Shown here one piece after another: positions 1-32,000 of a stretch of DNA of 32,000 nucleotides. The DNA comes from Candidatus Omnitrophota bacterium. GTDB taxonomy: Bacteria; Omnitrophota; Gorgyraeia; 2-01-FULL-45-10. Both the position numbers and the translations under genes were made by a program. Positions within the stretch are counted from its first letter, which is position 1; each line of letters starts with the position of its first letter. A model generated the notes under the pieces. The model was not told where the DNA came from. It searched no databases and saw only the letters and a list, made by a program, of their open reading frames with translations. The stretch covers positions 117,689-149,688 of the forward strand of contig JAMWCX010000001.1 in NCBI GenBank assembly GCA_023818895.1, in the 5' to 3' direction.

Positions 1-247
1 TCGAGCCCGTGGTTGAATACCGCACATGGCCTATGGCCGTATGGCCTTTGAGTTTCTTGAGGTTGGTCTCGGTAAAGACTTCACCTACATGGCCCATTCC
101 CTTTTGCTGGCTTACCTTTTTACCGTCGAAACTTACAATGCCGGCTGATTCTTCTCCGCGGTGCTGGAGGGCATACAACGCCAGATAAGTAAGCTGAGCC
201 GCGTTTTTGTTGCCATAGATACCTACTACTCCGCAGTAATCTCTCAT
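1..247 (-). CDS. purF: Amidophosphoribosyltransferase (PurF), N-terminal 82 codons only; the rest lies beyond the window start
   Basis: Reverse translation from ATG at 247-245 reads MRDYCGVVGIYGNKNAAQLTYLALYALQHRGEESAGIVSFDGKKVSQQKGMGHVGEVFTETNLKKLKGHTAIGHVRYSTTGS. This is the Ntn-glutaminase N-terminus typical of PurF (CGV.G, LQHRG.E, GHVRYST.G). It is absent from the ORF track because it is truncated. It starts 6 nt after the carB stop. Confidence 0.85.
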   Translation of the reverse strand, partial: MRDYCGVVGIYGNKNAAQLTYLALYALQHRGEESAGIVSFDGKKVSQQKGMGHVGEVFTETNLKKLKGHTAIGHVRYSTTGS

Positions 248-253
248 GACCTT

Positions 254-3200
254 CTACTTTTTTAACTTATGGTACTCTTGCAGACTCTTTACCGATGTCT
301 TCGGTTTCTTGATAAGGTTTTCTATGCCGTTTACAGAGGCCTGAGCGCCGGACAGAGTGGTGATAAGGGGGACGTTGTAGAGTATGGCGTGAGAGCGTAT
401 CTTAATCTCGTCCTCCTTTGTCGTTTTCCCAGCCGGTGTGTTTATTATAAGGTTTACCTTGTTGTCCTTGATCAGGTCTAGTATATTGGGTCTACCCTCG
501 TGTAGTTTTGGCAGGACCTGTACGTCTATATCGTTGGATTTAAGCGCGTCTGCTGTGCCGGAAGTGGCCATTATTTTGAATCCCAGGTCGGCTAGCTTCT
601 TGGCCACGAAAACTATGTTGCGTTTGTCCTGGTTCTTGACGCTTATGAAGACGTTGCCCTTTGTCGGAAGTTTCTGCCCGGCCGCTATCTGGCTTTTAGC
701 GTATGCCATGCCGAAGGTCGAATCTATCCCCATGACCTCGCCGGTTGATTTCATCTCGGGACCGAGGATTGCGTCTACTCCCGGAAACCGAATAAACGGG
801 AATACCGATTCTTTTACGGTGACGTAAGAAGGAACCTTTTCCTTTGTGAAGCCAAGTTCTTTCAATGTCTTGCCAAGCATTATTTTAGTTGCGAGCTTGG
901 CGAGCGGCACACCTATTGTTTTGGAGACGAACGGCACTGTCCTCGAAGCCCGGGGGTTGACCTCCAGTACATAGACGACGTTGTTTTTGACGGCGTACTG
1001 GACGTTCATGAGCCCCTTTACCTTGAGTTCCATTGCCATCGCATAGGTGTTTTTCTTGATCGTTTCGATGATGTCCTTGCCCAGAGTATGCGGGGGAAGG
1101 ACCATGGCGCTATCGCCGGAGTGTATGCCAGCTTCTTCTATATGTTCAAGTATGCCTCCTATGACGCACGTTTGGCCGTCCGCGATAGCGTCGACATCCA
1201 CTTCTATGGCGTCCTCCAGGAACTTATCGATAAGTATCGGTCTTTCCGGAGACGCTTCCACCGCCTTCTCCATATAATCGGCCAGGCTCTTTTCGTCATA
1301 GACTATCTCCATCGCTCTTCCGCCTAAGACAAACGAAGGCCGTACTACTACAGGATAGCCTATCTTCTTTGCCACTTCCTTTGCCTCCTCGAACGATGTG
1401 GCAGTGCCGTTATCGGGCTGGACGAGCTTAAGCTTCTTGAGCATTTGCTGGAAGAGTTTCCTGTCCTCGGCTATATCGATCGACTCAGGGCTTGTACCGA
1501 GGATATTGAGTCCCAGCTTATGTAGGGTGCCAGATATATTAAGAGGGGTCTGGCCGCCGAATTGTACGATAGCGCCGATAGGTTTTTCGATATCGACTAT
1601 GTTCATCACATCCTCTACGGTGAGCGGCTCGAAATATAGCTTATCGGAGGTGTCGTAATCGGTAGAGACAGTCTCGGGGTTGCAGTTTACCATTATCGAT
1701 TCGTATCCTTCTTCACGGAGCGCGTAAGAGGCGTGACAGCAGCAGTAGTCAAACTCTATACCCTGCCCTATCCTGTTGGGACCTCCGCCGAGTATCATCA
1801 CTTTCTTCTTGTTCGAGGATGGTTCGCTCTCGCACTTGGTTTCGTAGGTGGAGTAATAGTAAGGCCGTTCGGCCTTGAATTCGCCGCCGCAGGTATCCAC
1901 CAACTTGTAGGCGGCCTTGATGTTCTTATTTTTTCTTTCTTCTCTCACATCATTCTCCGTTGAGGTAACAAGGAAGGCGATCTGGGCGTCCGAAAATCCA
2001 TATCTTTTTGCTTTTAAAAGCAGATTTTGCGGAATCCTGATACCGTCCTTCTGGTTTTCGTTCCTGTATTTTTTAAGCTCTTCCTCGGTTTCCACTATAT
2101 TCCGTATATTGTCGATGAACCACCTATCGATCTTGCAAAGCTCATATATCTCTTCATTGGTCATACCGAGCTTTATCGCATACCGTATGTAGAAGAGGCG
2201 CTCATCGTTTGGAACGCGTATCTTCTCCTTTATCTCGTTTATAAGGTCAGCTGATGGATTTTTTAGCATGGAGTCGGTTATCTTATCGCGGCCGTCTGAA
2301 CCGAGGCCGAAGCGCCTGGTCTCCGTTGAGCGTATACCCTTCTGAAGGGCTTCCATGAAGTTTCTGCCGATAGACATCGCCTCTCCCACCGCCTTCATAG
2401 AGGTATTAAGAACGCGTGGGGTGCCCGGAAACTTCTCAAAGGCGAAGCGGCATATCTTGAATACGCAGTAATCTACCGTTGGCTCGAAAAATGCCGTTGT
2501 CCTGCCGGTCACCTGGTTCAGTACCTCAGGCAATGTTAGGCCCACGGCAAGCTTCGTGGCAACACGGGCTATCGGGAAGCCGGTTGCCTTTGAAGCGAGG
2601 GCAGAACTTCTGGAGAGGCGTGGGTTAACCTCGATTATGACTATGTGGCCATTGGCGGGGTTCTGGGCGAACTGGATATTGGCCCCTCCTCCGGTAACGC
2701 CGATCTTGCGTATTATCTTTTTTGATAGGTTGACGAATCTTGCGTATTCTTCAGCTGTCAGCGTCTGGGAGGGGGCGACTACTATTGAGTCGCCGGTATG
2801 TATGCCCATTGGATCCACGTTTTCCATAGAGGTTATCATGATTACGTTGTCAACGCAGTCCCTCATCACCTCGAACTCTATCTCCTTCCAGCCGAGCACG
2901 GACTGCTCGACCAATATCTGGTGAACCGGGCTTATTTCGAGGCCTTTCGCCAGGAATGCCTCGAGCTCCTCCTTATTATAAGCTATGGAACCGCCGGAAC
3001 CGCCGAGAGTGTAGGCGGGTCGCAGAATCAGCGGAAAACCTATAGAAAGGCCTATCTTCATTCCTTCTTCGACCGAACGCGCTATTCCGCTCTTCGGGAC
3101 GTCTATACCTATCTCGAGCATTGCCTTCTTGAAAAGCTCCCTGTCTTCGGCACGGGAAATTGCCTGGACGTTAGCGCCAATTGATTCGACGCCGTATTTT

Positions 3201-3526
3201 TTAAGGATACCCTCTTTCATGAGGAAATACGCCAGGTTTAATCCCGTTTGACCGCCGAGAGTAGGTAGTATCGCGTCCGGTCTCTCTTTTTTTATTATCT
3301 CGGTGACAGCTTCAACGGTGAGCGGCTCTATGTAGGTTGCGTCCGCCATATTAGGATCTGTCATAATGGTTGCGGGGTTTGAGTTTACCAGTATCGTGAA
3401 GTAGCCCTCTTCCTTCAGCGCCTTGCAGGCTTGCGAGCCGGAATAATCGAATTCGCATGCCTGGCCTATTATTATCGGCCCCGATCCTATCATCAATATC
3501 CTGTGTATGTCCTTACGCTTTGGCAT
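254..3526 (-). CDS. carB: Carbamoyl-phosphate synthase large subunit, full length (1,090 aa)
   Basis: There are two homologous ATP-grasp halves: [42 protein letters not shown] and [35 protein letters not shown]. An oligomerisation region and a C-terminal MGS-like allosteric domain are also present. The ATG overlaps the upstream carA stop by 14 nt. Confidence 0.97.
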
Positions 3527-4652
3527 ATGCCACCTCGCGATATGATTTGGAATTTTTCTTGATTTTTAGAATGCCACCCCCCTTTTTAGCCATGGAGAGA
3601 AATCGCGGAAAGACCTCATTTATCTCTTCAAAGCCAGGGCTTGCGGGGTTATATTGAACCGACATGAACTTCAAAGTTTTTGATTCCATCGCTTCGATGG
3701 TATCGTCGTTAACGTTGCGCAGAGTTATCGCCACGCTCTTGTTATTTTTGAGAGAGTTTTCATCAATGACATAAGAATGATTCTGCGCCGTTATTTCGCC
3801 CTTGAAAGAAGCGGCCGGCCGCACCGGATAATTTACGCCATGGTGGCCTATCTTGAGTTTTCTGAGCTTGCAACCCATGGCCATGCCGATTACCTGATGG
3901 CCTGTCGCGATGCCTAACATCGGTATTTTGCCAAGAACCGTTTTAACGGTATCCGCTACTTTCGGAAGGCTTATGTCGTTTTCGGGACCGTTCGAGATTA
4001 TCAGACCATCAACTCGCATGCTCAGGATATCGGAGGCGCTTGTATCATAAGGAAGCAATGTTACATTACAATTCAAAATTTTGAGTTGATGTATAAAACT
4101 ATTGAGCATTCCCAGATCCAGGACCGCTATGGTTGGCCCAGATGATCCTGTCTTAAGAGGCGTCGGATGCTTTACGGATATGGCTTTGATAAAGTCTTTG
4201 CCGTTTGTCTTCTGTTGGCTCAATTTCTTCAGCAAGGATTCTTTCTTGAGGTCCGTTGTGGATATGGCGCCGAACATCTCGCCTTTATCGCGTATAGTAA
4301 TAGCGAGCGTCCTGGTGTCGACCTCGCTTATAGCCGTAACTTTTTCTTCTTTGATAAAATCGCATAACGAGCCCTCTGCTTGCCAGTTTGAATATATTCT
4401 GGACTCTTCTTTTATGACAAGGCCCGCTATCCAACATCTCCTCGATTCATTGAATTTTTTGGCAATACCATAATTGCCTATCAACGGATAAGTAAGGACT
4501 AGGATCTTACCCGCATTGCTTGGGTCAGTCATAATCTCCTGGTATCTCACCACAGCGGTATTAAGCACAACCTCGCCGAACCTCTCTCCTGGCTCGCCGA
4601 TAGATATACCTTCGAACGAGCTACCGTCTTCAAGCACTATCATTGATTTCAT
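3513..4652 (-). CDS. carA: Carbamoyl-phosphate synthase small-subunit homolog with a degenerate glutaminase active site
   Basis: The N-domain is conserved ([38 protein letters not shown]). The class-I GATase motifs read GIATGHQ instead of GICLGHQ, and VQYNPASPG instead of FQ.HPEA.PGP. I place the start at ATG 4652 ([10 protein letters not shown]), preceded by GGGAGA at 4657-4662. The ORF-track start at 4667 is a TTG five codons upstream. Confidence 0.85.
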
Positions 4653-4684
4653 ATTTTCTCCCGTCAATCTTATTTATAAAACAA

Positions 4685-4717
4685 AAGGCCAGCAGGGACG
4701 ACAATCCCTCTGGCCTT
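4685..4717 (-). terminator. Intrinsic-terminator-like hairpin plus U-tract: likely terminator of the giant ORF and possible attenuator in the carAB leader
   Basis: The minus-strand RNA is AAGGCCAG-AGGGA/UUGUCG/UCCCU-G-CUGGCCUU, a 13-bp stem with one bulged base and a hexaloop. It is followed by UUGUUUUAUAAAUA. The hairpin lies 22 nt upstream of the carA Shine-Dalgarno sequence. Confidence 0.6.
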
Positions 4718-4854
4718 AAAAAAGGAGCCATTGTGGGTATTACTTGCTATGTACCAGCTCCCTCCTGCCGACGACATCTATATTTATATCCGACATAATA
4801 TTAATTTTGTAACCTCCACATTCCTCTCGGATGTGCGATTTCTTCATTGCGCAA

Positions 4855-4883
4855 ATTCTAACACAGCTGGCTGCCGGTGTCAA
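4855..4883 (-). promoter_or_regulatory. Sigma70-type promoter candidate for carAB
   Basis: On the minus strand: TTGACA (4883-4878), a 17-nt spacer, then TAGAAT (4860-4855), with TGT immediately upstream of the -10 (extended -10). It sits 50 nt downstream of the giant ORF stop. Confidence 0.5.
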
Positions 4884-4935
4884 TAGTAATATCCCGCCAA
4901 ATTTCTGCGTCTTGGGGAAATCGCGGCATATCTTA

Positions 4936-7900
4936 TTATGCGAATTCCTGTACCTTGTAGAGCCGCCTGAGGTTCTCGTAGACGGGGATCCTCTCTGCCT
5001 TGGGCAGGAAGATGAAGACGTTGCGGCAGTCCTTTAGGGCCTCGGCCCTCACAGCTGGGTTGTCGAGAGCGTCTTCTGCAGCCAAAACGTCTTTTAGGCC
5101 TAGCTTCAATGCCATCGCGAGCATTTCCGTGAGGTACATATAGCAGCTCTCGTCCAGCCCGCTTGCGTCGACGCCGGCGAGAAATGCCTTTTCGTCATTG
5201 CGCAAGTATTCAAATTCCCGCGAGATGACGGTGTCGCGAGATGCGAGAACGACTACCCGCGCCGCAGGGGTAATCTCTCTTGCCTTTGCTATTTCTGATA
5301 GTAGATCTTTGTCTTCGCGGTCAATGAATGTTATGCCGCGGTCATTACAGAAATTGCGGATCATGATTATGTGCTGATTAAGGTCGGCATATTGTGGTCC
5401 GTTTCCACGCATATAGCCTTTTATCCAGCTTGTGCCGAGAGCTAGTATTACAGGCTCTTTCTGGTTCGCGGCGCGGATGAGCTTGACGATATCGGAGAAC
5501 TTTACCGCTTCTATACGCGCAAGTTCCGCTCTCGGCTGTTCGTCTGGGCTGTAGCCTGACGTATCACTGGGTTGTAAAAAAGATCCTGTCTTGTTCTCAT
5601 CTTCTGTCAGGATAGTTTTCGAATCACTAATTTTTGCGTTTACTTCAGAGGCCGCTTGCAGGTGCCAGAGCTTGGTTTTTCTTCCGTCGATTTCGGCATT
5701 AACCTTAACCCATATACCCCGGAACGGGTAAAGATAATTCTGCTTAAGATTGCTGTTGGGAATTGGTGTTCGGAGCTTACCCGTATATCTATCTTCCAAC
5801 TCCTCAACGGTAGATGCGTAAAAATATTCGAAACCCGCTTTTTGGGCCAATCTGACAATATGCATTATAGCCCCTCTATTCCACTCGTAAAATCTTTGGC
5901 GTATTTCAAGAGGTTGGATGTTGCGGAATCCCAGGCTTGGCTGGACGTCATATATGAGTAGGGCGGGTTTTTTGTTGTGTTCAGTTATCCGCAGGCGTAT
6001 TACGCCGAAAAGGCCGCTGGAAGGCACATAGTCGTCAGATGCCATCATGTCGAGCGTGGCAAGTTCGGGATAGGCCTTTTTGGTATCTTCCGTAGGTTCG
6101 ATCGCGAATTCCTGCGGGATTTCATCGTATTCGATATACGCGCCAACCTTTTGCCCTTTGACAGTCCATGTGAAGTAAGGATCCTTTTCCAGTAGTTCCA
6201 GTAGTCTGGCGAACTCCGCTGATTTCCGCAGAGAATTACCCGTCTTAGGCAATAGTAAATGTTGTGTGCCGGCATCGTAGTGGGGCGGCGCGAAAGAGCG
6301 AAATAAATTCTCAAGAGACTCATCATCGATGGATGTCAGTTTCTTGTTGACAAGGCCGAAGAGCACCTGGGGCATTGTAACAATCTTTGAAAAATGCCTC
6401 TCCAAGGCATATAGCGCTCCGCCGAGACATCCTGAGTCCGGTTCGGGAGATTTTAATATTTCACCGTTCGCAAGATAGCGCACCTCTTCTCCGCCGAAAG
6501 GCGCCAGCGACGTAACGCCGAGTTTTTTCATAGTGGCTATGACAGGTTGCCAGCGCCTCTGGTCATATATACTGTCTGGCAGCGCTGCCTCCGTTGCCGG
6601 AATACCCCACCGCGGAACACTTGGTATATCGACGATTATAGCGCTCGTCGATATATTCTTTAAAACATTGTAATTGCCGCCCAGTATGAATACCACGCCT
6701 TTTTCGGCCGATATGGTTTTTCTTAAGTTTGACAGGTATATTTCCGCCTCTTTCTGATTTGCCATAACGATATCGTTTTTTTCACTGGCAGTAAAAATCT
6801 GCCCCGGATGCACCAAAAATGAAACCCGTCCACCTTGCTGCTTAATGGCCTTGCGTATAGCATCGGCGTGTTTGTCGATGTCCGCCCATTGGATAATGCG
6901 AGCCTCGGCCATCTGATACTTACTTACGATCTGATCGGCGCGCGCAAGATAGCCGGTTGACCGTAGGTAATCCAGGCCGCGACTATGGTCCGACTCGGGT
7001 ATCCTGTCGGTCCATTCATAGTCTTCCTCTTCACCATCATAGGGAACAAGATCGATCTCTCCCCATTTGACTGTGTGGACCAGATAATGGAATGGGATAT
7101 TTTCGTTTTTTCTGTACATACCAACAAGATATGCCTCATATCCAAGCTTATTTAATATATATGTGAGCATGGCTGAGTTGGCTAGACATGATTTCAAATC
7201 CATCGACTTGACTGCGTTTTTGATCTCGTTTATGATGTCATTGCTGTTGTCTGTGTTAAGTCCATCTCTGGAACCTGAAGACGTATTTGATATTTCAGAT
7301 ACATATGTGGTCAGAGATAGGGTGGATATATTATCATCCCTATCCCTTGCTCCATCTTTTATAGCGCTGCTTATCTTCCCGCGGATTCTCACCTCATTGG
7401 AATCTTTGAGGATGGGCTCTAATTCGGAGATATCCTTTATGGCTATCCAATTTTGGTGTTTATCATCGCCGGCTTTTTCATAGCTTATTTCTACGGATTC
7501 GAATATGCCGGCCCTGGCGCATCTAAGGAAAAATGCGGCATGTGTCTCATCAGGTATGCCATAATATTCGATAAATCTATTTGGGCCGGCCTGCGATGCA
7601 AGCCATCTTACTACCTCGACACCCAATCCCCGCCGCGTATCTTTCTTGTCAAATATGCGCAGGTTCTTAAATAGCGTTGTCTCGCCATTCACGTAAAACG
7701 CGTATAATGTGCCAACAAGCTTTTCGTTCTCTTCGAGAAAATACCACGATCTGTCAAAAGCTCGCAGCCTCAACCTCTTCTCCTCGGATATCTCTACATC
7801 TTCTTCTGGAAGCGTTGTCAGGGGAGCGCGATCAGTCTCTTCTGTCCATATGCGGAAACATCTTTTCAATGCCTTTATTATTTCTCTAGCCCCTTCCCTC

Positions 7901-10900
7901 TCTCCTAGGTACTGTGTTAGGCGTGGAATGCCCGGTGTATTCATGGAGAGCCATTCGAGCTGCATTACTATTTCAGCTATAATTTGGTTATTCATTTGGT
8001 AAAGCGGGTCATCTTCGTGCTGGAGAGAGTCGAATATCCGGTTGGCTATCACTTTGATAAGGCCGGGGTTTTGTTCACACGCCCTAACAAGGCCGTTTGT
8101 TATAAGCGCGTGATTGACGCAGCAAGGCATATAATGAGTATCATGAGCTAGGTTGACGATGACTTCAAGCGCGGTGCATATAGCTTCTTTTTGGCTTTCA
8201 GTGTTTAGTGAGGCGAGATACGCAGCCAATTCGCTATAACTGCGCTCGGCCATTTGTTTAATGTCGTTACGGGAAAGCGCGTCCCGCGTGCCTTCGGTAT
8301 GGTCCATGCCTCCCAAAAGCGGGTGCTCATCGTCGCGCTTAAGTTTCTCTTCGTAAGAAAGCCAGGTAGTGGCAGAGGTTATTTCCTTGATTTTTTGCCC
8401 TTCCTGCCAGTGTTCGATTATCCCGTCCCGTCGCATAGTGGCGAATATGGGATTGGGTGCGCCGTGGATGTTCGCCGTCCTCCCTTTTTCGTACAATATT
8501 ACGACATCCGCCTCTTTGCCGGAGGTTTGCTCTCTTACGCCGATCCTTCCCTCATCAAGATATGACACCAGATCTTGCGGTAGATCACAGGCCGTTATCT
8601 TGCCGTTCGAAACCTTTATCCTCCCAATATGTTTGCCATCCTGTGTAAATGGATCAAAATCGGCCTTCATCACAGCATATTCGACAGAGTCCGAATTTTC
8701 CACCTCCGGCTTCTTATCGCCGGTTTGTTTTATGAGCTTTCTTGCGATATGGACAAGTGCCGGATTAACGATGCCTGATATTCCGGAGTGGGACGCACCG
8801 TTCCTCCAGGCCGATTTGATGAGCCAGTTCAATACCGTCTCGCCTATTCCCTTGCCCCTGTCATTTACCCGGATCGTTGTTATGACATTCGTGCCCTTGT
8901 AATAATTGACCAGCCCAGCCTTCCTGCCGTCGGCTACAATCTCATATAACTTGATAGGGCCTCCTCGATGAGATGGTATTTTGATTTTTATGTCCATAGC
9001 GCCTGTCTTTATATTCCGCAGTTTGATGACATTCCACAGGATACCGTAATGATACTCTTCCCATATTGTTCCAAAAGCATCTGTTACGGTTCTTATTCGG
9101 CCATTTTTATCCTTTTCAATATACTCAAATGGCGCATGACCGTTATTTTGCCTCGCCACCCATTCAGGTGCTGCCATGTCATCTGGTATGCCTGGACCAT
9201 CTCCTTCGCCTGACGGCGGATAATCATATGCCTGTATTTTTTTATCGGCTTTTAAGCCATCAAAATAAGCCAGTCTAGAGGCGATGGCTTTCTCTATTTT
9301 CTCTTTGTCCTCGGTCAGCTTGTATTCGAGGATCATTTGGAGTTCCTTATCCATATCCATGTCACGAGGGGCTGTCTTTCTTATCTCATCGCGAAGATCC
9401 GCAAGCGTCTGGGCATCTTCGGGCCTTGCCAGGCCAATGTATTCTATAAGTAAATAGGTGTCTTTTTCGTGTATCGTCTCATCGAAGATCCTGACCGGTG
9501 TAAGATAGTTTTCTGTTAATACCGCAATTCGGCTTTTATAGGCATCAGAAGGAACTGTCGATATTTTCGACAGGCGTATCCATATTTTAGCAAGGGCTTC
9601 CATCGTGGCGAGCACATCCTCGCTTTTTTCTAATTTACCGATGTTAGATGTTATGACCTGCTCCATCTTGACAAGTTGTATCTCGGACGCCTTATCAATG
9701 TTTCGTATAAAGTTTGTAATCGAAAGCATGATATGTTGCTGTATTTCGGGTGAGAAGTTTTTGGCGCCATGGCCATCGTCAGCGGGCACGTCCCCTACAG
9801 AGAGGCTGTTGTGGTCCATGCCGCCAAGATACCAGTGCTCCTCATCCCGCTTTAGCATCTCATCACGGGTCAGATTTAAAAGACCGGTCTCTTCGGTCTT
9901 CCTGGCCAATATTATGTCAAGCTGCTGAGTCAGGTCAAACCTGCCTATATACTCTTTTGTCCTGTGTTCTATGCCGTAAAAGGCTCGAGTTCTCCTGATA
10001 GATGAGGTCACAAAGTCCGATTTTTCATCCGCTCTCATCTTCTTCCAGTTTTCCGTGGCCTCTTTGCTGTAATAGTCGGGATTAAAGGCTATATACAAAA
10101 TCCCGCCTCTTTTCAGTGTCTTGGCCGCTGCTGAAATGAGCGCCTCCGGGTCTTTAACATAAGCCATGCCGGAGGTGATTATCACGGCGTCAAAATGGTT
10201 TTCCCACTCGGCGGGAAACTCCGGATTTGCGTTTAGGTCCTGCACGATGCGTTGGGTAAGTTTCGCGTTGACATTAAGCTCGTCCCTGTTGAGCCCTATT
10301 CCGATGATCTCCGACGCGTTTACGGATTGCGGCACATATGTAAAAGCGCCGCTCATGAGATCAAGGACCCTTGCCCCTCGTGGCAGGTAGTCTTTGAGAT
10401 AGTCTTCTATGTATGTGGTGGCCGCATCTTCCAGATAGGGTATCGCGCTTTGCGTGTCAATTAAACTGAAAGATGATTTAACATAATGGAGGATAAGGCT
10501 GGTCCTCGTGCCTATTGCCGGCACATTTTCCATATGGAAATTTTCGGCCCCCAGACAGTGTTCTATAGTCTTGAGGCCGGCGCCCCCTCCCCATAGTCCC
10601 GCGTGAAATGCCTTCGTTCTAGATTCTGTGTTATCGTTTCTTGAGGCGGTATCGTAGATGTCTACGGTGGTATTTTTTGCCAAAGAATCTATTTTTATGT
10701 CGAGGAAGATCGGCTTGCTGAAATCGGCTCTGTTGCCGTGTGAAAACGCGTTTTTGATGGCCTCCGCGATTGGTGTCATGCTTTTGCCATCGGTGAACGC
10801 GTCATCGAGTTTTCCGGAGAGCTTCATGATGGCATCATAAAGATCATCATAAGCGGATTCTTTTTCGGCGAGATAAGCCAGATTCAAAGCCACTGCGTTA

Positions 10901-13900
10901 CCGTTTTTAATGGCCTCGATAATTTTATCCACATTTCCTATGTTTATGTCAATGACGTTCTTGCCCGTAACACTTTTTACGGAAGCGGCGGTAAAACTGC
11001 CAGATATAGATGATGACGGCTCGGCATCTCTTATTCCTGACCAGCCAGTGGGCTTTGCTTCCTGGGGCCTTTCGAGATCGCGGGCTATGGCGGGATCGGT
11101 GGTCTGTTGGGCCGCTGAATCCTGCTTTGTTGCTGAAGGCCTGAGCTCAAGGTTGCCGTTTTTCCTTACGATGAGGAGCTTGTCCCGACCGGCGGCGCCT
11201 ATAGCCGCAAGCATTCTTGTCGGTATCATCAAGCGATTGCCCTTCTGGAGGTTTGCTATAAATTCGCTGTTCGATCCTATGACCGTAAGCATTTCGTTAT
11301 TTTTGGTATCTGTAATAGACTTGCCGAGCAATGGTTTTATTTTCTGTAAGAATTGACCGGCGGGATAGACAATGATGCATCTATCGTAACTTTTGCAGAA
11401 AAGATAAAAAGGTGCCTTGAATTGTGAGGCGAGGCGGGCGGGTATGGCAACTCTGTTATTACTGTCGATAGTTACTTCTGCCAGAATTTCATCCTGGTTA
11501 TCGTTAAGTTGCGCCTTATCGTTCTCAATGGAGTTTTTCTTGTCTTTATGTGATAAGTCGGTGTTTTGGTTTTTGGAAGAAGCATTATTTATTATCACCC
11601 CGAGTATCGAAACTAAAACCAGCCATTTTGTCGATACTGGCATCGTTCTTGATGCTGCGCTGGTGTGTCGGTAGGGTTTCTCTGGTTGTCTGAGCTCAGG
11701 CGGATCTTCTGCTTGGACAGGATAGAGTAGTTGGCCGTTATGGATCATGAGTCTGCTGCCATGGGAATTGTTTGCTTTTATGAGCATAACGTTTTCTATC
11801 ATTCCAAGGTTTTGCAGAGCGCGGTAAATATTTTTTACGGTTCTTAGCCAATGGGGACTGAAGATGCCGCTGTTATCCTCTAAGGCATAGCTCCCTTCAA
11901 GAATATATATCCTTAATCCCATTTTCTCGGTAAAGTTTGCAGCGATAGAATCTTGTATTTCCTGTATAGTGCAAGCTGGCGTGAAATGGGCAAGATAGTG
12001 TTTTCCGTTTTGAGGATCGTCTATTGCTAAACCAGCGCATGTGCCGACGTTGTCGATGTATAAAGGGATATCGCGGGAGTTGATTTTGTAGCTCATCATC
12101 GGAACATATACCGCATTCGTGGTGACGTGGCATATCTCCATTGCTTCTGCTCTTCTCGAGAGGTCTTCCGATAAATTCCTGACCTCTATCGGCGTTATGG
12201 CGTAGTAGCGACAGTCCTTCATGGTATCGAGCAGGCCGAATGGTAGTAGTATCGCTATGGCGAGTATGATGCCGCTCGCAAAGGCGGCTGGCAACTTCAG
12301 CCATTTCAGATGTTGTGCGCGCTTATCACGCTCTCCCCTCTTTTTCTCATACGGCGTGGTTTCATTTTCTCCCTGCACAAAGAAATGGATGAGTTCGTTT
12401 TTTGTTCTGTGATGCCTAAATCCCGATATCGGCTCCTTGAATAGCCTGAAGCCCTCATGCCCCTGAAGTATGAATATGCCGCCGGTTTTTATCTCTTTGA
12501 GTTTATCCACGAGTGCATATTCGACATCGTCCGGAGCACCGCCCATAAAGTAGTAGACAGCATCATACCTACCCAGATCTTCTTTGAGAAAATCCCCCTG
12601 CTTTATAGTGACGCTGCCCGGTTTGATGAGCCCTTCTTTTATAAGTTCATCAAGCATCTCTTTGGCATATGAGACCTTAGACGGGTCCCACTCGACCATC
12701 GTGACCCTGAACCCGAAGACCGACGCCATGAAAAACCCGAAGCTTCCTAGGCCGCCCCCGAGATCTACTATATGTGCGCCTTCTTTGAGGCCCCATTCCC
12801 GCACCGTCGGTCCAACTATGTATTCACTCGAATCCATGAATATGCCGAACGCGTTTTTCGGATCCCTGGAGACATACGGATGTTTCTGTCTGTAGTGTTC
12901 CTTGAAATCTATGAATGCCCTCATCCTCAAATATTGGGCGCGGCTCAGGTTCTCCTTTATGCTGTTTATATACTTTTCTCTGAATAGTTCTTCTCTTCTT
13001 ATTCGGAGCTTTTCGTAGGGTATCGTGCCATCGAGTTCGGCTGAGATATTAAGGGCGTGATGAGCCCATGACGTGAGGGCAAAGAAAGCCACACTTTGAG
13101 GCATGCTCATGAATATCGGTGTGGCCATAACAACAGCATTTAGTAAAGCGATAACCGTTATTTTATACCAGGGCGGCGCCTGCGGCATATGCTTGGCCCT
13201 GAAATAATGCGAGGCAACGAAAAGCGACCATGTTATGGCCGATGCCCAAAGACTTCCGGTGATTGGTGTCAAAATAATGGCTAATTCCCAGAATAACGCC
13301 TGCTCTATGAAAACCTGGGACCAGCTCTTTATCTTTTGTGGCATTGGGAAGGATTCGTCTATCTTGTCGATGAGCCAGGCCAATAGCGGTATCTGTCCCC
13401 ATGCCTCTCCCTCACTAAAATAGTCGGTTTTTGCCTCATCTACATGTGATATAATATTGTCAATATCTTCGTGCAATCCTTTCAGATATGAGCATTTACC
13501 GAAATGCTTAACGAACCATTCTATTGTTTGAACAGGTTCGTAAATGGCAAGATGATTATCGAGAGTGATACCGTCTCGAAGGATTTTCCTGATAGCATCT
13601 GATGCTGCCTTAGACTGAGCCAGTTCTTCTAAAAGTTTTGAACGTGTCTCGCCCTTAAAGAGCTCTAAGATAACAGTTTCTGCCTGCCGGAATGTTGTTG
13701 GATTGAATCGTTGGACGAATGCTGTGAGCATTTGTTCCAGCCGAGCGCGGTTGAACTCATTTTTAGGTGGTGCCTTTTCATAGGCGTATATCTCTGATAA
13801 GAGAAACTCAAAATTGGCATTCATAACATCAGTTTGAAACCTGCTTGCATCATCACGTAGTGCCTGGAGCATTCTTAGTAGTTCTACTATTATATTGTTT

Positions 13901-15471
13901 AGGGCAATATAACGCGAAGCGACAGCTGTCCCGGGAATACAATATTTTTTGAAATCCGATGCCAGTAGGGAATTTAGCCTTCTTAGAGTTGATTCCCGCG
14001 ATAAGAGTACTTTCCAGAAGCTTTCCAAGTCCACCGCCCATCCGATTTTTTTGACCTCGTTAAGATATTTTCTTATATCGGCGTATGTATCCTCAAATAT
14101 GCGTTCAAGGATTTTAATGGTAGGAATGGCGTGATGCGTCTCAGGGTCATTTTCATCATTGAGGTAATCATCGACGTCATCATTGGCGTCATCATCGGGT
14201 GGCTGGGTAATATGTGGCGTCCCCGGCCCCCAGAGGAGGTTCTCGCGATCGTCTTTTTCGTATTCCTTCTCTTTTACATTTGCTGATGCGTTGATGTCGG
14301 ACCTTTGAGCAGGAGGCTTTGTCTTAGAATGACCCAAAAACTTGTCATCGACTTTAGATATGTTTTTGTCATCCTTATCGGCTAAGTTGTGGGTTTTACT
14401 CATCGCGGTGTCTTCGTTTGTTTGTATTAAGGGCATGACCTTTACATAGACATTTGTGCCGTCACCGAGCGGTATCGTCATATCGGCATCTGTGTTTTTG
14501 TCCTCAAGATAATATTTGTAATAATAAGCCTTTACTCCGTTTCTATATAGTGGCAGATAATACGCCTTCTCTTCTTTGTTATAAAATAGTTCGTTTATCG
14601 CCAACCCTGCAAGGAGAGGATCGTTCTTGTTAGCGCGTTTTATATCTACTAAGGATATGTGGCGTTTTATTTCCGGGATAAGAGTATATTGAGATATACT
14701 ATATTGTAGATATTTTCCTATCAGGATACTTATATCCCGAAAGACAGCTTTCTCGCGGAATTCTTTATCGTCAGCGTACGCTATGGCAATAAATTCATTC
14801 TCGGCGAATATCTCAGAGGAGTCGTTTTTTTTAGGGATGCGAAGTTGCGTCTTTGTACCGTCAGCAAAAGGTCGCCAGCTTATCGAGCCGCCTAATCTGC
14901 GCATTGTCAGAGATGCGTCAATAACTCCGGTACCATTGCCTCCAAAATGTTTCTTGAGGTGCTGGGACGACCTTTCCCTTTTTCTGTAAGCTGGAACACC
15001 TTCCTTTAGAAGCTCTATTGGCTTGCCATTATCGATTACATTTATTATCAGTTCGTCAGCGTCATAGTACGCCTCAATTGTGACTACACCTACAAATGAT
15101 ACAATCCCCTTATTGCGCATCTCTTCGAATTTATCAATTATAGAATCATACGAGTTTTTCATTATTTCCATGAGCACATCTTCCATTAGGGGGTTTGTGG
15201 TAAGGCGCTGATATAGCGGGTTTTTCTCTACTTTTGTCTTAAAGTCCGTTTTTGAACGCAAAAATGACGATTCGATTTCCGGGTTGAAATTTATCCGAAT
15301 CTCCGTCCTGGCACCATTTGCAACAGATAGTATAGGGCTAAATCTGCTGGGAGGGGCAAGGTGGTATGTTGCCTCATTGGTCGCAAAACTTAACTCGTTT
15401 AATATCAGGGCAAGAATCAGGAATACAGATATTATTTTTAAAGGCAGGCTTAGTTTGTAATAACTTAACAT
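4936..15471 (-). CDS. Giant multidomain protein (3,511 aa), function unknown. Domain order: signal/anchor, GHKL ATPase, CPBP-like 4-TM block, SAM-MTase, CheD-like hydrolase, MraZ-like domain, GHKL ATPase, SAM-MTase, 2x (helical + GNAT-like), transglutaminase-like core, unassigned C-terminal third
   Basis: A single uninterrupted frame. Motifs seen, by aa range:
- aa 1-30: KLSLPLKIISVFLILALILNELSFA.
- aa 95-214: EIMKNSYDS / VIDNGKP / GGNGTGV...LGGSISWRPFADGTKTQLRIP.
- aa 715-812: EQALFW / FVASH / HHALN in hydrophobic helices.
- aa 880-1005: HIVDLGGGLG / YDAVYYF / TGGIFILQG.
- aa 1113-1251: NVGTCAGLAIDDPQNGKHYLAHFTP.
- aa 1331-1446: IDSNNRVAIPARL and LQKGNRLMIPTRML.
- aa 1560-1663: AEAIKNAFSHG / GGGAGLKTIE / GTRTSLIL.
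- aa 1683-1800: RVLDLMSG / FDAVIITSGMAYVKDP / KRGGILYIAF.
- aa 2140-2250: RGKGIGETVLNWL.
- aa 2575-2665: RRGLGVEVVRWL.
- aa 2750-2812: SCLANSAML...PFHYLVH...EIDLVP. Confidence 0.9.
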   Translation of the reverse strand: MLSYYKLSLPLKIISVFLILALILNELSFATNEATYHLAPPSRFSPILSVANGARTEIRINFNPEIESSFLRSKTDFKTKVEKNPLYQRLTTNPLMEDVLMEIMKNSYDSIIDKFEEMRNKGIVSFVGVVTIEAYYDADELIINVIDNGKPIELLKEGVPAYRKRERSSQHLKKHFGGNGTGVIDASLTMRRLGGSISWRPFADGTKTQLRIPKKNDSSEIFAENEFIAIAYADDKEFREKAVFRDISILIGKYLQYSISQYTLIPEIKRHISLVDIKRANKNDPLLAGLAINELFYNKEEKAYYLPLYRNGVKAYYYKYYLEDKNTDADMTIPLGDGTNVYVKVMPLIQTNEDTAMSKTHNLADKDDKNISKVDDKFLGHSKTKPPAQRSDINASANVKEKEYEKDDRENLLWGPGTPHITQPPDDDANDDVDDYLNDENDPETHHAIPTIKILERIFEDTYADIRKYLNEVKKIGWAVDLESFWKVLLSRESTLRRLNSLLASDFKKYCIPGTAVASRYIALNNIIVELLRMLQALRDDASRFQTDVMNANFEFLLSEIYAYEKAPPKNEFNRARLEQMLTAFVQRFNPTTFRQAETVILELFKGETRSKLLEELAQSKAASDAIRKILRDGITLDNHLAIYEPVQTIEWFVKHFGKCSYLKGLHEDIDNIISHVDEAKTDYFSEGEAWGQIPLLAWLIDKIDESFPMPQKIKSWSQVFIEQALFWELAIILTPITGSLWASAITWSLFVASHYFRAKHMPQAPPWYKITVIALLNAVVMATPIFMSMPQSVAFFALTSWAHHALNISAELDGTIPYEKLRIRREELFREKYINSIKENLSRAQYLRMRAFIDFKEHYRQKHPYVSRDPKNAFGIFMDSSEYIVGPTVREWGLKEGAHIVDLGGGLGSFGFFMASVFGFRVTMVEWDPSKVSYAKEMLDELIKEGLIKPGSVTIKQGDFLKEDLGRYDAVYYFMGGAPDDVEYALVDKLKEIKTGGIFILQGHEGFRLFKEPISGFRHHRTKNELIHFFVQGENETTPYEKKRGERDKRAQHLKWLKLPAAFASGIILAIAILLPFGLLDTMKDCRYYAITPIEVRNLSEDLSRRAEAMEICHVTTNAVYVPMMSYKINSRDIPLYIDNVGTCAGLAIDDPQNGKHYLAHFTPACTIQEIQDSIAANFTEKMGLRIYILEGSYALEDNSGIFSPHWLRTVKNIYRALQNLGMIENVMLIKANNSHGSRLMIHNGQLLYPVQAEDPPELRQPEKPYRHTSAASRTMPVSTKWLVLVSILGVIINNASSKNQNTDLSHKDKKNSIENDKAQLNDNQDEILAEVTIDSNNRVAIPARLASQFKAPFYLFCKSYDRCIIVYPAGQFLQKIKPLLGKSITDTKNNEMLTVIGSNSEFIANLQKGNRLMIPTRMLAAIGAAGRDKLLIVRKNGNLELRPSATKQDSAAQQTTDPAIARDLERPQEAKPTGWSGIRDAEPSSSISGSFTAASVKSVTGKNVIDINIGNVDKIIEAIKNGNAVALNLAYLAEKESAYDDLYDAIMKLSGKLDDAFTDGKSMTPIAEAIKNAFSHGNRADFSKPIFLDIKIDSLAKNTTVDIYDTASRNDNTESRTKAFHAGLWGGGAGLKTIEHCLGAENFHMENVPAIGTRTSLILHYVKSSFSLIDTQSAIPYLEDAATTYIEDYLKDYLPRGARVLDLMSGAFTYVPQSVNASEIIGIGLNRDELNVNAKLTQRIVQDLNANPEFPAEWENHFDAVIITSGMAYVKDPEALISAAAKTLKRGGILYIAFNPDYYSKEATENWKKMRADEKSDFVTSSIRRTRAFYGIEHRTKEYIGRFDLTQQLDIILARKTEETGLLNLTRDEMLKRDEEHWYLGGMDHNSLSVGDVPADDGHGAKNFSPEIQQHIMLSITNFIRNIDKASEIQLVKMEQVITSNIGKLEKSEDVLATMEALAKIWIRLSKISTVPSDAYKSRIAVLTENYLTPVRIFDETIHEKDTYLLIEYIGLARPEDAQTLADLRDEIRKTAPRDMDMDKELQMILEYKLTEDKEKIEKAIASRLAYFDGLKADKKIQAYDYPPSGEGDGPGIPDDMAAPEWVARQNNGHAPFEYIEKDKNGRIRTVTDAFGTIWEEYHYGILWNVIKLRNIKTGAMDIKIKIPSHRGGPIKLYEIVADGRKAGLVNYYKGTNVITTIRVNDRGKGIGETVLNWLIKSAWRNGASHSGISGIVNPALVHIARKLIKQTGDKKPEVENSDSVEYAVMKADFDPFTQDGKHIGRIKVSNGKITACDLPQDLVSYLDEGRIGVREQTSGKEADVVILYEKGRTANIHGAPNPIFATMRRDGIIEHWQEGQKIKEITSATTWLSYEEKLKRDDEHPLLGGMDHTEGTRDALSRNDIKQMAERSYSELAAYLASLNTESQKEAICTALEVIVNLAHDTHYMPCCVNHALITNGLVRACEQNPGLIKVIANRIFDSLQHEDDPLYQMNNQIIAEIVMQLEWLSMNTPGIPRLTQYLGEREGAREIIKALKRCFRIWTEETDRAPLTTLPEEDVEISEEKRLRLRAFDRSWYFLEENEKLVGTLYAFYVNGETTLFKNLRIFDKKDTRRGLGVEVVRWLASQAGPNRFIEYYGIPDETHAAFFLRCARAGIFESVEISYEKAGDDKHQNWIAIKDISELEPILKDSNEVRIRGKISSAIKDGARDRDDNISTLSLTTYVSEISNTSSGSRDGLNTDNSNDIINEIKNAVKSMDLKSCLANSAMLTYILNKLGYEAYLVGMYRKNENIPFHYLVHTVKWGEIDLVPYDGEEEDYEWTDRIPESDHSRGLDYLRSTGYLARADQIVSKYQMAEARIIQWADIDKHADAIRKAIKQQGGRVSFLVHPGQIFTASEKNDIVMANQKEAEIYLSNLRKTISAEKGVVFILGGNYNVLKNISTSAIIVDIPSVPRWGIPATEAALPDSIYDQRRWQPVIATMKKLGVTSLAPFGGEEVRYLANGEILKSPEPDSGCLGGALYALERHFSKIVTMPQVLFGLVNKKLTSIDDESLENLFRSFAPPHYDAGTQHLLLPKTGNSLRKSAEFARLLELLEKDPYFTWTVKGQKVGAYIEYDEIPQEFAIEPTEDTKKAYPELATLDMMASDDYVPSSGLFGVIRLRITEHNKKPALLIYDVQPSLGFRNIQPLEIRQRFYEWNRGAIMHIVRLAQKAGFEYFYASTVEELEDRYTGKLRTPIPNSNLKQNYLYPFRGIWVKVNAEIDGRKTKLWHLQAASEVNAKISDSKTILTEDENKTGSFLQPSDTSGYSPDEQPRAELARIEAVKFSDIVKLIRAANQKEPVILALGTSWIKGYMRGNGPQYADLNQHIIMIRNFCNDRGITFIDREDKDLLSEIAKAREITPAARVVVLASRDTVISREFEYLRNDEKAFLAGVDASGLDESCYMYLTEMLAMALKLGLKDVLAAEDALDNPAVRAEALKDCRNVFIFLPKAERIPVYENLRRLYKVQEFA

Positions 15472-15482
15472 AGATTGAATAA

Positions 15483-15510
15483 ATTATATCACACAATCGT
15501 GTTAAGTCAA
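15483..15510 (-). promoter_or_regulatory. Near-consensus sigma70-type promoter directly abutting the giant ORF start
   Basis: On the minus strand: TTGACT (15510-15505), a 16-nt spacer, then TATAAT (15488-15483), preceded by TGA (TGnTATAAT). Only 11 nt (ttattcaatct) separate the -10 from ATG 15471, and there is no purine-rich Shine-Dalgarno sequence. Confidence 0.5.
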
Positions 15511-15663
15511 TAGAAAGATAGCTAACTTTTGTCAATCTAACACTTATCTATAAAAACTATGCGTTTATAACATATATATTTGTATGGGATTGCCTTGATC
15601 AGGTATTTTTAGGATTTCGAGTTCACATTGGTTCGACATAAGGTGGCGTAGTAATGAGGTTGT

Positions 15664-17196
15664 TTATGTGATGAATAGATTGTGTGAAGAGAATTTGCCA
15701 TCGGTGGTTAGGTTGACTCCCAGCATCTTTAGGCCTACATCATCGCCGGGCGTTGGTATATGGGTCATGTGCATCTCGCAGTCGCGTAATTCAATAAGCT
15801 TCTTCATGGCAAGCTCCGCGGTGTGGTTTGTTGTTGCGCTTATTGAAAGAGCAATCAGTGCCTCTTCCAGATCAAGGCTTTCAGGTTCGCATTTTAAAAC
15901 TTCCTCTTTCAGGGAATTTATTTGATTTATTATATGGGGCGATATAAGCAGTATCTCATCGGGTATATTTGAGAGCGTCTTAACGGCGTTTAGTATGAGG
16001 CTTGAAGCGGCATGCAGCATTTTGGAATTTTTCCCTGTAACAATACGTCCGTCTTTCAGCTCAATAGCGGCGCCGCAGTATATGCCAGCATTGCCTTTTC
16101 CCTTTTTTTCAGCCTCTTCAGCCGCTTTTCTGGCGACCTCGACGACTTTCCTGTCAGTAACTTTTACCCCCATCTCTTCCATCAGCATCGCTACTCTATC
16201 TACAACCTCCCTTTTTTCTATGCCGAGGACATATTCTTGATTGTAGCGGAAGTAGCGGCGAATGAATTCCTGTTTGGCGGCTTCCCGAACGATCTCATCA
16301 TCTACTATGCCGAAACCGGCGCGATTGACGCCCATGTCAGTCGGCGAATTATAGACTGGCAGGTTTGCGGCCTTGCTGTTCAGTATCCGCGTAAGGATTA
16401 ATTTAAGAATGGGGAAGCTCTCGACGTCGCGATTGTAATTTATGGCCGTCTCGTTGTACTTGGCCAGATGGAAAGGGTCTACAAGATTGAAGTCGGATAT
16501 GTCTGCCGTCGCCGCCTCGTAAGCGACATTTACTGGATGCTTGAGTGGCAAGTTCCATATAGGAAACGTCTCAAACTTCGCATAACCGGCGTTTATGCCT
16601 CTTTTGTGCTCATGGTATAGCTGCGAAAGGCACACGGAAAGCTTTCCACTGTTGGGTCCCGGCGCCGTGACTACCACGATCGGTTTTTTTGTCTCTATGT
16701 AGTCGTTCTTGCCAAAACCCATTTCGCTTACGACATGGTCTACATTCGTTGGGTATCCTTCTATAGGGTAGTGGAGAGAAACCTTAACGCCGCGCCGTTC
16801 AAGCTTATTTTTGAATATGACCGCGGAAGGTTGGCCTGCGAAACGGGTGATGACGACCGTCGAGATATCGAGTCCCCACTTTCTTAGATCGTCTATTAGC
16901 TTGAATGTTGCGGCATCGTAGGTTATGCCGAAGTCGCCGCGAACCCTCCCCTTTTCGATATCGCCGGCATATATAGCCAGGACTATCTCGATCTTGTCCT
17001 TCAGCTGTTGTAAGAGTCTTATCTTGACGTTAGGATCGTAGCCGGGCAGGACTCTTGCGGCGTGATAGTCACAACAGAGCTTTCCGCCAAACTCGAGATA
17101 TAGTTTTGAGTCAAACTTATTAGCGCGGTCTATTATCGCAGCGGTTTGTTCTTTGAGGTATTTTTCGTTGTCGAAACCTATTCTTGCCCTTGCCAT
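15664..17196 (-). CDS. DUF1846 / UPF0371 family protein (510 aa)
   Basis: The N-terminus GFDNEKYLKEQTAAIIDRANKFDSKLYLEFGGKLCCDYHAARVLPGYDPNVK matches the characteristic opening of the UPF0371 family, and the length is typical. Confidence 0.8.
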   Translation of the reverse strand: MARARIGFDNEKYLKEQTAAIIDRANKFDSKLYLEFGGKLCCDYHAARVLPGYDPNVKIRLLQQLKDKIEIVLAIYAGDIEKGRVRGDFGITYDAATFKLIDDLRKWGLDISTVVITRFAGQPSAVIFKNKLERRGVKVSLHYPIEGYPTNVDHVVSEMGFGKNDYIETKKPIVVVTAPGPNSGKLSVCLSQLYHEHKRGINAGYAKFETFPIWNLPLKHPVNVAYEAATADISDFNLVDPFHLAKYNETAINYNRDVESFPILKLILTRILNSKAANLPVYNSPTDMGVNRAGFGIVDDEIVREAAKQEFIRRYFRYNQEYVLGIEKREVVDRVAMLMEEMGVKVTDRKVVEVARKAAEEAEKKGKGNAGIYCGAAIELKDGRIVTGKNSKMLHAASSLILNAVKTLSNIPDEILLISPHIINQINSLKEEVLKCEPESLDLEEALIALSISATTNHTAELAMKKLIELRDCEMHMTHIPTPGDDVGLKMLGVNLTTDGKFSSHNLFIT

Positions 17197-17220
17197 AGCT
17201 TTGCATAATTATTAGGCAAA

Positions 17221-17249
17221 ATTATACTATTCCGCGACATAGGTGTAAA
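17221..17249 (-). promoter_or_regulatory. Sigma70-type promoter candidate for the DUF1846 gene
   Basis: On the minus strand: TTTACA (17249-17244), a 17-nt spacer, then TATAAT (17226-17221). There are 24 nt to ATG 17196 with no obvious Shine-Dalgarno sequence. Confidence 0.4.
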
Positions 17250-17256
17250 TAGAAAA

Positions 17257-17655
17257 CTATTTTATAATATTTATCGTTTGGCCGGAGGACTCCATCTCTT
17301 TACGAAACGCCTCGTTTGCTGCCTTGAAGATCGCCGGATTTGATTGCCACCCCTTGTATTTCGGGCGAGAGTTTGCCCACTGCTCGAAAATGGCCCACCT
17401 GAATTGGGCAAGCGTAACTTCTTCGCCTGACATACCGATCTTGTTTGTATTATGGTCGGTAACGGTCTTCTTTATTTCGCCGCCCCTGTAATTGATTATG
17501 GGCGTCACCTTTCCTGTGAGAGCATTATATTTCGACGGTATCTTTATCCCGCCGATCTCGTAATTTACCGTGCGTATGAATACAAGGCGATATAAGAAAA
17601 ACGTGGCTACAAGCGCCACTGCGCTCAAGAGAGTCATCTTCAATGTCCTGTTCAT
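17257..17655 (-). CDS. Hypothetical membrane-anchored protein (132 aa)
   Basis: It has an N-terminal hydrophobic helix (MTLLSAVALVATFFLYRLVFI) followed by a soluble domain with no motif I recognise. AAAGGGGAAG precedes the ATG. It is tightly packed behind the holin-like gene. Confidence 0.6.
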   Translation of the reverse strand: MNRTLKMTLLSAVALVATFFLYRLVFIRTVNYEIGGIKIPSKYNALTGKVTPIINYRGGEIKKTVTDHNTNKIGMSGEEVTLAQFRWAIFEQWANSRPKYKGWQSNPAIFKAANEAFRKEMESSGQTINIIK

Positions 17656-17669
17656 GCTCTTCCCCTTTC

Positions 17670-18098
17670 TTAATCCACTATTTTTCCCTCTACGTCTATG
17701 ACATTTTCGTCCTTTTTATTGATATTCTTACGGCTATACGCGAAGAAAGTTATGTTAGCCTTGGGAATCATTATCAGGTTAAGGAGAAAGCTTATGAAAC
17801 TGAAAAAAAGAGCCGCGAAGAACGCGCTCCAAAAGCTTTCTATGACGAATCCCTTTACGGCCCTCGAAGCAAGATATAACATGAACGCGTTTATTAGGAG
17901 AGTAAACATACCGAGAGACATTATATTTATGGGCAGCGTTAATAGAAGCAGCGCAGGGCGCACGAAAGCATTAAGAAGACCGATTAAGACAGAAGCTACC
18001 ACTAAAGATTCCCATCCTGACGCCCTTATGCCCGGCACAATATTGACAACAAAAAAGAGTGCTATTATATTTATCGTTAATTTTATTATGAAACCCAT
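17670..18098 (-). CDS. PF04020-type (phage holin family 4 / YvlD-like) four-TM membrane protein
   Basis: IALFFVVNIVPGIRASGWESLVVASVLIGLLNAFVRPALLLLTLPINIMSLGMFTLLINAFMLYLAS closely follows the YvlD/DUF360 pattern (VPG...LN..IRP.L..LTLP...LTLG.F....NA.ML). Confidence 0.75.
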   Translation of the reverse strand: MGFIIKLTINIIALFFVVNIVPGIRASGWESLVVASVLIGLLNAFVRPALLLLTLPINIMSLGMFTLLINAFMLYLASRAVKGFVIESFWSAFFAALFFSFISFLLNLIMIPKANITFFAYSRKNINKKDENVIDVEGKIVD

Positions 18099-18099
18099 C

Positions 18100-18516
18100 T
18101 TACTCCCCTATTATTTTTATAAGTACACGTTTCGGTCTTCTACCATCAAATTCACCGTAAAAAATCTGCTCCCAGGGGCCAAAGTCTAGTTTCCCAGCGG
18201 TAATCGCAACGACTACCTCTCTACCCATGACTGTACGCTTCAAGTGGGCGTCAGCGTTATCTTCACCGGTCAAATTATGCCGATACTTGTCTTTGCTATA
18301 AGGGGCTAATCTTTCGAGCCAGGTATTAAAATCCTGACGCAGGCCATTTTCATCGTCATTTATAAAGCAGCTGGCGGTAATGTGCATTGCATTGACAAGG
18401 CAGAGGCCCTCTTTGATGGAACTCTTGCGGACAGCCTCTTCCACCTGAGGGGTGATGTTTATGAGTTCCTGTCGAGATTTTGTGTTGAATGTCAGATACT
18501 GTGTGTATGACTTCAC
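18100..18516 (-). CDS. yjbQ: YjbQ/UPF0047 family protein (secondary thiamine-phosphate synthase-like)
   Basis: At 138 aa it carries [35 protein letters not shown]...[46 protein letters not shown], the hallmark YjbQ motifs. Confidence 0.8.
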
Positions 18517-18550
18517 GGTGCGTTTTCTTCCTGATACCGAGCTATTTTCC

Positions 18551-19534
18551 TTAAGGCAGGGAGCCTTCGTTTATAGAGTCGATAAATTCTAACATCTTTT
18601 CGTAGCTTTTTACAACAGATATCTTTTCGCGAATTCGCTTCGCAAGAGGAAAGGACTTAAGATACCATATCGCCACCTTTCGCATGAGGCCCACTCTCAC
18701 CTTTTCGGAGGCGTCACAATATGTTTCTAGGTATGAGAGGTGTTTTTTGAGGACGTTTTTCTTATCCTCCAGCGTTGGTGACGCAACTTCCTTTCCGTTT
18801 GATATATACTCGGCGATCGCCCTGAATATCCACGGGTTTCCCAGACCGCCGCGCGCGACCAGTATGCCATCGCATCCGGTGGCAGCAAGCATTTTGCCAG
18901 CATGTTGCGGCGATAATATATTTCCGCTGCCGAAAACAGGTATATCGACGGAATTTTTAACGGCCTTTATTGTGTCATAATCTATATCTCCGGAATATTG
19001 CTGAAGCCTCGTCCGGCCGTGAACGAACAAGGCGGATGCGCCCGCATCCTCGATCATCCTGGCGATATCGACCATATCCTGGCATGTCTCGTTTTTATAA
19101 CCTATCCTTATCTTTACCGTAACTGGGATATCAAGTGCAGAGGAAAGTCTGTTTATTATAGCGCGCAGATTTTCGCGGTCCTGCAGAAGGTATGAGCCCG
19201 CCTTCTTGCGTATGACCTTTTTAGCCGGACAGGCTGCGTTTATATCGAGAAAGGATATCTTCAAGCGCGACAGGATGTCTTCCGCTGCCTTGAGCATGAT
19301 ATCAGGCTTCGAACCCAGAAGCTGAAGGGCAATCGGACGATCCTTATCGTGCGTTTTAAGAAGCGAGAGGGTCTTTTTTCTATGGTAAAAGACCGAATGG
19401 GAATCTACCATCTCGAAAAAAGCAAACGCCGCGTCGTGCTCCCTGGCTATAAGCCTGAAAGCCAGATCGGTGCAGCCGGACATAGGCGCAAGAAGGATGT
19501 TTGTTGGAAGAATATATTTTCCTATCGCCAGCAT
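18551..19534 (-). CDS. dusB: tRNA-dihydrouridine synthase (NifR3/DusB-like)
   Basis: At 327 aa it carries [24 protein letters not shown] and VTVKIRIG...[14 protein letters not shown]-like motifs of the Dus TIM-barrel flavoenzymes. Confidence 0.85.
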
Positions 19535-19594
19535 AAAATTTTATCCCTTAAGGTAATAATAAACATTTTACGTCGAAGTTTTTTGTGTTGCAAT

Positions 19595-19622
19595 TTGAAT
19601 TTTTTTAAAAATATGATATAAT
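19595..19622 (+). promoter_or_regulatory. Sigma70-type promoter candidate abutting the only plus-strand gene
   Basis: TTGAAT (19595-19600), a 16-nt spacer, then TATAAT (19617-19622). Only 8 nt (ttacttca) precede ATG 19631, and there is no Shine-Dalgarno sequence. Confidence 0.4.
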
Positions 19623-19630
19623 TTACTTCA

Positions 19631-20125
19631 ATGAAAACTCATAATACCCTGCTGAAATATTTATTATGTGTTTTTGTGGTCGTGGCCTTGTCCTGCGTAA
19701 GCGCTTTTGGCCAAGAGCATATACGGAAACTTGATGCCGTGCGGGCCTCGATGACAAAGGTGGGCAGCTCTCTTCCTGAGCTCATCCGAAAAGCACAGCC
19801 GAGGGATATAAGGACACTGGAAAGATTGTTTGAAATAAACAACTATGCCCTCGTAACCATCGAATCGTACCTGAAGATGATCAAGATAGCGCTTTCTTCA
19901 GGGACTGGTATCAACAAAGAGGTCTTGGAGGTTCTGAACGGTTGGCTTAAGTTTATATCTCACTACTGCGATTACGATATCAAATATATCGATGAGGCGA
20001 TTGCTGAAACAAAGGACTCCGCTGTTGTAGAGGCGCTTAAGACCCAGAAGACCAACATCTCGACGCTAAAGGAGACTTCCCAGGCCGGCATTAAAGAAAA
20101 CACCGAACTCTCCAATAAATTATAA
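19631..20125 (+). CDS. Hypothetical secreted helical protein (164 aa)
   Basis: It has a signal-peptide-like N-terminus (LLKYLLCVFVVVALSCVSAFGQE). The remainder looks helical, with no motif I recognise. Confidence 0.55.
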   Translation: MKTHNTLLKYLLCVFVVVALSCVSAFGQEHIRKLDAVRASMTKVGSSLPELIRKAQPRDIRTLERLFEINNYALVTIESYLKMIKIALSSGTGINKEVLEVLNGWLKFISHYCDYDIKYIDEAIAETKDSAVVEALKTQKTNISTLKETSQAGIKENTELSNKL

Positions 20126-20151
20126 CCTTTTTGGATATTTCCTAATATAGA

Positions 20152-20565
20152 TTATTGTCTGGTTGCCCGGAGGGATTTACTTTCTTTAATTCTCTTCGGC
20201 CCCGGCTCCGGCGAGAGACTGCTGGTTATAGGGGCGAACGCGAGATTTATCTTTTCTGCTGGCGGCATTAGTTCGACAACTTCGACATTTTCAAATTCAA
20301 GATAGTCTGCCCTCTTCTCTTTAACCGCCATTATCTTATCGGCGTTTTCCTTAAGTTCGGCCTCCGTTTTTTGCGCGTCTTCCTTGATTGAGTTAAGCAA
20401 AATTTGTTTCTGCTCAAGGTCGCTTGTGTATTGGCCGGAGTAAGAGGTGATAGTTTCAGCTGCGCAGGTGGACATAAGAAAAGACACGCCCGTAAGGAAT
20501 ATCCCCATCCATAAAATTCCTTTTTTATAGAAGACAGTTTTTAGTTTAAGGCGTAAGAGCTTCAT
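20152..20565 (-). CDS. Hypothetical exported/anchored coiled-coil protein (about 137 aa)
   Basis: A hydrophobic segment (ILWMGIFLTGVSFLMSTCAAE) is followed by a charged helical stretch. I place the start at ATG 20565, preceded by GAGGTG. The ORF-track start at 20574 is a GTG three codons upstream. Confidence 0.5.
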   Translation of the reverse strand: MKLLRLKLKTVFYKKGILWMGIFLTGVSFLMSTCAAETITSYSGQYTSDLEQKQILLNSIKEDAQKTEAELKENADKIMAVKEKRADYLEFENVEVVELMPPAEKINLAFAPITSSLSPEPGPKRIKESKSLRATRQ

Positions 20566-20692
20566 TTTCAACACCTCGACTTCCGCTTTCTAAAAGTTTT
20601 TATCATAGAATCAAAAAAAATTACATCCTCACATTACTAGTATACCATAAAATAAGACATAAACAAGCATGTTAAACTAACTTTTTTGTATT

Positions 20693-22357
20693 TTAATCGG
20701 GGAATGGGATTATTTTCTCGACGGAAAAATTGTGTTCGAAAGCAGTATTGGCTGCTAAATGAGGGGCCTTGAGCTGCGCCTCTTGGCCGCCTTCGGAAAT
20801 TCTTCTGCGCCTGTAATCTTCCAGCGCCCCATCTCTAAGGACTTTCAGCACAGGGCTTTTTAATAGCTGGGCGTTTCTTACATAGTCGTATTCCCTGTCC
20901 TGCCTTCTAAGTTCGCTTTCCATCGATACCAAAAAACGTTTTTTATCCTCTTCGGATAAGTCAGTATTCGCGAATTCCACAAGGAAAGCGTAGCGCGGGC
21001 CTTCCTCGGGGTGCGCAACCGCGCAAAAAAATTTAAGTGAGATATTCTCCATTTTTACGACGTTGCTAAGTGCCGCATTGACATGTGATTCATAAAGTTT
21101 TTCACCTGCCAGGGATGAGGCGCCCTTGCCTTTTTGGACGAACTCTATCATCGGCGTCTTATTGTAGAAGTCGTATACTTTTATTATGTCATCGATGTTA
21201 TATCTGTAGAGTCCGCCCGCTGTGGTTACTACCAGAAAATATTCTTTGTCCTTCTCGAGTTCATTGCATAGTAAAACCCTTTTGCGAGCGCTGTTTTCGT
21301 CTTCGCGCGGTATGAATTCATAAAAATTGGTCTGTATGGCCAGCACTCCGCCGGCGTCGGTGTCATTGATCGGTATCGAGCTTCTGGCCTCGGTGGAAAC
21401 ACAACCCATATCCCTGGTGGGAACTTTGCCAAAATATGACTCCAATTCTTTCAGATATATCCCCATGACGCCGCCCTTCCAGCACTCGATTAGTTTAAGA
21501 TTCGGCCAAATATATCTGGGCATAAGCATGCCGTGTTCTTTTATTATATTTCGAAGTTTGTCAGCTCTACGCTTGTCAGCTTTAAGTCCTTTTTCTATAA
21601 TCCTGCGTATCCGCGAGGGGATATCAAAGTCACCACAGACAGTCCCTTTTTCTATATCCTCTATTATAAGATTTTTCCATTTGTCGATCTTGCGGCATAA
21701 TATGGTTATTGCGTTAGGGTTTAGGGTAGCGATATCGGTTATATCGGCCTGTATGGCAAGGCGTAGTATCGTGTAGTGGCGGGCTTCATACGACTCGATT
21801 TCGAATACCTCATACGGAATAGCGTAAAGTTTTTTTACCGGCCCCGGCAGGGCCTTGTAACTGTAGCCTGACTCAGCGCCGAATAATATTCCTGAAGGAG
21901 TCACCCCTTCTCTTATCGGGCTGACTATCGCCAGGATTTTGCCGTTTGCGACATCGGGATGGTCTCTGGCTATATAGTAACTCCATAGATTCATGAGGTC
22001 ATCTTTTTTTGCTTCCGAATATTTAGTGGTCGGAATTAGCTTCGGCTTGTCTGTTGTGCCGCTTGTTACGCCGAAGAATATCGGCTTGTCTTTTGTGAGT
22101 ATGTTATTTTCGCCGGAGGCCATCCTGTCCACAAGAGGCCTTATATCTTCGTAATCGACCATCGGTACGGAAGATAGATAATCTTTTATAGACCTTATTC
22201 GGCAGAATCCGAACCGTCGGCCGTATTCTGTGTCTTTGTTGCGTCTTATATATTCGAAAAGCACCCTCTCTTGGGCCTTCAAGGGATCGAGTGTGGCCAT
22301 TTCAAAAGCCCTGCGTCGCGGTTCGAGAAGCTTAAATGAGAGGGTGACTATATTCAA
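20693..22357 (-). CDS. GH3-family (auxin-responsive-promoter family) adenylating acyl-acid amido synthetase homolog
   Basis: RFGFCRIRSIKDYLSSVPMVDYEDIRPLVDRMASGENNILTKDKPIFFGVTSGTTDKPKLIP is the GH3 N-terminal signature. The start is uncertain. TTG 22357 has a GGAGG 8 nt upstream and gives a typical N-terminal length. The ORF is open up to TTG 22447, and ATG 22300 is a further option. Confidence 0.8.
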   Translation of the reverse strand: MNIVTLSFKLLEPRRRAFEMATLDPLKAQERVLFEYIRRNKDTEYGRRFGFCRIRSIKDYLSSVPMVDYEDIRPLVDRMASGENNILTKDKPIFFGVTSGTTDKPKLIPTTKYSEAKKDDLMNLWSYYIARDHPDVANGKILAIVSPIREGVTPSGILFGAESGYSYKALPGPVKKLYAIPYEVFEIESYEARHYTILRLAIQADITDIATLNPNAITILCRKIDKWKNLIIEDIEKGTVCGDFDIPSRIRRIIEKGLKADKRRADKLRNIIKEHGMLMPRYIWPNLKLIECWKGGVMGIYLKELESYFGKVPTRDMGCVSTEARSSIPINDTDAGGVLAIQTNFYEFIPREDENSARKRVLLCNELEKDKEYFLVVTTAGGLYRYNIDDIIKVYDFYNKTPMIEFVQKGKGASSLAGEKLYESHVNAALSNVVKMENISLKFFCAVAHPEEGPRYAFLVEFANTDLSEEDKKRFLVSMESELRRQDREYDYVRNAQLLKSPVLKVLRDGALEDYRRRRISEGGQEAQLKAPHLAANTAFEHNFSVEKIIPFPD

Positions 22358-22459
22358 CTGCTGGACCTCCGTCTCCTGGTATTCGCTAAAATGCTTAAAA
22401 GGGATTGTGCCTATCGATATTTTACTATGTGTAATTTGAAAGTGCAAAACTATTTGAGA

Positions 22460-24130
22460 TTAGGGATGGTCGTAAGTGGAATAGTAATACGGCGTGAAGG
22501 CCTGGAATTCGGCGGCGCAGGTATCGACAAGCTTAAAATCCGGAATTATATTATGGGACTTCCGCAACGCCCGTATGGAGGATTCATCTGTGCCGATTAG
22601 GCGCGCGAGCTGGGCGTCGCTAAAACCCATCTCCTTGGCGCGGGAGAGCGTCTTTACGGTAATGGATTCTTTTTTTTCAACTATTTCTTTCTCAAGTTCT
22701 ATGACCTCCAGTATGTTATGGAGAAACCAGCGGTCTATTTTTGTTATCTCGTATATCTCCTCTATGCCCATGCCGGCCCTCAAGGCGTCCCCTATATAAA
22801 ATATCCTTTCCGCGTTAGGTGTTCTTAACTTATCTCGTATCAACCGCGCCTGGTCCTCATTTGTTTTCACCTTGCCTAACTCGTCCTTCTTAAAGAGGAT
22901 GCTTTCCAGCCCCGCTTTTTTAATCTCGAGCGAACGAAGGCCTTTCTGCAGCGCCTCTTTAAAGGTCCTGCCTATTGACATGGCTTCGCCCACAGATTTC
23001 ATTGATATGGTAAGCGTCGGGTCGGCTGAGGGGAACTTCTCGAAGGTGAACCGGGGTATCTTTACCACACAGTAATCGATTGACGGTTCGAAACAGGCAG
23101 GAGTCTTTTGGGTTATGTCGTTCGGTATCTCATCGAGAGTGTAGCCGACAGCAAGCTTTGCCGCTATCTTGGCTATCGGGAAACCCGTGGCTTTAGATGC
23201 CAGCGCGGAGCTTCTGGAGACCCGCGGGTTCATCTCGATAACCACCATCCTGCCGGTGTCGGGGTTGACCGCGAACTGGATATTTGAGCCGCCAGTGGCC
23301 ACGCCTATTTCACGTATGCAGGCAATAGCCGCGTTCCGCATTTGCTGGTATTCCCTATCGGTAAGTGTCTGGGCCGGCGCTACGGTAATCGAGTCGCCCG
23401 TATGGATTCCCATAGGATCTAAGTTTTCTATCGAACAGATTATGACAACGTTGTCCTTGGCATCTCTCATCACCTCGAGCTCAAATTCTTTCCAACCTAT
23501 GACGGATTCTTCTATGAGAATTTCGCCTATCATGCTTGAGTCAAGGCCTATCTTAGCCAGGTGCTTGAATTCCTCCATATTGTACGCTATGCTGCCGCCG
23601 GTGCCTCCGAGTGTGAAACTCGTCCGAATTATTATCGGAAATCCGATTGACTCGGCTGCGGAGATGGCTTCTTTTAGCGTGTAGGCCCTTTCGCTTCTTG
23701 GAAGATCGAGACCGATGCGCTGCATAGCTTCTTTAAAGAGCTGCCTATCCTCAGCTTTCTTGATGGCTTTAATATCCGCGCCTATAAGTTCTACTTTATA
23801 TTTTCGAAGTACGTCAGTACGGGCGAGACCGACGGCCGTGTTGAGCGCTGTCTGTCCTCCCAGAGTCGGAAGAAGCGCGTCAGGTCTTTCTTTCTCTATT
23901 ATCTTAGCTACGGTTTCAACAGTAATTGGTTCTACATAGGTGCTGTCCGCCATTTCGGGATCCGTCATTATGGTGGCGGGGTTAGAGTTTACCAGCACGA
24001 CGTGATAACCTTCGGATTTTAGCACCTTGCATGCCTGGGAGCCAGAATAGTCAAATTCGCATGCCTGGCCTATAACTATCGGACCGGCGCCAATTATCAG
24101 GATTTTTTTAATGTCTTTACGCTTGGGCAT
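22460..24130 (-). CDS. carB: Carbamoyl-phosphate synthase large subunit, N-terminal half only (556 aa)
   Basis: It is collinear with residues 1 to about 560 of the full-length carB at 254-3526 ([42 protein letters not shown]...). It ends at ...[12 protein letters not shown]-stop, which is the boundary before the second ATP-grasp half. Its start overlaps the carA stop by 14 nt. Confidence 0.9.
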
Positions 24131-25208
24131 ATCTATTTCGCTTCATCATTTCCACGAATTTTCCAAAAAGATATTCGGCGTCCTTCGGGCCGGGGCAAGC
24201 TTCGGGGTGGAACTGGACGGAAAATATGGGCAGCTTCTTGTGCCGCATTCCTTCTAGCGTTTGGTCGTTGAGGTTTATGTGTGTTATCTCGATCTCTTTT
24301 TTGTTCAGCGTATCTATATCAACGCAGAAGCCGTGGTTCTGCACGCTTATAGCGACCTTGCCGGTCTTCAGGTCCTTGACGGGCTGGTTTCCGCCATGAT
24401 GACCGAAATTTAGCTTGAAGGTTTTGCCTCCAAAAGCTTGGCCGAGCATCTGGTGGCCGAGACAGATGCCGAATATAGGAACTTTGCCAATAAGATCGCG
24501 GGTCGTCTCCACTATATATGGCAGCGCAGCCGGGTCGCCGGGGCCATTTGAAAGCATCAGGCCGTTGGGTTTTAGCGAAAGTATCTCTTTGGCTGTGGCG
24601 GTGGCGGGAACTACCGTCACCTTACAGTTATTTTTAGCGAGTTCCCGCATTATATTGAATTTCGCGCCGCAGTCGAGAACGACAACATTAAGCGCTCCGT
24701 TACGGTTCCATTCATAAGGCTTTTCCGGTGTGACTTCCCTCACAAGATCGCGGCCGATTAGGCCGGCGGAGGCCTTTGCCTTGGCGACGAGACTTTCCTC
24801 GTCCGTATCGGTTGTTGATATCACCGCTTTCATTGCTCCGGCCTGCCTGATATGAAGCGTTAGACTGCGCGTATCGACGCCTTCGATTCCGACGATACCG
24901 TTTTGCTTAAGGTATTCGTCAAGCGTTTGTCTTGACCTCCAGTTGGAAGCTATCTTTGAGTATTCCTTTACGACAAAACCTTCGACAAACGGTTTTCTGG
25001 ATTCGACATCTTCGTCATTTATACCGTAATTGCCGATAAGCGGATAGGTCATGGCGACTATTTGCCCCTTGTAGGATGGGTCAGTGAGGATTTCCTGGTA
25101 GCCCGTTATACTGGTATTGAAGACGACCTCTCCGTACCGCTCACCATACGCTCCGAACGATATGCCTCTGTATACATTTCCATCTTCCAACGCGAGTATT
25201 GCTTTCAT
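24117..25208 (-). CDS. carA: Carbamoyl-phosphate synthase small subunit (glutamine amidotransferase), canonical
   Basis: At 363 aa it keeps an intact triad context: [17 protein letters not shown] and [14 protein letters not shown]. Confidence 0.95.
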
Positions 25209-25265
25209 GTATTTTTTCCGTATCTAGAATCGCCAAATTATATATAATTACTCCTTAAAAGTCAA

Positions 25266-26874
25266 TTATCGTACTTTCCTATGGAGTGAGGCCTTTATGA
25301 AGTCCCTAAAGAGTGGGTGAGGCCTATCGGGTTTTGATTTAAATTCCGGATGATACTGTACAGCTATGAAAAAGGGGTGGTCCTTTATTTCGACCATTTC
25401 TACCAGATTTTTGTTCGGATATATACCGGAAAATACCATACCGGCTTCACCTAGAAGGGAGCGGTATTTATTGTTAAACTCATAGCGGTGTCGGTGTCTT
25501 TCTAGTATCAAGTCCTTGCCATATGCGCGATAGGCAATCGTTCCTTTTTTTATTTCGCAGGGATAAACGCCGAGGCGCATTGTTCCTCCCATGTCTCTTA
25601 TGCTCTTCTGTTCCTCCAATAGGCTGATTACAGGGTGAGGCGTATCTTGATCGAATTCCGTGGAATTAGCTCCTTTAAGACCGCATTTATTGCGCGCGAA
25701 CTCGATTACCGCGCATTGCATGCCAAGGCATAGGCCGAAGAAGGGTATCTTGTGCTCACGGGCATACCCGATCGCCTTTATCTTGCCTTCGATGCCGCGA
25801 TAACCAAAACCTCCGGGAACGAGTATCCCGTTTACGCCTTTGAGGAGCTTCTCGCCTCCGTCCTTTTCAACCTCCTCTGAATCCACTTTTTTTATCTCAA
25901 CGCGGGTATTATTGTATATGCCTCCATGTGTCAGCGCTTCATATATAGACTTATAGGCGTCCTGAAGTCCGATATACTTTCCGACTACCGCTATCTTTAC
26001 GGTATGCTTAGGATTAAGAATACGGTTTACGACCTTATTTTGCCAGTTCTTTAAATCTGTAGTTTTTGAACGAAGTTCTAAATGAGCAAGGATGAACTTA
26101 TCGAGCCCTTGCTGCTTGAATATCAGCGGGACCTGGTATATTGTCTGCGCGTCAGGCGCTTCTATGACAGCCTCTTTACGAACATTGCAGAGAAGAGAGA
26201 TCTTTTCCTTCATGTCGTCTGAGAGGGGTTTTTCGGTGCGGCAGATAAGGATATCCGGCTGGATGCCTATCTCTCGCAGTTTTCCCACGGAATGCTGGGT
26301 CGGTTTGGTCTTTATTTCACCGGCTGATTTTACGTAAGGTATCAGCGTGAGGTGTATGTAGAGGGCATTGCGATATCCGACGTCCAACCGGAACTGCCGG
26401 GCCGCTTCCAGGAATGGCAAACTCTCTATGTCGCCGACTGTCCCGCCGATCTCGACTATCATGATGTCAGCGGCCGAGACCTGTGCGGCCTTCTTGATGC
26501 GCTCCTTGATCTCGTCGGTTATGTGGGGTATAACCTGTTATGGTCTTTCCAAGATAGTCGCCGCGCCTCTCTCTTGAGATGACTGAATTGTAGACCTGGC
26601 CGGTCGTCACGTTGTTAAATTTTGTCATCTGGGCGTTGGTGAACCGCTCATAGTGGCCAAGGTCGAGGTCCGTCTCTGCGCCGTCCTCGGTAACATATAC
26701 CTCGCCGTGCTGATAGGGGTTCATAATGCCGGGGTCTACGTTGATATACGGATCGAGTTTGATGAGCGAGACTTCAAGGCCTCGTGACTCAAGTATCTTG
26801 CCTATAGATGCAGAGGCAATGCCCTTGCCAAGACTTGAAATGACGCCGCCCGTCGTGAATATGTATTTTGTCAT
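25266..26874 (-). pseudogene. pyrG: CTP synthase (pyrG) split by a single-nucleotide insertion, or a sequencing error
   Basis: ORF 26467-26874 encodes [25 protein letters not shown]...RGDYLGKTI and then runs out of frame. Shifting by one base at about 26538-26539 restores [44 protein letters not shown], which continues into ORF 25266-26462. The observed sequence ATAACAGGTTATA would be in frame as ATACAGGTTATA. Confidence 0.85.
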
Positions 26875-26898
26875 CTTCGTCTCCCTTGCATAAACAAT

Positions 26899-26941
26899 AA
26901 AGGCGTTTCGATAGCCGATAGTACGGCATCAAAACGCCTTT
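26899..26941 (-). terminator. Long hairpin with a U-rich tail between gdhA and pyrG
   Basis: AAAGGCGTTT (26899-26908) pairs with AAACGCCTTT (26932-26941). An inner GAT-GCCG/CGGC-ATC extension closes on a hexaloop. On the minus strand it is followed by AUUGUUUAU, then GGGAGA and the pyrG ATG at 26874. Confidence 0.45.
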
Positions 26942-26979
26942 GTTTGTGTAGCAGTAGATCTACGCTGAGCTACTTTTCA

Positions 26980-27007
26980 ATTATAACATATTATTTAAAT
27001 ATGACAA
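26980..27007 (-). promoter_or_regulatory. Sigma70-type promoter candidate upstream of the pyrG leader hairpin
   Basis: On the minus strand: TTGTCA (27007-27002), a 16-nt spacer, then TATAAT (26985-26980). Confidence 0.35.
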
Positions 27008-27026
27008 CCCGATAATCTGGCTGTTT

Positions 27027-28364
27027 TTACACTAACCCCTGGTCAAGCATGGCATCCGCGACTTTCACGAAGCCGGCGATGTTCGCGCCCTTGACATAGT
27101 CTATGTACTTGCCTTCTTTGCCGTACTTGACGCATGAGTTATGTATCGAGATCATGATGTTGTGCAATCTCTCGTCTACCTCTTCCCTCGTCCACGAGAG
27201 GCGCTGGCTGTTCTGCGACATCTCGAGGCCGCTCGTCGCGACTCCGCCCGCGTTGGCGGCCTTGCCGGGCGCGTAGAGTATCTTTGCCTTTTGGAATACC
27301 TCTATGCCTTCGGGAGTCGTCGGCATGTTGGCGCCTTCGCCTACGGCGAAGCACCCGTTCTTGACGAGCGTCTTCGCGTCCTCTCCTGAGATTTCGTTCT
27401 GCGTGGCGCTCGGAAACGCCGCGTCGCATTTTACGCCCCACGGCCTCTTGCCCTCGAAGTACTTGCAATTGAAGGCTTTGGTGCATTCTTTTATCCTTCC
27501 GCGCTGGACATTCTTGAGTTCCATCACGAAGTCGAGCTCCTTCTTGCCGATTCCCTTTTCGGCATAGATGAAACCGTTGGAATCGGAGAGGGTCACGACC
27601 TTGGCGCCGAGTTCGTTCAGCTTCTCGACCGTGTACTGGGCCACGTTTCCGGAGCCCGATACGGCGCAGACCTTGCCCTTCAGAGACTCGCCGCGGGTCT
27701 TCATCATCTCCTGCACGAAATAGACGCAGCCGTAACCGGTGGCCTCGGGTCTTATGAGGCTTCCGCCCCAGTTCAATCCCTTTCCTGTGAGCACGCCGGT
27801 GAACTCGTTGCGGATCCTTTTGTATTGGCCGTACATGAATCCTATCTCGCGAGCGCCCACGCCTATATCGCCGGCAGGAACGTCGGTGTCCGGGCCGATG
27901 TGCCGCCACAGCTCCGTCATGAAGCTCTGGCAGAACCTCATCACTTCGTTGTCTGACTTTCCCTTGGGATCGAAATCGCTTCCGCCCTTGGCCCCTCCCA
28001 TCGGGAGTGTCGTGAGGCTGTTCTTGAATACCTGCTCGAAGGCGAGGAATTTGAGTATTCCGAGGTTGACGCTGGGATGGAAGCGGATGCCTCCTTTGTA
28101 AGGCCCGATGGCGCTAGACATCTCGATCCTGTAGCCTCTGTTTATCTGTACCTCGCCCCTGTCGTCAAGCCACGGGACGCGGAAGATGATGACCCTTTCC
28201 GGTTCCGTCATCCTCTCGAGAATCTTAGCCTTCTGATACTTCGGGTTCTCATCGACAAAAGGCATTACCGATTCAACGACCTCTCGCACAGCCTGATGGA
28301 ACTCATTTTCGCCGGGGTTTTTCGCTATGACCTTTGCCATAAAATCTTCGATTTTCTTGCTCAT
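27027..28364 (-). CDS. gdhA: NADP-specific glutamate dehydrogenase
   Basis: At 445 aa it carries NPGENEFHQAVREV, the GGAKGGSDFDPKGKS catalytic-lysine motif and the GSGNVAQY dinucleotide fold. A strong AAGGAGG lies 5 nt before the ATG and overlaps the nfnB stop. Confidence 0.95.
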   Translation of the reverse strand: MSKKIEDFMAKVIAKNPGENEFHQAVREVVESVMPFVDENPKYQKAKILERMTEPERVIIFRVPWLDDRGEVQINRGYRIEMSSAIGPYKGGIRFHPSVNLGILKFLAFEQVFKNSLTTLPMGGAKGGSDFDPKGKSDNEVMRFCQSFMTELWRHIGPDTDVPAGDIGVGAREIGFMYGQYKRIRNEFTGVLTGKGLNWGGSLIRPEATGYGCVYFVQEMMKTRGESLKGKVCAVSGSGNVAQYTVEKLNELGAKVVTLSDSNGFIYAEKGIGKKELDFVMELKNVQRGRIKECTKAFNCKYFEGKRPWGVKCDAAFPSATQNEISGEDAKTLVKNGCFAVGEGANMPTTPEGIEVFQKAKILYAPGKAANAGGVATSGLEMSQNSQRLSWTREEVDERLHNIMISIHNSCVKYGKEGKYIDYVKGANIAGFVKVADAMLDQGLV

Positions 28365-28378
28365 CTAACCCTCCTTTT

Positions 28379-29827
28379 TTACTGTTTCAAAAGCCTCTCG
28401 ATGATTGCCCTTGCCGCCTTTTTAGCCATTCCCATGGCTTCTATTACCGTTCCCTCACCTCCTACTATATCTCCGCCGGCATAGACGCGCGGGATGGATG
28501 TCTCCATCGTATCCTTGTCCACAATGACGTCGGACCACTTGTCGGTCTTGAGCCCGGGCGTCACTTTCGTCAATACCTGGTTTGCCAGGAGGCCTATAGC
28601 AATTACGGCCATGTCGGTATCCACAATGAAGTCGCTTCCGGCTATGGCGACCGGCCTTCTCCTTCCAGAAGAGTCGGGCTCACCCAGCCTGCATTCGAGG
28701 CAGCGGAGGCTCGTCACAAATCCGCTATCATCACCCAAAAAGGCCTCAGGCTGGACGAGGAACCTGAACTTGACGCCCTCTTCCCTGGCGTGCTCTATCT
28801 CGAGCCTCCTTGCTGGCATCTCCACCTCTGTTCGCCTGTAGAGTATCGTAATGTTCGGTTCAAGACCCTGCATCTTCTGTATTCGAAGGGCTGCCCTCGC
28901 CGCGTCCATAGCGGTGTTCCCGCCGCCTATAACGACGACCGCCTTGCCTATATTGACGGGGGTGTGGAACTCGGGGAATTTGAAGGCCGACATGAGGTTT
29001 ACCCTCGTAAGGAATTCGTTGGCCGAATATACGTTGCAAAGGTTCTCGCCCGGTATGCCCAAAAAAGATGGCACACCGGCGCCAAGCCCTAGGAATACGG
29101 CCGAATAACCCTCATCGAAAAGCTCATCGAGGCCCTTTGTCTTGCCGACGATGTAGTTAGGGATTATCTCGACGCCCAGCCTTTTCAGGTAATTGAGCTC
29201 GAAATCCAATATTACGCGCGGCAGTCTGAAGGGCGGTATGCCGTATCTTAAGACCCCGCCCGGCATGTGGAGGGCCTCGAATATCGTCACCTTTACGCCC
29301 TGCCTGGCGAGTTCTCCCGCGCAACATACTCCGGCAGGCCCAGATCCGACTATGGCGACCTTGAATCCGGAAAGCCGGGAGTCTTTATTGACGGGTATCT
29401 CAAGGTTGTGCCTTATGCCGTAATCGCCGATCGAACGCTCGAGAAAGTGAATGTTTATGGCCTTTTCGGAAGCGAACGGCTCTCCCTTCTTTGTGAAGAC
29501 GCATGCCTTGCGGCACTGGTATTCGGCCGGGCAGACCCTTCCGCAGATGGCGGGGAAGTCATTCTTCTGGCGGATGGTGAAGTAGGCGCCTTTGTAGTCC
29601 TTCTGGGTTATCTGGTGAATAAATTTTTTGATATCTATTCCGACAGGACATCCGGTTGTGCATGCGGGGTTTTTGCACTGGATGCAGCGGGACGCTTCCG
29701 CGAGCGCCTCTTCCTCGTTATAGCCGACGACGACCTCCTCGAACGACGCCGAGCGCGCTTTGGCGTCAATTTCGCGGACTTTTACCGCTTCTTTCCTCGA
29801 TGGCCTTACATCTTGTTCAGGTTGCAT
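28379..29827 (-). CDS. nfnB: GltD-like NADPH-dependent oxidoreductase (NfnB / SudA type; often annotated as homotetrameric glutamate synthase)
   Basis: At 482 aa it has N-terminal Cys clusters (CIQCKNPACTTGCPVGIDI and FPAICGRVCPAEYQCRKACV), two Rossmann GxGxxG motifs (VAIVGSGPAG, VVVIGGGNTAMD), and a partner gene immediately upstream. Confidence 0.8.
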   Translation of the reverse strand: MQPEQDVRPSRKEAVKVREIDAKARSASFEEVVVGYNEEEALAEASRCIQCKNPACTTGCPVGIDIKKFIHQITQKDYKGAYFTIRQKNDFPAICGRVCPAEYQCRKACVFTKKGEPFASEKAINIHFLERSIGDYGIRHNLEIPVNKDSRLSGFKVAIVGSGPAGVCCAGELARQGVKVTIFEALHMPGGVLRYGIPPFRLPRVILDFELNYLKRLGVEIIPNYIVGKTKGLDELFDEGYSAVFLGLGAGVPSFLGIPGENLCNVYSANEFLTRVNLMSAFKFPEFHTPVNIGKAVVVIGGGNTAMDAARAALRIQKMQGLEPNITILYRRTEVEMPARRLEIEHAREEGVKFRFLVQPEAFLGDDSGFVTSLRCLECRLGEPDSSGRRRPVAIAGSDFIVDTDMAVIAIGLLANQVLTKVTPGLKTDKWSDVIVDKDTMETSIPRVYAGGDIVGGEGTVIEAMGMAKKAARAIIERLLKQ

Positions 29828-30636
29828 ATATGCTTTTCTTTTGGCTCGTATATCGCGTTTCGCTTGGCGAGTTCGTCCCAGTCGACCTGGTGTCCGTCGA
29901 ACTCCGGTCCGTCAACACAGCTGAATAGAGTCTTGCCGGCGACCGTAACACGGCACGAGCCGCACATGCCCGTCGCGTCGACCATGATAGCGTTAAGCGA
30001 TACGATTATCTTAACATTATATTTCGCGGTGACAGCGGCTGAACGCCTCATCATCGGTATCGGGCCCACGGCATAGACGAGATCGTACTTGCCGTTTCGG
30101 AGTAGCCGATCGAGGACGTCGGTGGTGAAACCCTTGACTCCGTAAGATCCGTCGTCTGTGGCGATAAGAAGATCGTCGGAGACCCTCTTAAGCTCATCCT
30201 CCAGGATGAGAATTTGCTTCGTCCTTGCCCCCAATATGGTGGTGACGCGGTTTCCGGCCTCCTTAAGGGCCTTGGCGACAGGATATATCTCAGCTATACC
30301 GACGCCGCCGCCGACTATAATAACATTGCCGTAGTTCTTGATTTCGGTCGCATGTCCGAGCGGCCCCACTATTGCATAGAGGCTGCCGCCGGGATCGAGC
30401 CTGCCCAAGAGCTTCGTGCTCAGCCCCACTTCCTGAAATATGAGCGTGATGATGCCGGCTTTGGGATCGGCTTCCACTATAGTCAGCGGGACCCGTTCCG
30501 ACTTTTCGGTCACCATGAACGCGATGAATTGGCCGGCCCGGGCTTTTTTGGCGATATCGGGAGCCTCTATCTCCATCCTGGTCACCCGGACGCCCGCCAC
30601 TTCGGACAGTGTCTTTTTTGAGATTATCTTCGCCAT
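29806..30636 (-). CDS. nfnA: Sulfide/dihydroorotate-dehydrogenase-like FAD/NAD-binding subunit (NfnA / SudB type)
   Basis: At 276 aa it has ferredoxin-reductase-like FAD and NAD domains (VIIVGGGVGIAE) and a C-terminal CGSCRV...C 2Fe-2S cluster motif. It overlaps the nfnB start by 22 nt. Confidence 0.8.
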   Translation of the reverse strand: MAKIISKKTLSEVAGVRVTRMEIEAPDIAKKARAGQFIAFMVTEKSERVPLTIVEADPKAGIITLIFQEVGLSTKLLGRLDPGGSLYAIVGPLGHATEIKNYGNVIIVGGGVGIAEIYPVAKALKEAGNRVTTILGARTKQILILEDELKRVSDDLLIATDDGSYGVKGFTTDVLDRLLRNGKYDLVYAVGPIPMMRRSAAVTAKYNVKIIVSLNAIMVDATGMCGSCRVTVAGKTLFSCVDGPEFDGHQVDWDELAKRNAIYEPKEKHICNLNKM

Positions 30637-30673
30637 CTTATGCCTATTAAACGGGCAATGACTCGTAAAATAA

Positions 30674-30702
30674 AAAGACGCCTACACCTGGTAGACGTCT
30701 TT
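30674..30702 (-). terminator. Intrinsic-terminator-like hairpin inside the nfnA leader
   Basis: AAAGACGCCTAC pairs with GTAGACGTCTTT (12 bp, one mismatch, pentaloop). On the minus strand it is followed by UUUUUAUUUUA. It lies about 37 nt upstream of the nfnA ATG at 30636 and downstream of the promoter at 30739-30766. Confidence 0.5.
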
Positions 30703-30738
30703 GTCATGCCGAAACTCTTTGCTGCAAAATTTTATTAT

Positions 30739-30766
30739 ATTATAACATCAGCGGAATTATTGTCAA
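30739..30766 (-). promoter_or_regulatory. Consensus sigma70-type promoter candidate for nfnAB-gdhA
   Basis: On the minus strand: TTGACA (30766-30761), a 16-nt spacer, then TATAAT (30744-30739), preceded by TGT (extended -10). Confidence 0.5.
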
Positions 30767-30867
30767 TAAAATATTAAAAGTTTTCGTATAAACTCTCTTA
30801 GCTTAATCGCTGCCAGCGCGATTAACATTTCTATGTCGTGTTCCTAATATTATACAGAAAACAAAAT

Positions 30868-30893
30868 TGCGCGATTGGCTTTTCGCCATCGCG
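30868..30893 (-). terminator. Rho-independent terminator candidate for the LamG/PEP-CTERM gene
   Basis: GCGCGATTGGC pairs with GCCATCGCGC (one bulge, 5-nt loop). On the minus strand it is followed by AAUUUUGUUUUCUGU. It lies 80 nt after the stop at 30974. Confidence 0.5.
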
Positions 30894-30973
30894 CGTAGTC
30901 CGCTCATCTTTCTTAGTTAAATTTAAAAAATTACTCTGAAAAATCAACCAATTTTAATTACGAGCGCTTTTTA

Positions 30974-32000
30974 TTAAAACCCGAAACTCTTCTTAATCCT
31001 CCTATAAAATATCAAGATGATAGTTCCAAGAAGTCCTGCCACCGTTGACGGCTCGGGAACTTCGCCGCCCCCCAGAGGCTGGCCGCCCAGGCCGCCGCCC
31101 AATAGTATGTATTTCACGCCGTTAACTGTAAAAGCATCGCCGGGATTATGGCCGGTCCATATAGGGTCGTCATGAGCGATGTAAGTCCATGTTATACCAT
31201 CTATAACAGCACCGGAAGCGTTCTGGCTTGTATAGATGTCAATAAGTTCGTTGATTTGGGACTGCGTATAATTAAGATTTAAGCTGGAGTTGGCTGTCAT
31301 AAGATATCCTAGTTTTTCGATTGCGGTGGAAAGATCCGTATCGGAGCCGGTAAGGGCATAAGCTCGTCCGACACCCATCTGGCCGACCGCATTTATCTCT
31401 TCTTTAGAGAGCGCCTTAGTCCAAACAGCGGCGTCATCTATTAATCCGTAAAAGCTAGCTTCGTTCTGCCATCCGAAGGCGCCGAAGAACCACCAGTCAT
31501 CAAGCTCGTGATCCCAGCTTGTGCTTGCCACGAGGGTGCCGTTGACGTAAATTTTCTTTAATGGCCGGTCGAAGGTAGTGGCAATGTGATACCATTCGTT
31601 AGAATTCCACACATTCTGTAAGGTATATATATTTTCGTGCGTGTTGTACCAAAAATTAACTGTATGAACAGTGAGTGTTCCAGCGGGATTGCCTTGATAA
31701 CTAAAACCCATAAGAAACGCCCCACCGTATCCAAAAATTGTCTTAAATTGCGTAACAGACGAGTCGATAATGGAATTAGGTTTTACCCATAATGAAACAG
31801 TATAACGTTGGGATGTTTCGGGCGAGTCCCAGCCGCCTGCCAGTGCGTTACTGAGCGAAGAGGTCTCAGCCAATGCGATGCGTATCCTGCTCTTGGGAAT
31901 GCCGAAGTACCCGCTTAATGCCGCTATGACCGCCTCGTTGGCCCTGCCCTCTTTGGCTGGCGCATTGACACGGACGACGAACTCGTTATCGCTTATCTTT
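30974..32000 (-). CDS. LamG (concanavalin-A-like lectin) domain protein with a C-terminal PEP-CTERM sorting signal. The reading frame is open to the window edge and starts with a DUF167-like segment.
   Basis: The C-terminus GGEVPEPSTVAGLLGTIILIFYRRIKK is a PEP-CTERM motif followed by a TM helix and a basic tail. The LamG_3-like core reads YTVSLWVKP...WYHIATTFD...KIYVNGTLV. The track start at 31873 is a TTG, but there is no stop upstream. Positions 31874-32000 translate in the same frame as KISDNEFVVRVNAPAKEGRANEAVIAALSGYFGIPKSRIRIAL, which is DUF167/YggU-like. Confidence 0.7.
   Translation of the reverse strand, partial: KISDNEFVVRVNAPAKEGRANEAVIAALSGYFGIPKSRIRIALAETSSLSNALAGGWDSPETSQRYTVSLWVKPNSIIDSSVTQFKTIFGYGGAFLMGFSYQGNPAGTLTVHTVNFWYNTHENIYTLQNVWNSNEWYHIATTFDRPLKKIYVNGTLVASTSWDHELDDWWFFGAFGWQNEASFYGLIDDAAVWTKALSKEEINAVGQMGVGRAYALTGSDTDLSTAIEKLGYLMTANSSLNLNYTQSQINELIDIYTSQNASGAVIDGITWTYIAHDDPIWTGHNPGDAFTVNGVKYILLGGGLGGQPLGGGEVPEPSTVAGLLGTIILIFYRRIKKSFGF

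Follow-up and report, generated by a model that had tools for sequence, protein, structure and literature searches.

Bacterial carbamoyl phosphate synthetases (CPS) were described in a 2018 review as glutamine-dependent type II enzymes, and the ammonia-only type I enzyme with a vestigial glutaminase as the mitochondrial enzyme of the urea cycle (PMC6022934). The locus described here raises the question of where a bacterial CPS obtains its nitrogen when the small subunit encoded beside its full-length large subunit has lost the glutaminase site. The window, that is, the whole stretch of DNA analyzed, comprises 32,000 nucleotides of a Candidatus Omnitrophota assembly (GCA_023818895.1, contig JAMWCX010000001.1, positions 117,689 to 149,688) and carries two carA paralogues, carA1 and carA2, which lie about 20 kb apart in the same gene neighborhood. 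In the literature searched, no description was found of a bacterial CarA lacking the triad or of CPS in Omnitrophota.

Loss of the glutaminase triad in CarA1

The gene and its altered catalytic positions are as follows.

3513 to 4652, minus strand: carA1, a CPS small-subunit homologue of 379 amino acids with a dead glutaminase site (Pfam, TIGR01368, alignment to E. coli CarA, AF2 model)
3906 to 3908, minus strand: Ala codon GCG at the position of the nucleophile Cys269 (GIATGHQ; canonical GICLGHQ)
3642 to 3650, minus strand: AAC-CCC-GCA, encoding Asn-Pro-Ala; Asn stands at His353, Pro at Pro354 (retained), and Ala at Ala356, with Glu355 deleted in between

The initial annotation had reported Ala, Asn, and Ala in place of Cys269, His353, and Glu355, and the codons are present in the sequence at the coordinates it gave, with Asn (AAC) at 3648 to 3650 within QYNP, where canonical CarA reads Q[FY]HP, and Ala (GCA) at 3642 to 3644. 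The first two replacements are recovered consistently by the phmmer alignment to E. coli CarA structures and by three MAFFT alignments. The third is a one-residue deletion rather than a substitution, since E. coli H-P-E-A-S-P-G corresponds to N-P-A-S-P-G in CarA1; the position of Glu355 holds no acidic residue under either alignment reading. An alternative start codon of carA1 is possible at TTG 4667.

The carA1 family was defined as the 120 closest homologues, which are 59 to 99% identical and mostly from Omnitrophota. All 120 lack all three triad residues, and all 120 share the Glu355 deletion, which is also found in dead CarAs of Planctomycetota-like organisms. Cys269 is present in 196/196 aligned canonical CarA sequences, and His353 and Glu355 are present in 194/194, the other two sequences being truncated and so not covering these positions. 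Because the triad is universal in canonical CarA and absent from the whole family, chance is ruled out as the cause of its loss. The survey of related sequences thus bears out the loss, which had been presented as a feature of one gene copy and instead defines an ancient clade reaching beyond Omnitrophota. A replacement triad nearby was looked for by alignment and rejected: positions 269 (83 Ser, 26 Ala, 7 Gly, 2 Val, and 1 Gln) and 353 (79 Tyr, 21 Asn, 8 Asp, 5 Cys, and 4 Ser) vary freely in the family, no Cys is conserved elsewhere in its amidotransferase domain, and no alternative nucleophile is conserved. The pyrG, guaA, and purQ products of the same clusters retain the Cys and HPE residues, which indicates that the glutaminase loss is specific to this CPS.

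Glutamine site, fold, and selection on CarA1

The changes in CarA1 extend beyond the triad to the glutamine site and the ammonia tunnel.

3975 to 3983, minus strand: SNGPEND loop (canonical SNGPGDP), with G243E (120/120) and P245D (119/120) in the family alignment
3834 to 3836, minus strand: Val codon GTA at tunnel residue Gly293 (family: 91 Val, 17 Ser, and 7 Ala)
3624 to 3632, minus strand: FEE, comprising P360F, H361E, and D362E (family: Phe at 360 in 117/120 and Glu at 362 in 119/120)

Positions 293 and 360 of E. coli CarA correspond to Val273 and Phe341 of CarA1. The SNGPGDP loop is presumably the oxyanion and glutamine-binding loop, and we take residues 360 to 362 to form the wall where the ammonia tunnel exits the small subunit. 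Among the residues assumed here to bind glutamine or form the oxyanion hole (S47, G241, G243, L270, Q273, N311, G313, and F314), most have been lost according to the family alignment: position 47 is Ala, Thr, or Ser, G243 is Glu, L270 is Thr, Q273 is Glu, and G313 is Ser, while K202 is variable and G241, N311, and H312 are kept. In addition, new residues that are invariant or nearly so across the 120 sequences (N48, K51, F69, E243, D245, F360, and E362) have arisen at former active-site or tunnel positions through the changes Y48N, Q51K, D69F, G243E, P245D, P360F, and D362E.

The N-terminal domain was described in the initial annotation as well conserved, and it is indeed better kept than the amidotransferase domain. 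PF00988 matches CarA1 over the full profile (1 to 126) with 148.9 bits and PF00117 with 109.8 bits (in CarA2, the two scores are 190.9 and 187 bits), and CarA1 keeps 24 of 31 canonical near-invariant columns in the N-terminal domain versus 25 of 42 in the amidotransferase domain. CarA1 scores 356.8 bits against TIGR01368 (cutoff, 307). The AF2 model has a pLDDT of 91.9 and a Foldseek TM score of 0.86 to E. coli CarA (0.85 to 0.87 across chains), and the two-domain CarA fold, with a class I amidotransferase fold in its C-terminal domain, is thus predicted to be intact.

Between the window and the related locus L003, carA1 has a pN of 0.148, with 0.16 for the amidotransferase-like domain on its own, and a pS of 0.74, at which synonymous sites are saturated; with pN near 0.15 at this level of synonymous change, carA1 is under purifying selection. 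The gene is not a pseudogene, as its frame is unbroken, its evolution is not neutral, and it is conserved in more than 120 sequences. The 14-nucleotide overlap of carA1 with carB1 that had been noted before is present at 3513 to 3526 and recurs, at the same length, in L003 and L085. Family conservation, purifying selection, the predicted fold, the translationally coupled and intact CarB, and the tunnel co-evolution described below strongly support the earlier view of CarA1 as a retained, selected pseudo-glutaminase subunit.

CarB1 and the co-evolved ammonia tunnel

The large subunit has an intact catalytic core and an altered tunnel.

254 to 3526, minus strand: carB1, a full-length CPS large subunit of 1090 amino acids, with the checked catalytic residues intact in both ATP-grasp halves
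2831 to 2833, minus strand: Thr codon ACC at Cys232 (Thr in 8/8 CarB1 sequences; Cys in 39/39 canonical sequences)
2732 to 2734, minus strand: Val codon GTC at Arg265 (Val in 8/8 CarB1 sequences; Arg in 38/39 canonical sequences)

CarB1 keeps R129, R169, E215, H243, Q285, E299, N301, R303, and R306 in addition to R715, E761, H788, Q829, E841, N843, R845, and R848. The PF02142 MGS-like allosteric domain is present, and E783, D791, and E892, which we take to be the ornithine-site residues of E. coli, are retained. Of the 271 CarB columns that are near-invariant in canonical sequences, only 7 are altered in at least three-quarters of the family, Cys232 and Arg265 among them; T249, a variable column outside this near-invariant set, is also altered. 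The ammonia-tunnel gate of CPS is formed by C232, A251, and A314 (PMC8674909, PMC4655335). Position 265 is also not Arg in the CarB of 41/41 further loci with a dead CarA. The CarB signature accompanies a dead CarA in 50 of 51 loci and a live CarA in 0 of 44, and the CarBs that partner dead CarAs form one clade (bootstrap, 96/100) in a tree from which the signature columns had been removed beforehand. For the same genome pair, CarB1 is more constrained than the second large-subunit homologue, CarB2N (dN, 0.086 versus 0.154).

Distribution and age of the lineage

Dead CarA and signature CarB constitute an ancient bacterial CPS lineage that is represented in Omnitrophota, in Planctomycetota-like organisms, and in other groups. 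Its glutaminase site was lost a single time, as marked by the shared Glu355 deletion. The triad is incomplete in 65 of the 150 nearest 50%-identity clusters, and a 99% identical carA1 copy is present in an NCBI metagenome-assembled genome (P0002). The Planctomycetota-like branch of the clade retains G243 and P245. A scan of a genome collection with the single CarA1 protein, in which the patterns were too specific, returned four close loci together with canonical CarAs. The carA of Desulfonispora thiosulfatigenes (C269G, in a pyr operon) was considered as an independent cultured example and set aside. Its pyrB is called as two short ORFs, so this operon may be decaying, and its CarB is canonical at positions 232 and 265. 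The combination of G243E and Q51K recurs independently in the Desulfonispora CarA.

The second module and rearrangements in sister genomes

The window also encodes a canonical small subunit with its own partner.

24117 to 25208, minus strand: carA2, a canonical small subunit with Cys, His, and Glu intact
22460 to 24130, minus strand: carB2N, a CarB N-half only (556 amino acids), with the carboxyphosphate and oligomerization domains

As had been noted before, CarA2 keeps the triad motifs, which read GICLGHQ and FHPEACPGP. carB2N overlaps carA2 by 14 nucleotides, its product keeps the canonical C232, T249, and R265, and this translational coupling of carA2 to its own N-half is found in every locus examined. 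Both carA paralogues occur on one contig in at least five cases; in L001, a more distant family member, there is no carA2 near pyrG or carA1. No stand-alone C-half gene for CarB2N was found within the window or in L085. A probable frameshift in pyrG lies around 26462 to 26467 of the window, which points to some flaw in the genome or in its assembly.

A stand-alone CarB C-half occupies the slot between DUF1846 and purF in L169, L170, and the P0387 contig, all of which retain pyrG-carA2-carB2N. This C-half is 88 to 90% identical to the C-half of the window CarB1, closer than the CarB1 proteins of other family members. In these sister genomes, an in-place deletion removed carA1 together with the 5′ half of carB1 and left a predicted three-piece glutamine-dependent CPS, and CarA1 and the CarB1 N-half are therefore dispensable where CarA2/CarB2N is present. 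That carB1 itself might yield a free C-half from an internal start codon is speculation; there is no Met where the stand-alone C-half proteins begin, and one lies four residues further in.

The region upstream of carA1 contains two putative regulatory elements.

4855 to 4883, minus strand: promoter-like TTGACA-17-TAGAAT upstream of carA1, with 11 of 12 matches and a TG extension
4677 to 4716, minus strand: leader hairpin (4686 to 4716) followed by a U tract, a predicted terminator or attenuator

The promoter-like site is conserved in L003, L169, and L170. The hairpin and U tract lie about 30 nucleotides before the carA1 start codon, and 4 of the 13 hairpin pairs show compensatory changes across four genomes. 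The leader is homologous upstream of both arrangements, namely, carA1-carB1 and the stand-alone C-half, and the carA1 leader matched no Rfam family.

Nitrogen source of the CarA1/CarB1 enzyme

The locus probably encodes an ancient bacterial CPS that retains a conserved vestigial glutaminase subunit and uses free ammonia as its substrate. CarA1, which keeps the two-domain fold, would pair with CarB1 and be unable to hydrolyze glutamine, and the large-subunit tunnel would have been remodeled as the glutaminase died, through C232T at the gate, T249V, loss of R265 and D258, and V304L. Carbamoyl phosphate would then be made from bicarbonate, two ATP, and free cytoplasmic ammonia, with CarA1 confined to a structural or allosteric role toward CarB1, like the inactive glutaminase-like domain of vertebrate CPS I. 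The glutamine-dependent route in this genome would be supplied by CarA2/CarB2N, and the two modules may share the work. E. coli CPS with a blocked or perforated glutamine tunnel has normal activity with external ammonia, and human CPS1, with Ser in place of the Cys, uses only ammonia and has its tunnel blocked at the Gly293 position (PMC4655335). De Cima et al. found that E. coli gate mutations harm the use of both glutamine and ammonia (PMC4655335), and C232T could therefore in principle lower CarB1 activity. Two further observations count against free-ammonia use: for none of the loci examined could the dead-type CPS be shown to be the sole CPS of its genome, and the sister genomes deleted carA1 and the carB1 N-half.

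The deletion lends some weight to a different division of labor, which we nevertheless consider unlikely, in which CarA2/CarB2N makes carbamate and passes it to the C-half of CarB1, either in hetero-oligomers or through a separate C-half. CarA1/CarB1 would then not be autonomous, and CarA1 with the CarB1 N-half would be a redundant or high-ammonium-specific front end under replacement. The CarB1-derived stand-alone C-half beside a retained pyrG-carA2-carB2N, the leader shared by both arrangements, the presence of CarB2N with no C-half gene of its own in the window and L085, and the paralogues found together on single contigs are all consistent with such sharing. However, the two halves are covalently linked in a full-length CarB and are packed together in the E. 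coli structure. The window encodes no free C-half, and CarA1 and the CarB1 N-half are under strong purifying selection. The more distant L001, with no carA2 near pyrG or carA1, also argues against sharing. In addition, isolated half-size CPS subunits perform both ATP-dependent steps (PMC6022934), so CarA2/CarB2N may work alone. An artefact or a decaying pseudogene, for which the probable pyrG frameshift might speak, is almost certainly the wrong explanation and was rejected, as the reading frame is unbroken, more than 120 independent sequences obtained from many samples carry the same substitutions, including the 99% identical copy in P0002, selection is purifying, and the AF2 fold is confident.

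The initial annotation had proposed, besides an ammonia-dependent enzyme, a CPS served in trans by the other CarA. Canonical CarA2, whose gene lies about 20 kb from carA1, could in principle dock on CarB1 to deliver glutamine-derived ammonia, yet this is very improbable: CarA2 has its own coupled CarB2N, the docking site would be taken by CarA1, CarA1 has Val at tunnel position Gly293, and the CarB1 gate is altered. Moreover, CarA1 F360/E362 and CarB1 V265/A258 (P360F, D362E, R265V, and D258A) stand against P360/D362 in CarA2 and R265/D258 in CarB2N, at positions that we take to line the tunnel at the subunit interface. Ammonia use thus seems better supported than docking of CarA2 on CarB1, and the sister genomes suggest a different cross-talk, in which CarA2 and CarB2N work with the stand-alone carB1-derived C-half. 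It is also rather improbable, though less so than docking in trans, that the dead amidotransferase domain has acquired a new function, as an ammonium-recruiting vestibule, a ligand sensor (E243, D245, and E362), or a docking site for an ammonia-producing enzyme. The new near-invariant residues at former active-site and tunnel positions are not obviously explained by a purely structural role of CarA1, and the recurrence of G243E and Q51K in Desulfonispora and the constraint on the amidotransferase-like domain (pN far below pS) point in the same direction. On the other side, the former nucleophile and His positions vary freely, so there is no catalysis at the old site, and E243 and D245 are not required for the function of the clade, since the Planctomycetota-like branch keeps G243 and P245.

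Comparison with known CPS systems

Like vertebrate CPS I (human CPS1, PDB 5DOU and 5DOT), CarA1/CarB1 retains an inactive glutaminase-like moiety beside intact synthetase halves, and the CarA1 model superposes on the N-terminal moiety of CPS1 with TM scores of 0.81 to 0.83. The analogy with CPS I drawn in the initial annotation therefore holds for the logic of the nitrogen donor and falls short for the extent of the loss: the triad of human CPS1 has a single change, from Cys to Ser, with His and Glu intact, whereas CarA1 has lost the Cys and His, has Glu deleted, and lacks most glutamine-binding residues. The Gly293 tunnel position is Gln in human CPS1 (PMC4655335) and Val in CarA1. Further differences are that CPS1 keeps the gate Cys (C648) and Arg265, where CarB1 has Thr and Val, that it is one fused polypeptide rather than two overlapping genes, and that it requires N-acetylglutamate. 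CarB1 and human CPS1 share T249V, V304L, and D333P, which may be general to eukaryotes rather than specific to ammonia use and may be present in glutamine-dependent CAD as well. This convergence was discounted as evidence of ammonia use; T249V also occurs in 6/39 canonical bacterial CarBs. Common descent with vertebrate CPS I is not indicated, because CarB1 groups with the bacterial CarBs of dead CarAs and scores 1290 bits against E. coli CarB versus 838 bits against CPS1. The origin of CarA1/CarB1 is bacterial and independent of CPS I.

E. coli CarAB, a bacterial CPS II, has the same domain architecture in two adjacent genes, and CarA1 matches its small subunit with 200 bits; both CarA1 and CarB1 score above the NCBIfam equivalog cutoffs. 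CarA1/CarB1 differs from the E. coli enzyme in lacking the triad and the glutamine site and in having altered tunnel gate and wall residues in both subunits. The engineered E. coli mutants (C269S/G, H353N, the tunnel-blocked G359F, and a perforated tunnel) carry the same kinds of lesion as CarA1. In CarA1, by contrast, the lesions arose naturally, long ago, and in combination, and CarB has compensating changes. The best phmmer match of CarA1 is 1A9X, which we take to be the H353N mutant of E. coli CPS. Huang and Raushel reportedly perforated the tunnel in 2000 with the triple mutant αP360A/αH361A/βR265A, and these three positions are ones altered in CarA1/CarB1.

carA2 and the N-half-only carB2N match the GLN and CPS.A parts of the split CPS of the Aquifex type, and in the sister genomes, the stand-alone C-half completes its three-piece layout (PMC6022934). 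The window differs in having no stand-alone C-half, its slot being held by carA1 and full-length carB1. The C-half of the sister genomes stems from carB1 of the dead type, whereas CarB2N comes from the canonical lineage.

Significance

The locus points to a large bacterial lineage that reached the type I solution independently and took it further. Whether all of the evidence belongs to a single history, namely, an unrecognized ancient bacterial CPS class with a fixed pseudo-glutaminase and a tunnel rebuilt for free ammonia that is being replaced module by module in Omnitrophota, is in our estimation an even question. If so, bacteria would possess their own equivalent of CPS I, of independent origin and far older than the vertebrates, and Omnitrophota would have acquired a canonical glutaminase and N-half, after which sister lineages excised the dead small subunit and the old N-half, with a chimeric three-piece glutamine-dependent enzyme as the outcome.

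The label "glutamine-hydrolyzing" on the relatives of carA1 is probably wrong, and because dead CarAs are so common among the nearest clusters, many such database names would be wrong. The misannotation would be systematic; CarA1 exceeds the NCBI equivalog cutoff for the "glutamine-hydrolyzing" subunit. This has a bearing on metabolic reconstructions that cover uncultured groups such as Omnitrophota and Planctomycetota-like organisms. The lineage offers a natural experiment on the route by which external ammonia reaches the carboxyphosphate site, on the purpose of a small subunit that does not hydrolyze glutamine, and on the rebuilding of multisubunit enzymes through module swaps. If the combined reading is true, the choice of nitrogen donor by CPS would be an evolutionarily labile and ecologically tuned trait.

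Gene order of the carA-carB region

The window carries two sets of genes for carbamoyl-phosphate synthetase (CPS), in the following order.

26874-25266, minus, pyrG (CTP synthase), in two frames
25208-24117, minus, carA2, canonical small subunit
24130-22460, minus, carB2N, 556 aa, N-half of the large subunit only, coupled to carA2
between carB2N and the DUF1846 gene, minus, several unrelated genes
17196-15664, minus, DUF1846 gene
15471-4936, minus, 3511-aa ORF, inserted after the DUF1846 gene and ahead of the carA1 leader
4653-4883, minus, carA1 leader (promoter 4855-4883, hairpin 4686-4716, U tract 4677-4685)
4652-3513, minus, carA1, 379 aa
3526-254, minus, carB1, full length, 1090 aa

carA1 and carB1 overlap by 14 nt, as claimed in the initial annotation. 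Two comparison contigs (L085 and L086) have the order pyrG-carA2-carB2N-small ORFs-DUF1846-carA1-carB1-purF-guaA-purL-purQ, which the window shares except for the large ORF ahead of carA1; ORFs of 4541 and 2017 aa occupy that slot in the related locus L003, and L085 has none. NCBI metagenome-assembled genomes (MAGs) labelled Candidatus Omnitrophica encode a partial CarA1 (99% identical) and a CarA2 (100% identical), and comparison of the two homologue lists placed both paralogues on one contig in at least four cases besides L085 and L086. The window pyrG consists of 135-aa and 398-aa ORFs in different frames (junction near 26462-26467), its L085 orthologue is a single 538-aa protein, and the split is either an assembly indel error or a genuine frameshift. 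Ammonia-assimilation genes (NADP-type glutamate dehydrogenase, glutamate-synthase small-subunit-like, and PyrK-like) lie directly upstream of pyrG-carA2 at 27027-30636 (minus), and likewise in the sister contigs L169 (1-9867) and L170 (3457-7141). The whole region is a supercluster for nitrogen handling and nucleotide synthesis. Two full-length carB genes arranged in tandem (1089 and 1071 aa) come after a canonical carA in Omnitrophota UBA10183 (L009, 7023-14854).

The roughly 200 nt between a near-consensus promoter and carA1 make up a conserved leader with a terminator-like hairpin at its end. Homologous leaders occur in L003, L169, and L170, with the same promoter, the same hairpin, and four compensatory pairs, whether carA1 or a stand-alone CarB C-half is downstream. 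The leader had no match in Rfam and is a candidate attenuator or riboswitch. GAF-ANTAR regulator genes occur near by in L001 and L170.

Loss of the glutaminase site in CarA1

By phmmer alignment to structures of E. coli CarA, with which MAFFT alignments agree, Cys269 corresponds to Ala and His353 to Asn in CarA1, and the codons originally reported for the substitutions are correctly located. The proposed replacement of Glu355 by Ala does not hold: the alignments show a one-residue gap (HPEASPG in E. coli versus NPASPG), so that Glu was deleted. CarA2 retains GICLGHQ and FHPEACPGP, as first described. A survey of relatives bore out the triad loss; it is no feature of one copy, since Cys269 and His353 are absent and Glu355 is deleted in all 120 of the best database homologues (59-99% identity, mostly from Omnitrophota MAGs and metagenome contigs). 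Among these 120, position 269 is Ser (83), Ala (26), Gly (7), Val (2), or Gln (1), and position 353 is Tyr (79), Asn (21), Asp (8), Cys (5), or Ser (4), free variation that is expected once a residue has ceased to matter. The family has also lost or changed S47, K202, L270, Q273, and G313 and has Val at G293, all of them glutamine-site or tunnel residues in the E. coli structures. At other positions, a new residue has become invariant, or almost so, across the family (Y48N, Q51K, D69F, G243E, P245D, P360F, and D362E). Of 74 near-invariant columns defined from 196 canonical CarAs, the family retains 49 (24/31 in the N-terminal domain and 25/42 in the amidotransferase domain). The pyrG, guaA, and purQ genes of the same Omnitrophota clusters retain their Cys and HPE motifs; in these bacteria, other amidotransferases still work with glutamine.

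Comparison of carA1 from the window with that of L003 gives a pS of 0.74 (saturated) and a pN of 0.148, with a pN of 0.16 for the amidotransferase-like domain alone. In one genome pair, the window versus L085, dN is 0.278 for the CarA1 amidotransferase-like domain, 0.121 for the CarA2 amidotransferase domain, 0.086 for CarB1, and 0.154 for CarB2N. Evolution of the dead domain is about twice as rapid as that of a live one, yet far from neutral, and CarB1 is the more constrained of the two synthetases. The AlphaFold2 model of CarA1 (mean pLDDT 91.9) superposes on E. coli CarA at TM 0.85-0.87 and on human CPS1, in its N-terminal moiety, at TM 0.81-0.83. CarA1 scores 356.8 bits against TIGR01368 (cut-off 307), which is probably why NCBI labels its relatives "glutamine-hydrolyzing". 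CarA1 is a member of the CarA family by structure but lacks the catalytic features of the family.

An altered ammonia path in CarB1

CarB1 aligns end to end with E. coli CarB (1290 bits) and retains every residue checked at both ATP sites. Of 271 near-invariant columns defined from 39 canonical CarBs, 249 are retained in every one of eight CarB1-family sequences, and only seven are lost in at least three-quarters of members: C232T, D258(A/G/K/R), R265V, V304L, D333P, P360C, and T540R. T249V, outside these columns, occurs in 8/8. In each of four genomes, CarB2N has the canonical residue at every one of these eight positions. Joint replacement of the wall residues αP360, αH361, and βR265 reportedly perforates the E. 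coli tunnel, and all three positions are altered in CarA1/CarB1. The tunnel gate is formed by C232, A251, and A314 (PMC8674909, PMC4655335). The pattern is that of a large subunit that co-evolved with a dead CarA, its ammonia path specifically altered.

Distribution and origin of dead CarA

Clustering at 50% identity shrinks the Omnitrophota CarA1 family to about one representative. Among the 150 cluster representatives nearest to CarA1 (P0121-P0269), the triad is incomplete in 65, in many combinations, and the nucleophile Cys is missing in 59 of these, replaced mostly by Gly; dead CarA thus appears common and diverse in metagenomes. One such cluster contains a Planctomycetota protein, and, with that lineage as seed, a scan of metagenomes yielded 80 loci. 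Dead CarA adjoined a CarB with T232 and non-Arg265 at 41/41 informative loci, and live CarA adjoined a C232/R265 CarB at 5/5. Pooled with the earlier sets, the CarB signature occurred with dead CarA in 50 of 51 cases and in 0 of 44 with live CarA; phylogenetically, the loci are not independent of one another. When the CarB N-half was analysed by neighbour joining with the signature columns removed, all dead-partner CarBs formed one clade (96/100 bootstraps), and CarB2N grouped among canonical CarBs. The single clade and the common Glu355 deletion indicate a single ancient origin of dead-type CPS.

The sole exception is the cultured Firmicute Desulfonispora thiosulfatigenes DSM 11270 (L087, FWWT01000021.1, 4821-11306), in which a canonical CarB accompanies a C269G-bearing carA within a pyr operon. 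This loss looks separate and recent, and the operon is possibly decaying, as pyrB is called as two short ORFs. Its carA also shares G243E and Q51K with the Omnitrophota family. In the Planctomycetota-like branch, a GMP synthase reduced to the ATP-pyrophosphatase part (about 311 aa) lies directly upstream of dead carA (L088, 9011-9946, and about 50 of loci L089-L168), placing in one operon two amidotransferases, neither with a working glutaminase.

Predicted function of CarA1/CarB1

Judged from sequence, CarA1 has lost its glutaminase site but is maintained, and its partner CarB1 is catalytically complete. E. coli CPS with a blocked or perforated glutamine tunnel has normal activity with external ammonia, and CPS1, with Cys replaced by Ser and the tunnel blocked at the Gly293 position, uses ammonia only (PMC4655335). 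On balance, we infer that CarA1/CarB1 probably makes carbamoyl phosphate from free ammonia, with CarA1 as a structural or allosteric partner.

In L169 (17394-18959), L170 (about 17300-18890), and the contig of homologue P0387, DUF1846 and purF flank a stand-alone CarB C-half (521-529 aa) in place of carA1/carB1. With the C-half of the window CarB1 it shares 88-90% identity, more than does CarB1 of other family members (79-87%); this identity at a syntenic slot points, as the simplest reading, to loss of carA1 together with the 5' half of carB1 by deletion in place in a sister lineage. On the same reading, CarA2, CarB2N, and the C-half would form a three-piece glutamine-dependent CPS, a layout like that of Aquifex (PMC6022934), with an N-half of canonical descent and a C-half of dead-type descent. 

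The main rival, in which CarB1 lends its C-half to the CarA2/CarB2N module in this genome, is rather unlikely; the deletion in sister genomes suggests it. The option, raised in the initial annotation, that CarA2 serves CarB1 in trans by docking directly on it is highly improbable. A ligand-binding or ammonium-recruiting role gained by the dead pocket, an idea prompted by the fixed acidic residues, is doubtful, and G243 and P245 are retained in the Planctomycetota-like branch.

Bacterial CPS is classed as type II, glutamine dependent, in a 2018 review (PMC6022934), and literature searches on this topic turned up no description of a triad-less bacterial CarA. In the logic of its nitrogen donor, CarA1/CarB1 would resemble CPS I, but the enzyme is bacterial, two-subunit, of independent origin, and more degenerate, and is no member of that family. 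The case from sequence is strong and the evolutionary history is unusual; the function of CarA1/CarB1 is putative.

What the first reader, a model, noticed from the sequence alone, without database searches (positions are those of the whole stretch)
4936..15471. A 10.5-kb ORF encodes a signal-peptide-led mosaic of protein-modifying modules with no architecture I can match to a described protein
One uninterrupted minus-strand frame of 3,511 codons has its own near-consensus promoter and its own stop. In order I can read the following:
- a signal/anchor sequence;
- a histidine-kinase-type GHKL ATPase;
- a D/N-rich acidic linker (PPDDDANDDVDDYLNDENDPE);
- a helical region of about 250 aa;
- a 4-TM CPBP-like block;
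- a SAM-MTase, then a TM helix;
- a CheD-like Cys/His hydrolase, then a TM helix;
- an MraZ-like domain;
- a second GHKL ATPase and a second SAM-MTase;
- two helical+GNAT-like modules;
- a transglutaminase-like C..H..D core;
- about 700 aa (aa 2,815-3,511) with no motif I recognise.
Methylation, acetylation, deamidation, transglutamination/proteolysis and ATP-driven modules are all macromolecule-modifying chemistries. Concatenating them on one exported or membrane-threaded chain recalls multi-effector toxins (MARTX-type, polymorphic toxins). None of the usual delivery, repeat or processing domains (RTX, RHS, haemagglutinin repeats, CPD) is visible. The effector interpretation is inference. The domain calls are by-eye motif matches.
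Basis: partly seen in the sequence, partly recalled or inferred. Interest (0 to 1): 0.88.

Follow-up and report, generated by a model that had tools for sequence, protein, structure and literature searches.

The report
Cap-framed modular giant protein of Omnitrophota
The 10.5-kb gene is real and encodes a signal-peptide-led chain of enzyme modules. It belongs to an apparently undescribed Omnitrophota protein family in which two conserved end domains frame freely swapped enzyme cargo; the broad class of giant multi-enzyme proteins is already known and the function is still unknown.

Summary
The ORF (4936-15471, minus strand, 3,511 aa) is confirmed. Codon usage is even along it. Its promoter-like site is conserved in three related loci.

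Domain calls:
- Supported: signal peptide, two SAM methyltransferases, GHKL ATPase 1, MraZ-like domain.
- Weakly supported: GHKL 2 and the two GNAT-like modules.
- Motif level only: CPBP-like block.
- Not supported: CheD-like and transglutaminase-like calls.

The N-cap is aa 232-351. The C-cap is the last 200 aa, ending YxVQxFA-COOH. A C-cap profile finds 593 protein clusters of 373-6,923 aa, nearly always at the exact C-terminus. Most apparently full-length ones also have the signal and N-cap. A 373-aa Omnitrophota protein is just signal + N-cap + C-cap. Its confident AlphaFold model has no Protein Data Bank relative.

Cargo between the caps is mostly cytoplasm-type enzymes (HATPase_c in 15 of 47) and changes wholesale. 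In relatives with flanking genes 75-92% identical, the same DUF1846-X-carAB slot holds capped genes of 2,985-5,638 aa.

The broad class (Omnitrophota multi-enzyme long proteins with MTase, HATPase and GNAT) is published. The cap frame appears not to be. Export and an effector role are inferred and unproven.

The parts
15483..15510 (-). Promoter-like site: TTGACT, 16-nt spacer, TG-extended TATAAT. The -10 box ends 11 nt before the ATG.
   Evidence: 11 of 12 matches, TG present. The -35 box, -10 box and start codon context are conserved in L001, L002 and L003. This is a consensus match plus a phylogenetic footprint, not a mapped transcription start.
4936..15471 (-). Whole ORF, 3,511 aa plus stop
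   Evidence: Homogeneous codon usage. Both ends match the family caps.
15382..15471 (-). aa 1-30: Sec-type signal peptide (K6, K12; core IISVFLILALIL; S-F-A before the likely cleavage site)
   Evidence: Family-wide net charge is +2.8 before the hydrophobic core and -0.65 after it. No SignalP run was available.
15340..15360 (-). aa 38-44: LAPPSRF motif that follows the signal in this family
   Evidence: The looser pattern L[AS][PAQ]x is found within aa 16-90 in 75 of 118 family members that look full-length; this loose pattern was not compared with a chance expectation.
14827..15324 (-). aa 50-215: divergent GHKL/HATPase_c domain (N box KNSYDS at 105, G1 DNGKP at 147, G2 GGNGTG at 177), inserted between the signal and the N-cap
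   Evidence: CheA P4 and histidine-kinase ATPase domains, E = 0.008-1; the equivalent segments of P0097 (aa 103-224) and P0088 (aa 39-151) hit Pfam HATPase_c; ten family members align to the query across all or much of the signal + GHKL + N-cap stretch (aa 8-353).
14419..14778 (-). aa 232-351: N-cap, the conserved N-terminal family domain (three helices plus a five-stranded antiparallel sheet in the model of P0060)
   Evidence: E = 4.6e-57 against the A5 profile. Model. No Pfam, NCBIfam or Protein Data Bank relative.
14140..14202 (-). aa 424-444: acidic D/N-rich linker PPDDDANDDVDDYLNDENDPE
13372..14133 (-). aa 447-700: helical region, shared at 26-30% identity with P0001 and P0003
13045..13296 (-). 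aa 726-809: hydrophobic block of 3-4 TM helices, CPBP-like at motif level only (FVASH, HHALN)
   Evidence: Shared with P0001 aa 638-753 at 41% identity. No Pfam hit.
12373..13008 (-). aa 822-1033: class I SAM methyltransferase 1
   Evidence: Methyltransf_31 and Methyltransf_25 above the cut-off, PCMT-like hit just below its cut-off. 53% identical to P0001 aa 1573-1785.
11584..12285 (-). aa 1063-1296: TM helix, 190-aa domain with a conserved TCAxLAIDDP..KHYLAHFTPAC stretch, TM helix.
   Evidence: No CheD or any other hit. 52% identical to P0001 aa 778-1016.
11110..11478 (-). aa 1332-1454: MraZ-like (double SpoVT/AbrB) domain
   Evidence: Shared with P0001 and P0004.
10486..10968 (-). aa 1502-1662: probable second GHKL-like domain (weak)
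   Evidence: HATPase_c_2, E = 0.023. 29% identical to P0098, which itself has no Pfam hit.
9982..10401 (-). aa 1691-1830: class I SAM methyltransferase 2
   Evidence: Methyltransf_23 and Methyltransf_11 above the cut-off.
7492..9876 (-). aa 1866-2660: two distantly duplicated modules, each made of a linker (LKRD[ED]EH..LGGMDH), a helical part and a GNAT-like part (motif A at aa 2204 and 2613)
   Evidence: linker E = 1e-5, GNAT motif A E = 0.11, in the same order. (Acetyltransf_1, E = 0.074).. aa 2090-2369 is 56% identical to P0002 aa 542-820.
6214..7239 (-). aa 2745-3086: region with no homologue found.
5635..6213 (-). aa 3087-3279: conserved cargo module of unknown fold, shared with P0001 and P0003 at 53-60% identity
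4939..5541 (-). aa 3311-3511: C-cap, a conserved alpha/beta domain at the exact C-terminus, ending YKVQEFA-COOH
   Evidence: (pLDDT 88.6, pTM 0.88)

Best explanation
What it is (well supported). The gene encodes a member of a large, unnamed protein family; every member that carries an organism name is from Omnitrophota. The family's fixed frame is:
- a Sec-type signal peptide;
- a short LAPPxxF motif;
- an N-terminal cap domain of about 115 aa;
- a variable run of cargo modules;
- a C-terminal alpha/beta cap domain of about 195 aa whose last residues (Y-x-V-Q-x-F-A) end the protein.
The window protein is a heavily loaded member. Its cargo holds two GHKL-type ATPases, two SAM methyltransferases, an MraZ-like domain, two GNAT-like modules, a membrane cassette and several unknown modules.

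How it most likely works (inferred).
1. The signal peptide takes the chain to and across the cytoplasmic membrane.
2. The two caps form one structural unit. In the cargo-less member they are modelled as one compact protein.
3. That unit serves as the constant handle for sorting, anchoring or hand-over. The logic is the same as the conserved C-terminal domain of type IX secretion cargo, or the conserved flanks of MARTX toxins.
4. The cargo enzymes do the variable work. They modify macromolecules using ATP, SAM or acetyl-CoA, either at the cell envelope or in a partner or prey cell of these host-dependent bacteria.
5. Cargo is exchanged by recombination among paralogues. As a result, close relatives carry different cargo at the same chromosomal slot.
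For: Family and frame
- The nearest homologues are giant mosaic proteins; the two that carry organism names are Candidatus Omnitrophica.
- They share the query's N-terminus and last 200 aa, while their internal modules differ or are reordered.
- An exhaustive profile search with the C-cap finds 593 clusters at E <= 1e-3 and 345 at E <= 1e-10.
- Among 155 C-cap-bearing proteins scanned locally (the listed hits, other retrieved homologues and the query), 139 end within 3 residues of the cap.
- Of 118 that look full-length, 83 have a signal-like N-terminus and 82 have a detectable N-cap.
- The terminal residues are near-invariant: Y 134/139, Q 131/139, terminal A 135/139.

The caps as one unit
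- P0060 is a 373-aa hypothetical protein of Candidatus Omnitrophota. It consists of signal + N-cap + C-cap with no cargo.
- Its AlphaFold2 model has pLDDT 87.6 and pTM 0.79.
- Pairwise identities of N-caps and C-caps are correlated: r = 0.66, Mantel p = 0.001.
- No Pfam, NCBIfam or Protein Data Bank relative was found by sequence or by fold.

Cargo turnover
- Pairs whose C-caps are 80-91% identical can have cargo with no detectable similarity.
- Three paralogues of 996, 1,329 and 1,988 aa sit in one metagenome-assembled genome.
- The slot DUF1846 -> capped gene -> car genes is conserved in the window, L001, L002, L003 and L005.
- There the flanks are 75-92% identical at protein level. The capped gene is 2,985, 3,398, 3,511, 4,541 or 5,638 aa, and its caps are only 47-60% identical.

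Export
- The N-terminus has a positive n-region, a hydrophobic core of 13-18 residues and small residues at -3 and -1 across the family.
- Published surveys find a signal peptide and/or TM helices in 94% of long Omnitrophota proteins, and discuss an effector or surface role.
Against: - Nearly all recognisable cargo is of the cytoplasmic kind: HATPase_c in 15 of 47 members, radical SAM, sigma-70 region 4, HTH, AAA, SAM methyltransferases and GNAT.
- Such domains need ATP, SAM, acetyl-CoA or Fe-S clusters. Outside a cytoplasm they would be inert.
- In the window protein, the positive-inside pattern around the internal TM segments puts MTase 1 and aa 1300-3511 in the cytoplasm (my own reading, not a predictor).
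- If the signal exports aa 31-725, the N-cap and C-cap of this protein would lie on opposite sides of the membrane. That conflicts with the caps packing together.
- No secretion or sorting genes lie next to this gene or next to the paralogues examined.
- No signal-peptide or topology predictor could be run, and the inter-domain error map of the model was not available.
- The 50%-identity clustering of the library removes pairs with similar cargo, so overstates cargo turnover.
Confidence: 0.5

Rival explanations
1. Cytoplasmic-face scaffold. The N-terminal hydrophobic segment only tethers the protein to the inner membrane and does not export it. The caps and nearly all cargo stay in the producer's cytoplasm. 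There the protein acts as a membrane-bound multi-enzyme or regulatory assembly of kinase-like ATPases, methyltransferases, acetyltransferases and DNA-binding modules. In the window protein only the 190-aa loop (aa 1082-1275) would face outward.
For: - The cargo repertoire depends on cytoplasmic cofactors.
- If the CPBP-like block has 4 helices, there are 6 internal TM helices. The positive-inside rule is then satisfied at every loop, with both flanks, both caps and all cofactor-using enzymes inside.
- No secretion genes lie nearby.
Against: - The N-terminus looks like a cleavable Sec signal, not a reverse anchor: net charge +2.8 before and -0.65 after a short hydrophobic core, and AxA-like sites.
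- With that charge pattern, the sequence after the segment should be translocated.
- Most family members have no other TM helix, so a cytoplasmic location would need the signal to be non-functional in the whole family.
- Wholesale cargo replacement between close relatives is more typical of proteins that face other organisms.
Confidence: 0.3
2. It is simply a small member of the published Omnitrophota "multi-enzyme" or Archaeovorin-type long proteins, which coat the cell and degrade the envelope of prey. On this view the caps have no special role.
For: - Same phylum and the same domain vocabulary (methyltransferase, HATPase_c, GNAT), with signal plus TM helices.
- P0002, at the same chromosomal slot, carries GH2, ILEI, metallophosphoesterase and TPR modules typical of that class.
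Against: - The window protein has no glycoside hydrolase, glycosyltransferase, peptidase, dockerin, SecA_DEAD or C39 domain.
- It is 3.5 kAA, below the published cut-offs.
- The caps are under strong constraint, sit at fixed positions, and exist without any cargo. That argues for a function of their own.
Confidence: 0.12
3. Artefact: a chimeric assembly, or several genes merged by sequencing errors.
For: The window does contain one broken gene: pyrG is split at about position 26465. So indel errors or pseudogenes do occur in this assembly. aa 1454-1900 and aa 2370-3086 have no homologue that could cross-check their order.
Against: - Indel errors break frames; they do not create a 10.5-kb open one.
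- The family N-cap and C-cap sit at the two ends of this single frame, and the C-cap is followed directly by the stop.
- Four independent assemblies carry equally long uninterrupted capped genes in the same slot.
- Most modules shared with P0001 are in the same order.
- Codon usage is uniform.
Confidence: 0.03
4. It is an anti-phage or other defence protein, in which a hypervariable gene couples ATPases and methyltransferases.
For: Hypervariability at a fixed slot. A PADLOC hit to mad2 (E = 1.4e-14).
Against: - The PADLOC hit covers only the generic methyltransferase fold (aa 893-1004).
- No nuclease, helicase or other defence signature was found.
- The neighbours are housekeeping genes.
- The signal peptide and caps have no parallel in known defence systems.
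- No copy was found on viral contigs.
Confidence: 0.05

Closest known systems
Omnitrophota long "multi-enzyme" proteins: Archaeovorin-type giants (West-Roberts et al. 2023, bioRxiv 10.1101/2023.11.21.568195) and class 1 / Pfam Module 1 (Nielsen & Lui 2026, bioRxiv 10.64898/2026.06.07.730766)
   Same: - Same phylum.
- A single polypeptide tiled with many different enzyme domains, with the same leading domains (methyltransferase, HATPase_c, GNAT).
- A signal peptide and/or TM helices.
- Poorly conserved between relatives, and of unknown function.
   Different: - 3.5 kAA, against the >= 10 kAA or > 90 kb used in those studies.
- No SecA_DEAD, C39/S8 peptidase, glycoside hydrolase, glycosyltransferase or dockerin domain.
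- Sits among housekeeping genes rather than next to type II secretion or pilus genes.
- Bounded by an N-cap and a C-cap that neither paper mentions (term searches).
MARTX toxins (Vibrio and relatives)
   Same: Conserved N- and C-terminal regions frame a central array of enzymatic modules. That array differs between strains through recombination. The modules are macromolecule-modifying enzymes that need a cytoplasm to work.
   Different: - No RTX or glycine-rich repeats, no cysteine protease domain, no type I secretion signal.
- Has a Sec signal peptide, which MARTX toxins lack.
- The caps are small globular domains, not long repeat regions.
- This is an analogy only.
Type IX secretion cargo proteins with a conserved C-terminal domain (Bacteroidota)
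   Same: Sec signal peptide + highly diverse cargo + a conserved domain at the extreme C-terminus, shared by many otherwise unrelated proteins in one genome.
   Different: - That C-terminal domain is a beta-sandwich of about 80-100 aa. Here the domain is an alpha/beta fold of about 195 aa with no Protein Data Bank match.
- There is an additional N-cap.
- No match to the NCBIfam sorting-domain models.
- No type IX secretion system is known to me in this phylum (my own knowledge, not tested).
Histidine-kinase / GHKL ATPase proteins
   Same: The most frequent cargo is HATPase_c (15 of 47 members). The query has one clear and one probable GHKL domain with N, G1 and G2 boxes.
   Different: No HisKA dimerisation or phospho-acceptor domain, and no receiver domain, was found with them in the query at E <= 1 or, for HisKA, among the 25 families listed for 47 members (34 matched in all). 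They are not conventional two-component kinases.

Membership tests
Cap-framed family (defined here by profiles A5 and A2) | C-cap domain at the exact C-terminus, ending Y-x-V-Q-x-F-A | tested here: met
   (E = 2e-97, aa 3311-3511, followed by the stop)..
Cap-framed family (defined here by profiles A5 and A2) | N-cap domain after an N-terminal signal and LAPPxxF motif | tested here: met
   (E = 4.6e-57, aa 232-351). The N-cap is displaced by a GHKL insert, as in ten other members.
Omnitrophota giant / long multi-enzyme proteins (West-Roberts 2023; Nielsen & Lui 2026) | Encoded in an Omnitrophota genome | tested here: met
   Homologues are named Candidatus Omnitrophica or Omnitrophota. Flanking DUF1846 is 88% identical over the 42 residues available at the edge of locus L005, from a Candidatus Omnitrophota MAG. 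Some related MAGs are labelled "uncultured Planctomycetia" by their submitters.
Omnitrophota giant / long multi-enzyme proteins (West-Roberts 2023; Nielsen & Lui 2026) | Length >= 10,000 aa (Nielsen & Lui) or gene > 90 kb (West-Roberts) | tested here: not met
   3,511 aa
Omnitrophota giant / long multi-enzyme proteins (West-Roberts 2023; Nielsen & Lui 2026) | Many distinct enzyme Pfam domains on one chain, plus a signal peptide and/or TM helices | tested here: met
   TM helices and the signal were judged by hydropathy only.
Omnitrophota giant / long multi-enzyme proteins (West-Roberts 2023; Nielsen & Lui 2026) | Divergent SecA_DEAD domain (present in most giants per West-Roberts) | tested here: not met
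   No such Pfam hit at E <= 1
MARTX toxin | RTX / glycine-rich repeat regions and a cysteine protease domain | tested here: not met
   No Pfam or NCBIfam hit. No internal repeats found by self-BLAST.
Class I SAM-dependent methyltransferase | Pfam methyltransferase profile above the curated cut-off, twice | tested here: met
   aa 896-975 (28.7 bits against a cut-off of 27); aa 1695-1821 (27.8 against 27; Methyltransf_11 25.1 against 21.2).
GHKL / HATPase_c ATPase | N box, G1 box and G2 box in order, plus a profile match | tested here: met
   Domain 1. Domain 2 is only weak (HATPase_c_2, E = 0.023) and is inconclusive.
MraZ (double SpoVT/AbrB) | Match to the MraZ profile across both half-domains | tested here: inconclusive
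   TIGR00242 E = 3e-7 but 30.5 bits against a cut-off of 98. Pfam 20.3 bits against a cut-off of 23. Four solved MraZ sequences at E = 0.006-0.02. It is a related domain, not an MraZ orthologue.
GNAT acetyltransferase | Pfam GNAT profile and motif A (R/Q-x-x-G-x-G/A) | tested here: inconclusive
   Acetyltransf_1 E = 0.074, below the cut-off. Motif A-like RGKGIG at aa 2204 and RRGLG at aa 2613.
CheD deamidase | Match to the CheD profile or to CheD structures | tested here: not met
   No Pfam hit at E <= 1. A profile of the query plus P0001 finds no CheD in the Protein Data Bank.
CPBP / Rce1-like intramembrane protease | Motifs EExxxR, FxxxH and HxxxN on successive TM helices, plus a Pfam PF02517 match | tested here: inconclusive
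   FVASH and HHALN are present and conserved in P0001. The first motif is degenerate (EQALFW). No Pfam hit.
Transglutaminase-like cysteine protease | Profile match with a Cys-His-Asp core | tested here: not met
   No Pfam or Protein Data Bank sequence hit for aa 2560-3070.
Type IX secretion C-terminal sorting domain | Match to the sorting-domain profiles; beta-sandwich fold | tested here: not met
   No NCBIfam or Pfam hit. The model is an alpha/beta fold.

The most novel reading that the evidence does not exclude
The N-cap and C-cap together form a previously undescribed, Omnitrophota-specific "clasp". It marks hundreds of Sec-exported, cytoplasm-type enzymes for a dedicated sorting or delivery route into partner or prey cells. 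That would make this a new effector-delivery family, in which cargo cassettes are swapped between fixed bookends and a cargo-less form exists as the bare handle.
Probability: 0.22. Interest if true: 0.85.

Novelty: new variant of a known kind. Interest (0 to 1): 0.6.

Why it matters
Omnitrophota are ultra-small bacteria that depend on hosts or prey on other cells. Their huge, poorly conserved proteins are their most striking genomic trait, and their least understood one. Work so far has catalogued only the largest of these, as domain lists.

The cap frame provides a sequence-defined handle:
- two short profiles that pull out at least 345-593 protein clusters;
- a minimal 373-aa member that is suitable for structure and localisation work;
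- a syntenic slot where cargo turnover between close relatives can be measured.

That turns "what do these mosaics do, and where do they act?" into testable questions. Is the signal cleaved? Do the caps bind each other or a partner? Where do capped proteins end up?

If the caps prove to be a sorting or delivery signal, this would be a new secretion-substrate class. If they do not, it is still a clear natural example of domain-cassette exchange within a fixed protein frame.

Tried and rejected
- Exact-sequence look-up of the query found nothing.
- Sequence searches of the Protein Data Bank gave nothing significant. They covered the 190-aa inter-TM domain, the aa 3087-3279 module, GNAT module 1, aa 2560-3070 and both caps.
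- Foldseek searches of the Protein Data Bank with the C-cap model and with the model of the minimal protein gave nothing at E <= 1e-3, with TM-scores <= 0.35. I therefore do not assign the caps to any known fold family beyond "alpha/beta three-layer". A receiver-domain (CheY-like) reading of the C-cap was considered and dropped. The conserved acidic residues expected after strands 1 and 3 are absent, and the only response-regulator hit is insignificant (E = 0.064).
- The pattern-based scans of genome and metagenome contigs returned only 5 loci each. That was too few for neighbour statistics, so I could not look for a recurrent partner gene. The viral contig scan found nothing.
- The N-cap word-index search found one new fragment only.
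- The PADLOC hit to mad2 was rejected as a generic methyltransferase-fold hit.
- Self-BLAST found no long internal repeats. The only duplication signal is the short linker plus GNAT motif A.
- A mobile-element explanation was rejected for this locus: there are no integrase or transposase genes, and the flanks are conserved.
- Taxon names for 20 family representatives were mostly unavailable.

Full report
**1. The observation**

The minus-strand ORF at 4936..15471 exists as described. It has an ATG start and encodes 3,511 aa. The frame from stop to stop is only 4 codons longer. GC3 (0.44-0.55) and codon usage (cosine 0.88-0.94 to the housekeeping neighbours) are even along its length.

A promoter-like site, TTGACT-16-TGtgaTATAAT, lies at 15510..15483. 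The -35 box, the extended -10 box and the ATGTTAAG start context are conserved in three orthologous loci from other assemblies. This is better evidence than a consensus match alone. The -10 box ends 11 nt before the ATG, which implies an almost leaderless mRNA.

The neighbours are ordinary bacterial housekeeping genes:
- carA and carB downstream;
- DUF1846 upstream;
- also dus, a GH3-family gene, a second carA with a carB N-terminal half, pyrG, gdh and gltD-like genes.

**2.

| Call | Result |
|---|---|
| Two SAM methyltransferases | Pfam hits above the curated cut-offs |
| MraZ-like domain | TIGR00242 E = 3e-7; four solved MraZ sequences at E = 0.006-0.02 |
| GHKL domain 1 (aa 50-215) | No direct Pfam hit. 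A two-sequence profile hits only CheA and histidine-kinase ATPase domains, with N, G1 and G2 boxes in order. The equivalent segments of P0097 and P0088 hit Pfam HATPase_c. |
| GHKL domain 2 | Weak (E = 0.023) |
| GNAT 2 | Weak (E = 0.074) |
| GNAT 1 | Weak (acetyltransferase 3f8k, E = 0.23) |
| Two "helical + GNAT" modules | A distant tandem duplication: the linker LKRD[ED]EH..LGGMDH and GNAT motif A recur in the same order |
| CPBP-like block | Motif level only: FxxxH and HxxxN conserved in the query and P0001, first motif degenerate, no Pfam hit |
| CheD-like | No support |
| Transglutaminase-like | No support |

**3.

The closest relatives are a handful of giant mosaic proteins of 2,453-5,638 aa. 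The two that carry organism names are Candidatus Omnitrophica. They do not align end to end with the query. They share three things:
- the first 45 or so residues;
- a domain of about 115 aa (query aa 232-351, the "N-cap");
- the last 200 or so residues (aa 3311-3511, the "C-cap").

Between the caps they share some modules, partly in a different order, and otherwise differ.

**4. The chromosomal slot**

In the window and in four other assemblies, the capped gene follows DUF1846 and/or precedes car genes. Not every locus shows both flanks.

| Feature | Value |
|---|---|
| DUF1846 protein identity to the window | 86-89% |
| CarB protein identity | 88-92% |
| CarA protein identity | 75% |
| Length of the capped gene | 2,985, 3,398, 3,511, 4,541 or 5,638 aa |
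| Identity of its caps | 47-60% |

At L002 a second long gene with a divergent C-cap follows the first.

**5. Family size and rules**

A C-cap profile was searched exhaustively against 1.84 billion representative proteins. It finds 593 proteins at E <= 1e-3, 345 at E <= 1e-10 and 118 at E <= 1e-30.

The local scan covered the listed hits together with the other retrieved homologues and the query; 155 of these carry the C-cap.
- 139 of the 155 C-cap proteins end within three residues of the cap.
- The tail consensus is [IL]-Y-x-[VLA]-Q-x-F-A-COOH, with terminal Ala in 135 of 139.
- Of 118 proteins that look full-length, 83 have a signal-like N-terminus and 82 a detectable N-cap.
- The N-cap is normally at aa 50-200. 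In some it is pushed downstream by an insert. Ten members align to the query across all or much of its signal + GHKL + N-cap stretch (aa 8-353).
- Lengths run from 373 to 6,923 aa, which is below the cut-offs of the published giant-protein surveys.
- One metagenome-assembled genome carries three paralogues of 996, 1,329 and 1,988 aa, scattered among housekeeping genes.

**6. The caps as a unit**

P0060 is a 373-aa hypothetical protein of Candidatus Omnitrophota. It is nothing but signal, N-cap and C-cap.

Models:
- P0060, with a 47-sequence alignment: AlphaFold2 pLDDT 87.6, pTM 0.79. The pTM value suggests a defined arrangement of the two domains, but I could not inspect the error map.
- The query's own C-cap: pLDDT 88.6, pTM 0.88, a three-layer alpha/beta domain.

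Searches for relatives of the caps:
- Neither model has a significant neighbour in the Protein Data Bank.
- Neither cap has a Pfam, NCBIfam or Protein Data Bank sequence match.

Pairwise identities of N-caps and C-caps are correlated across 74 proteins (r = 0.66, Mantel p = 0.001). This fits inheritance of the two caps together.

**7. Cargo**

Across 47 mid-sized members the recognisable cargo is as follows:
- HATPase_c in 15;
- radical SAM, methyltransferases and AAA-type kinases in 2 each;
- single cases of ARMT1-like phosphatase, epimerase, low-molecular-weight phosphatase, sigma-70 region 4, HTH, HAD, AIRS and CheR.

The larger members add HD, PALP, GT2, GNAT, GH2, ILEI, metallophosphoesterase, TPR and a weak, below-threshold protein-kinase-like hit.

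Pairs whose C-caps are 80-91% identical can have cargo with no detectable similarity. One caveat applies: the library is clustered at 50% identity, which removes pairs with similar cargo.

**8. Mechanism**

*Shown.* A fixed frame (signal, LAPPxxF motif, N-cap ... C-cap-COOH), an interchangeable enzymatic middle, and rapid replacement at a conserved locus.

*Inferred.* The frame supplies a common service, such as targeting, anchoring or hand-over, and the cargo supplies the chemistry.

*For export.* The N-terminus has all the hallmarks of a cleavable Sec signal:
- net charge +2.8 before a hydrophobic core of 13-18 residues;
- net charge -0.65 after it;
- small residues at -3 and -1.

This favours export. 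Given cofactor-dependent cargo, it also favours action in another cell's cytoplasm or at the envelope. That fits the host-dependent or predatory lifestyle proposed for the phylum.

*Against export.* The cargo is overwhelmingly cytoplasm-type. My positive-inside reading of the query's internal TM segments places MTase 1 and aa 1300-3511 inside.

*Two topologies fit the query.*
1. With 5 internal spans, aa 31-725 are outside and the C-terminal 2,200 aa are inside. The two caps are then on opposite sides of the membrane.
2. With 6 spans and a non-translocating N-terminus, everything is inside except aa 1082-1275.

I cannot decide between them with the tools at hand. I rate export with a shared handle at about 0.5 and the cytoplasmic-face scaffold at about 0.3.

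**9. Comparison with what is known**

The class is published. The sources are Seymour et al. 2023 (PMC10066038), West-Roberts et al. 2023 and Nielsen & Lui 2026. They describe Omnitrophota long proteins that:
- tile many enzyme domains on one chain;
- are led by methyltransferase, HATPase_c and GNAT ("Module 1");
- carry a signal peptide or TM helices in 94% of cases;
- are poorly conserved and of unknown function.

Neither preprint mentions conserved terminal domains, a cargo-less form, or this locus (term searches). Both consider only much longer proteins.

MARTX toxins and type IX secretion cargo are functional analogies, and every defining feature I could test was not met.

I classify the finding as a new variant of a known kind.

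**10. Limits**

- No signal-peptide or topology predictor and no read data were available.
- There was no AlphaFold database fold search. Only two structure jobs were allowed, so the unknown cargo modules remain unmodelled.
- Taxon labels were available for only a few family members, all of them Omnitrophota.
- The pattern-based contig scans returned too few loci for neighbour statistics.

Noticed in passing
window 25266-26874 (-): pyrG (CTP synthase) is split by a frame break. A 135-aa N-terminal piece (26467-26874) has a garbled last 20 or so residues. A 398-aa piece (25266-26462) starts at profile position 136. This is either a pseudogene or an indel error in the assembly.
   Followed up: partly
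window 254-4667 and 22460-25208 (-): There are two carbamoyl-phosphate synthase loci. carA plus a full-length carB lie next to the giant gene. A second carA lies with only the N-terminal half of carB (556 aa). In L001 the capped gene is followed by a carB C-terminal half (523 aa).
   Followed up: partly
window 15472-15600 (-); L001, L002, L003 upstream regions: The -35 box, the TG-extended -10 box and the ATGTTAAG start are conserved across four loci, along with a further conserved upstream element, TGTTAG.T.A.AAAA. The leader would be only about 5 nt, with no Shine-Dalgarno sequence.
   Followed up: partly
L002 23679-29732 (+): A second long gene (2,017 aa, mannitol dehydrogenase domains) lies directly after the 4,541-aa capped gene. 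It also ends in a divergent C-cap (E = 1.4e-14), so family members can sit in tandem.
   Followed up: partly
P0005 (3,804 aa, ENA contig): This protein shares the signal plus an LAAPSRL motif and a GHKL 1-like module (37% identity to query aa 50-244), but no C-cap was detected. The signal/LAPPxxF leader may therefore be used more widely than the cap family.
   Followed up: no
window 8335-8355 with 9808-9852 (aa 1873-1887 and 2377-2391): A 15-aa linker motif, LKRD[ED]EH..LGGMDH, occurs twice in the query, each time just before a helical+GNAT module. It occurs in none of the other roughly 160 family proteins examined. It could be a duplication scar or a processing site.
   Followed up: partly
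window 11647-12228 (aa 1082-1275): The domain between the two TM helices has a strongly conserved stretch, TCA.LAIDDP..KHYLAHFTPAC, 56% identical overall to P0001. It includes two invariant Cys and two invariant His residues and matches nothing known. It is the one part of the protein that my reading of either topology places outside the cytoplasm.
   Followed up: partly
window 30974-31873 (-): This ORF encodes a Laminin_G_3 (concanavalin-like) protein. Seymour et al. 2023 note that domain on Omnitrophota giant adhesin-like ORFs. Here it is a separate 299-aa ORF.
   Followed up: no
window 20693-22447 (-): A GH3-family (acyl-acid amido synthetase-like) gene with all three GH3 domains lies between dus and the second car locus.
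   Followed up: no

Follow-up and report, generated by a model that had tools for sequence, protein, structure and literature searches.

The 3,511-residue giant protein P0001 of an uncultured Candidatus Omnitrophota bacterium, a multi-module and membrane-anchored protein encoded on the minus strand at positions 4936..15471 of the window (the whole stretch of 32,000 nucleotides analysed), contains at amino acids of about 1328-1452 a segment that is assigned with high confidence as a diverged but true embedded homologue of MraZ. This module (11116..11490, minus strand) was delimited by a Pfam match of 29.5 bits, a BLASTP block and an AlphaFold2 model searched with Foldseek, and the layout of the giant protein follows from the ORF call and from domain and hydrophobicity scans. 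MraZ is a transcriptional regulator of the dcw cluster, treated as a strictly stand-alone protein of about 150 amino acids, 8-12 copies of which assemble into a ring that acts on the promoter of mraZ itself. Canonical MraZ (PF02381, TIGR00242; 1N0E, 9QLG, 9SZ7) and the module have in common the fold with a collinear beta-beta-alpha-beta-beta x2 layout, the intact first DxxxR motif, the equivalents of Arg15 and Arg86 and a basic character. They differ in that canonical MraZ is a free protein of ~150 amino acids whose gene opens the dcw cluster ahead of rsmH, whereas the module is embedded in a long chain away from dcw, with LELR in place of the canonical EIW signature. The original prediction of MraZ as an internal module of the giant membrane protein, and not as a free-standing protein, was borne out. 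The MraZ fold recurs within the chains of proteins that range from 375 to over 40,000 residues, where MraZ has not been described before, and no mention of embedded MraZ in giant proteins was found in the literature searched.

Several comparisons with MraZ gave matches well above chance, as had been anticipated for a MraZ-like domain inside the giant protein. Using the excised amino acids 1311-1456, Pfam PF02381 was matched with an E-value of 7.3e-7 and 29.5 bits, above the gathering cut-off of 23 bits. The first half by itself reached 24.4 bits and a six-frame search of the genome 23.5 bits, while scoring of the whole 3,511-residue protein gave 20.3 bits, below this cut-off. The TIGR00242 model yielded 37.1 bits over model positions 7-97 of 144, below its equivalog cut-off of 98.35 bits. 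The solved MraZ chains 9qlr, 9sx6 and 1n0e were matched with E-values of 2e-4 to 9e-4 and with both motif positions aligned, and an exhaustive phmmer search of 1.84e9 proteins retrieved free-standing MraZ proteins at E-values of 7.5e-5 to 9e-4 over query residues 7-121. With a profile built from canonical MraZ, the P0001 module and its relatives in P0002 and P0007 scored 56.5, 50.9 and 24.8 bits, respectively. The peptide originally numbered as residues 1331-1446 is indeed present in the minus-strand ORF, but its true ends are E1332 and P1445, hence off by one at each end.

Structure prediction using AlphaFold2 on the basis of 28 aligned canonical MraZ sequences of Omnitrophota resulted in a model with a pLDDT of 78.9 and a pTM of 0.71, which is guided towards MraZ and not family-independent; the sequence by itself gave a poor model (pLDDT 50.7). 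The guided model superposes on MraZ structures, as expected from the original prediction: the top 16 Foldseek matches in the PDB are all MraZ (E 3e-8, TM 0.70, about 120 aligned columns). On this model the module is predicted to have the MraZ fold, a double swapped-hairpin cradle with an internally duplicated SpoVT/AbrB-like unit. SpoVT, AbrB and MazE have the cradle fold and a DxxxR-type arginine in common with the module, but are single halves that dimerise, whereas the module is a covalent double domain of the MraZ type. SpoVT, fused to a GAF sensor, provides a precedent for joining the cradle fold to other domains, although such fusions of the SpoVT/AbrB/MazE type are small two-domain regulators and the module sits in a multi-enzyme giant protein.

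The two halves of the module are not equally well preserved. The first motif, D1336-S-N-N-R1340 (11452..11466, minus strand), is intact in the alignment with 9qlr, and its Asp and Arg are invariant in the alignment of embedded modules. The second motif, Q1409-K-G-N-R1413 (11233..11247, minus strand), has in the alignments lost the Asp and kept the Arg, so that both motifs read as originally proposed. A DxxxR motif is hence not found in both halves, the second motif being QKGNR here, STSRR in P0002 and EKGGR in P0007. The claim that the alignment spans both halves of MraZ holds for the full-length alignments and the model, which cover both, but the second half alone is strongly degenerate and has no Pfam match. 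A profile built from the second halves of canonical MraZ gives it 5.0 bits, a value reached by 1 of 500 shuffles; the second half adds about 7 bits to the full-length canonical profile score, and the second half of the P0007 module is indistinguishable from shuffles. An hhalign comparison of the two halves aligned them in register with a weak signal (P 0.005, probability 7%). The double nature of the module is therefore suggested mostly by collinearity and the structure model.

The same contig contains a separate canonical mraZ (149 amino acids; G000:C5:668433-668864) followed by rsmH and an ftsL-like gene, so that a search for canonical mraZ upstream of rsmH/ftsL found it elsewhere on the contig, and the embedded module is thus an extra, recruited copy. 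The product of this gene is 62-89% identical to MraZ of 80 MAGs, the majority of which are labelled as Candidatus Omnitrophota or Omnitrophica, and 21% identical to the embedded module. The promoter of canonical mraZ carries GTGG-N6-GTGG boxes, and a search for repeated GTG-type (MraZ-type) boxes upstream of the giant gene, whose neighbours are carAB, DUF1846 and Dus genes, revealed no obvious ones.

The same module recurs at different chain positions in two other giant proteins, P0002 (5,638 amino acids) and P0007 (3,398 amino acids), the latter annotated as from Candidatus Omnitrophica bacterium. Module identity amounts to 48-50% between P0001 and P0002 and to 41% between P0001 and P0007, with flanking linkers that are unalignable on both sides. 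The BLASTP alignment of P0001 1328-1453 with P0002 3283-3407 (48% identity, E 1e-32) ends at the module borders. Two copies of KPGSSDME, a nine-fold repeated linker, enclose the P0002 module exactly, and another P0002 module, starting right after such a linker, begins with a Sec-type signal peptide. Ten BLASTP blocks between P0001 and P0002 break collinearity and point to a shuffled module order, while the block downstream of the module (amino acids of about 1487-1662) matches other giant ORFs and the C-terminal module of P0001 is common to P0004, P0007 and P0015-19. No orthologue of P0001 was found in 40 relatives, including a same-genus genome that is 99% complete. A word-based search for giant proteins with the module region found nothing, and scans of genome contigs and of metagenome contigs with degenerate patterns from the two-module alignment revealed no relative.

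Across the phylum, at least 16 of the 401 Omnitrophota genomes sampled, or about 4%, encode MraZ-type modules within long reading frames (375 to 42,020 amino acids). In an Omnitrophota ORF of 26,689 amino acids, a MraZ-like module comes right behind a response-regulator receiver domain, where response regulators usually carry their DNA-binding output domain. Neighbours of other embedded modules are heterogeneous and include an aldose epimerase, an HD domain and mostly unannotated sequence; several of the copies embedded in other giant proteins comprise only one half, and RSExR-type motifs flank the modules in G061, G131 and G041. Since a profile of the three P0001-type modules scores below 10 bits on the other embedded modules and does not recognise them, these represent separate lineages and not one family, and sequence comparison supports at least two such lineages well and possibly a third. 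A phylogeny shows long branches and open forks and does not settle descent of the module from the phylum's own mraZ. P0001 resembles the very long proteins of Omnitrophota (10.1101/2023.11.21.568195; 10.64898/2026.06.07.730766) in being Omnitrophota-hosted, membrane-anchored and mosaic, with methyltransferase, HATPase-like and GNAT-like content in common, and with 3,511 amino acids it falls at the short end of this class. A "signal-transduction / regulatory" domain community has been described in very long proteins (10.64898/2026.06.07.730766), while MraZ or AbrB domains go unmentioned in the main texts of both papers and in one supplementary file of the 2026 preprint.

Within P0001, two class-I methyltransferases and weak GHKL-ATPase-like and GNAT-like matches were identified, and a Pfam search detected no protease domain. 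Hydrophobic helices lie at amino acids of about 7-25, 717-809, 1063-1081 and 1281-1297, the last one (11581..11631, minus strand; Kyte-Doolittle scan) being located upstream of the module. The original prediction placed the module immediately after a TM helix; this does not hold, as about 30 polar residues intervene in the form of an N/K/D/S-rich linker (amino acids 1298-1327; 11491..11580, minus strand) that is not conserved in relatives. On the other side, BLASTP and comparison of the flanks delimit an S/T/A/Q/P-rich linker (amino acids of about 1453-1505; 10957..11115, minus strand) between the module and the GHKL-ATPase-like module. Helix 1063-1081 is preceded by five K/R residues and followed by a net charge of -1, a bias that would place methyltransferase 1 and everything past amino acid 1297 on the inner side of the membrane. 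The SAM-, ATP- and acetyl-CoA-dependent modules are on the same side as the MraZ-like module, which, judged from these sequence features, is probably cytoplasmic. An N-terminal signal-like segment leaves the topology of P0001 ambiguous, and P0007 is without any strong TM helix.

In MraZ of M. genitalium, Lys13, Arg15 and Arg86 are essential, and canonical MraZ inserts the two arginines into the DNA major groove (PMC12957436). Their equivalents R1340 (Arg15) and R1413 (Arg86) are invariant in all three modules, and the Lys13 position is occupied by N1338 here and by Lys in P0002 and P0007. Other embedded lineages likewise keep the Arg of each recognisable DxxxR-type motif, the second motif being unrecognisable in G167. 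The module is strongly basic, with a pI of 9.8 here and of 9.8-10.1 across the three modules, whose net charge is +6 to +9. Roughly the final 25-30 residues of canonical MraZ have no counterpart in any of the three copies, and the P0001 module ends with LELRP and passes straight into the S/T/Q-rich linker. The corresponding C-terminal helix contributes to the octamer-to-dodecamer ring interface (PMC12957436). Since this oligomer interface is missing, a ring of 8-12 subunits is not expected, and since canonical MraZ relies on four subunits that sit on four GTG boxes, a single tethered module would give little specificity. Thus, in the P0001, P0002 and P0007 modules the ring-forming helix has been lost and the DNA-reading arginines have been kept. 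Binding of DNA by the embedded module, as suggested by these residues, has a nearly even chance of being correct; counted against it are the degenerate second half, the loss of the second Asp, the change of Lys13 to Asn and the absence of the C-terminal helix.

The reading that we somewhat favour is that a MraZ-fold building block was recruited into a very long multi-enzyme protein of Omnitrophota, where it would bind nucleic acid on the cytoplasmic side while tethered to the membrane. A captured MraZ-type module would then be a discrete shuffled unit, additional to the canonical mraZ of the genome, that is positioned on the cytoplasmic side of the membrane, some 30 residues away from the last TM helix. 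Binding of nucleic acid, most likely DNA, would bring DNA to a membrane-bound enzyme assembly; alternatively, the module could serve as the output domain of a regulator tethered to the membrane, much as in ToxR or CadC. Cooperativity, if any, would have to come from self-association of the giant protein. In ToxR, CadC and TcpP, which are work-alikes only, a TM helix and a short linker likewise keep a DNA-binding domain at the cytoplasmic side, as proposed for the module, but this domain is a winged helix without homology to the module and N-terminal to a single TM helix, and these proteins, unlike P0001, lack enzyme modules. Counted against the regulator reading are the lack of obvious GTG-type boxes upstream of the giant gene and the heterogeneous module neighbours elsewhere. 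If the modules bind DNA, Omnitrophota giant proteins hold nucleic-acid-binding or regulatory elements besides enzymes and adhesins, which bears on the function and processing of such proteins; the module, being small and soluble, is among the few parts of a giant protein directly testable in vitro.

A different use of the fold, which we consider less likely yet worth weighing, would be a MraZ/AbrB-type cradle that mediates protein-protein contacts or self-association, dimerising or arraying giant proteins or docking a partner or peptide instead of nucleic acid. AbrB-related cradle-loop barrels also occur as substrate-binding domains, such as VatN-N and Cdc48 N-domains, which counts for such a use, and the embedded single halves elsewhere could form a barrel only by pairing with another half, which implies an association role; the degenerate second motif and the loss of Lys13 in P0001 point the same way. 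However, the base-contacting arginines are kept in the full-length embedded lineages (with the second motif unrecognisable in G167), the module is very basic, as a double module it is a pseudo-dimer that folds without a partner, and the oligomerisation helices of MraZ are partly missing. That giant proteins of Omnitrophota are cleaved has been put forward, as a hypothesis only (10.1101/2023.11.21.568195), and it is conceivable, though improbable, that these proteins are bacterial polyproteins cut at their linkers, with MraZ-type cassettes released or left as membrane-anchored stubs and acting as additional DNA-binding regulators. Equally improbable is the coupling of giant-gene expression to a transcriptional response by such a second MraZ-type regulator. 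If true, translation of a giant gene would in itself supply a transcription factor, which could, for instance, reprogram division or envelope genes during attachment to a host or prey cell. The KPGSSDME linkers that bracket the P0002 module, the signal peptide right after another such linker and the RSExR-type motifs at module flanks in G061, G131 and G041 would fit with processing, but cleavage has so far nowhere been observed, KPGSSDME and RSExR are absent from P0001, whose module flanks carry no recurring motif, and P0001 has no detected protease domain.

Resemblance by chance or composition, or an assembly chimera joining mraZ to a long ORF, might be suspected from the low identity to canonical MraZ (16-33%) and from the whole-protein Pfam score below the cut-off. 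Both are effectively refuted by significant E-values in a library of 1.84e9 proteins, by the same junctions in independent assemblies (P0005 and P0021, with homologous modules in P0002 and P0007) and by the sequence of the genome's canonical mraZ, which differs from the module. Two matches of the exhaustive search, both repetitive and eukaryotic, were dropped as spurious, repeat-driven artefacts: P0006, an FN3 and phosphatase protein matched in 11 stretches, and the repeat protein P0008. It is also very improbable that the module lacks a function and persists as an inert spacer or as the relic of a captured mraZ copy in decay, as might be read from its degenerate second half, its lost canonical features and the rapid turnover suggested by the lack of a P0001 orthologue in the same-genus genome. 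Such decay is at odds with a module identity of 41-50% across three rearranged giant proteins whose adjacent linkers are unalignable, with hallmark residues that are invariant, and with independent embedded lineages that persist across the phylum.

The original prediction of a MraZ-like double DxxxR domain inside the giant membrane protein P0001, which is encoded by an uninterrupted 3,511-aa ORF on the minus strand (window 4936-15471), is borne out by Pfam, TIGR00242, phmmer, BLASTP and profile scores, and on sequence grounds the module (aa ~1328-1452) can be taken as a MraZ homologue. The peptide indeed lies in the giant ORF, although it spans E1332 to P1445 rather than residues 1331-1446, one residue off at each end. 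The excised segment aa 1311-1456 matches PF02381 with an E-value of 7.3e-7 and 29.5 bits (Pfam cut-off 23), TIGR00242 matches the module with 37 bits, covering positions 7-97 of the 144 in that model, and a profile built from 34 canonical MraZ proteins gives 56.5 bits. Among PDB sequences only MraZ chains were matched by phmmer (9qlr, 9sx6, 9qlg and 1n0e; E 2e-4 to 9e-4), with both motif positions covered. An exhaustive phmmer search of 1.84 billion representative proteins, with aa 1326-1452 as query, recovered MraZ proteins that stand alone (P0009-P0014, 142-198 aa); their E-values range from 7.5e-5 to 9e-4, and the alignments cover query residues 7-121. By BLASTP, the module shares 21% identity over 120 residues with the same genome's own MraZ (E 1e-5). 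The module was aligned with 28 canonical Omnitrophota MraZ sequences for an AlphaFold2 model (pLDDT 78.9, pTM 0.71), in which beta-beta-alpha-beta-beta occurs twice. The model superposes on MraZ as anticipated, the best 16 Foldseek matches in the PDB all being MraZ (E 3e-8, TM 0.70, ~120 columns; next match E 0.16), with the qualification that this model is biased towards MraZ because of the canonical sequences in its alignment. Prediction from the single sequence gave a poor model (pLDDT 50.7).

A multiple alignment of canonical with embedded sequences leaves just four positions that never vary: D, R and P in the first motif and R in the second. The second DxxxR motif is altered, as had been proposed (QKGNR): in place of its Asp, P0001 has Q, and the sister modules of two further giant proteins, P0002 (5,638 aa) and P0007 (3,398 aa), have S or E. 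The proposed presence of both MraZ halves holds for the first, while the second is strongly degenerate and finds no Pfam match when searched alone. A profile made from the second halves of canonical MraZ gives it 5.0 bits, a value reached by 1 of 500 shuffles, the second half of P0007 is not significant against this profile, and hhalign pairs the two halves in the expected register (TIDSNNRVAIP / NLQKGNRLMIP) with only P 0.005. In M. genitalium MraZ, base contacts by Lys13, Arg15 and Arg86 are essential (PMC12957436); the counterparts of both arginines, R1340 and R1413, are retained in the P0001 module, whereas Lys13 corresponds to N1338, with Lys kept in both sister modules. The canonical EIW signature is changed to LELR, and the module lacks the last ~25-30 residues of canonical MraZ in the multiple alignment, a stretch containing a helix that takes part in ring assembly (octamer, nonamer or dodecamer; PMC12957436). 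The module should not be expected to form MraZ rings, and it is not a MraZ equivalog: its TIGR00242 score lies below the cut-off, its second motif departs from DxxxR, the C-terminal helix is missing and the gene is set in a different genomic context. The module is very basic (pI 9.83, 18 K/R vs 10 D/E), and the modules of P0002 and P0007 have a pI of 9.95 and 10.11, respectively.

The genome under study (G000; 1.56 Mb, 5 contigs) also contains a canonical mraZ of 149 aa (G000:C5:668433-668864; PF02381 halves of 79 and 73 bits), followed, in the order that had been looked for, by rsmH and an ftsL-like gene, and the embedded module is therefore an extra copy. The nearest relatives of this canonical MraZ come from MAGs, most labelled Candidatus Omnitrophota (62-89% identity), which settles the phylum to which the genome belongs. 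Its TTGACA/TATACT promoter is followed just downstream by GTGG-N6-GTGG-N6-GGGA boxes (locus L001 1960-2040, G000:C5), a putative MraZ autoregulatory operator of the expected kind. The locus of the giant gene is not a dcw cluster, its neighbours being two carA/carB sets, pyrG, gdhA, a gltD-like gene, Dus, GH3 and DUF1846, all housekeeping.

P0002 was found by a whole-length search with P0001 (1,367 bits), and P0007 (NCBI MBN2453875.1, 'hypothetical protein', Candidatus Omnitrophica) was added by the exhaustive search. BLASTP aligns P0001 and P0002 in ten blocks whose order differs, and the MraZ block (P0001 1328-1453, P0002 3283-3407; 48% identity, E 1e-32) stops precisely where the module does; in P0002 it is bracketed by two copies of KPGSSDME, a linker occurring nine times. 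By these sequence comparisons, the module behaves as a discrete, mobile unit. It is absent from P0003, P0004 and P0015-P0019, giant proteins sharing C-terminal or GNAT modules. Searches of 40 relatives, among them a 99% complete genome from the same genus, yielded an orthologue of neither the giant protein nor the module. In P0001 the module had been supposed to follow a TM helix immediately, but ~30 residues separate it from the last hydrophobic helix (aa ~1281-1297); on its other side a ~55-residue linker leads to a GHKL-ATPase-like and methyltransferase pair. TM helix 1063-1081 has five K/R in the preceding 15 residues and a net charge of -1 after it; by the positive-inside rule this bias would place methyltransferase 1 in the cytoplasm, residues 1082-1280 outside and everything after 1297, module included, in the cytoplasm, which is consistent with cofactor needs of the later modules. 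Residual doubt on this topology comes from the signal-like N-terminal segment, conserved in P0002, and from block 717-809, whose helix count is ambiguous. P0007 has no strong hydrophobic helix.

A six-frame scan of 401 Omnitrophota genomes revealed PF02381 matches in 392, usually exactly two, one for each half of the canonical gene, whose ORF is ~145-196 aa long (contig ends truncate a few). Three or more matches were present in 27 genomes, 25 of which were examined for long ORFs. In at least 16 of the 401 genomes, G000 included, a match falls within a long ORF (375, 784, 846, 1,736, 2,137, 2,588, 3,218, 3,515, 3,940, 4,718, 7,925, 9,333, 11,701, 25,408, 26,689 and 42,020 aa). Fourteen of the 15 copies outside G000 were excised, all scoring above the Pfam cut-off (24.7-49.2 bits), and that of G397 exceeded it in the six-frame search only (37.9 bits). 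Some are complete double modules and others single halves; the latter (DxxGR...GAGxxFE[IV]W) occur at L103, L104, L109 and L114 (G261, G344, G031 and G365), and as a single half needs a second to form the barrel, this hints at dimerisation of such giant proteins. The other embedded modules only remotely resemble the P0001 type (<10 bits with its profile). In the tree, P0001/P0002/P0007 (100/98) and G041/G061/G131/G182 (99/92) form two well-supported groups and a third has weaker support; the tree gives no supported placement of these groups relative to canonical MraZ. The arginine is kept in every recognisable DxxxR-type motif of embedded modules; the second motif of the G167 module is not recognisable. 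Flanks are heterogeneous (aldose epimerase, HD domain, the majority unannotated). In the 26,689-aa ORF of G167, the MraZ-like module comes directly after a response-regulator receiver domain scoring 56.5 bits (L110, G167:C23:8048-11362, aa 383-548 of the piece), which would be a response-regulator arrangement.

The best-supported reading is that the P0001 module would be a cytoplasmic, membrane-tethered, basic part with the MraZ fold that binds nucleic acid. Four observations speak for this reading: the arginines are retained, the module is basic, a relative has a receiver domain next to its MraZ-like module, and the P0001 module probably lies in the cytoplasm. A role as scaffold or association part of the giant protein, towards which the possible dimerisation through single halves would lean and to which the missing ring-building stretch lends nothing, is a minority prospect to which we give about a quarter of our belief. 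Release of the module from a polyprotein would suit the linkers bracketing it in P0002, and is improbable. That it is merely an inert relic, as the degenerate second half might suggest, is very hard to credit beside arginines kept in every recognisable motif.

The embedded MraZ module puts a known fold into an architecture that is new for it and that recurs in one phylum. The main texts of two preprints on Omnitrophota giant proteins (10.1101/2023.11.21.568195; 10.64898/2026.06.07.730766) and one supplementary file of the 2026 preprint (10.64898/2026.06.07.730766) do not mention MraZ or AbrB, and a full-text literature search for MraZ with Omnitroph* returned nothing on embedded MraZ, as judged by titles and abstracts.

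In P0002 the nine near-identical KPGSSDME linkers delimit modules across aa 1235-4848, and the module after the copy at aa 2672 opens, deep inside the chain, with a typical Sec signal peptide (...LATLFVAANAYA, then QEQ); together these look like polyprotein punctuation. Modules of the second lineage at L106, L107 and L112 (G061, G131 and G041) are flanked by RSExR-type peptides (RSEVR...RSELR, RSELR...RAELR and ...RSENR, respectively), a putative punctuation motif different from KPGSSDME. Candidate junction motifs are WGPGTPHITQP, identical in P0001 aa 415-424 (window ~14200-14229) and P0007 aa 3041-3050, at unrelated positions between modules, and KRD[DE]EH-x-LGGMDH at P0001 aa 1874 and aa 2378.

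The NCBI call for the giant gene (P0021, 3,441 aa) omits the first 70 codons, and the longer P0001 ORF is preferred because aa 9-47 are homologous to the P0002 N-terminus. A promoter-like site (TTGACT-16 nt-TATAAT; window 15472-15510, minus strand) is separated from the ATG at 15471 by 11 nt, a Shine-Dalgarno sequence is lacking, and the mRNA may be nearly leaderless when translated. Also on the minus strand, pyrG (CTP synthase; window 25266-26874) consists of two adjacent ORFs in different frames, of 135 aa (profile positions 1-111) and 398 aa (positions 136-265 and the GATase domain), which points to a frameshift or else to misassembly. Of the two carbamoyl-phosphate synthetase gene sets on this strand (window 254-4667 and 22460-25208), one pairs a carA-like gene with a full-length carB of 1,090 aa, and the other pairs a second carA with a half-size carB of 556 aa.

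Follow-up and report, generated by a model that had tools for sequence, protein, structure and literature searches.

Why would a bacterial genome hold, beside a carA-carB pair with a full-length carB, a second pair in which an intact carA is followed by only the N-terminal half of carB? This question is raised by a 32,000-nucleotide stretch of DNA (the window) from a Candidatus Omnitrophota bacterium (assembly GCA_023818895.1, contig JAMWCX010000001.1, positions 117,689 to 149,688), in which the carA, carB, purF, and pyrG genes described here lie on the minus strand. A preliminary description had explained the two loci as the complementary degeneration of a duplicated operon. Our comparison with relatives suggests that the four genes, namely carA2, carB-N, carA1, and carB1, constitute a system that is old and stable in one Omnitrophota clade, and that the arrangement probably opens two routes to carbamoyl phosphate, one fed by glutamine and the other by ammonia.

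[quoted passage not shown] Only CPSase_L_D1, D2, and D3 were found, corresponding to the pre-ATP-grasp, ATP-grasp, and oligomerisation domains, and the match to NCBIfam NF003671 covers profile positions 1-542 of 1058. The protein aligns collinearly with CarB1 residues 1-562 (59% identity) and ends at the inter-half linker, 2 residues past YYSTY, with its TAA stop at 22460-22462; Pfam and the alignment therefore agree with the half-length, the clean stop, and the collinearity that had been described. carB-N is thus a stand-alone N-half gene (CPS.A) of the kind that characterizes a split CPS. That no C-half adjoins it was likewise borne out. The next gene belongs to the GH3 family; its mechanical ORF begins 12 nt past the carB-N stop, its start as called in the twin assembly GCA_023818765.1 lies 102 nt 3' of that stop, and a tblastn search of the window 3' of carB-N returned no C-half relic.

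The stop at 22460 might reflect faulty assembly or sequencing, or carB-N might be a decaying fragment, and a 1-nt frameshift in pyrG indicates that indel errors or real frameshifts do occur in this window. However, contig JAMWDH010000038.1 of the independent assembly GCA_023818765.1 matches the window at 99.926% identity over 8099 bp, with 6 SNPs and no gaps, and encodes an identical 556-aa protein. Dozens of Omnitrophota orthologs (more than 40; 550-562 aa, 79-86% identical) all terminate at the same point. Compared with 58 canonical N-halves, CarB-N has 2 changed conserved sites and no more, at a dN of approximately 0.14 with dS saturated, and its catalytic, ammonia-gate, and carbamate-tunnel residues are all canonical. 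The stop is real, and an artefact or a pseudogene is scarcely conceivable. To judge from this conservation, carB-N is a real gene for the carboxyphosphate/carbamate-forming half of CPS.

The neighbouring carA2 (24117..25208), which overlaps carB-N by 14 nt, encodes a canonical glutaminase small subunit with the Cys-His-Glu triad intact (GICLGHQ...QFHPE). CarA2 scored 516 bits against TIGR01368 (cut-off 307) and shares a mean identity of 60% with canonical CarA; both the motifs and the score are those of an active class-I glutaminase. The gene arrangement indicates that carA2 and carB-N are co-transcribed. The CTP synthase gene pyrG (25266..26874), in which the frameshift lies near 26530, is located directly upstream of carA2, and the order pyrG-carA2-carB-N is kept in five loci of relatives (L002, L004, L006, L008, and L172). 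GDH and glutamate-synthase-like genes occur near carA2-carB-N in the window, and glnA and gltBD occur near it in L006.

At the other locus, carA1 (3513..4652; probable ATG start at 4652, with a mechanical ORF that begins from a TTG at 4667) overlaps carB1 by 14 nt and encodes a pseudo-glutaminase small subunit. Cys269 is replaced by Ala and His353 by Asn, and Glu355 is lost (GIATGHQ...QYNP-A), leaving none of the three residues required of a CPS II small subunit; the earlier statement that locus 1 had lost its glutaminase triad was accurate. The CarA1 family has more than 100 Omnitrophota members, and the triad is missing in every member examined, with Ser, Ala, Gly, or Val at the catalytic Cys position. 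CarA1 still scores 357 bits against the TIGR01368 cut-off of 307, so automatic annotation under current NCBIfam thresholds mislabels these pseudo-glutaminases as "glutamine-hydrolyzing". A synthetase without a functional glutaminase, which the absence of the CarA1 triad implies, is what is expected of an ammonia-dependent CPS.

CarB1 (1090 aa, aligning to E. coli CarB 1-1055) comprises a divergent, strongly conserved N-half, termed N' (residues 1-562; 1841..3526), and a linker plus C half (254..1840; C half proper 565-1090; stop 254-256). It carries the two ATP-grasp halves, carbamate tunnel, and MGS-like allosteric domain of a CPS II large subunit, and the C-half catalytic motifs were judged intact by eye on the E. 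coli CarB alignment. ATP-site and carbamate-tunnel residues are all retained in N', as they are in CarB-N. Nevertheless, N' differs from the 58 canonical N-halves at 22 clade-fixed sites, and 14/14 N' sequences carry the substitutions C232T, T249V, and R265V; R265 is, we assume, the position of the tunnel-wall 'perforation' mutant. Cys occupies position 232 in 58/58 canonical sequences and in 43/43 sequences of CarB-N, and CarB1, with Thr at this position, departs from the Cys232-Ala251-Ala314 ammonia gate while retaining A251 and A314. This gate is documented (PMC8674909, PMC6241538, PMC4655335). Because human CPS-I keeps the Cys-Ala-Ala gate and mutating the gate costs the E. coli enzyme its activity with glutamine and with ammonia (PMC4655335), the significance of C232T in N' could lie elsewhere than in simple ammonia use.

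The end of purF, the amidophosphoribosyltransferase gene (5' end, 1..247), lies directly downstream of carB1. The canonical Omnitrophota order is carA-carB-purF(-pyrG), and carA1-carB1-purF therefore preserves the ancestral synteny, including the carB-purF linkage. The pair carA1-carB1 is also present in L007, L009, L010, L013, and L090-L097, and the MAG GCA_023818765.1 has carA1-carB1-purF-guaA. carB-N and carA1-carB1 share one contig in the window and in L008 only, where the order is pyrG-carA2-carB-N...DUF1846-carA1-carB1-purF-guaA-purL, and they share one MAG in GCA_023818765.1. A metagenome scan with the universal TYPLIGNY motif returned at least 8 CarA1 loci, with carA2/carB-N within 10 kb in 0 of those listed.

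The only C-half within the window is residues 565-1090 of CarB1, encoded 19 kb from carB-N, and a stand-alone C-half gene (CPS.B) is absent from the window. In L002, L004, and L006, a stand-alone C-half of 514-546 aa occupies the carA1-carB1 slot. Stand-alone forms accounted for 88 of the 117 classifiable sequences among the best 120 C-half matches, in a set of homologs that held no proteins longer than approximately 1000 aa and is biased toward stand-alone forms. The gene orders thus indicate that many relatives have an Aquifex-type split carB, with the stand-alone C-half where carA1-carB1 sits here. The high frequency of such genes in the clade would suit an ordinary split carB in this genome as well, with a separate C-half gene elsewhere and carA1-carB1 merely an extra paralogous CPS. 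However, the stand-alone C-half of relatives adjoins purF upstream, in the slot that carB1 fills here; the CarB1 C half nests among these proteins in the tree and is 87-91% identical to them; and in no locus examined did a fused C-half occur together with a stand-alone one. We consider an ordinary split carB very improbable; the C-terminal half of CarB1 is orthologous to the stand-alone C-half of relatives. The C-half in CarB1 also sets this genome apart from a half-size CPS, in which no C-half partner is encoded.

All trees were built by neighbour-joining only. In the C-half tree, fused and stand-alone forms are intermingled in clade A (100% bootstrap) and again in clade B (99%), and monophyly of all stand-alone C-halves received 0% support, indicating that carA1 and N' together were lost at least twice. 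No alignment column except in the linker separates fused from stand-alone C-halves. Relics of carA1 or N' were not detected 5' of the stand-alone C-halves of L002, L004, L006, L014-L016, and L018 by tblastn at E<1; in L058, the sole such case, an N-half tail of approximately 60 residues remains upstream of a stand-alone C-half.

The same comparisons revealed that the two loci are not decaying. Between the window and L008, dN was 0.108 for N', 0.077 for C, 0.143 for CarB-N, 0.171 for CarA2, and 0.319 for CarA1. Across all four genes, dN ranged from 0.05 to 0.32 and dN/dS was at most 0.055 where computable (0.055 for carA1), dS being saturated in most pairs, so that the usable values are dN and three or four ratios. 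By dN, evolution is slower in N' than in carB-N. Strong purifying selection acts on CarA1 and on N', each a monophyletic family, and the four genes, all of them ancient and low in dN, are conserved throughout a large Omnitrophota clade; "degeneration" was consequently the wrong word. The complementarity itself is present: of the two paralogous carA-carB units, one is without the glutaminase triad and the other without the C-half. Given the relatives with a stand-alone C-half in the carA1-carB1 slot, duplication with complementary loss is the best account of the split gene.

The trees did not add to the case for a duplicated unit, because N' as sister of CarB-N and CarA1 as sister of CarA2 each received 0% bootstrap support. 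N' and CarA1 lie instead on long branches outside the canonical sequences (95% and 100% support), and since they are not sisters of CarB-N and CarA2, they may have been acquired horizontally. We rejected this placement as a guide to their origin, since long branches fit accelerated evolution and foreign origin alike. Foreign origin would also be predicted if the polarity were reversed, with the three-gene split ancestral and the fused carA1-N'-C form produced by acquisition and in-frame fusion and spread by transfer. Against such a reversal, the gene order carA-carB-purF known from canonical Omnitrophota survives at the fused locus; N' is monophyletic (100%), and its tree is congruent with that of the C-half; and the fused forms in both deep clades would call for repeated precise fusions or whole-gene replacements, compared with simple deletions. 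The reversed order of events seems distinctly unlikely.

The carA/carB junctions had been taken as an argument that the unit was duplicated as a whole. Both junctions do share the 14-nt overlap ATGCCNAAGCGTAA, and the two carA genes end in YAQA and YAKA before the stop. The overlap arises because the CarB start MPKRK is conserved, and the junctions in orthologs of both loci vary (YA or HAKAN before the stop, or no overlap). We therefore rejected the overlap as being weak evidence of unit duplication.

On the basis of these findings, we propose a partial operon duplication followed by subfunctionalisation. An ancestral carA-carB-purF operon would have given rise to a second copy of carA and the carB 5' half, now beside pyrG, and this copy (carA2-carB-N) would have stayed canonical in sequence. 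At the original locus, carA would have lost its triad (CarA1) and the N-half would have changed its ammonia gate (N'), with the C-half remaining canonical. Several lineages would then have deleted carA1 and N', which would yield the Aquifex-type three-gene split CPS. CarA1/CarB1 would be a complete, allosterically regulated synthetase taking free ammonia, like CPS-I or Bacteroides CarB2, and CarA2/CarB-N would be a glutamine-dependent module in which CarB-N pairs with itself (N-N) and, as a half-size synthetase, finishes the reaction. In this scheme we infer the direction of the original duplication, the ammonia dependence of CarB1, and the second phosphorylation by CarB-N; the scheme as a whole has, in our view, about an even chance of being correct.

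How CarB-N completes the reaction has another possible answer. If paired CarB-N were self-sufficient, lineages with a stand-alone C-half could do without that half, but it is strongly conserved in them, which favours N-C pairing, at least there. Glutamine-fed CarA2/CarB-N might accordingly dock in trans onto the CarB1 C-half, with ammonia-fed N' acting in cis, so that two N modules share one carbamate-phosphorylating domain. CarB-N forms a single, uniformly constrained family of orthologs across genomes with a fused C-half and genomes with a stand-alone one; in the stand-alone lineages it must pair with C; and its carbamate-tunnel residues are all kept. The C-half sequence, moreover, is unchanged upon N' loss, and that loss was apparently tolerated repeatedly. 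Nevertheless, a tethered N' should out-compete free CarB-N for the pseudo-dimer interface; N', slower-evolving and with intact tunnel and catalytic residues, evidently uses the CarB1 C-half; and such sharing is without structural precedent. We regard a shared C-half as unlikely, and we are equally doubtful of the modular CPS that it would create, in which glutamine-fed CarA2/CarB-N in trans and an ammonia-fed, pseudo-glutaminase-scaffolded N' in cis would be two nitrogen-entry modules for one carbamate-phosphorylating domain. If true, the nitrogen source would be set by which N-half engages the C-half, and no earlier bacterial CPS would have had an inactive small subunit of its own; the system would also preserve an intermediate stage in the splitting of an essential gene.

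Under partial duplication and subfunctionalisation, the loci would form a natural series for splitting an essential multidomain gene without loss of function, from a canonical operon through a partial duplicate plus full-length copy to a three-gene split, with the intermediate preserved and the last step having happened at least 2 times. The large conserved family of bacterial CarA pseudo-glutaminases, partnered with a gate-altered CarB, bears on the view that all bacterial CPSs are glutamine-dependent (PMC8121099). CarB-N would further offer a natural test of half-size CPS synthetases working alone in vivo.

Among known systems, the CPS of Aquifex aeolicus comprises three subunits, GLN, CPS.A, and CPS.B (Ahuja et al. 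2001, as reviewed in PMC6022934). Like it, the genome described here has a separate N-half gene ending at the same inter-half linker together with a glutaminase subunit predicted to be active, and L002, L004, L006, and many other relatives have exactly its three-gene layout. Unlike it, the C-half here is fused to a second, divergent N-half preceded by a pseudo-glutaminase gene, giving two N-halves and two small subunits per one C-half. PMC6022934 also reports that CPS.A and CPS.B of Aquifex, when isolated, can each carry out both partial reactions, and it mentions a half-size homodimeric CPS. In such homodimers, which include the isolated Aquifex halves and a 41-kDa protein of Methanobrevibacter smithii, one half performs both ATP steps, and this precedent underlies our proposal that CarA2/CarB-N can work alone; however, they have no C-half partner or were tested in vitro, whereas here a C-half is always kept somewhere in the genome.

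B. thetaiotaomicron uses CarAB at low ammonium and an orphan CarB2 at high ammonium (Liu et al. 2021, PMC8121099), CarB alone being ammonium-dependent (PMC8121099). The present genome similarly has two CPS systems, one with an active glutaminase near nitrogen-assimilation genes and the other without a working glutaminase and proposed to take ammonium directly. In contrast, CarAB of B. thetaiotaomicron has a full-length CarB, whereas the glutamine-linked unit here has only half, and CarB2 has no small subunit, whereas the glutaminase-less unit here retains a conserved inactive CarA. Human CPS1 (PDB 5DOT/5DOU; PMC4655335) resembles CarA1/CarB1 in its glutaminase-like module without the catalytic Cys (Ser in CPS1) and in the two intact ATP-grasp halves and allosteric domain that CarB1 also has. 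However, CPS1 is a single N-acetylglutamate (NAG)-dependent polypeptide that keeps the triad His and Glu and the Cys-Ala-Ala gate, whereas in CarA1 the whole triad is gone and N' carries C232T. The system described here is a variation on split CPS and dual CPS, both already known.

We determined gene order and domain content from an ORF listing of the 32,000-nt window, in which every gene lies on the minus strand. Starting at the highest coordinates, a PyrK-like gene and a GltD-like gene are followed by GDH, pyrG (25266-26874, as two ORFs), carA2 (25208..24117), which encodes a small subunit of carbamoyl-phosphate synthetase (CPS) with the Cys-His-Glu triad present, and carB-N (24130..22460), which encodes only pre-ATP-grasp, ATP-grasp, and oligomerisation domains. 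Below carB-N are a GH3-family gene, Dus, YjbQ, a holin-like gene, a 132-aa ORF, DUF1846, a 3511-aa ORF (4936-15471), carA1* (4652..3513), whose product has lost the Cys, His, and Glu of the triad, carB1 (3526..254), and the start of purF (247..1). CarB1 is collinear with carB-N (59% identity) and extends into a second ATP-grasp half and an MGS-like allosteric domain, and a 14-nt overlap is common to both carA/carB junctions. Re-deriving domains, collinearity, triad states, and overlap confirmed every factual sequence statement of the preliminary description.

Contig JAMWDH010000038.1 of the independently assembled MAG GCA_023818765.1 (the twin assembly) aligned with 8099 bp of the window (6 mismatches, 0 gaps) and encodes the identical 556-aa carB-N protein; another contig of this MAG carries carA1*-carB1(1090 aa)-purF-guaA. 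A protein search revealed dozens of carB-N homologues of 550-562 aa (79-86% identity), and all those with an organism name were from Candidatus Omnitrophota. The gap-free twin assembly and the same-length homologues ruled out an artefact at the carB-N stop, and the dozens of same-size Omnitrophota homologues indicate that the half-size carB is a conserved lineage feature.

Several other genes of the window were also inspected. pyrG is broken into 135-aa and 398-aa ORFs by one extra A at 26520-26540, where the window reads ATAACAGG and alignment to PyrG of the related locus L002 implies ATACAGG (…GKTIQVIPH…); this site is not covered by the twin assembly, and the break reflects an indel from sequencing or a true frameshift in a gene that is essential. 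The GH3-family (adenylate-forming amido synthetase) gene (20693-22357) follows carB-N in most close relatives (L001-L005, L171, L172), not in L006 or L008, and its top NCBIfam match is the lyso-ornithine lipid synthetase OlsH (97 bits, cut-off 620). The 3511-aa ORF has weak methyltransferase-domain matches only; its slot holds giant genes in relatives (4541 aa and 2017 aa in L009, >1667 aa in L171), and very long Omnitrophota proteins are the subject of bioRxiv 10.64898/2026.06.07.730766. A Laminin_G_3 (concanavalin-like) protein (30974-31873) ends in ...PEPSTVAGLLGTIILIFYRRIKK, which by eye looks like a PEP-CTERM sorting signal.

The CarA1* family comprises >100 Omnitrophota proteins with 49-76% identity and was monophyletic with 100% bootstrap support in neighbour-joining (NJ) trees. 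Its members have Ser, Ala, Gly, or Val in place of Cys269 and Asn, Tyr, Asp, or Cys in place of His353, and Glu355 is absent from every member examined. CarA1* nevertheless exceeds the TIGR01368 cut-off (357 vs 307 bits), and many family members, P0146, P0161, and P0173 among them, bear the database name 'glutamine-hydrolyzing carbamoyl-phosphate synthase small subunit' though triad-less, a systematic mis-annotation.

N', the N-half of CarB1, is likewise monophyletic (100%), with 75-91% identity inside the clade and only 54-59% to canonical N-halves, compared with 63-69% for CarB-N. Between the window and L008, dN was 0.108 for N', 0.077 for the CarB1 C-half, 0.143 for CarB-N, 0.171 for CarA2, and 0.319 for CarA1*; dS was saturated, and dN/dS was 0.026-0.055 where computable. 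These low values indicate purifying selection on all four CPS genes, none of which is decaying, and N' is under tighter constraint than carB-N. At positions at least 90% conserved across 58 canonical N-halves, CarB-N showed 2 departures and N' 22 clade-fixed ones. Both retain all the ATP-site residues (R129, R169, E215, H243, N283, Q285, E299, N301, R303, R306) and all the carbamate-tunnel residues checked (I18, I20, A23, E25, M378, V381, E383). C232T, T249V, and R265V occurred in 14/14 N' sequences. R265 is said, in work by Kim and Raushel from 2004, to lie on the ammonia-tunnel wall. C232, unchanged in 58/58 canonical and 43/43 CarB-N sequences, forms with A251 and A314 the rate-limiting gate of the E. 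coli ammonia tunnel (PMC8674909, PMC6241538, PMC4655335). The three substitutions thus concentrate the divergence of N' on the nitrogen's path to the first active site, which matches the lost glutaminase chemistry of its CarA1* partner.

Three CPS gene layouts were found among the Omnitrophota loci compared. Type 0 (canonical) is carA-carB(N-C)-purF(-pyrG), as in L023, L029, L034, L047, and others. Type I, the fused layout of the window, is pyrG-carA2-carB-N ... DUF1846-carA1*-carB1-purF-guaA-purL; it is complete on a single contig in L008, and its carA1*-carB1 portion occurs in L007, L009-L013, and L090-L097. Type II is pyrG-carA2-carB-N ... stand-alone C-half (520-530 aa)-purF, found in L002, L004/L005, L006, L014-L016, and L018. 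Its C-half occupies the exact slot of carA1*-carB1 and shares 87-90% identity with the CarB1 C-half (up to 91% among protein-search matches). The best 117 classifiable C-half matches comprised 88 stand-alone forms and 29 fused fragments, a search that yielded no proteins > ~1000 aa and so under-counts complete fused genes. Because the fused locus keeps the type 0 carA-carB-purF order, it descends in position from the canonical operon; carA2-carB-N is probably the copy that moved.

In an NJ tree of C-halves with bootstrap support, each of two deep clades (A, 100%; B, containing the window, 99%) held both fused and stand-alone forms, and monophyly of all stand-alone C-halves received 0% support. 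A tree of 153 sequences likewise had the two forms intermixed throughout. The N' tree was congruent with the C-half tree, and no C-half alignment column outside the linker distinguished the two forms. Most simply, the ancestor of the clade would have had the four-gene state with the fused carB, and carA1* and N' would have been deleted independently at least 2 times. Since no relic of either was found at the stand-alone C-half loci of L002, L004, L006, L014-L016, or L018, this polarity rests on parsimony and synteny. Sister relationships of N' with CarB-N and of CarA1* with CarA2 each received 0% support, and N' and CarA1* fell outside the canonical sequences, both on long branches; these NJ trees fit either a speed-up after duplication or a foreign origin. 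Whole-unit duplication had been argued from the shared 14-nt overlap, which is weak evidence because orthologous junctions vary (YA*, YAKA*, HAKAN*, or no overlap) and the conserved MPKRK with which CarB starts produces the overlap as a side effect. The earlier interpretation is supported in part: duplication with complementary loss holds, but the data do not support degeneration, given the purifying selection on all four genes, or duplication of the whole unit as read from the overlap.

Three further loci carry unusual carB genes. In L019 (11657-14845; titled Omnitrophota) and L022 (11447-14635; titled Planctomycetia), a second, divergent full-length carB lies directly downstream of canonical carA-carB (N-half 50-52% and C-half 59-63% identical to the window), a duplication of a different kind. 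A 631-aa C-half ORF in L058 (9704-11596) begins with the tail of an N-half (its last ~60 residues; 54% identity to CarB-N 495-556), so the split point may differ here, or a deleted N-half may have left a relic. The mid-contig 898-aa carB of L170 (1478-4174, P0285) is without the first ~190 residues; its N part is CarB-N-like (72%) and its C-half shares 80% identity with that of the window, and the gene may be a canonical carB of the split clade that has been truncated or frameshifted.

The residue patterns indicate one active glutaminase, CarA2, predicted to be translationally coupled to a canonical N-half, and one complete synthetase, CarB1, which has an altered ammonia gate and a small subunit predicted to be unable to hydrolyse glutamine. 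CarA1*/CarB1 would be an ammonia-dependent, allosterically regulated CPS, for which precedents exist: E. coli CarB can use ammonium by itself, B. thetaiotaomicron relies on an orphan CarB2 when ammonium is high and on CarAB when it is low (PMC8121099), and CPS I retains an inactive glutaminase-like domain (PMC4655335). However, CPS I has kept the Cys-Ala-Ala gate, and mutating the gate in E. coli causes loss of activity with both nitrogen sources (PMC4655335), so C232T may signal something other than plain ammonia use. CarA2/CarB-N would supply the glutamine route. For carbamate phosphorylation, CarB-N might pair with itself or dock onto the CarB1 C-half; isolated Aquifex halves each perform the two partial reactions, and there is a report of a homodimeric CPS of half size (PMC6022934). 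Self-pairing is favoured in the window's genome because N' is tethered to the CarB1 C-half and evidently uses it. In type II lineages, however, the C-half is strongly retained, which favours N-C pairing once N' is gone.

The surroundings of carA2-carB-N, with GDH and glutamate-synthase-like genes in the window and glnA-gltBD in L006, resemble the B. thetaiotaomicron high-affinity ammonium locus. Taken alone, the carB-N half gene is of the Aquifex split-carB type, and the close relatives with the type II layout have an ordinary split carB of this type. The window differs in that a separate C-half gene is absent within it, the only C-half there being part of CarB1. To the known split carB, this arrangement adds two components that were described in none of the literature searched: a conserved bacterial CarA that is a pseudo-glutaminase, and a second N-half that has a modified gate and is joined to the only C-half.
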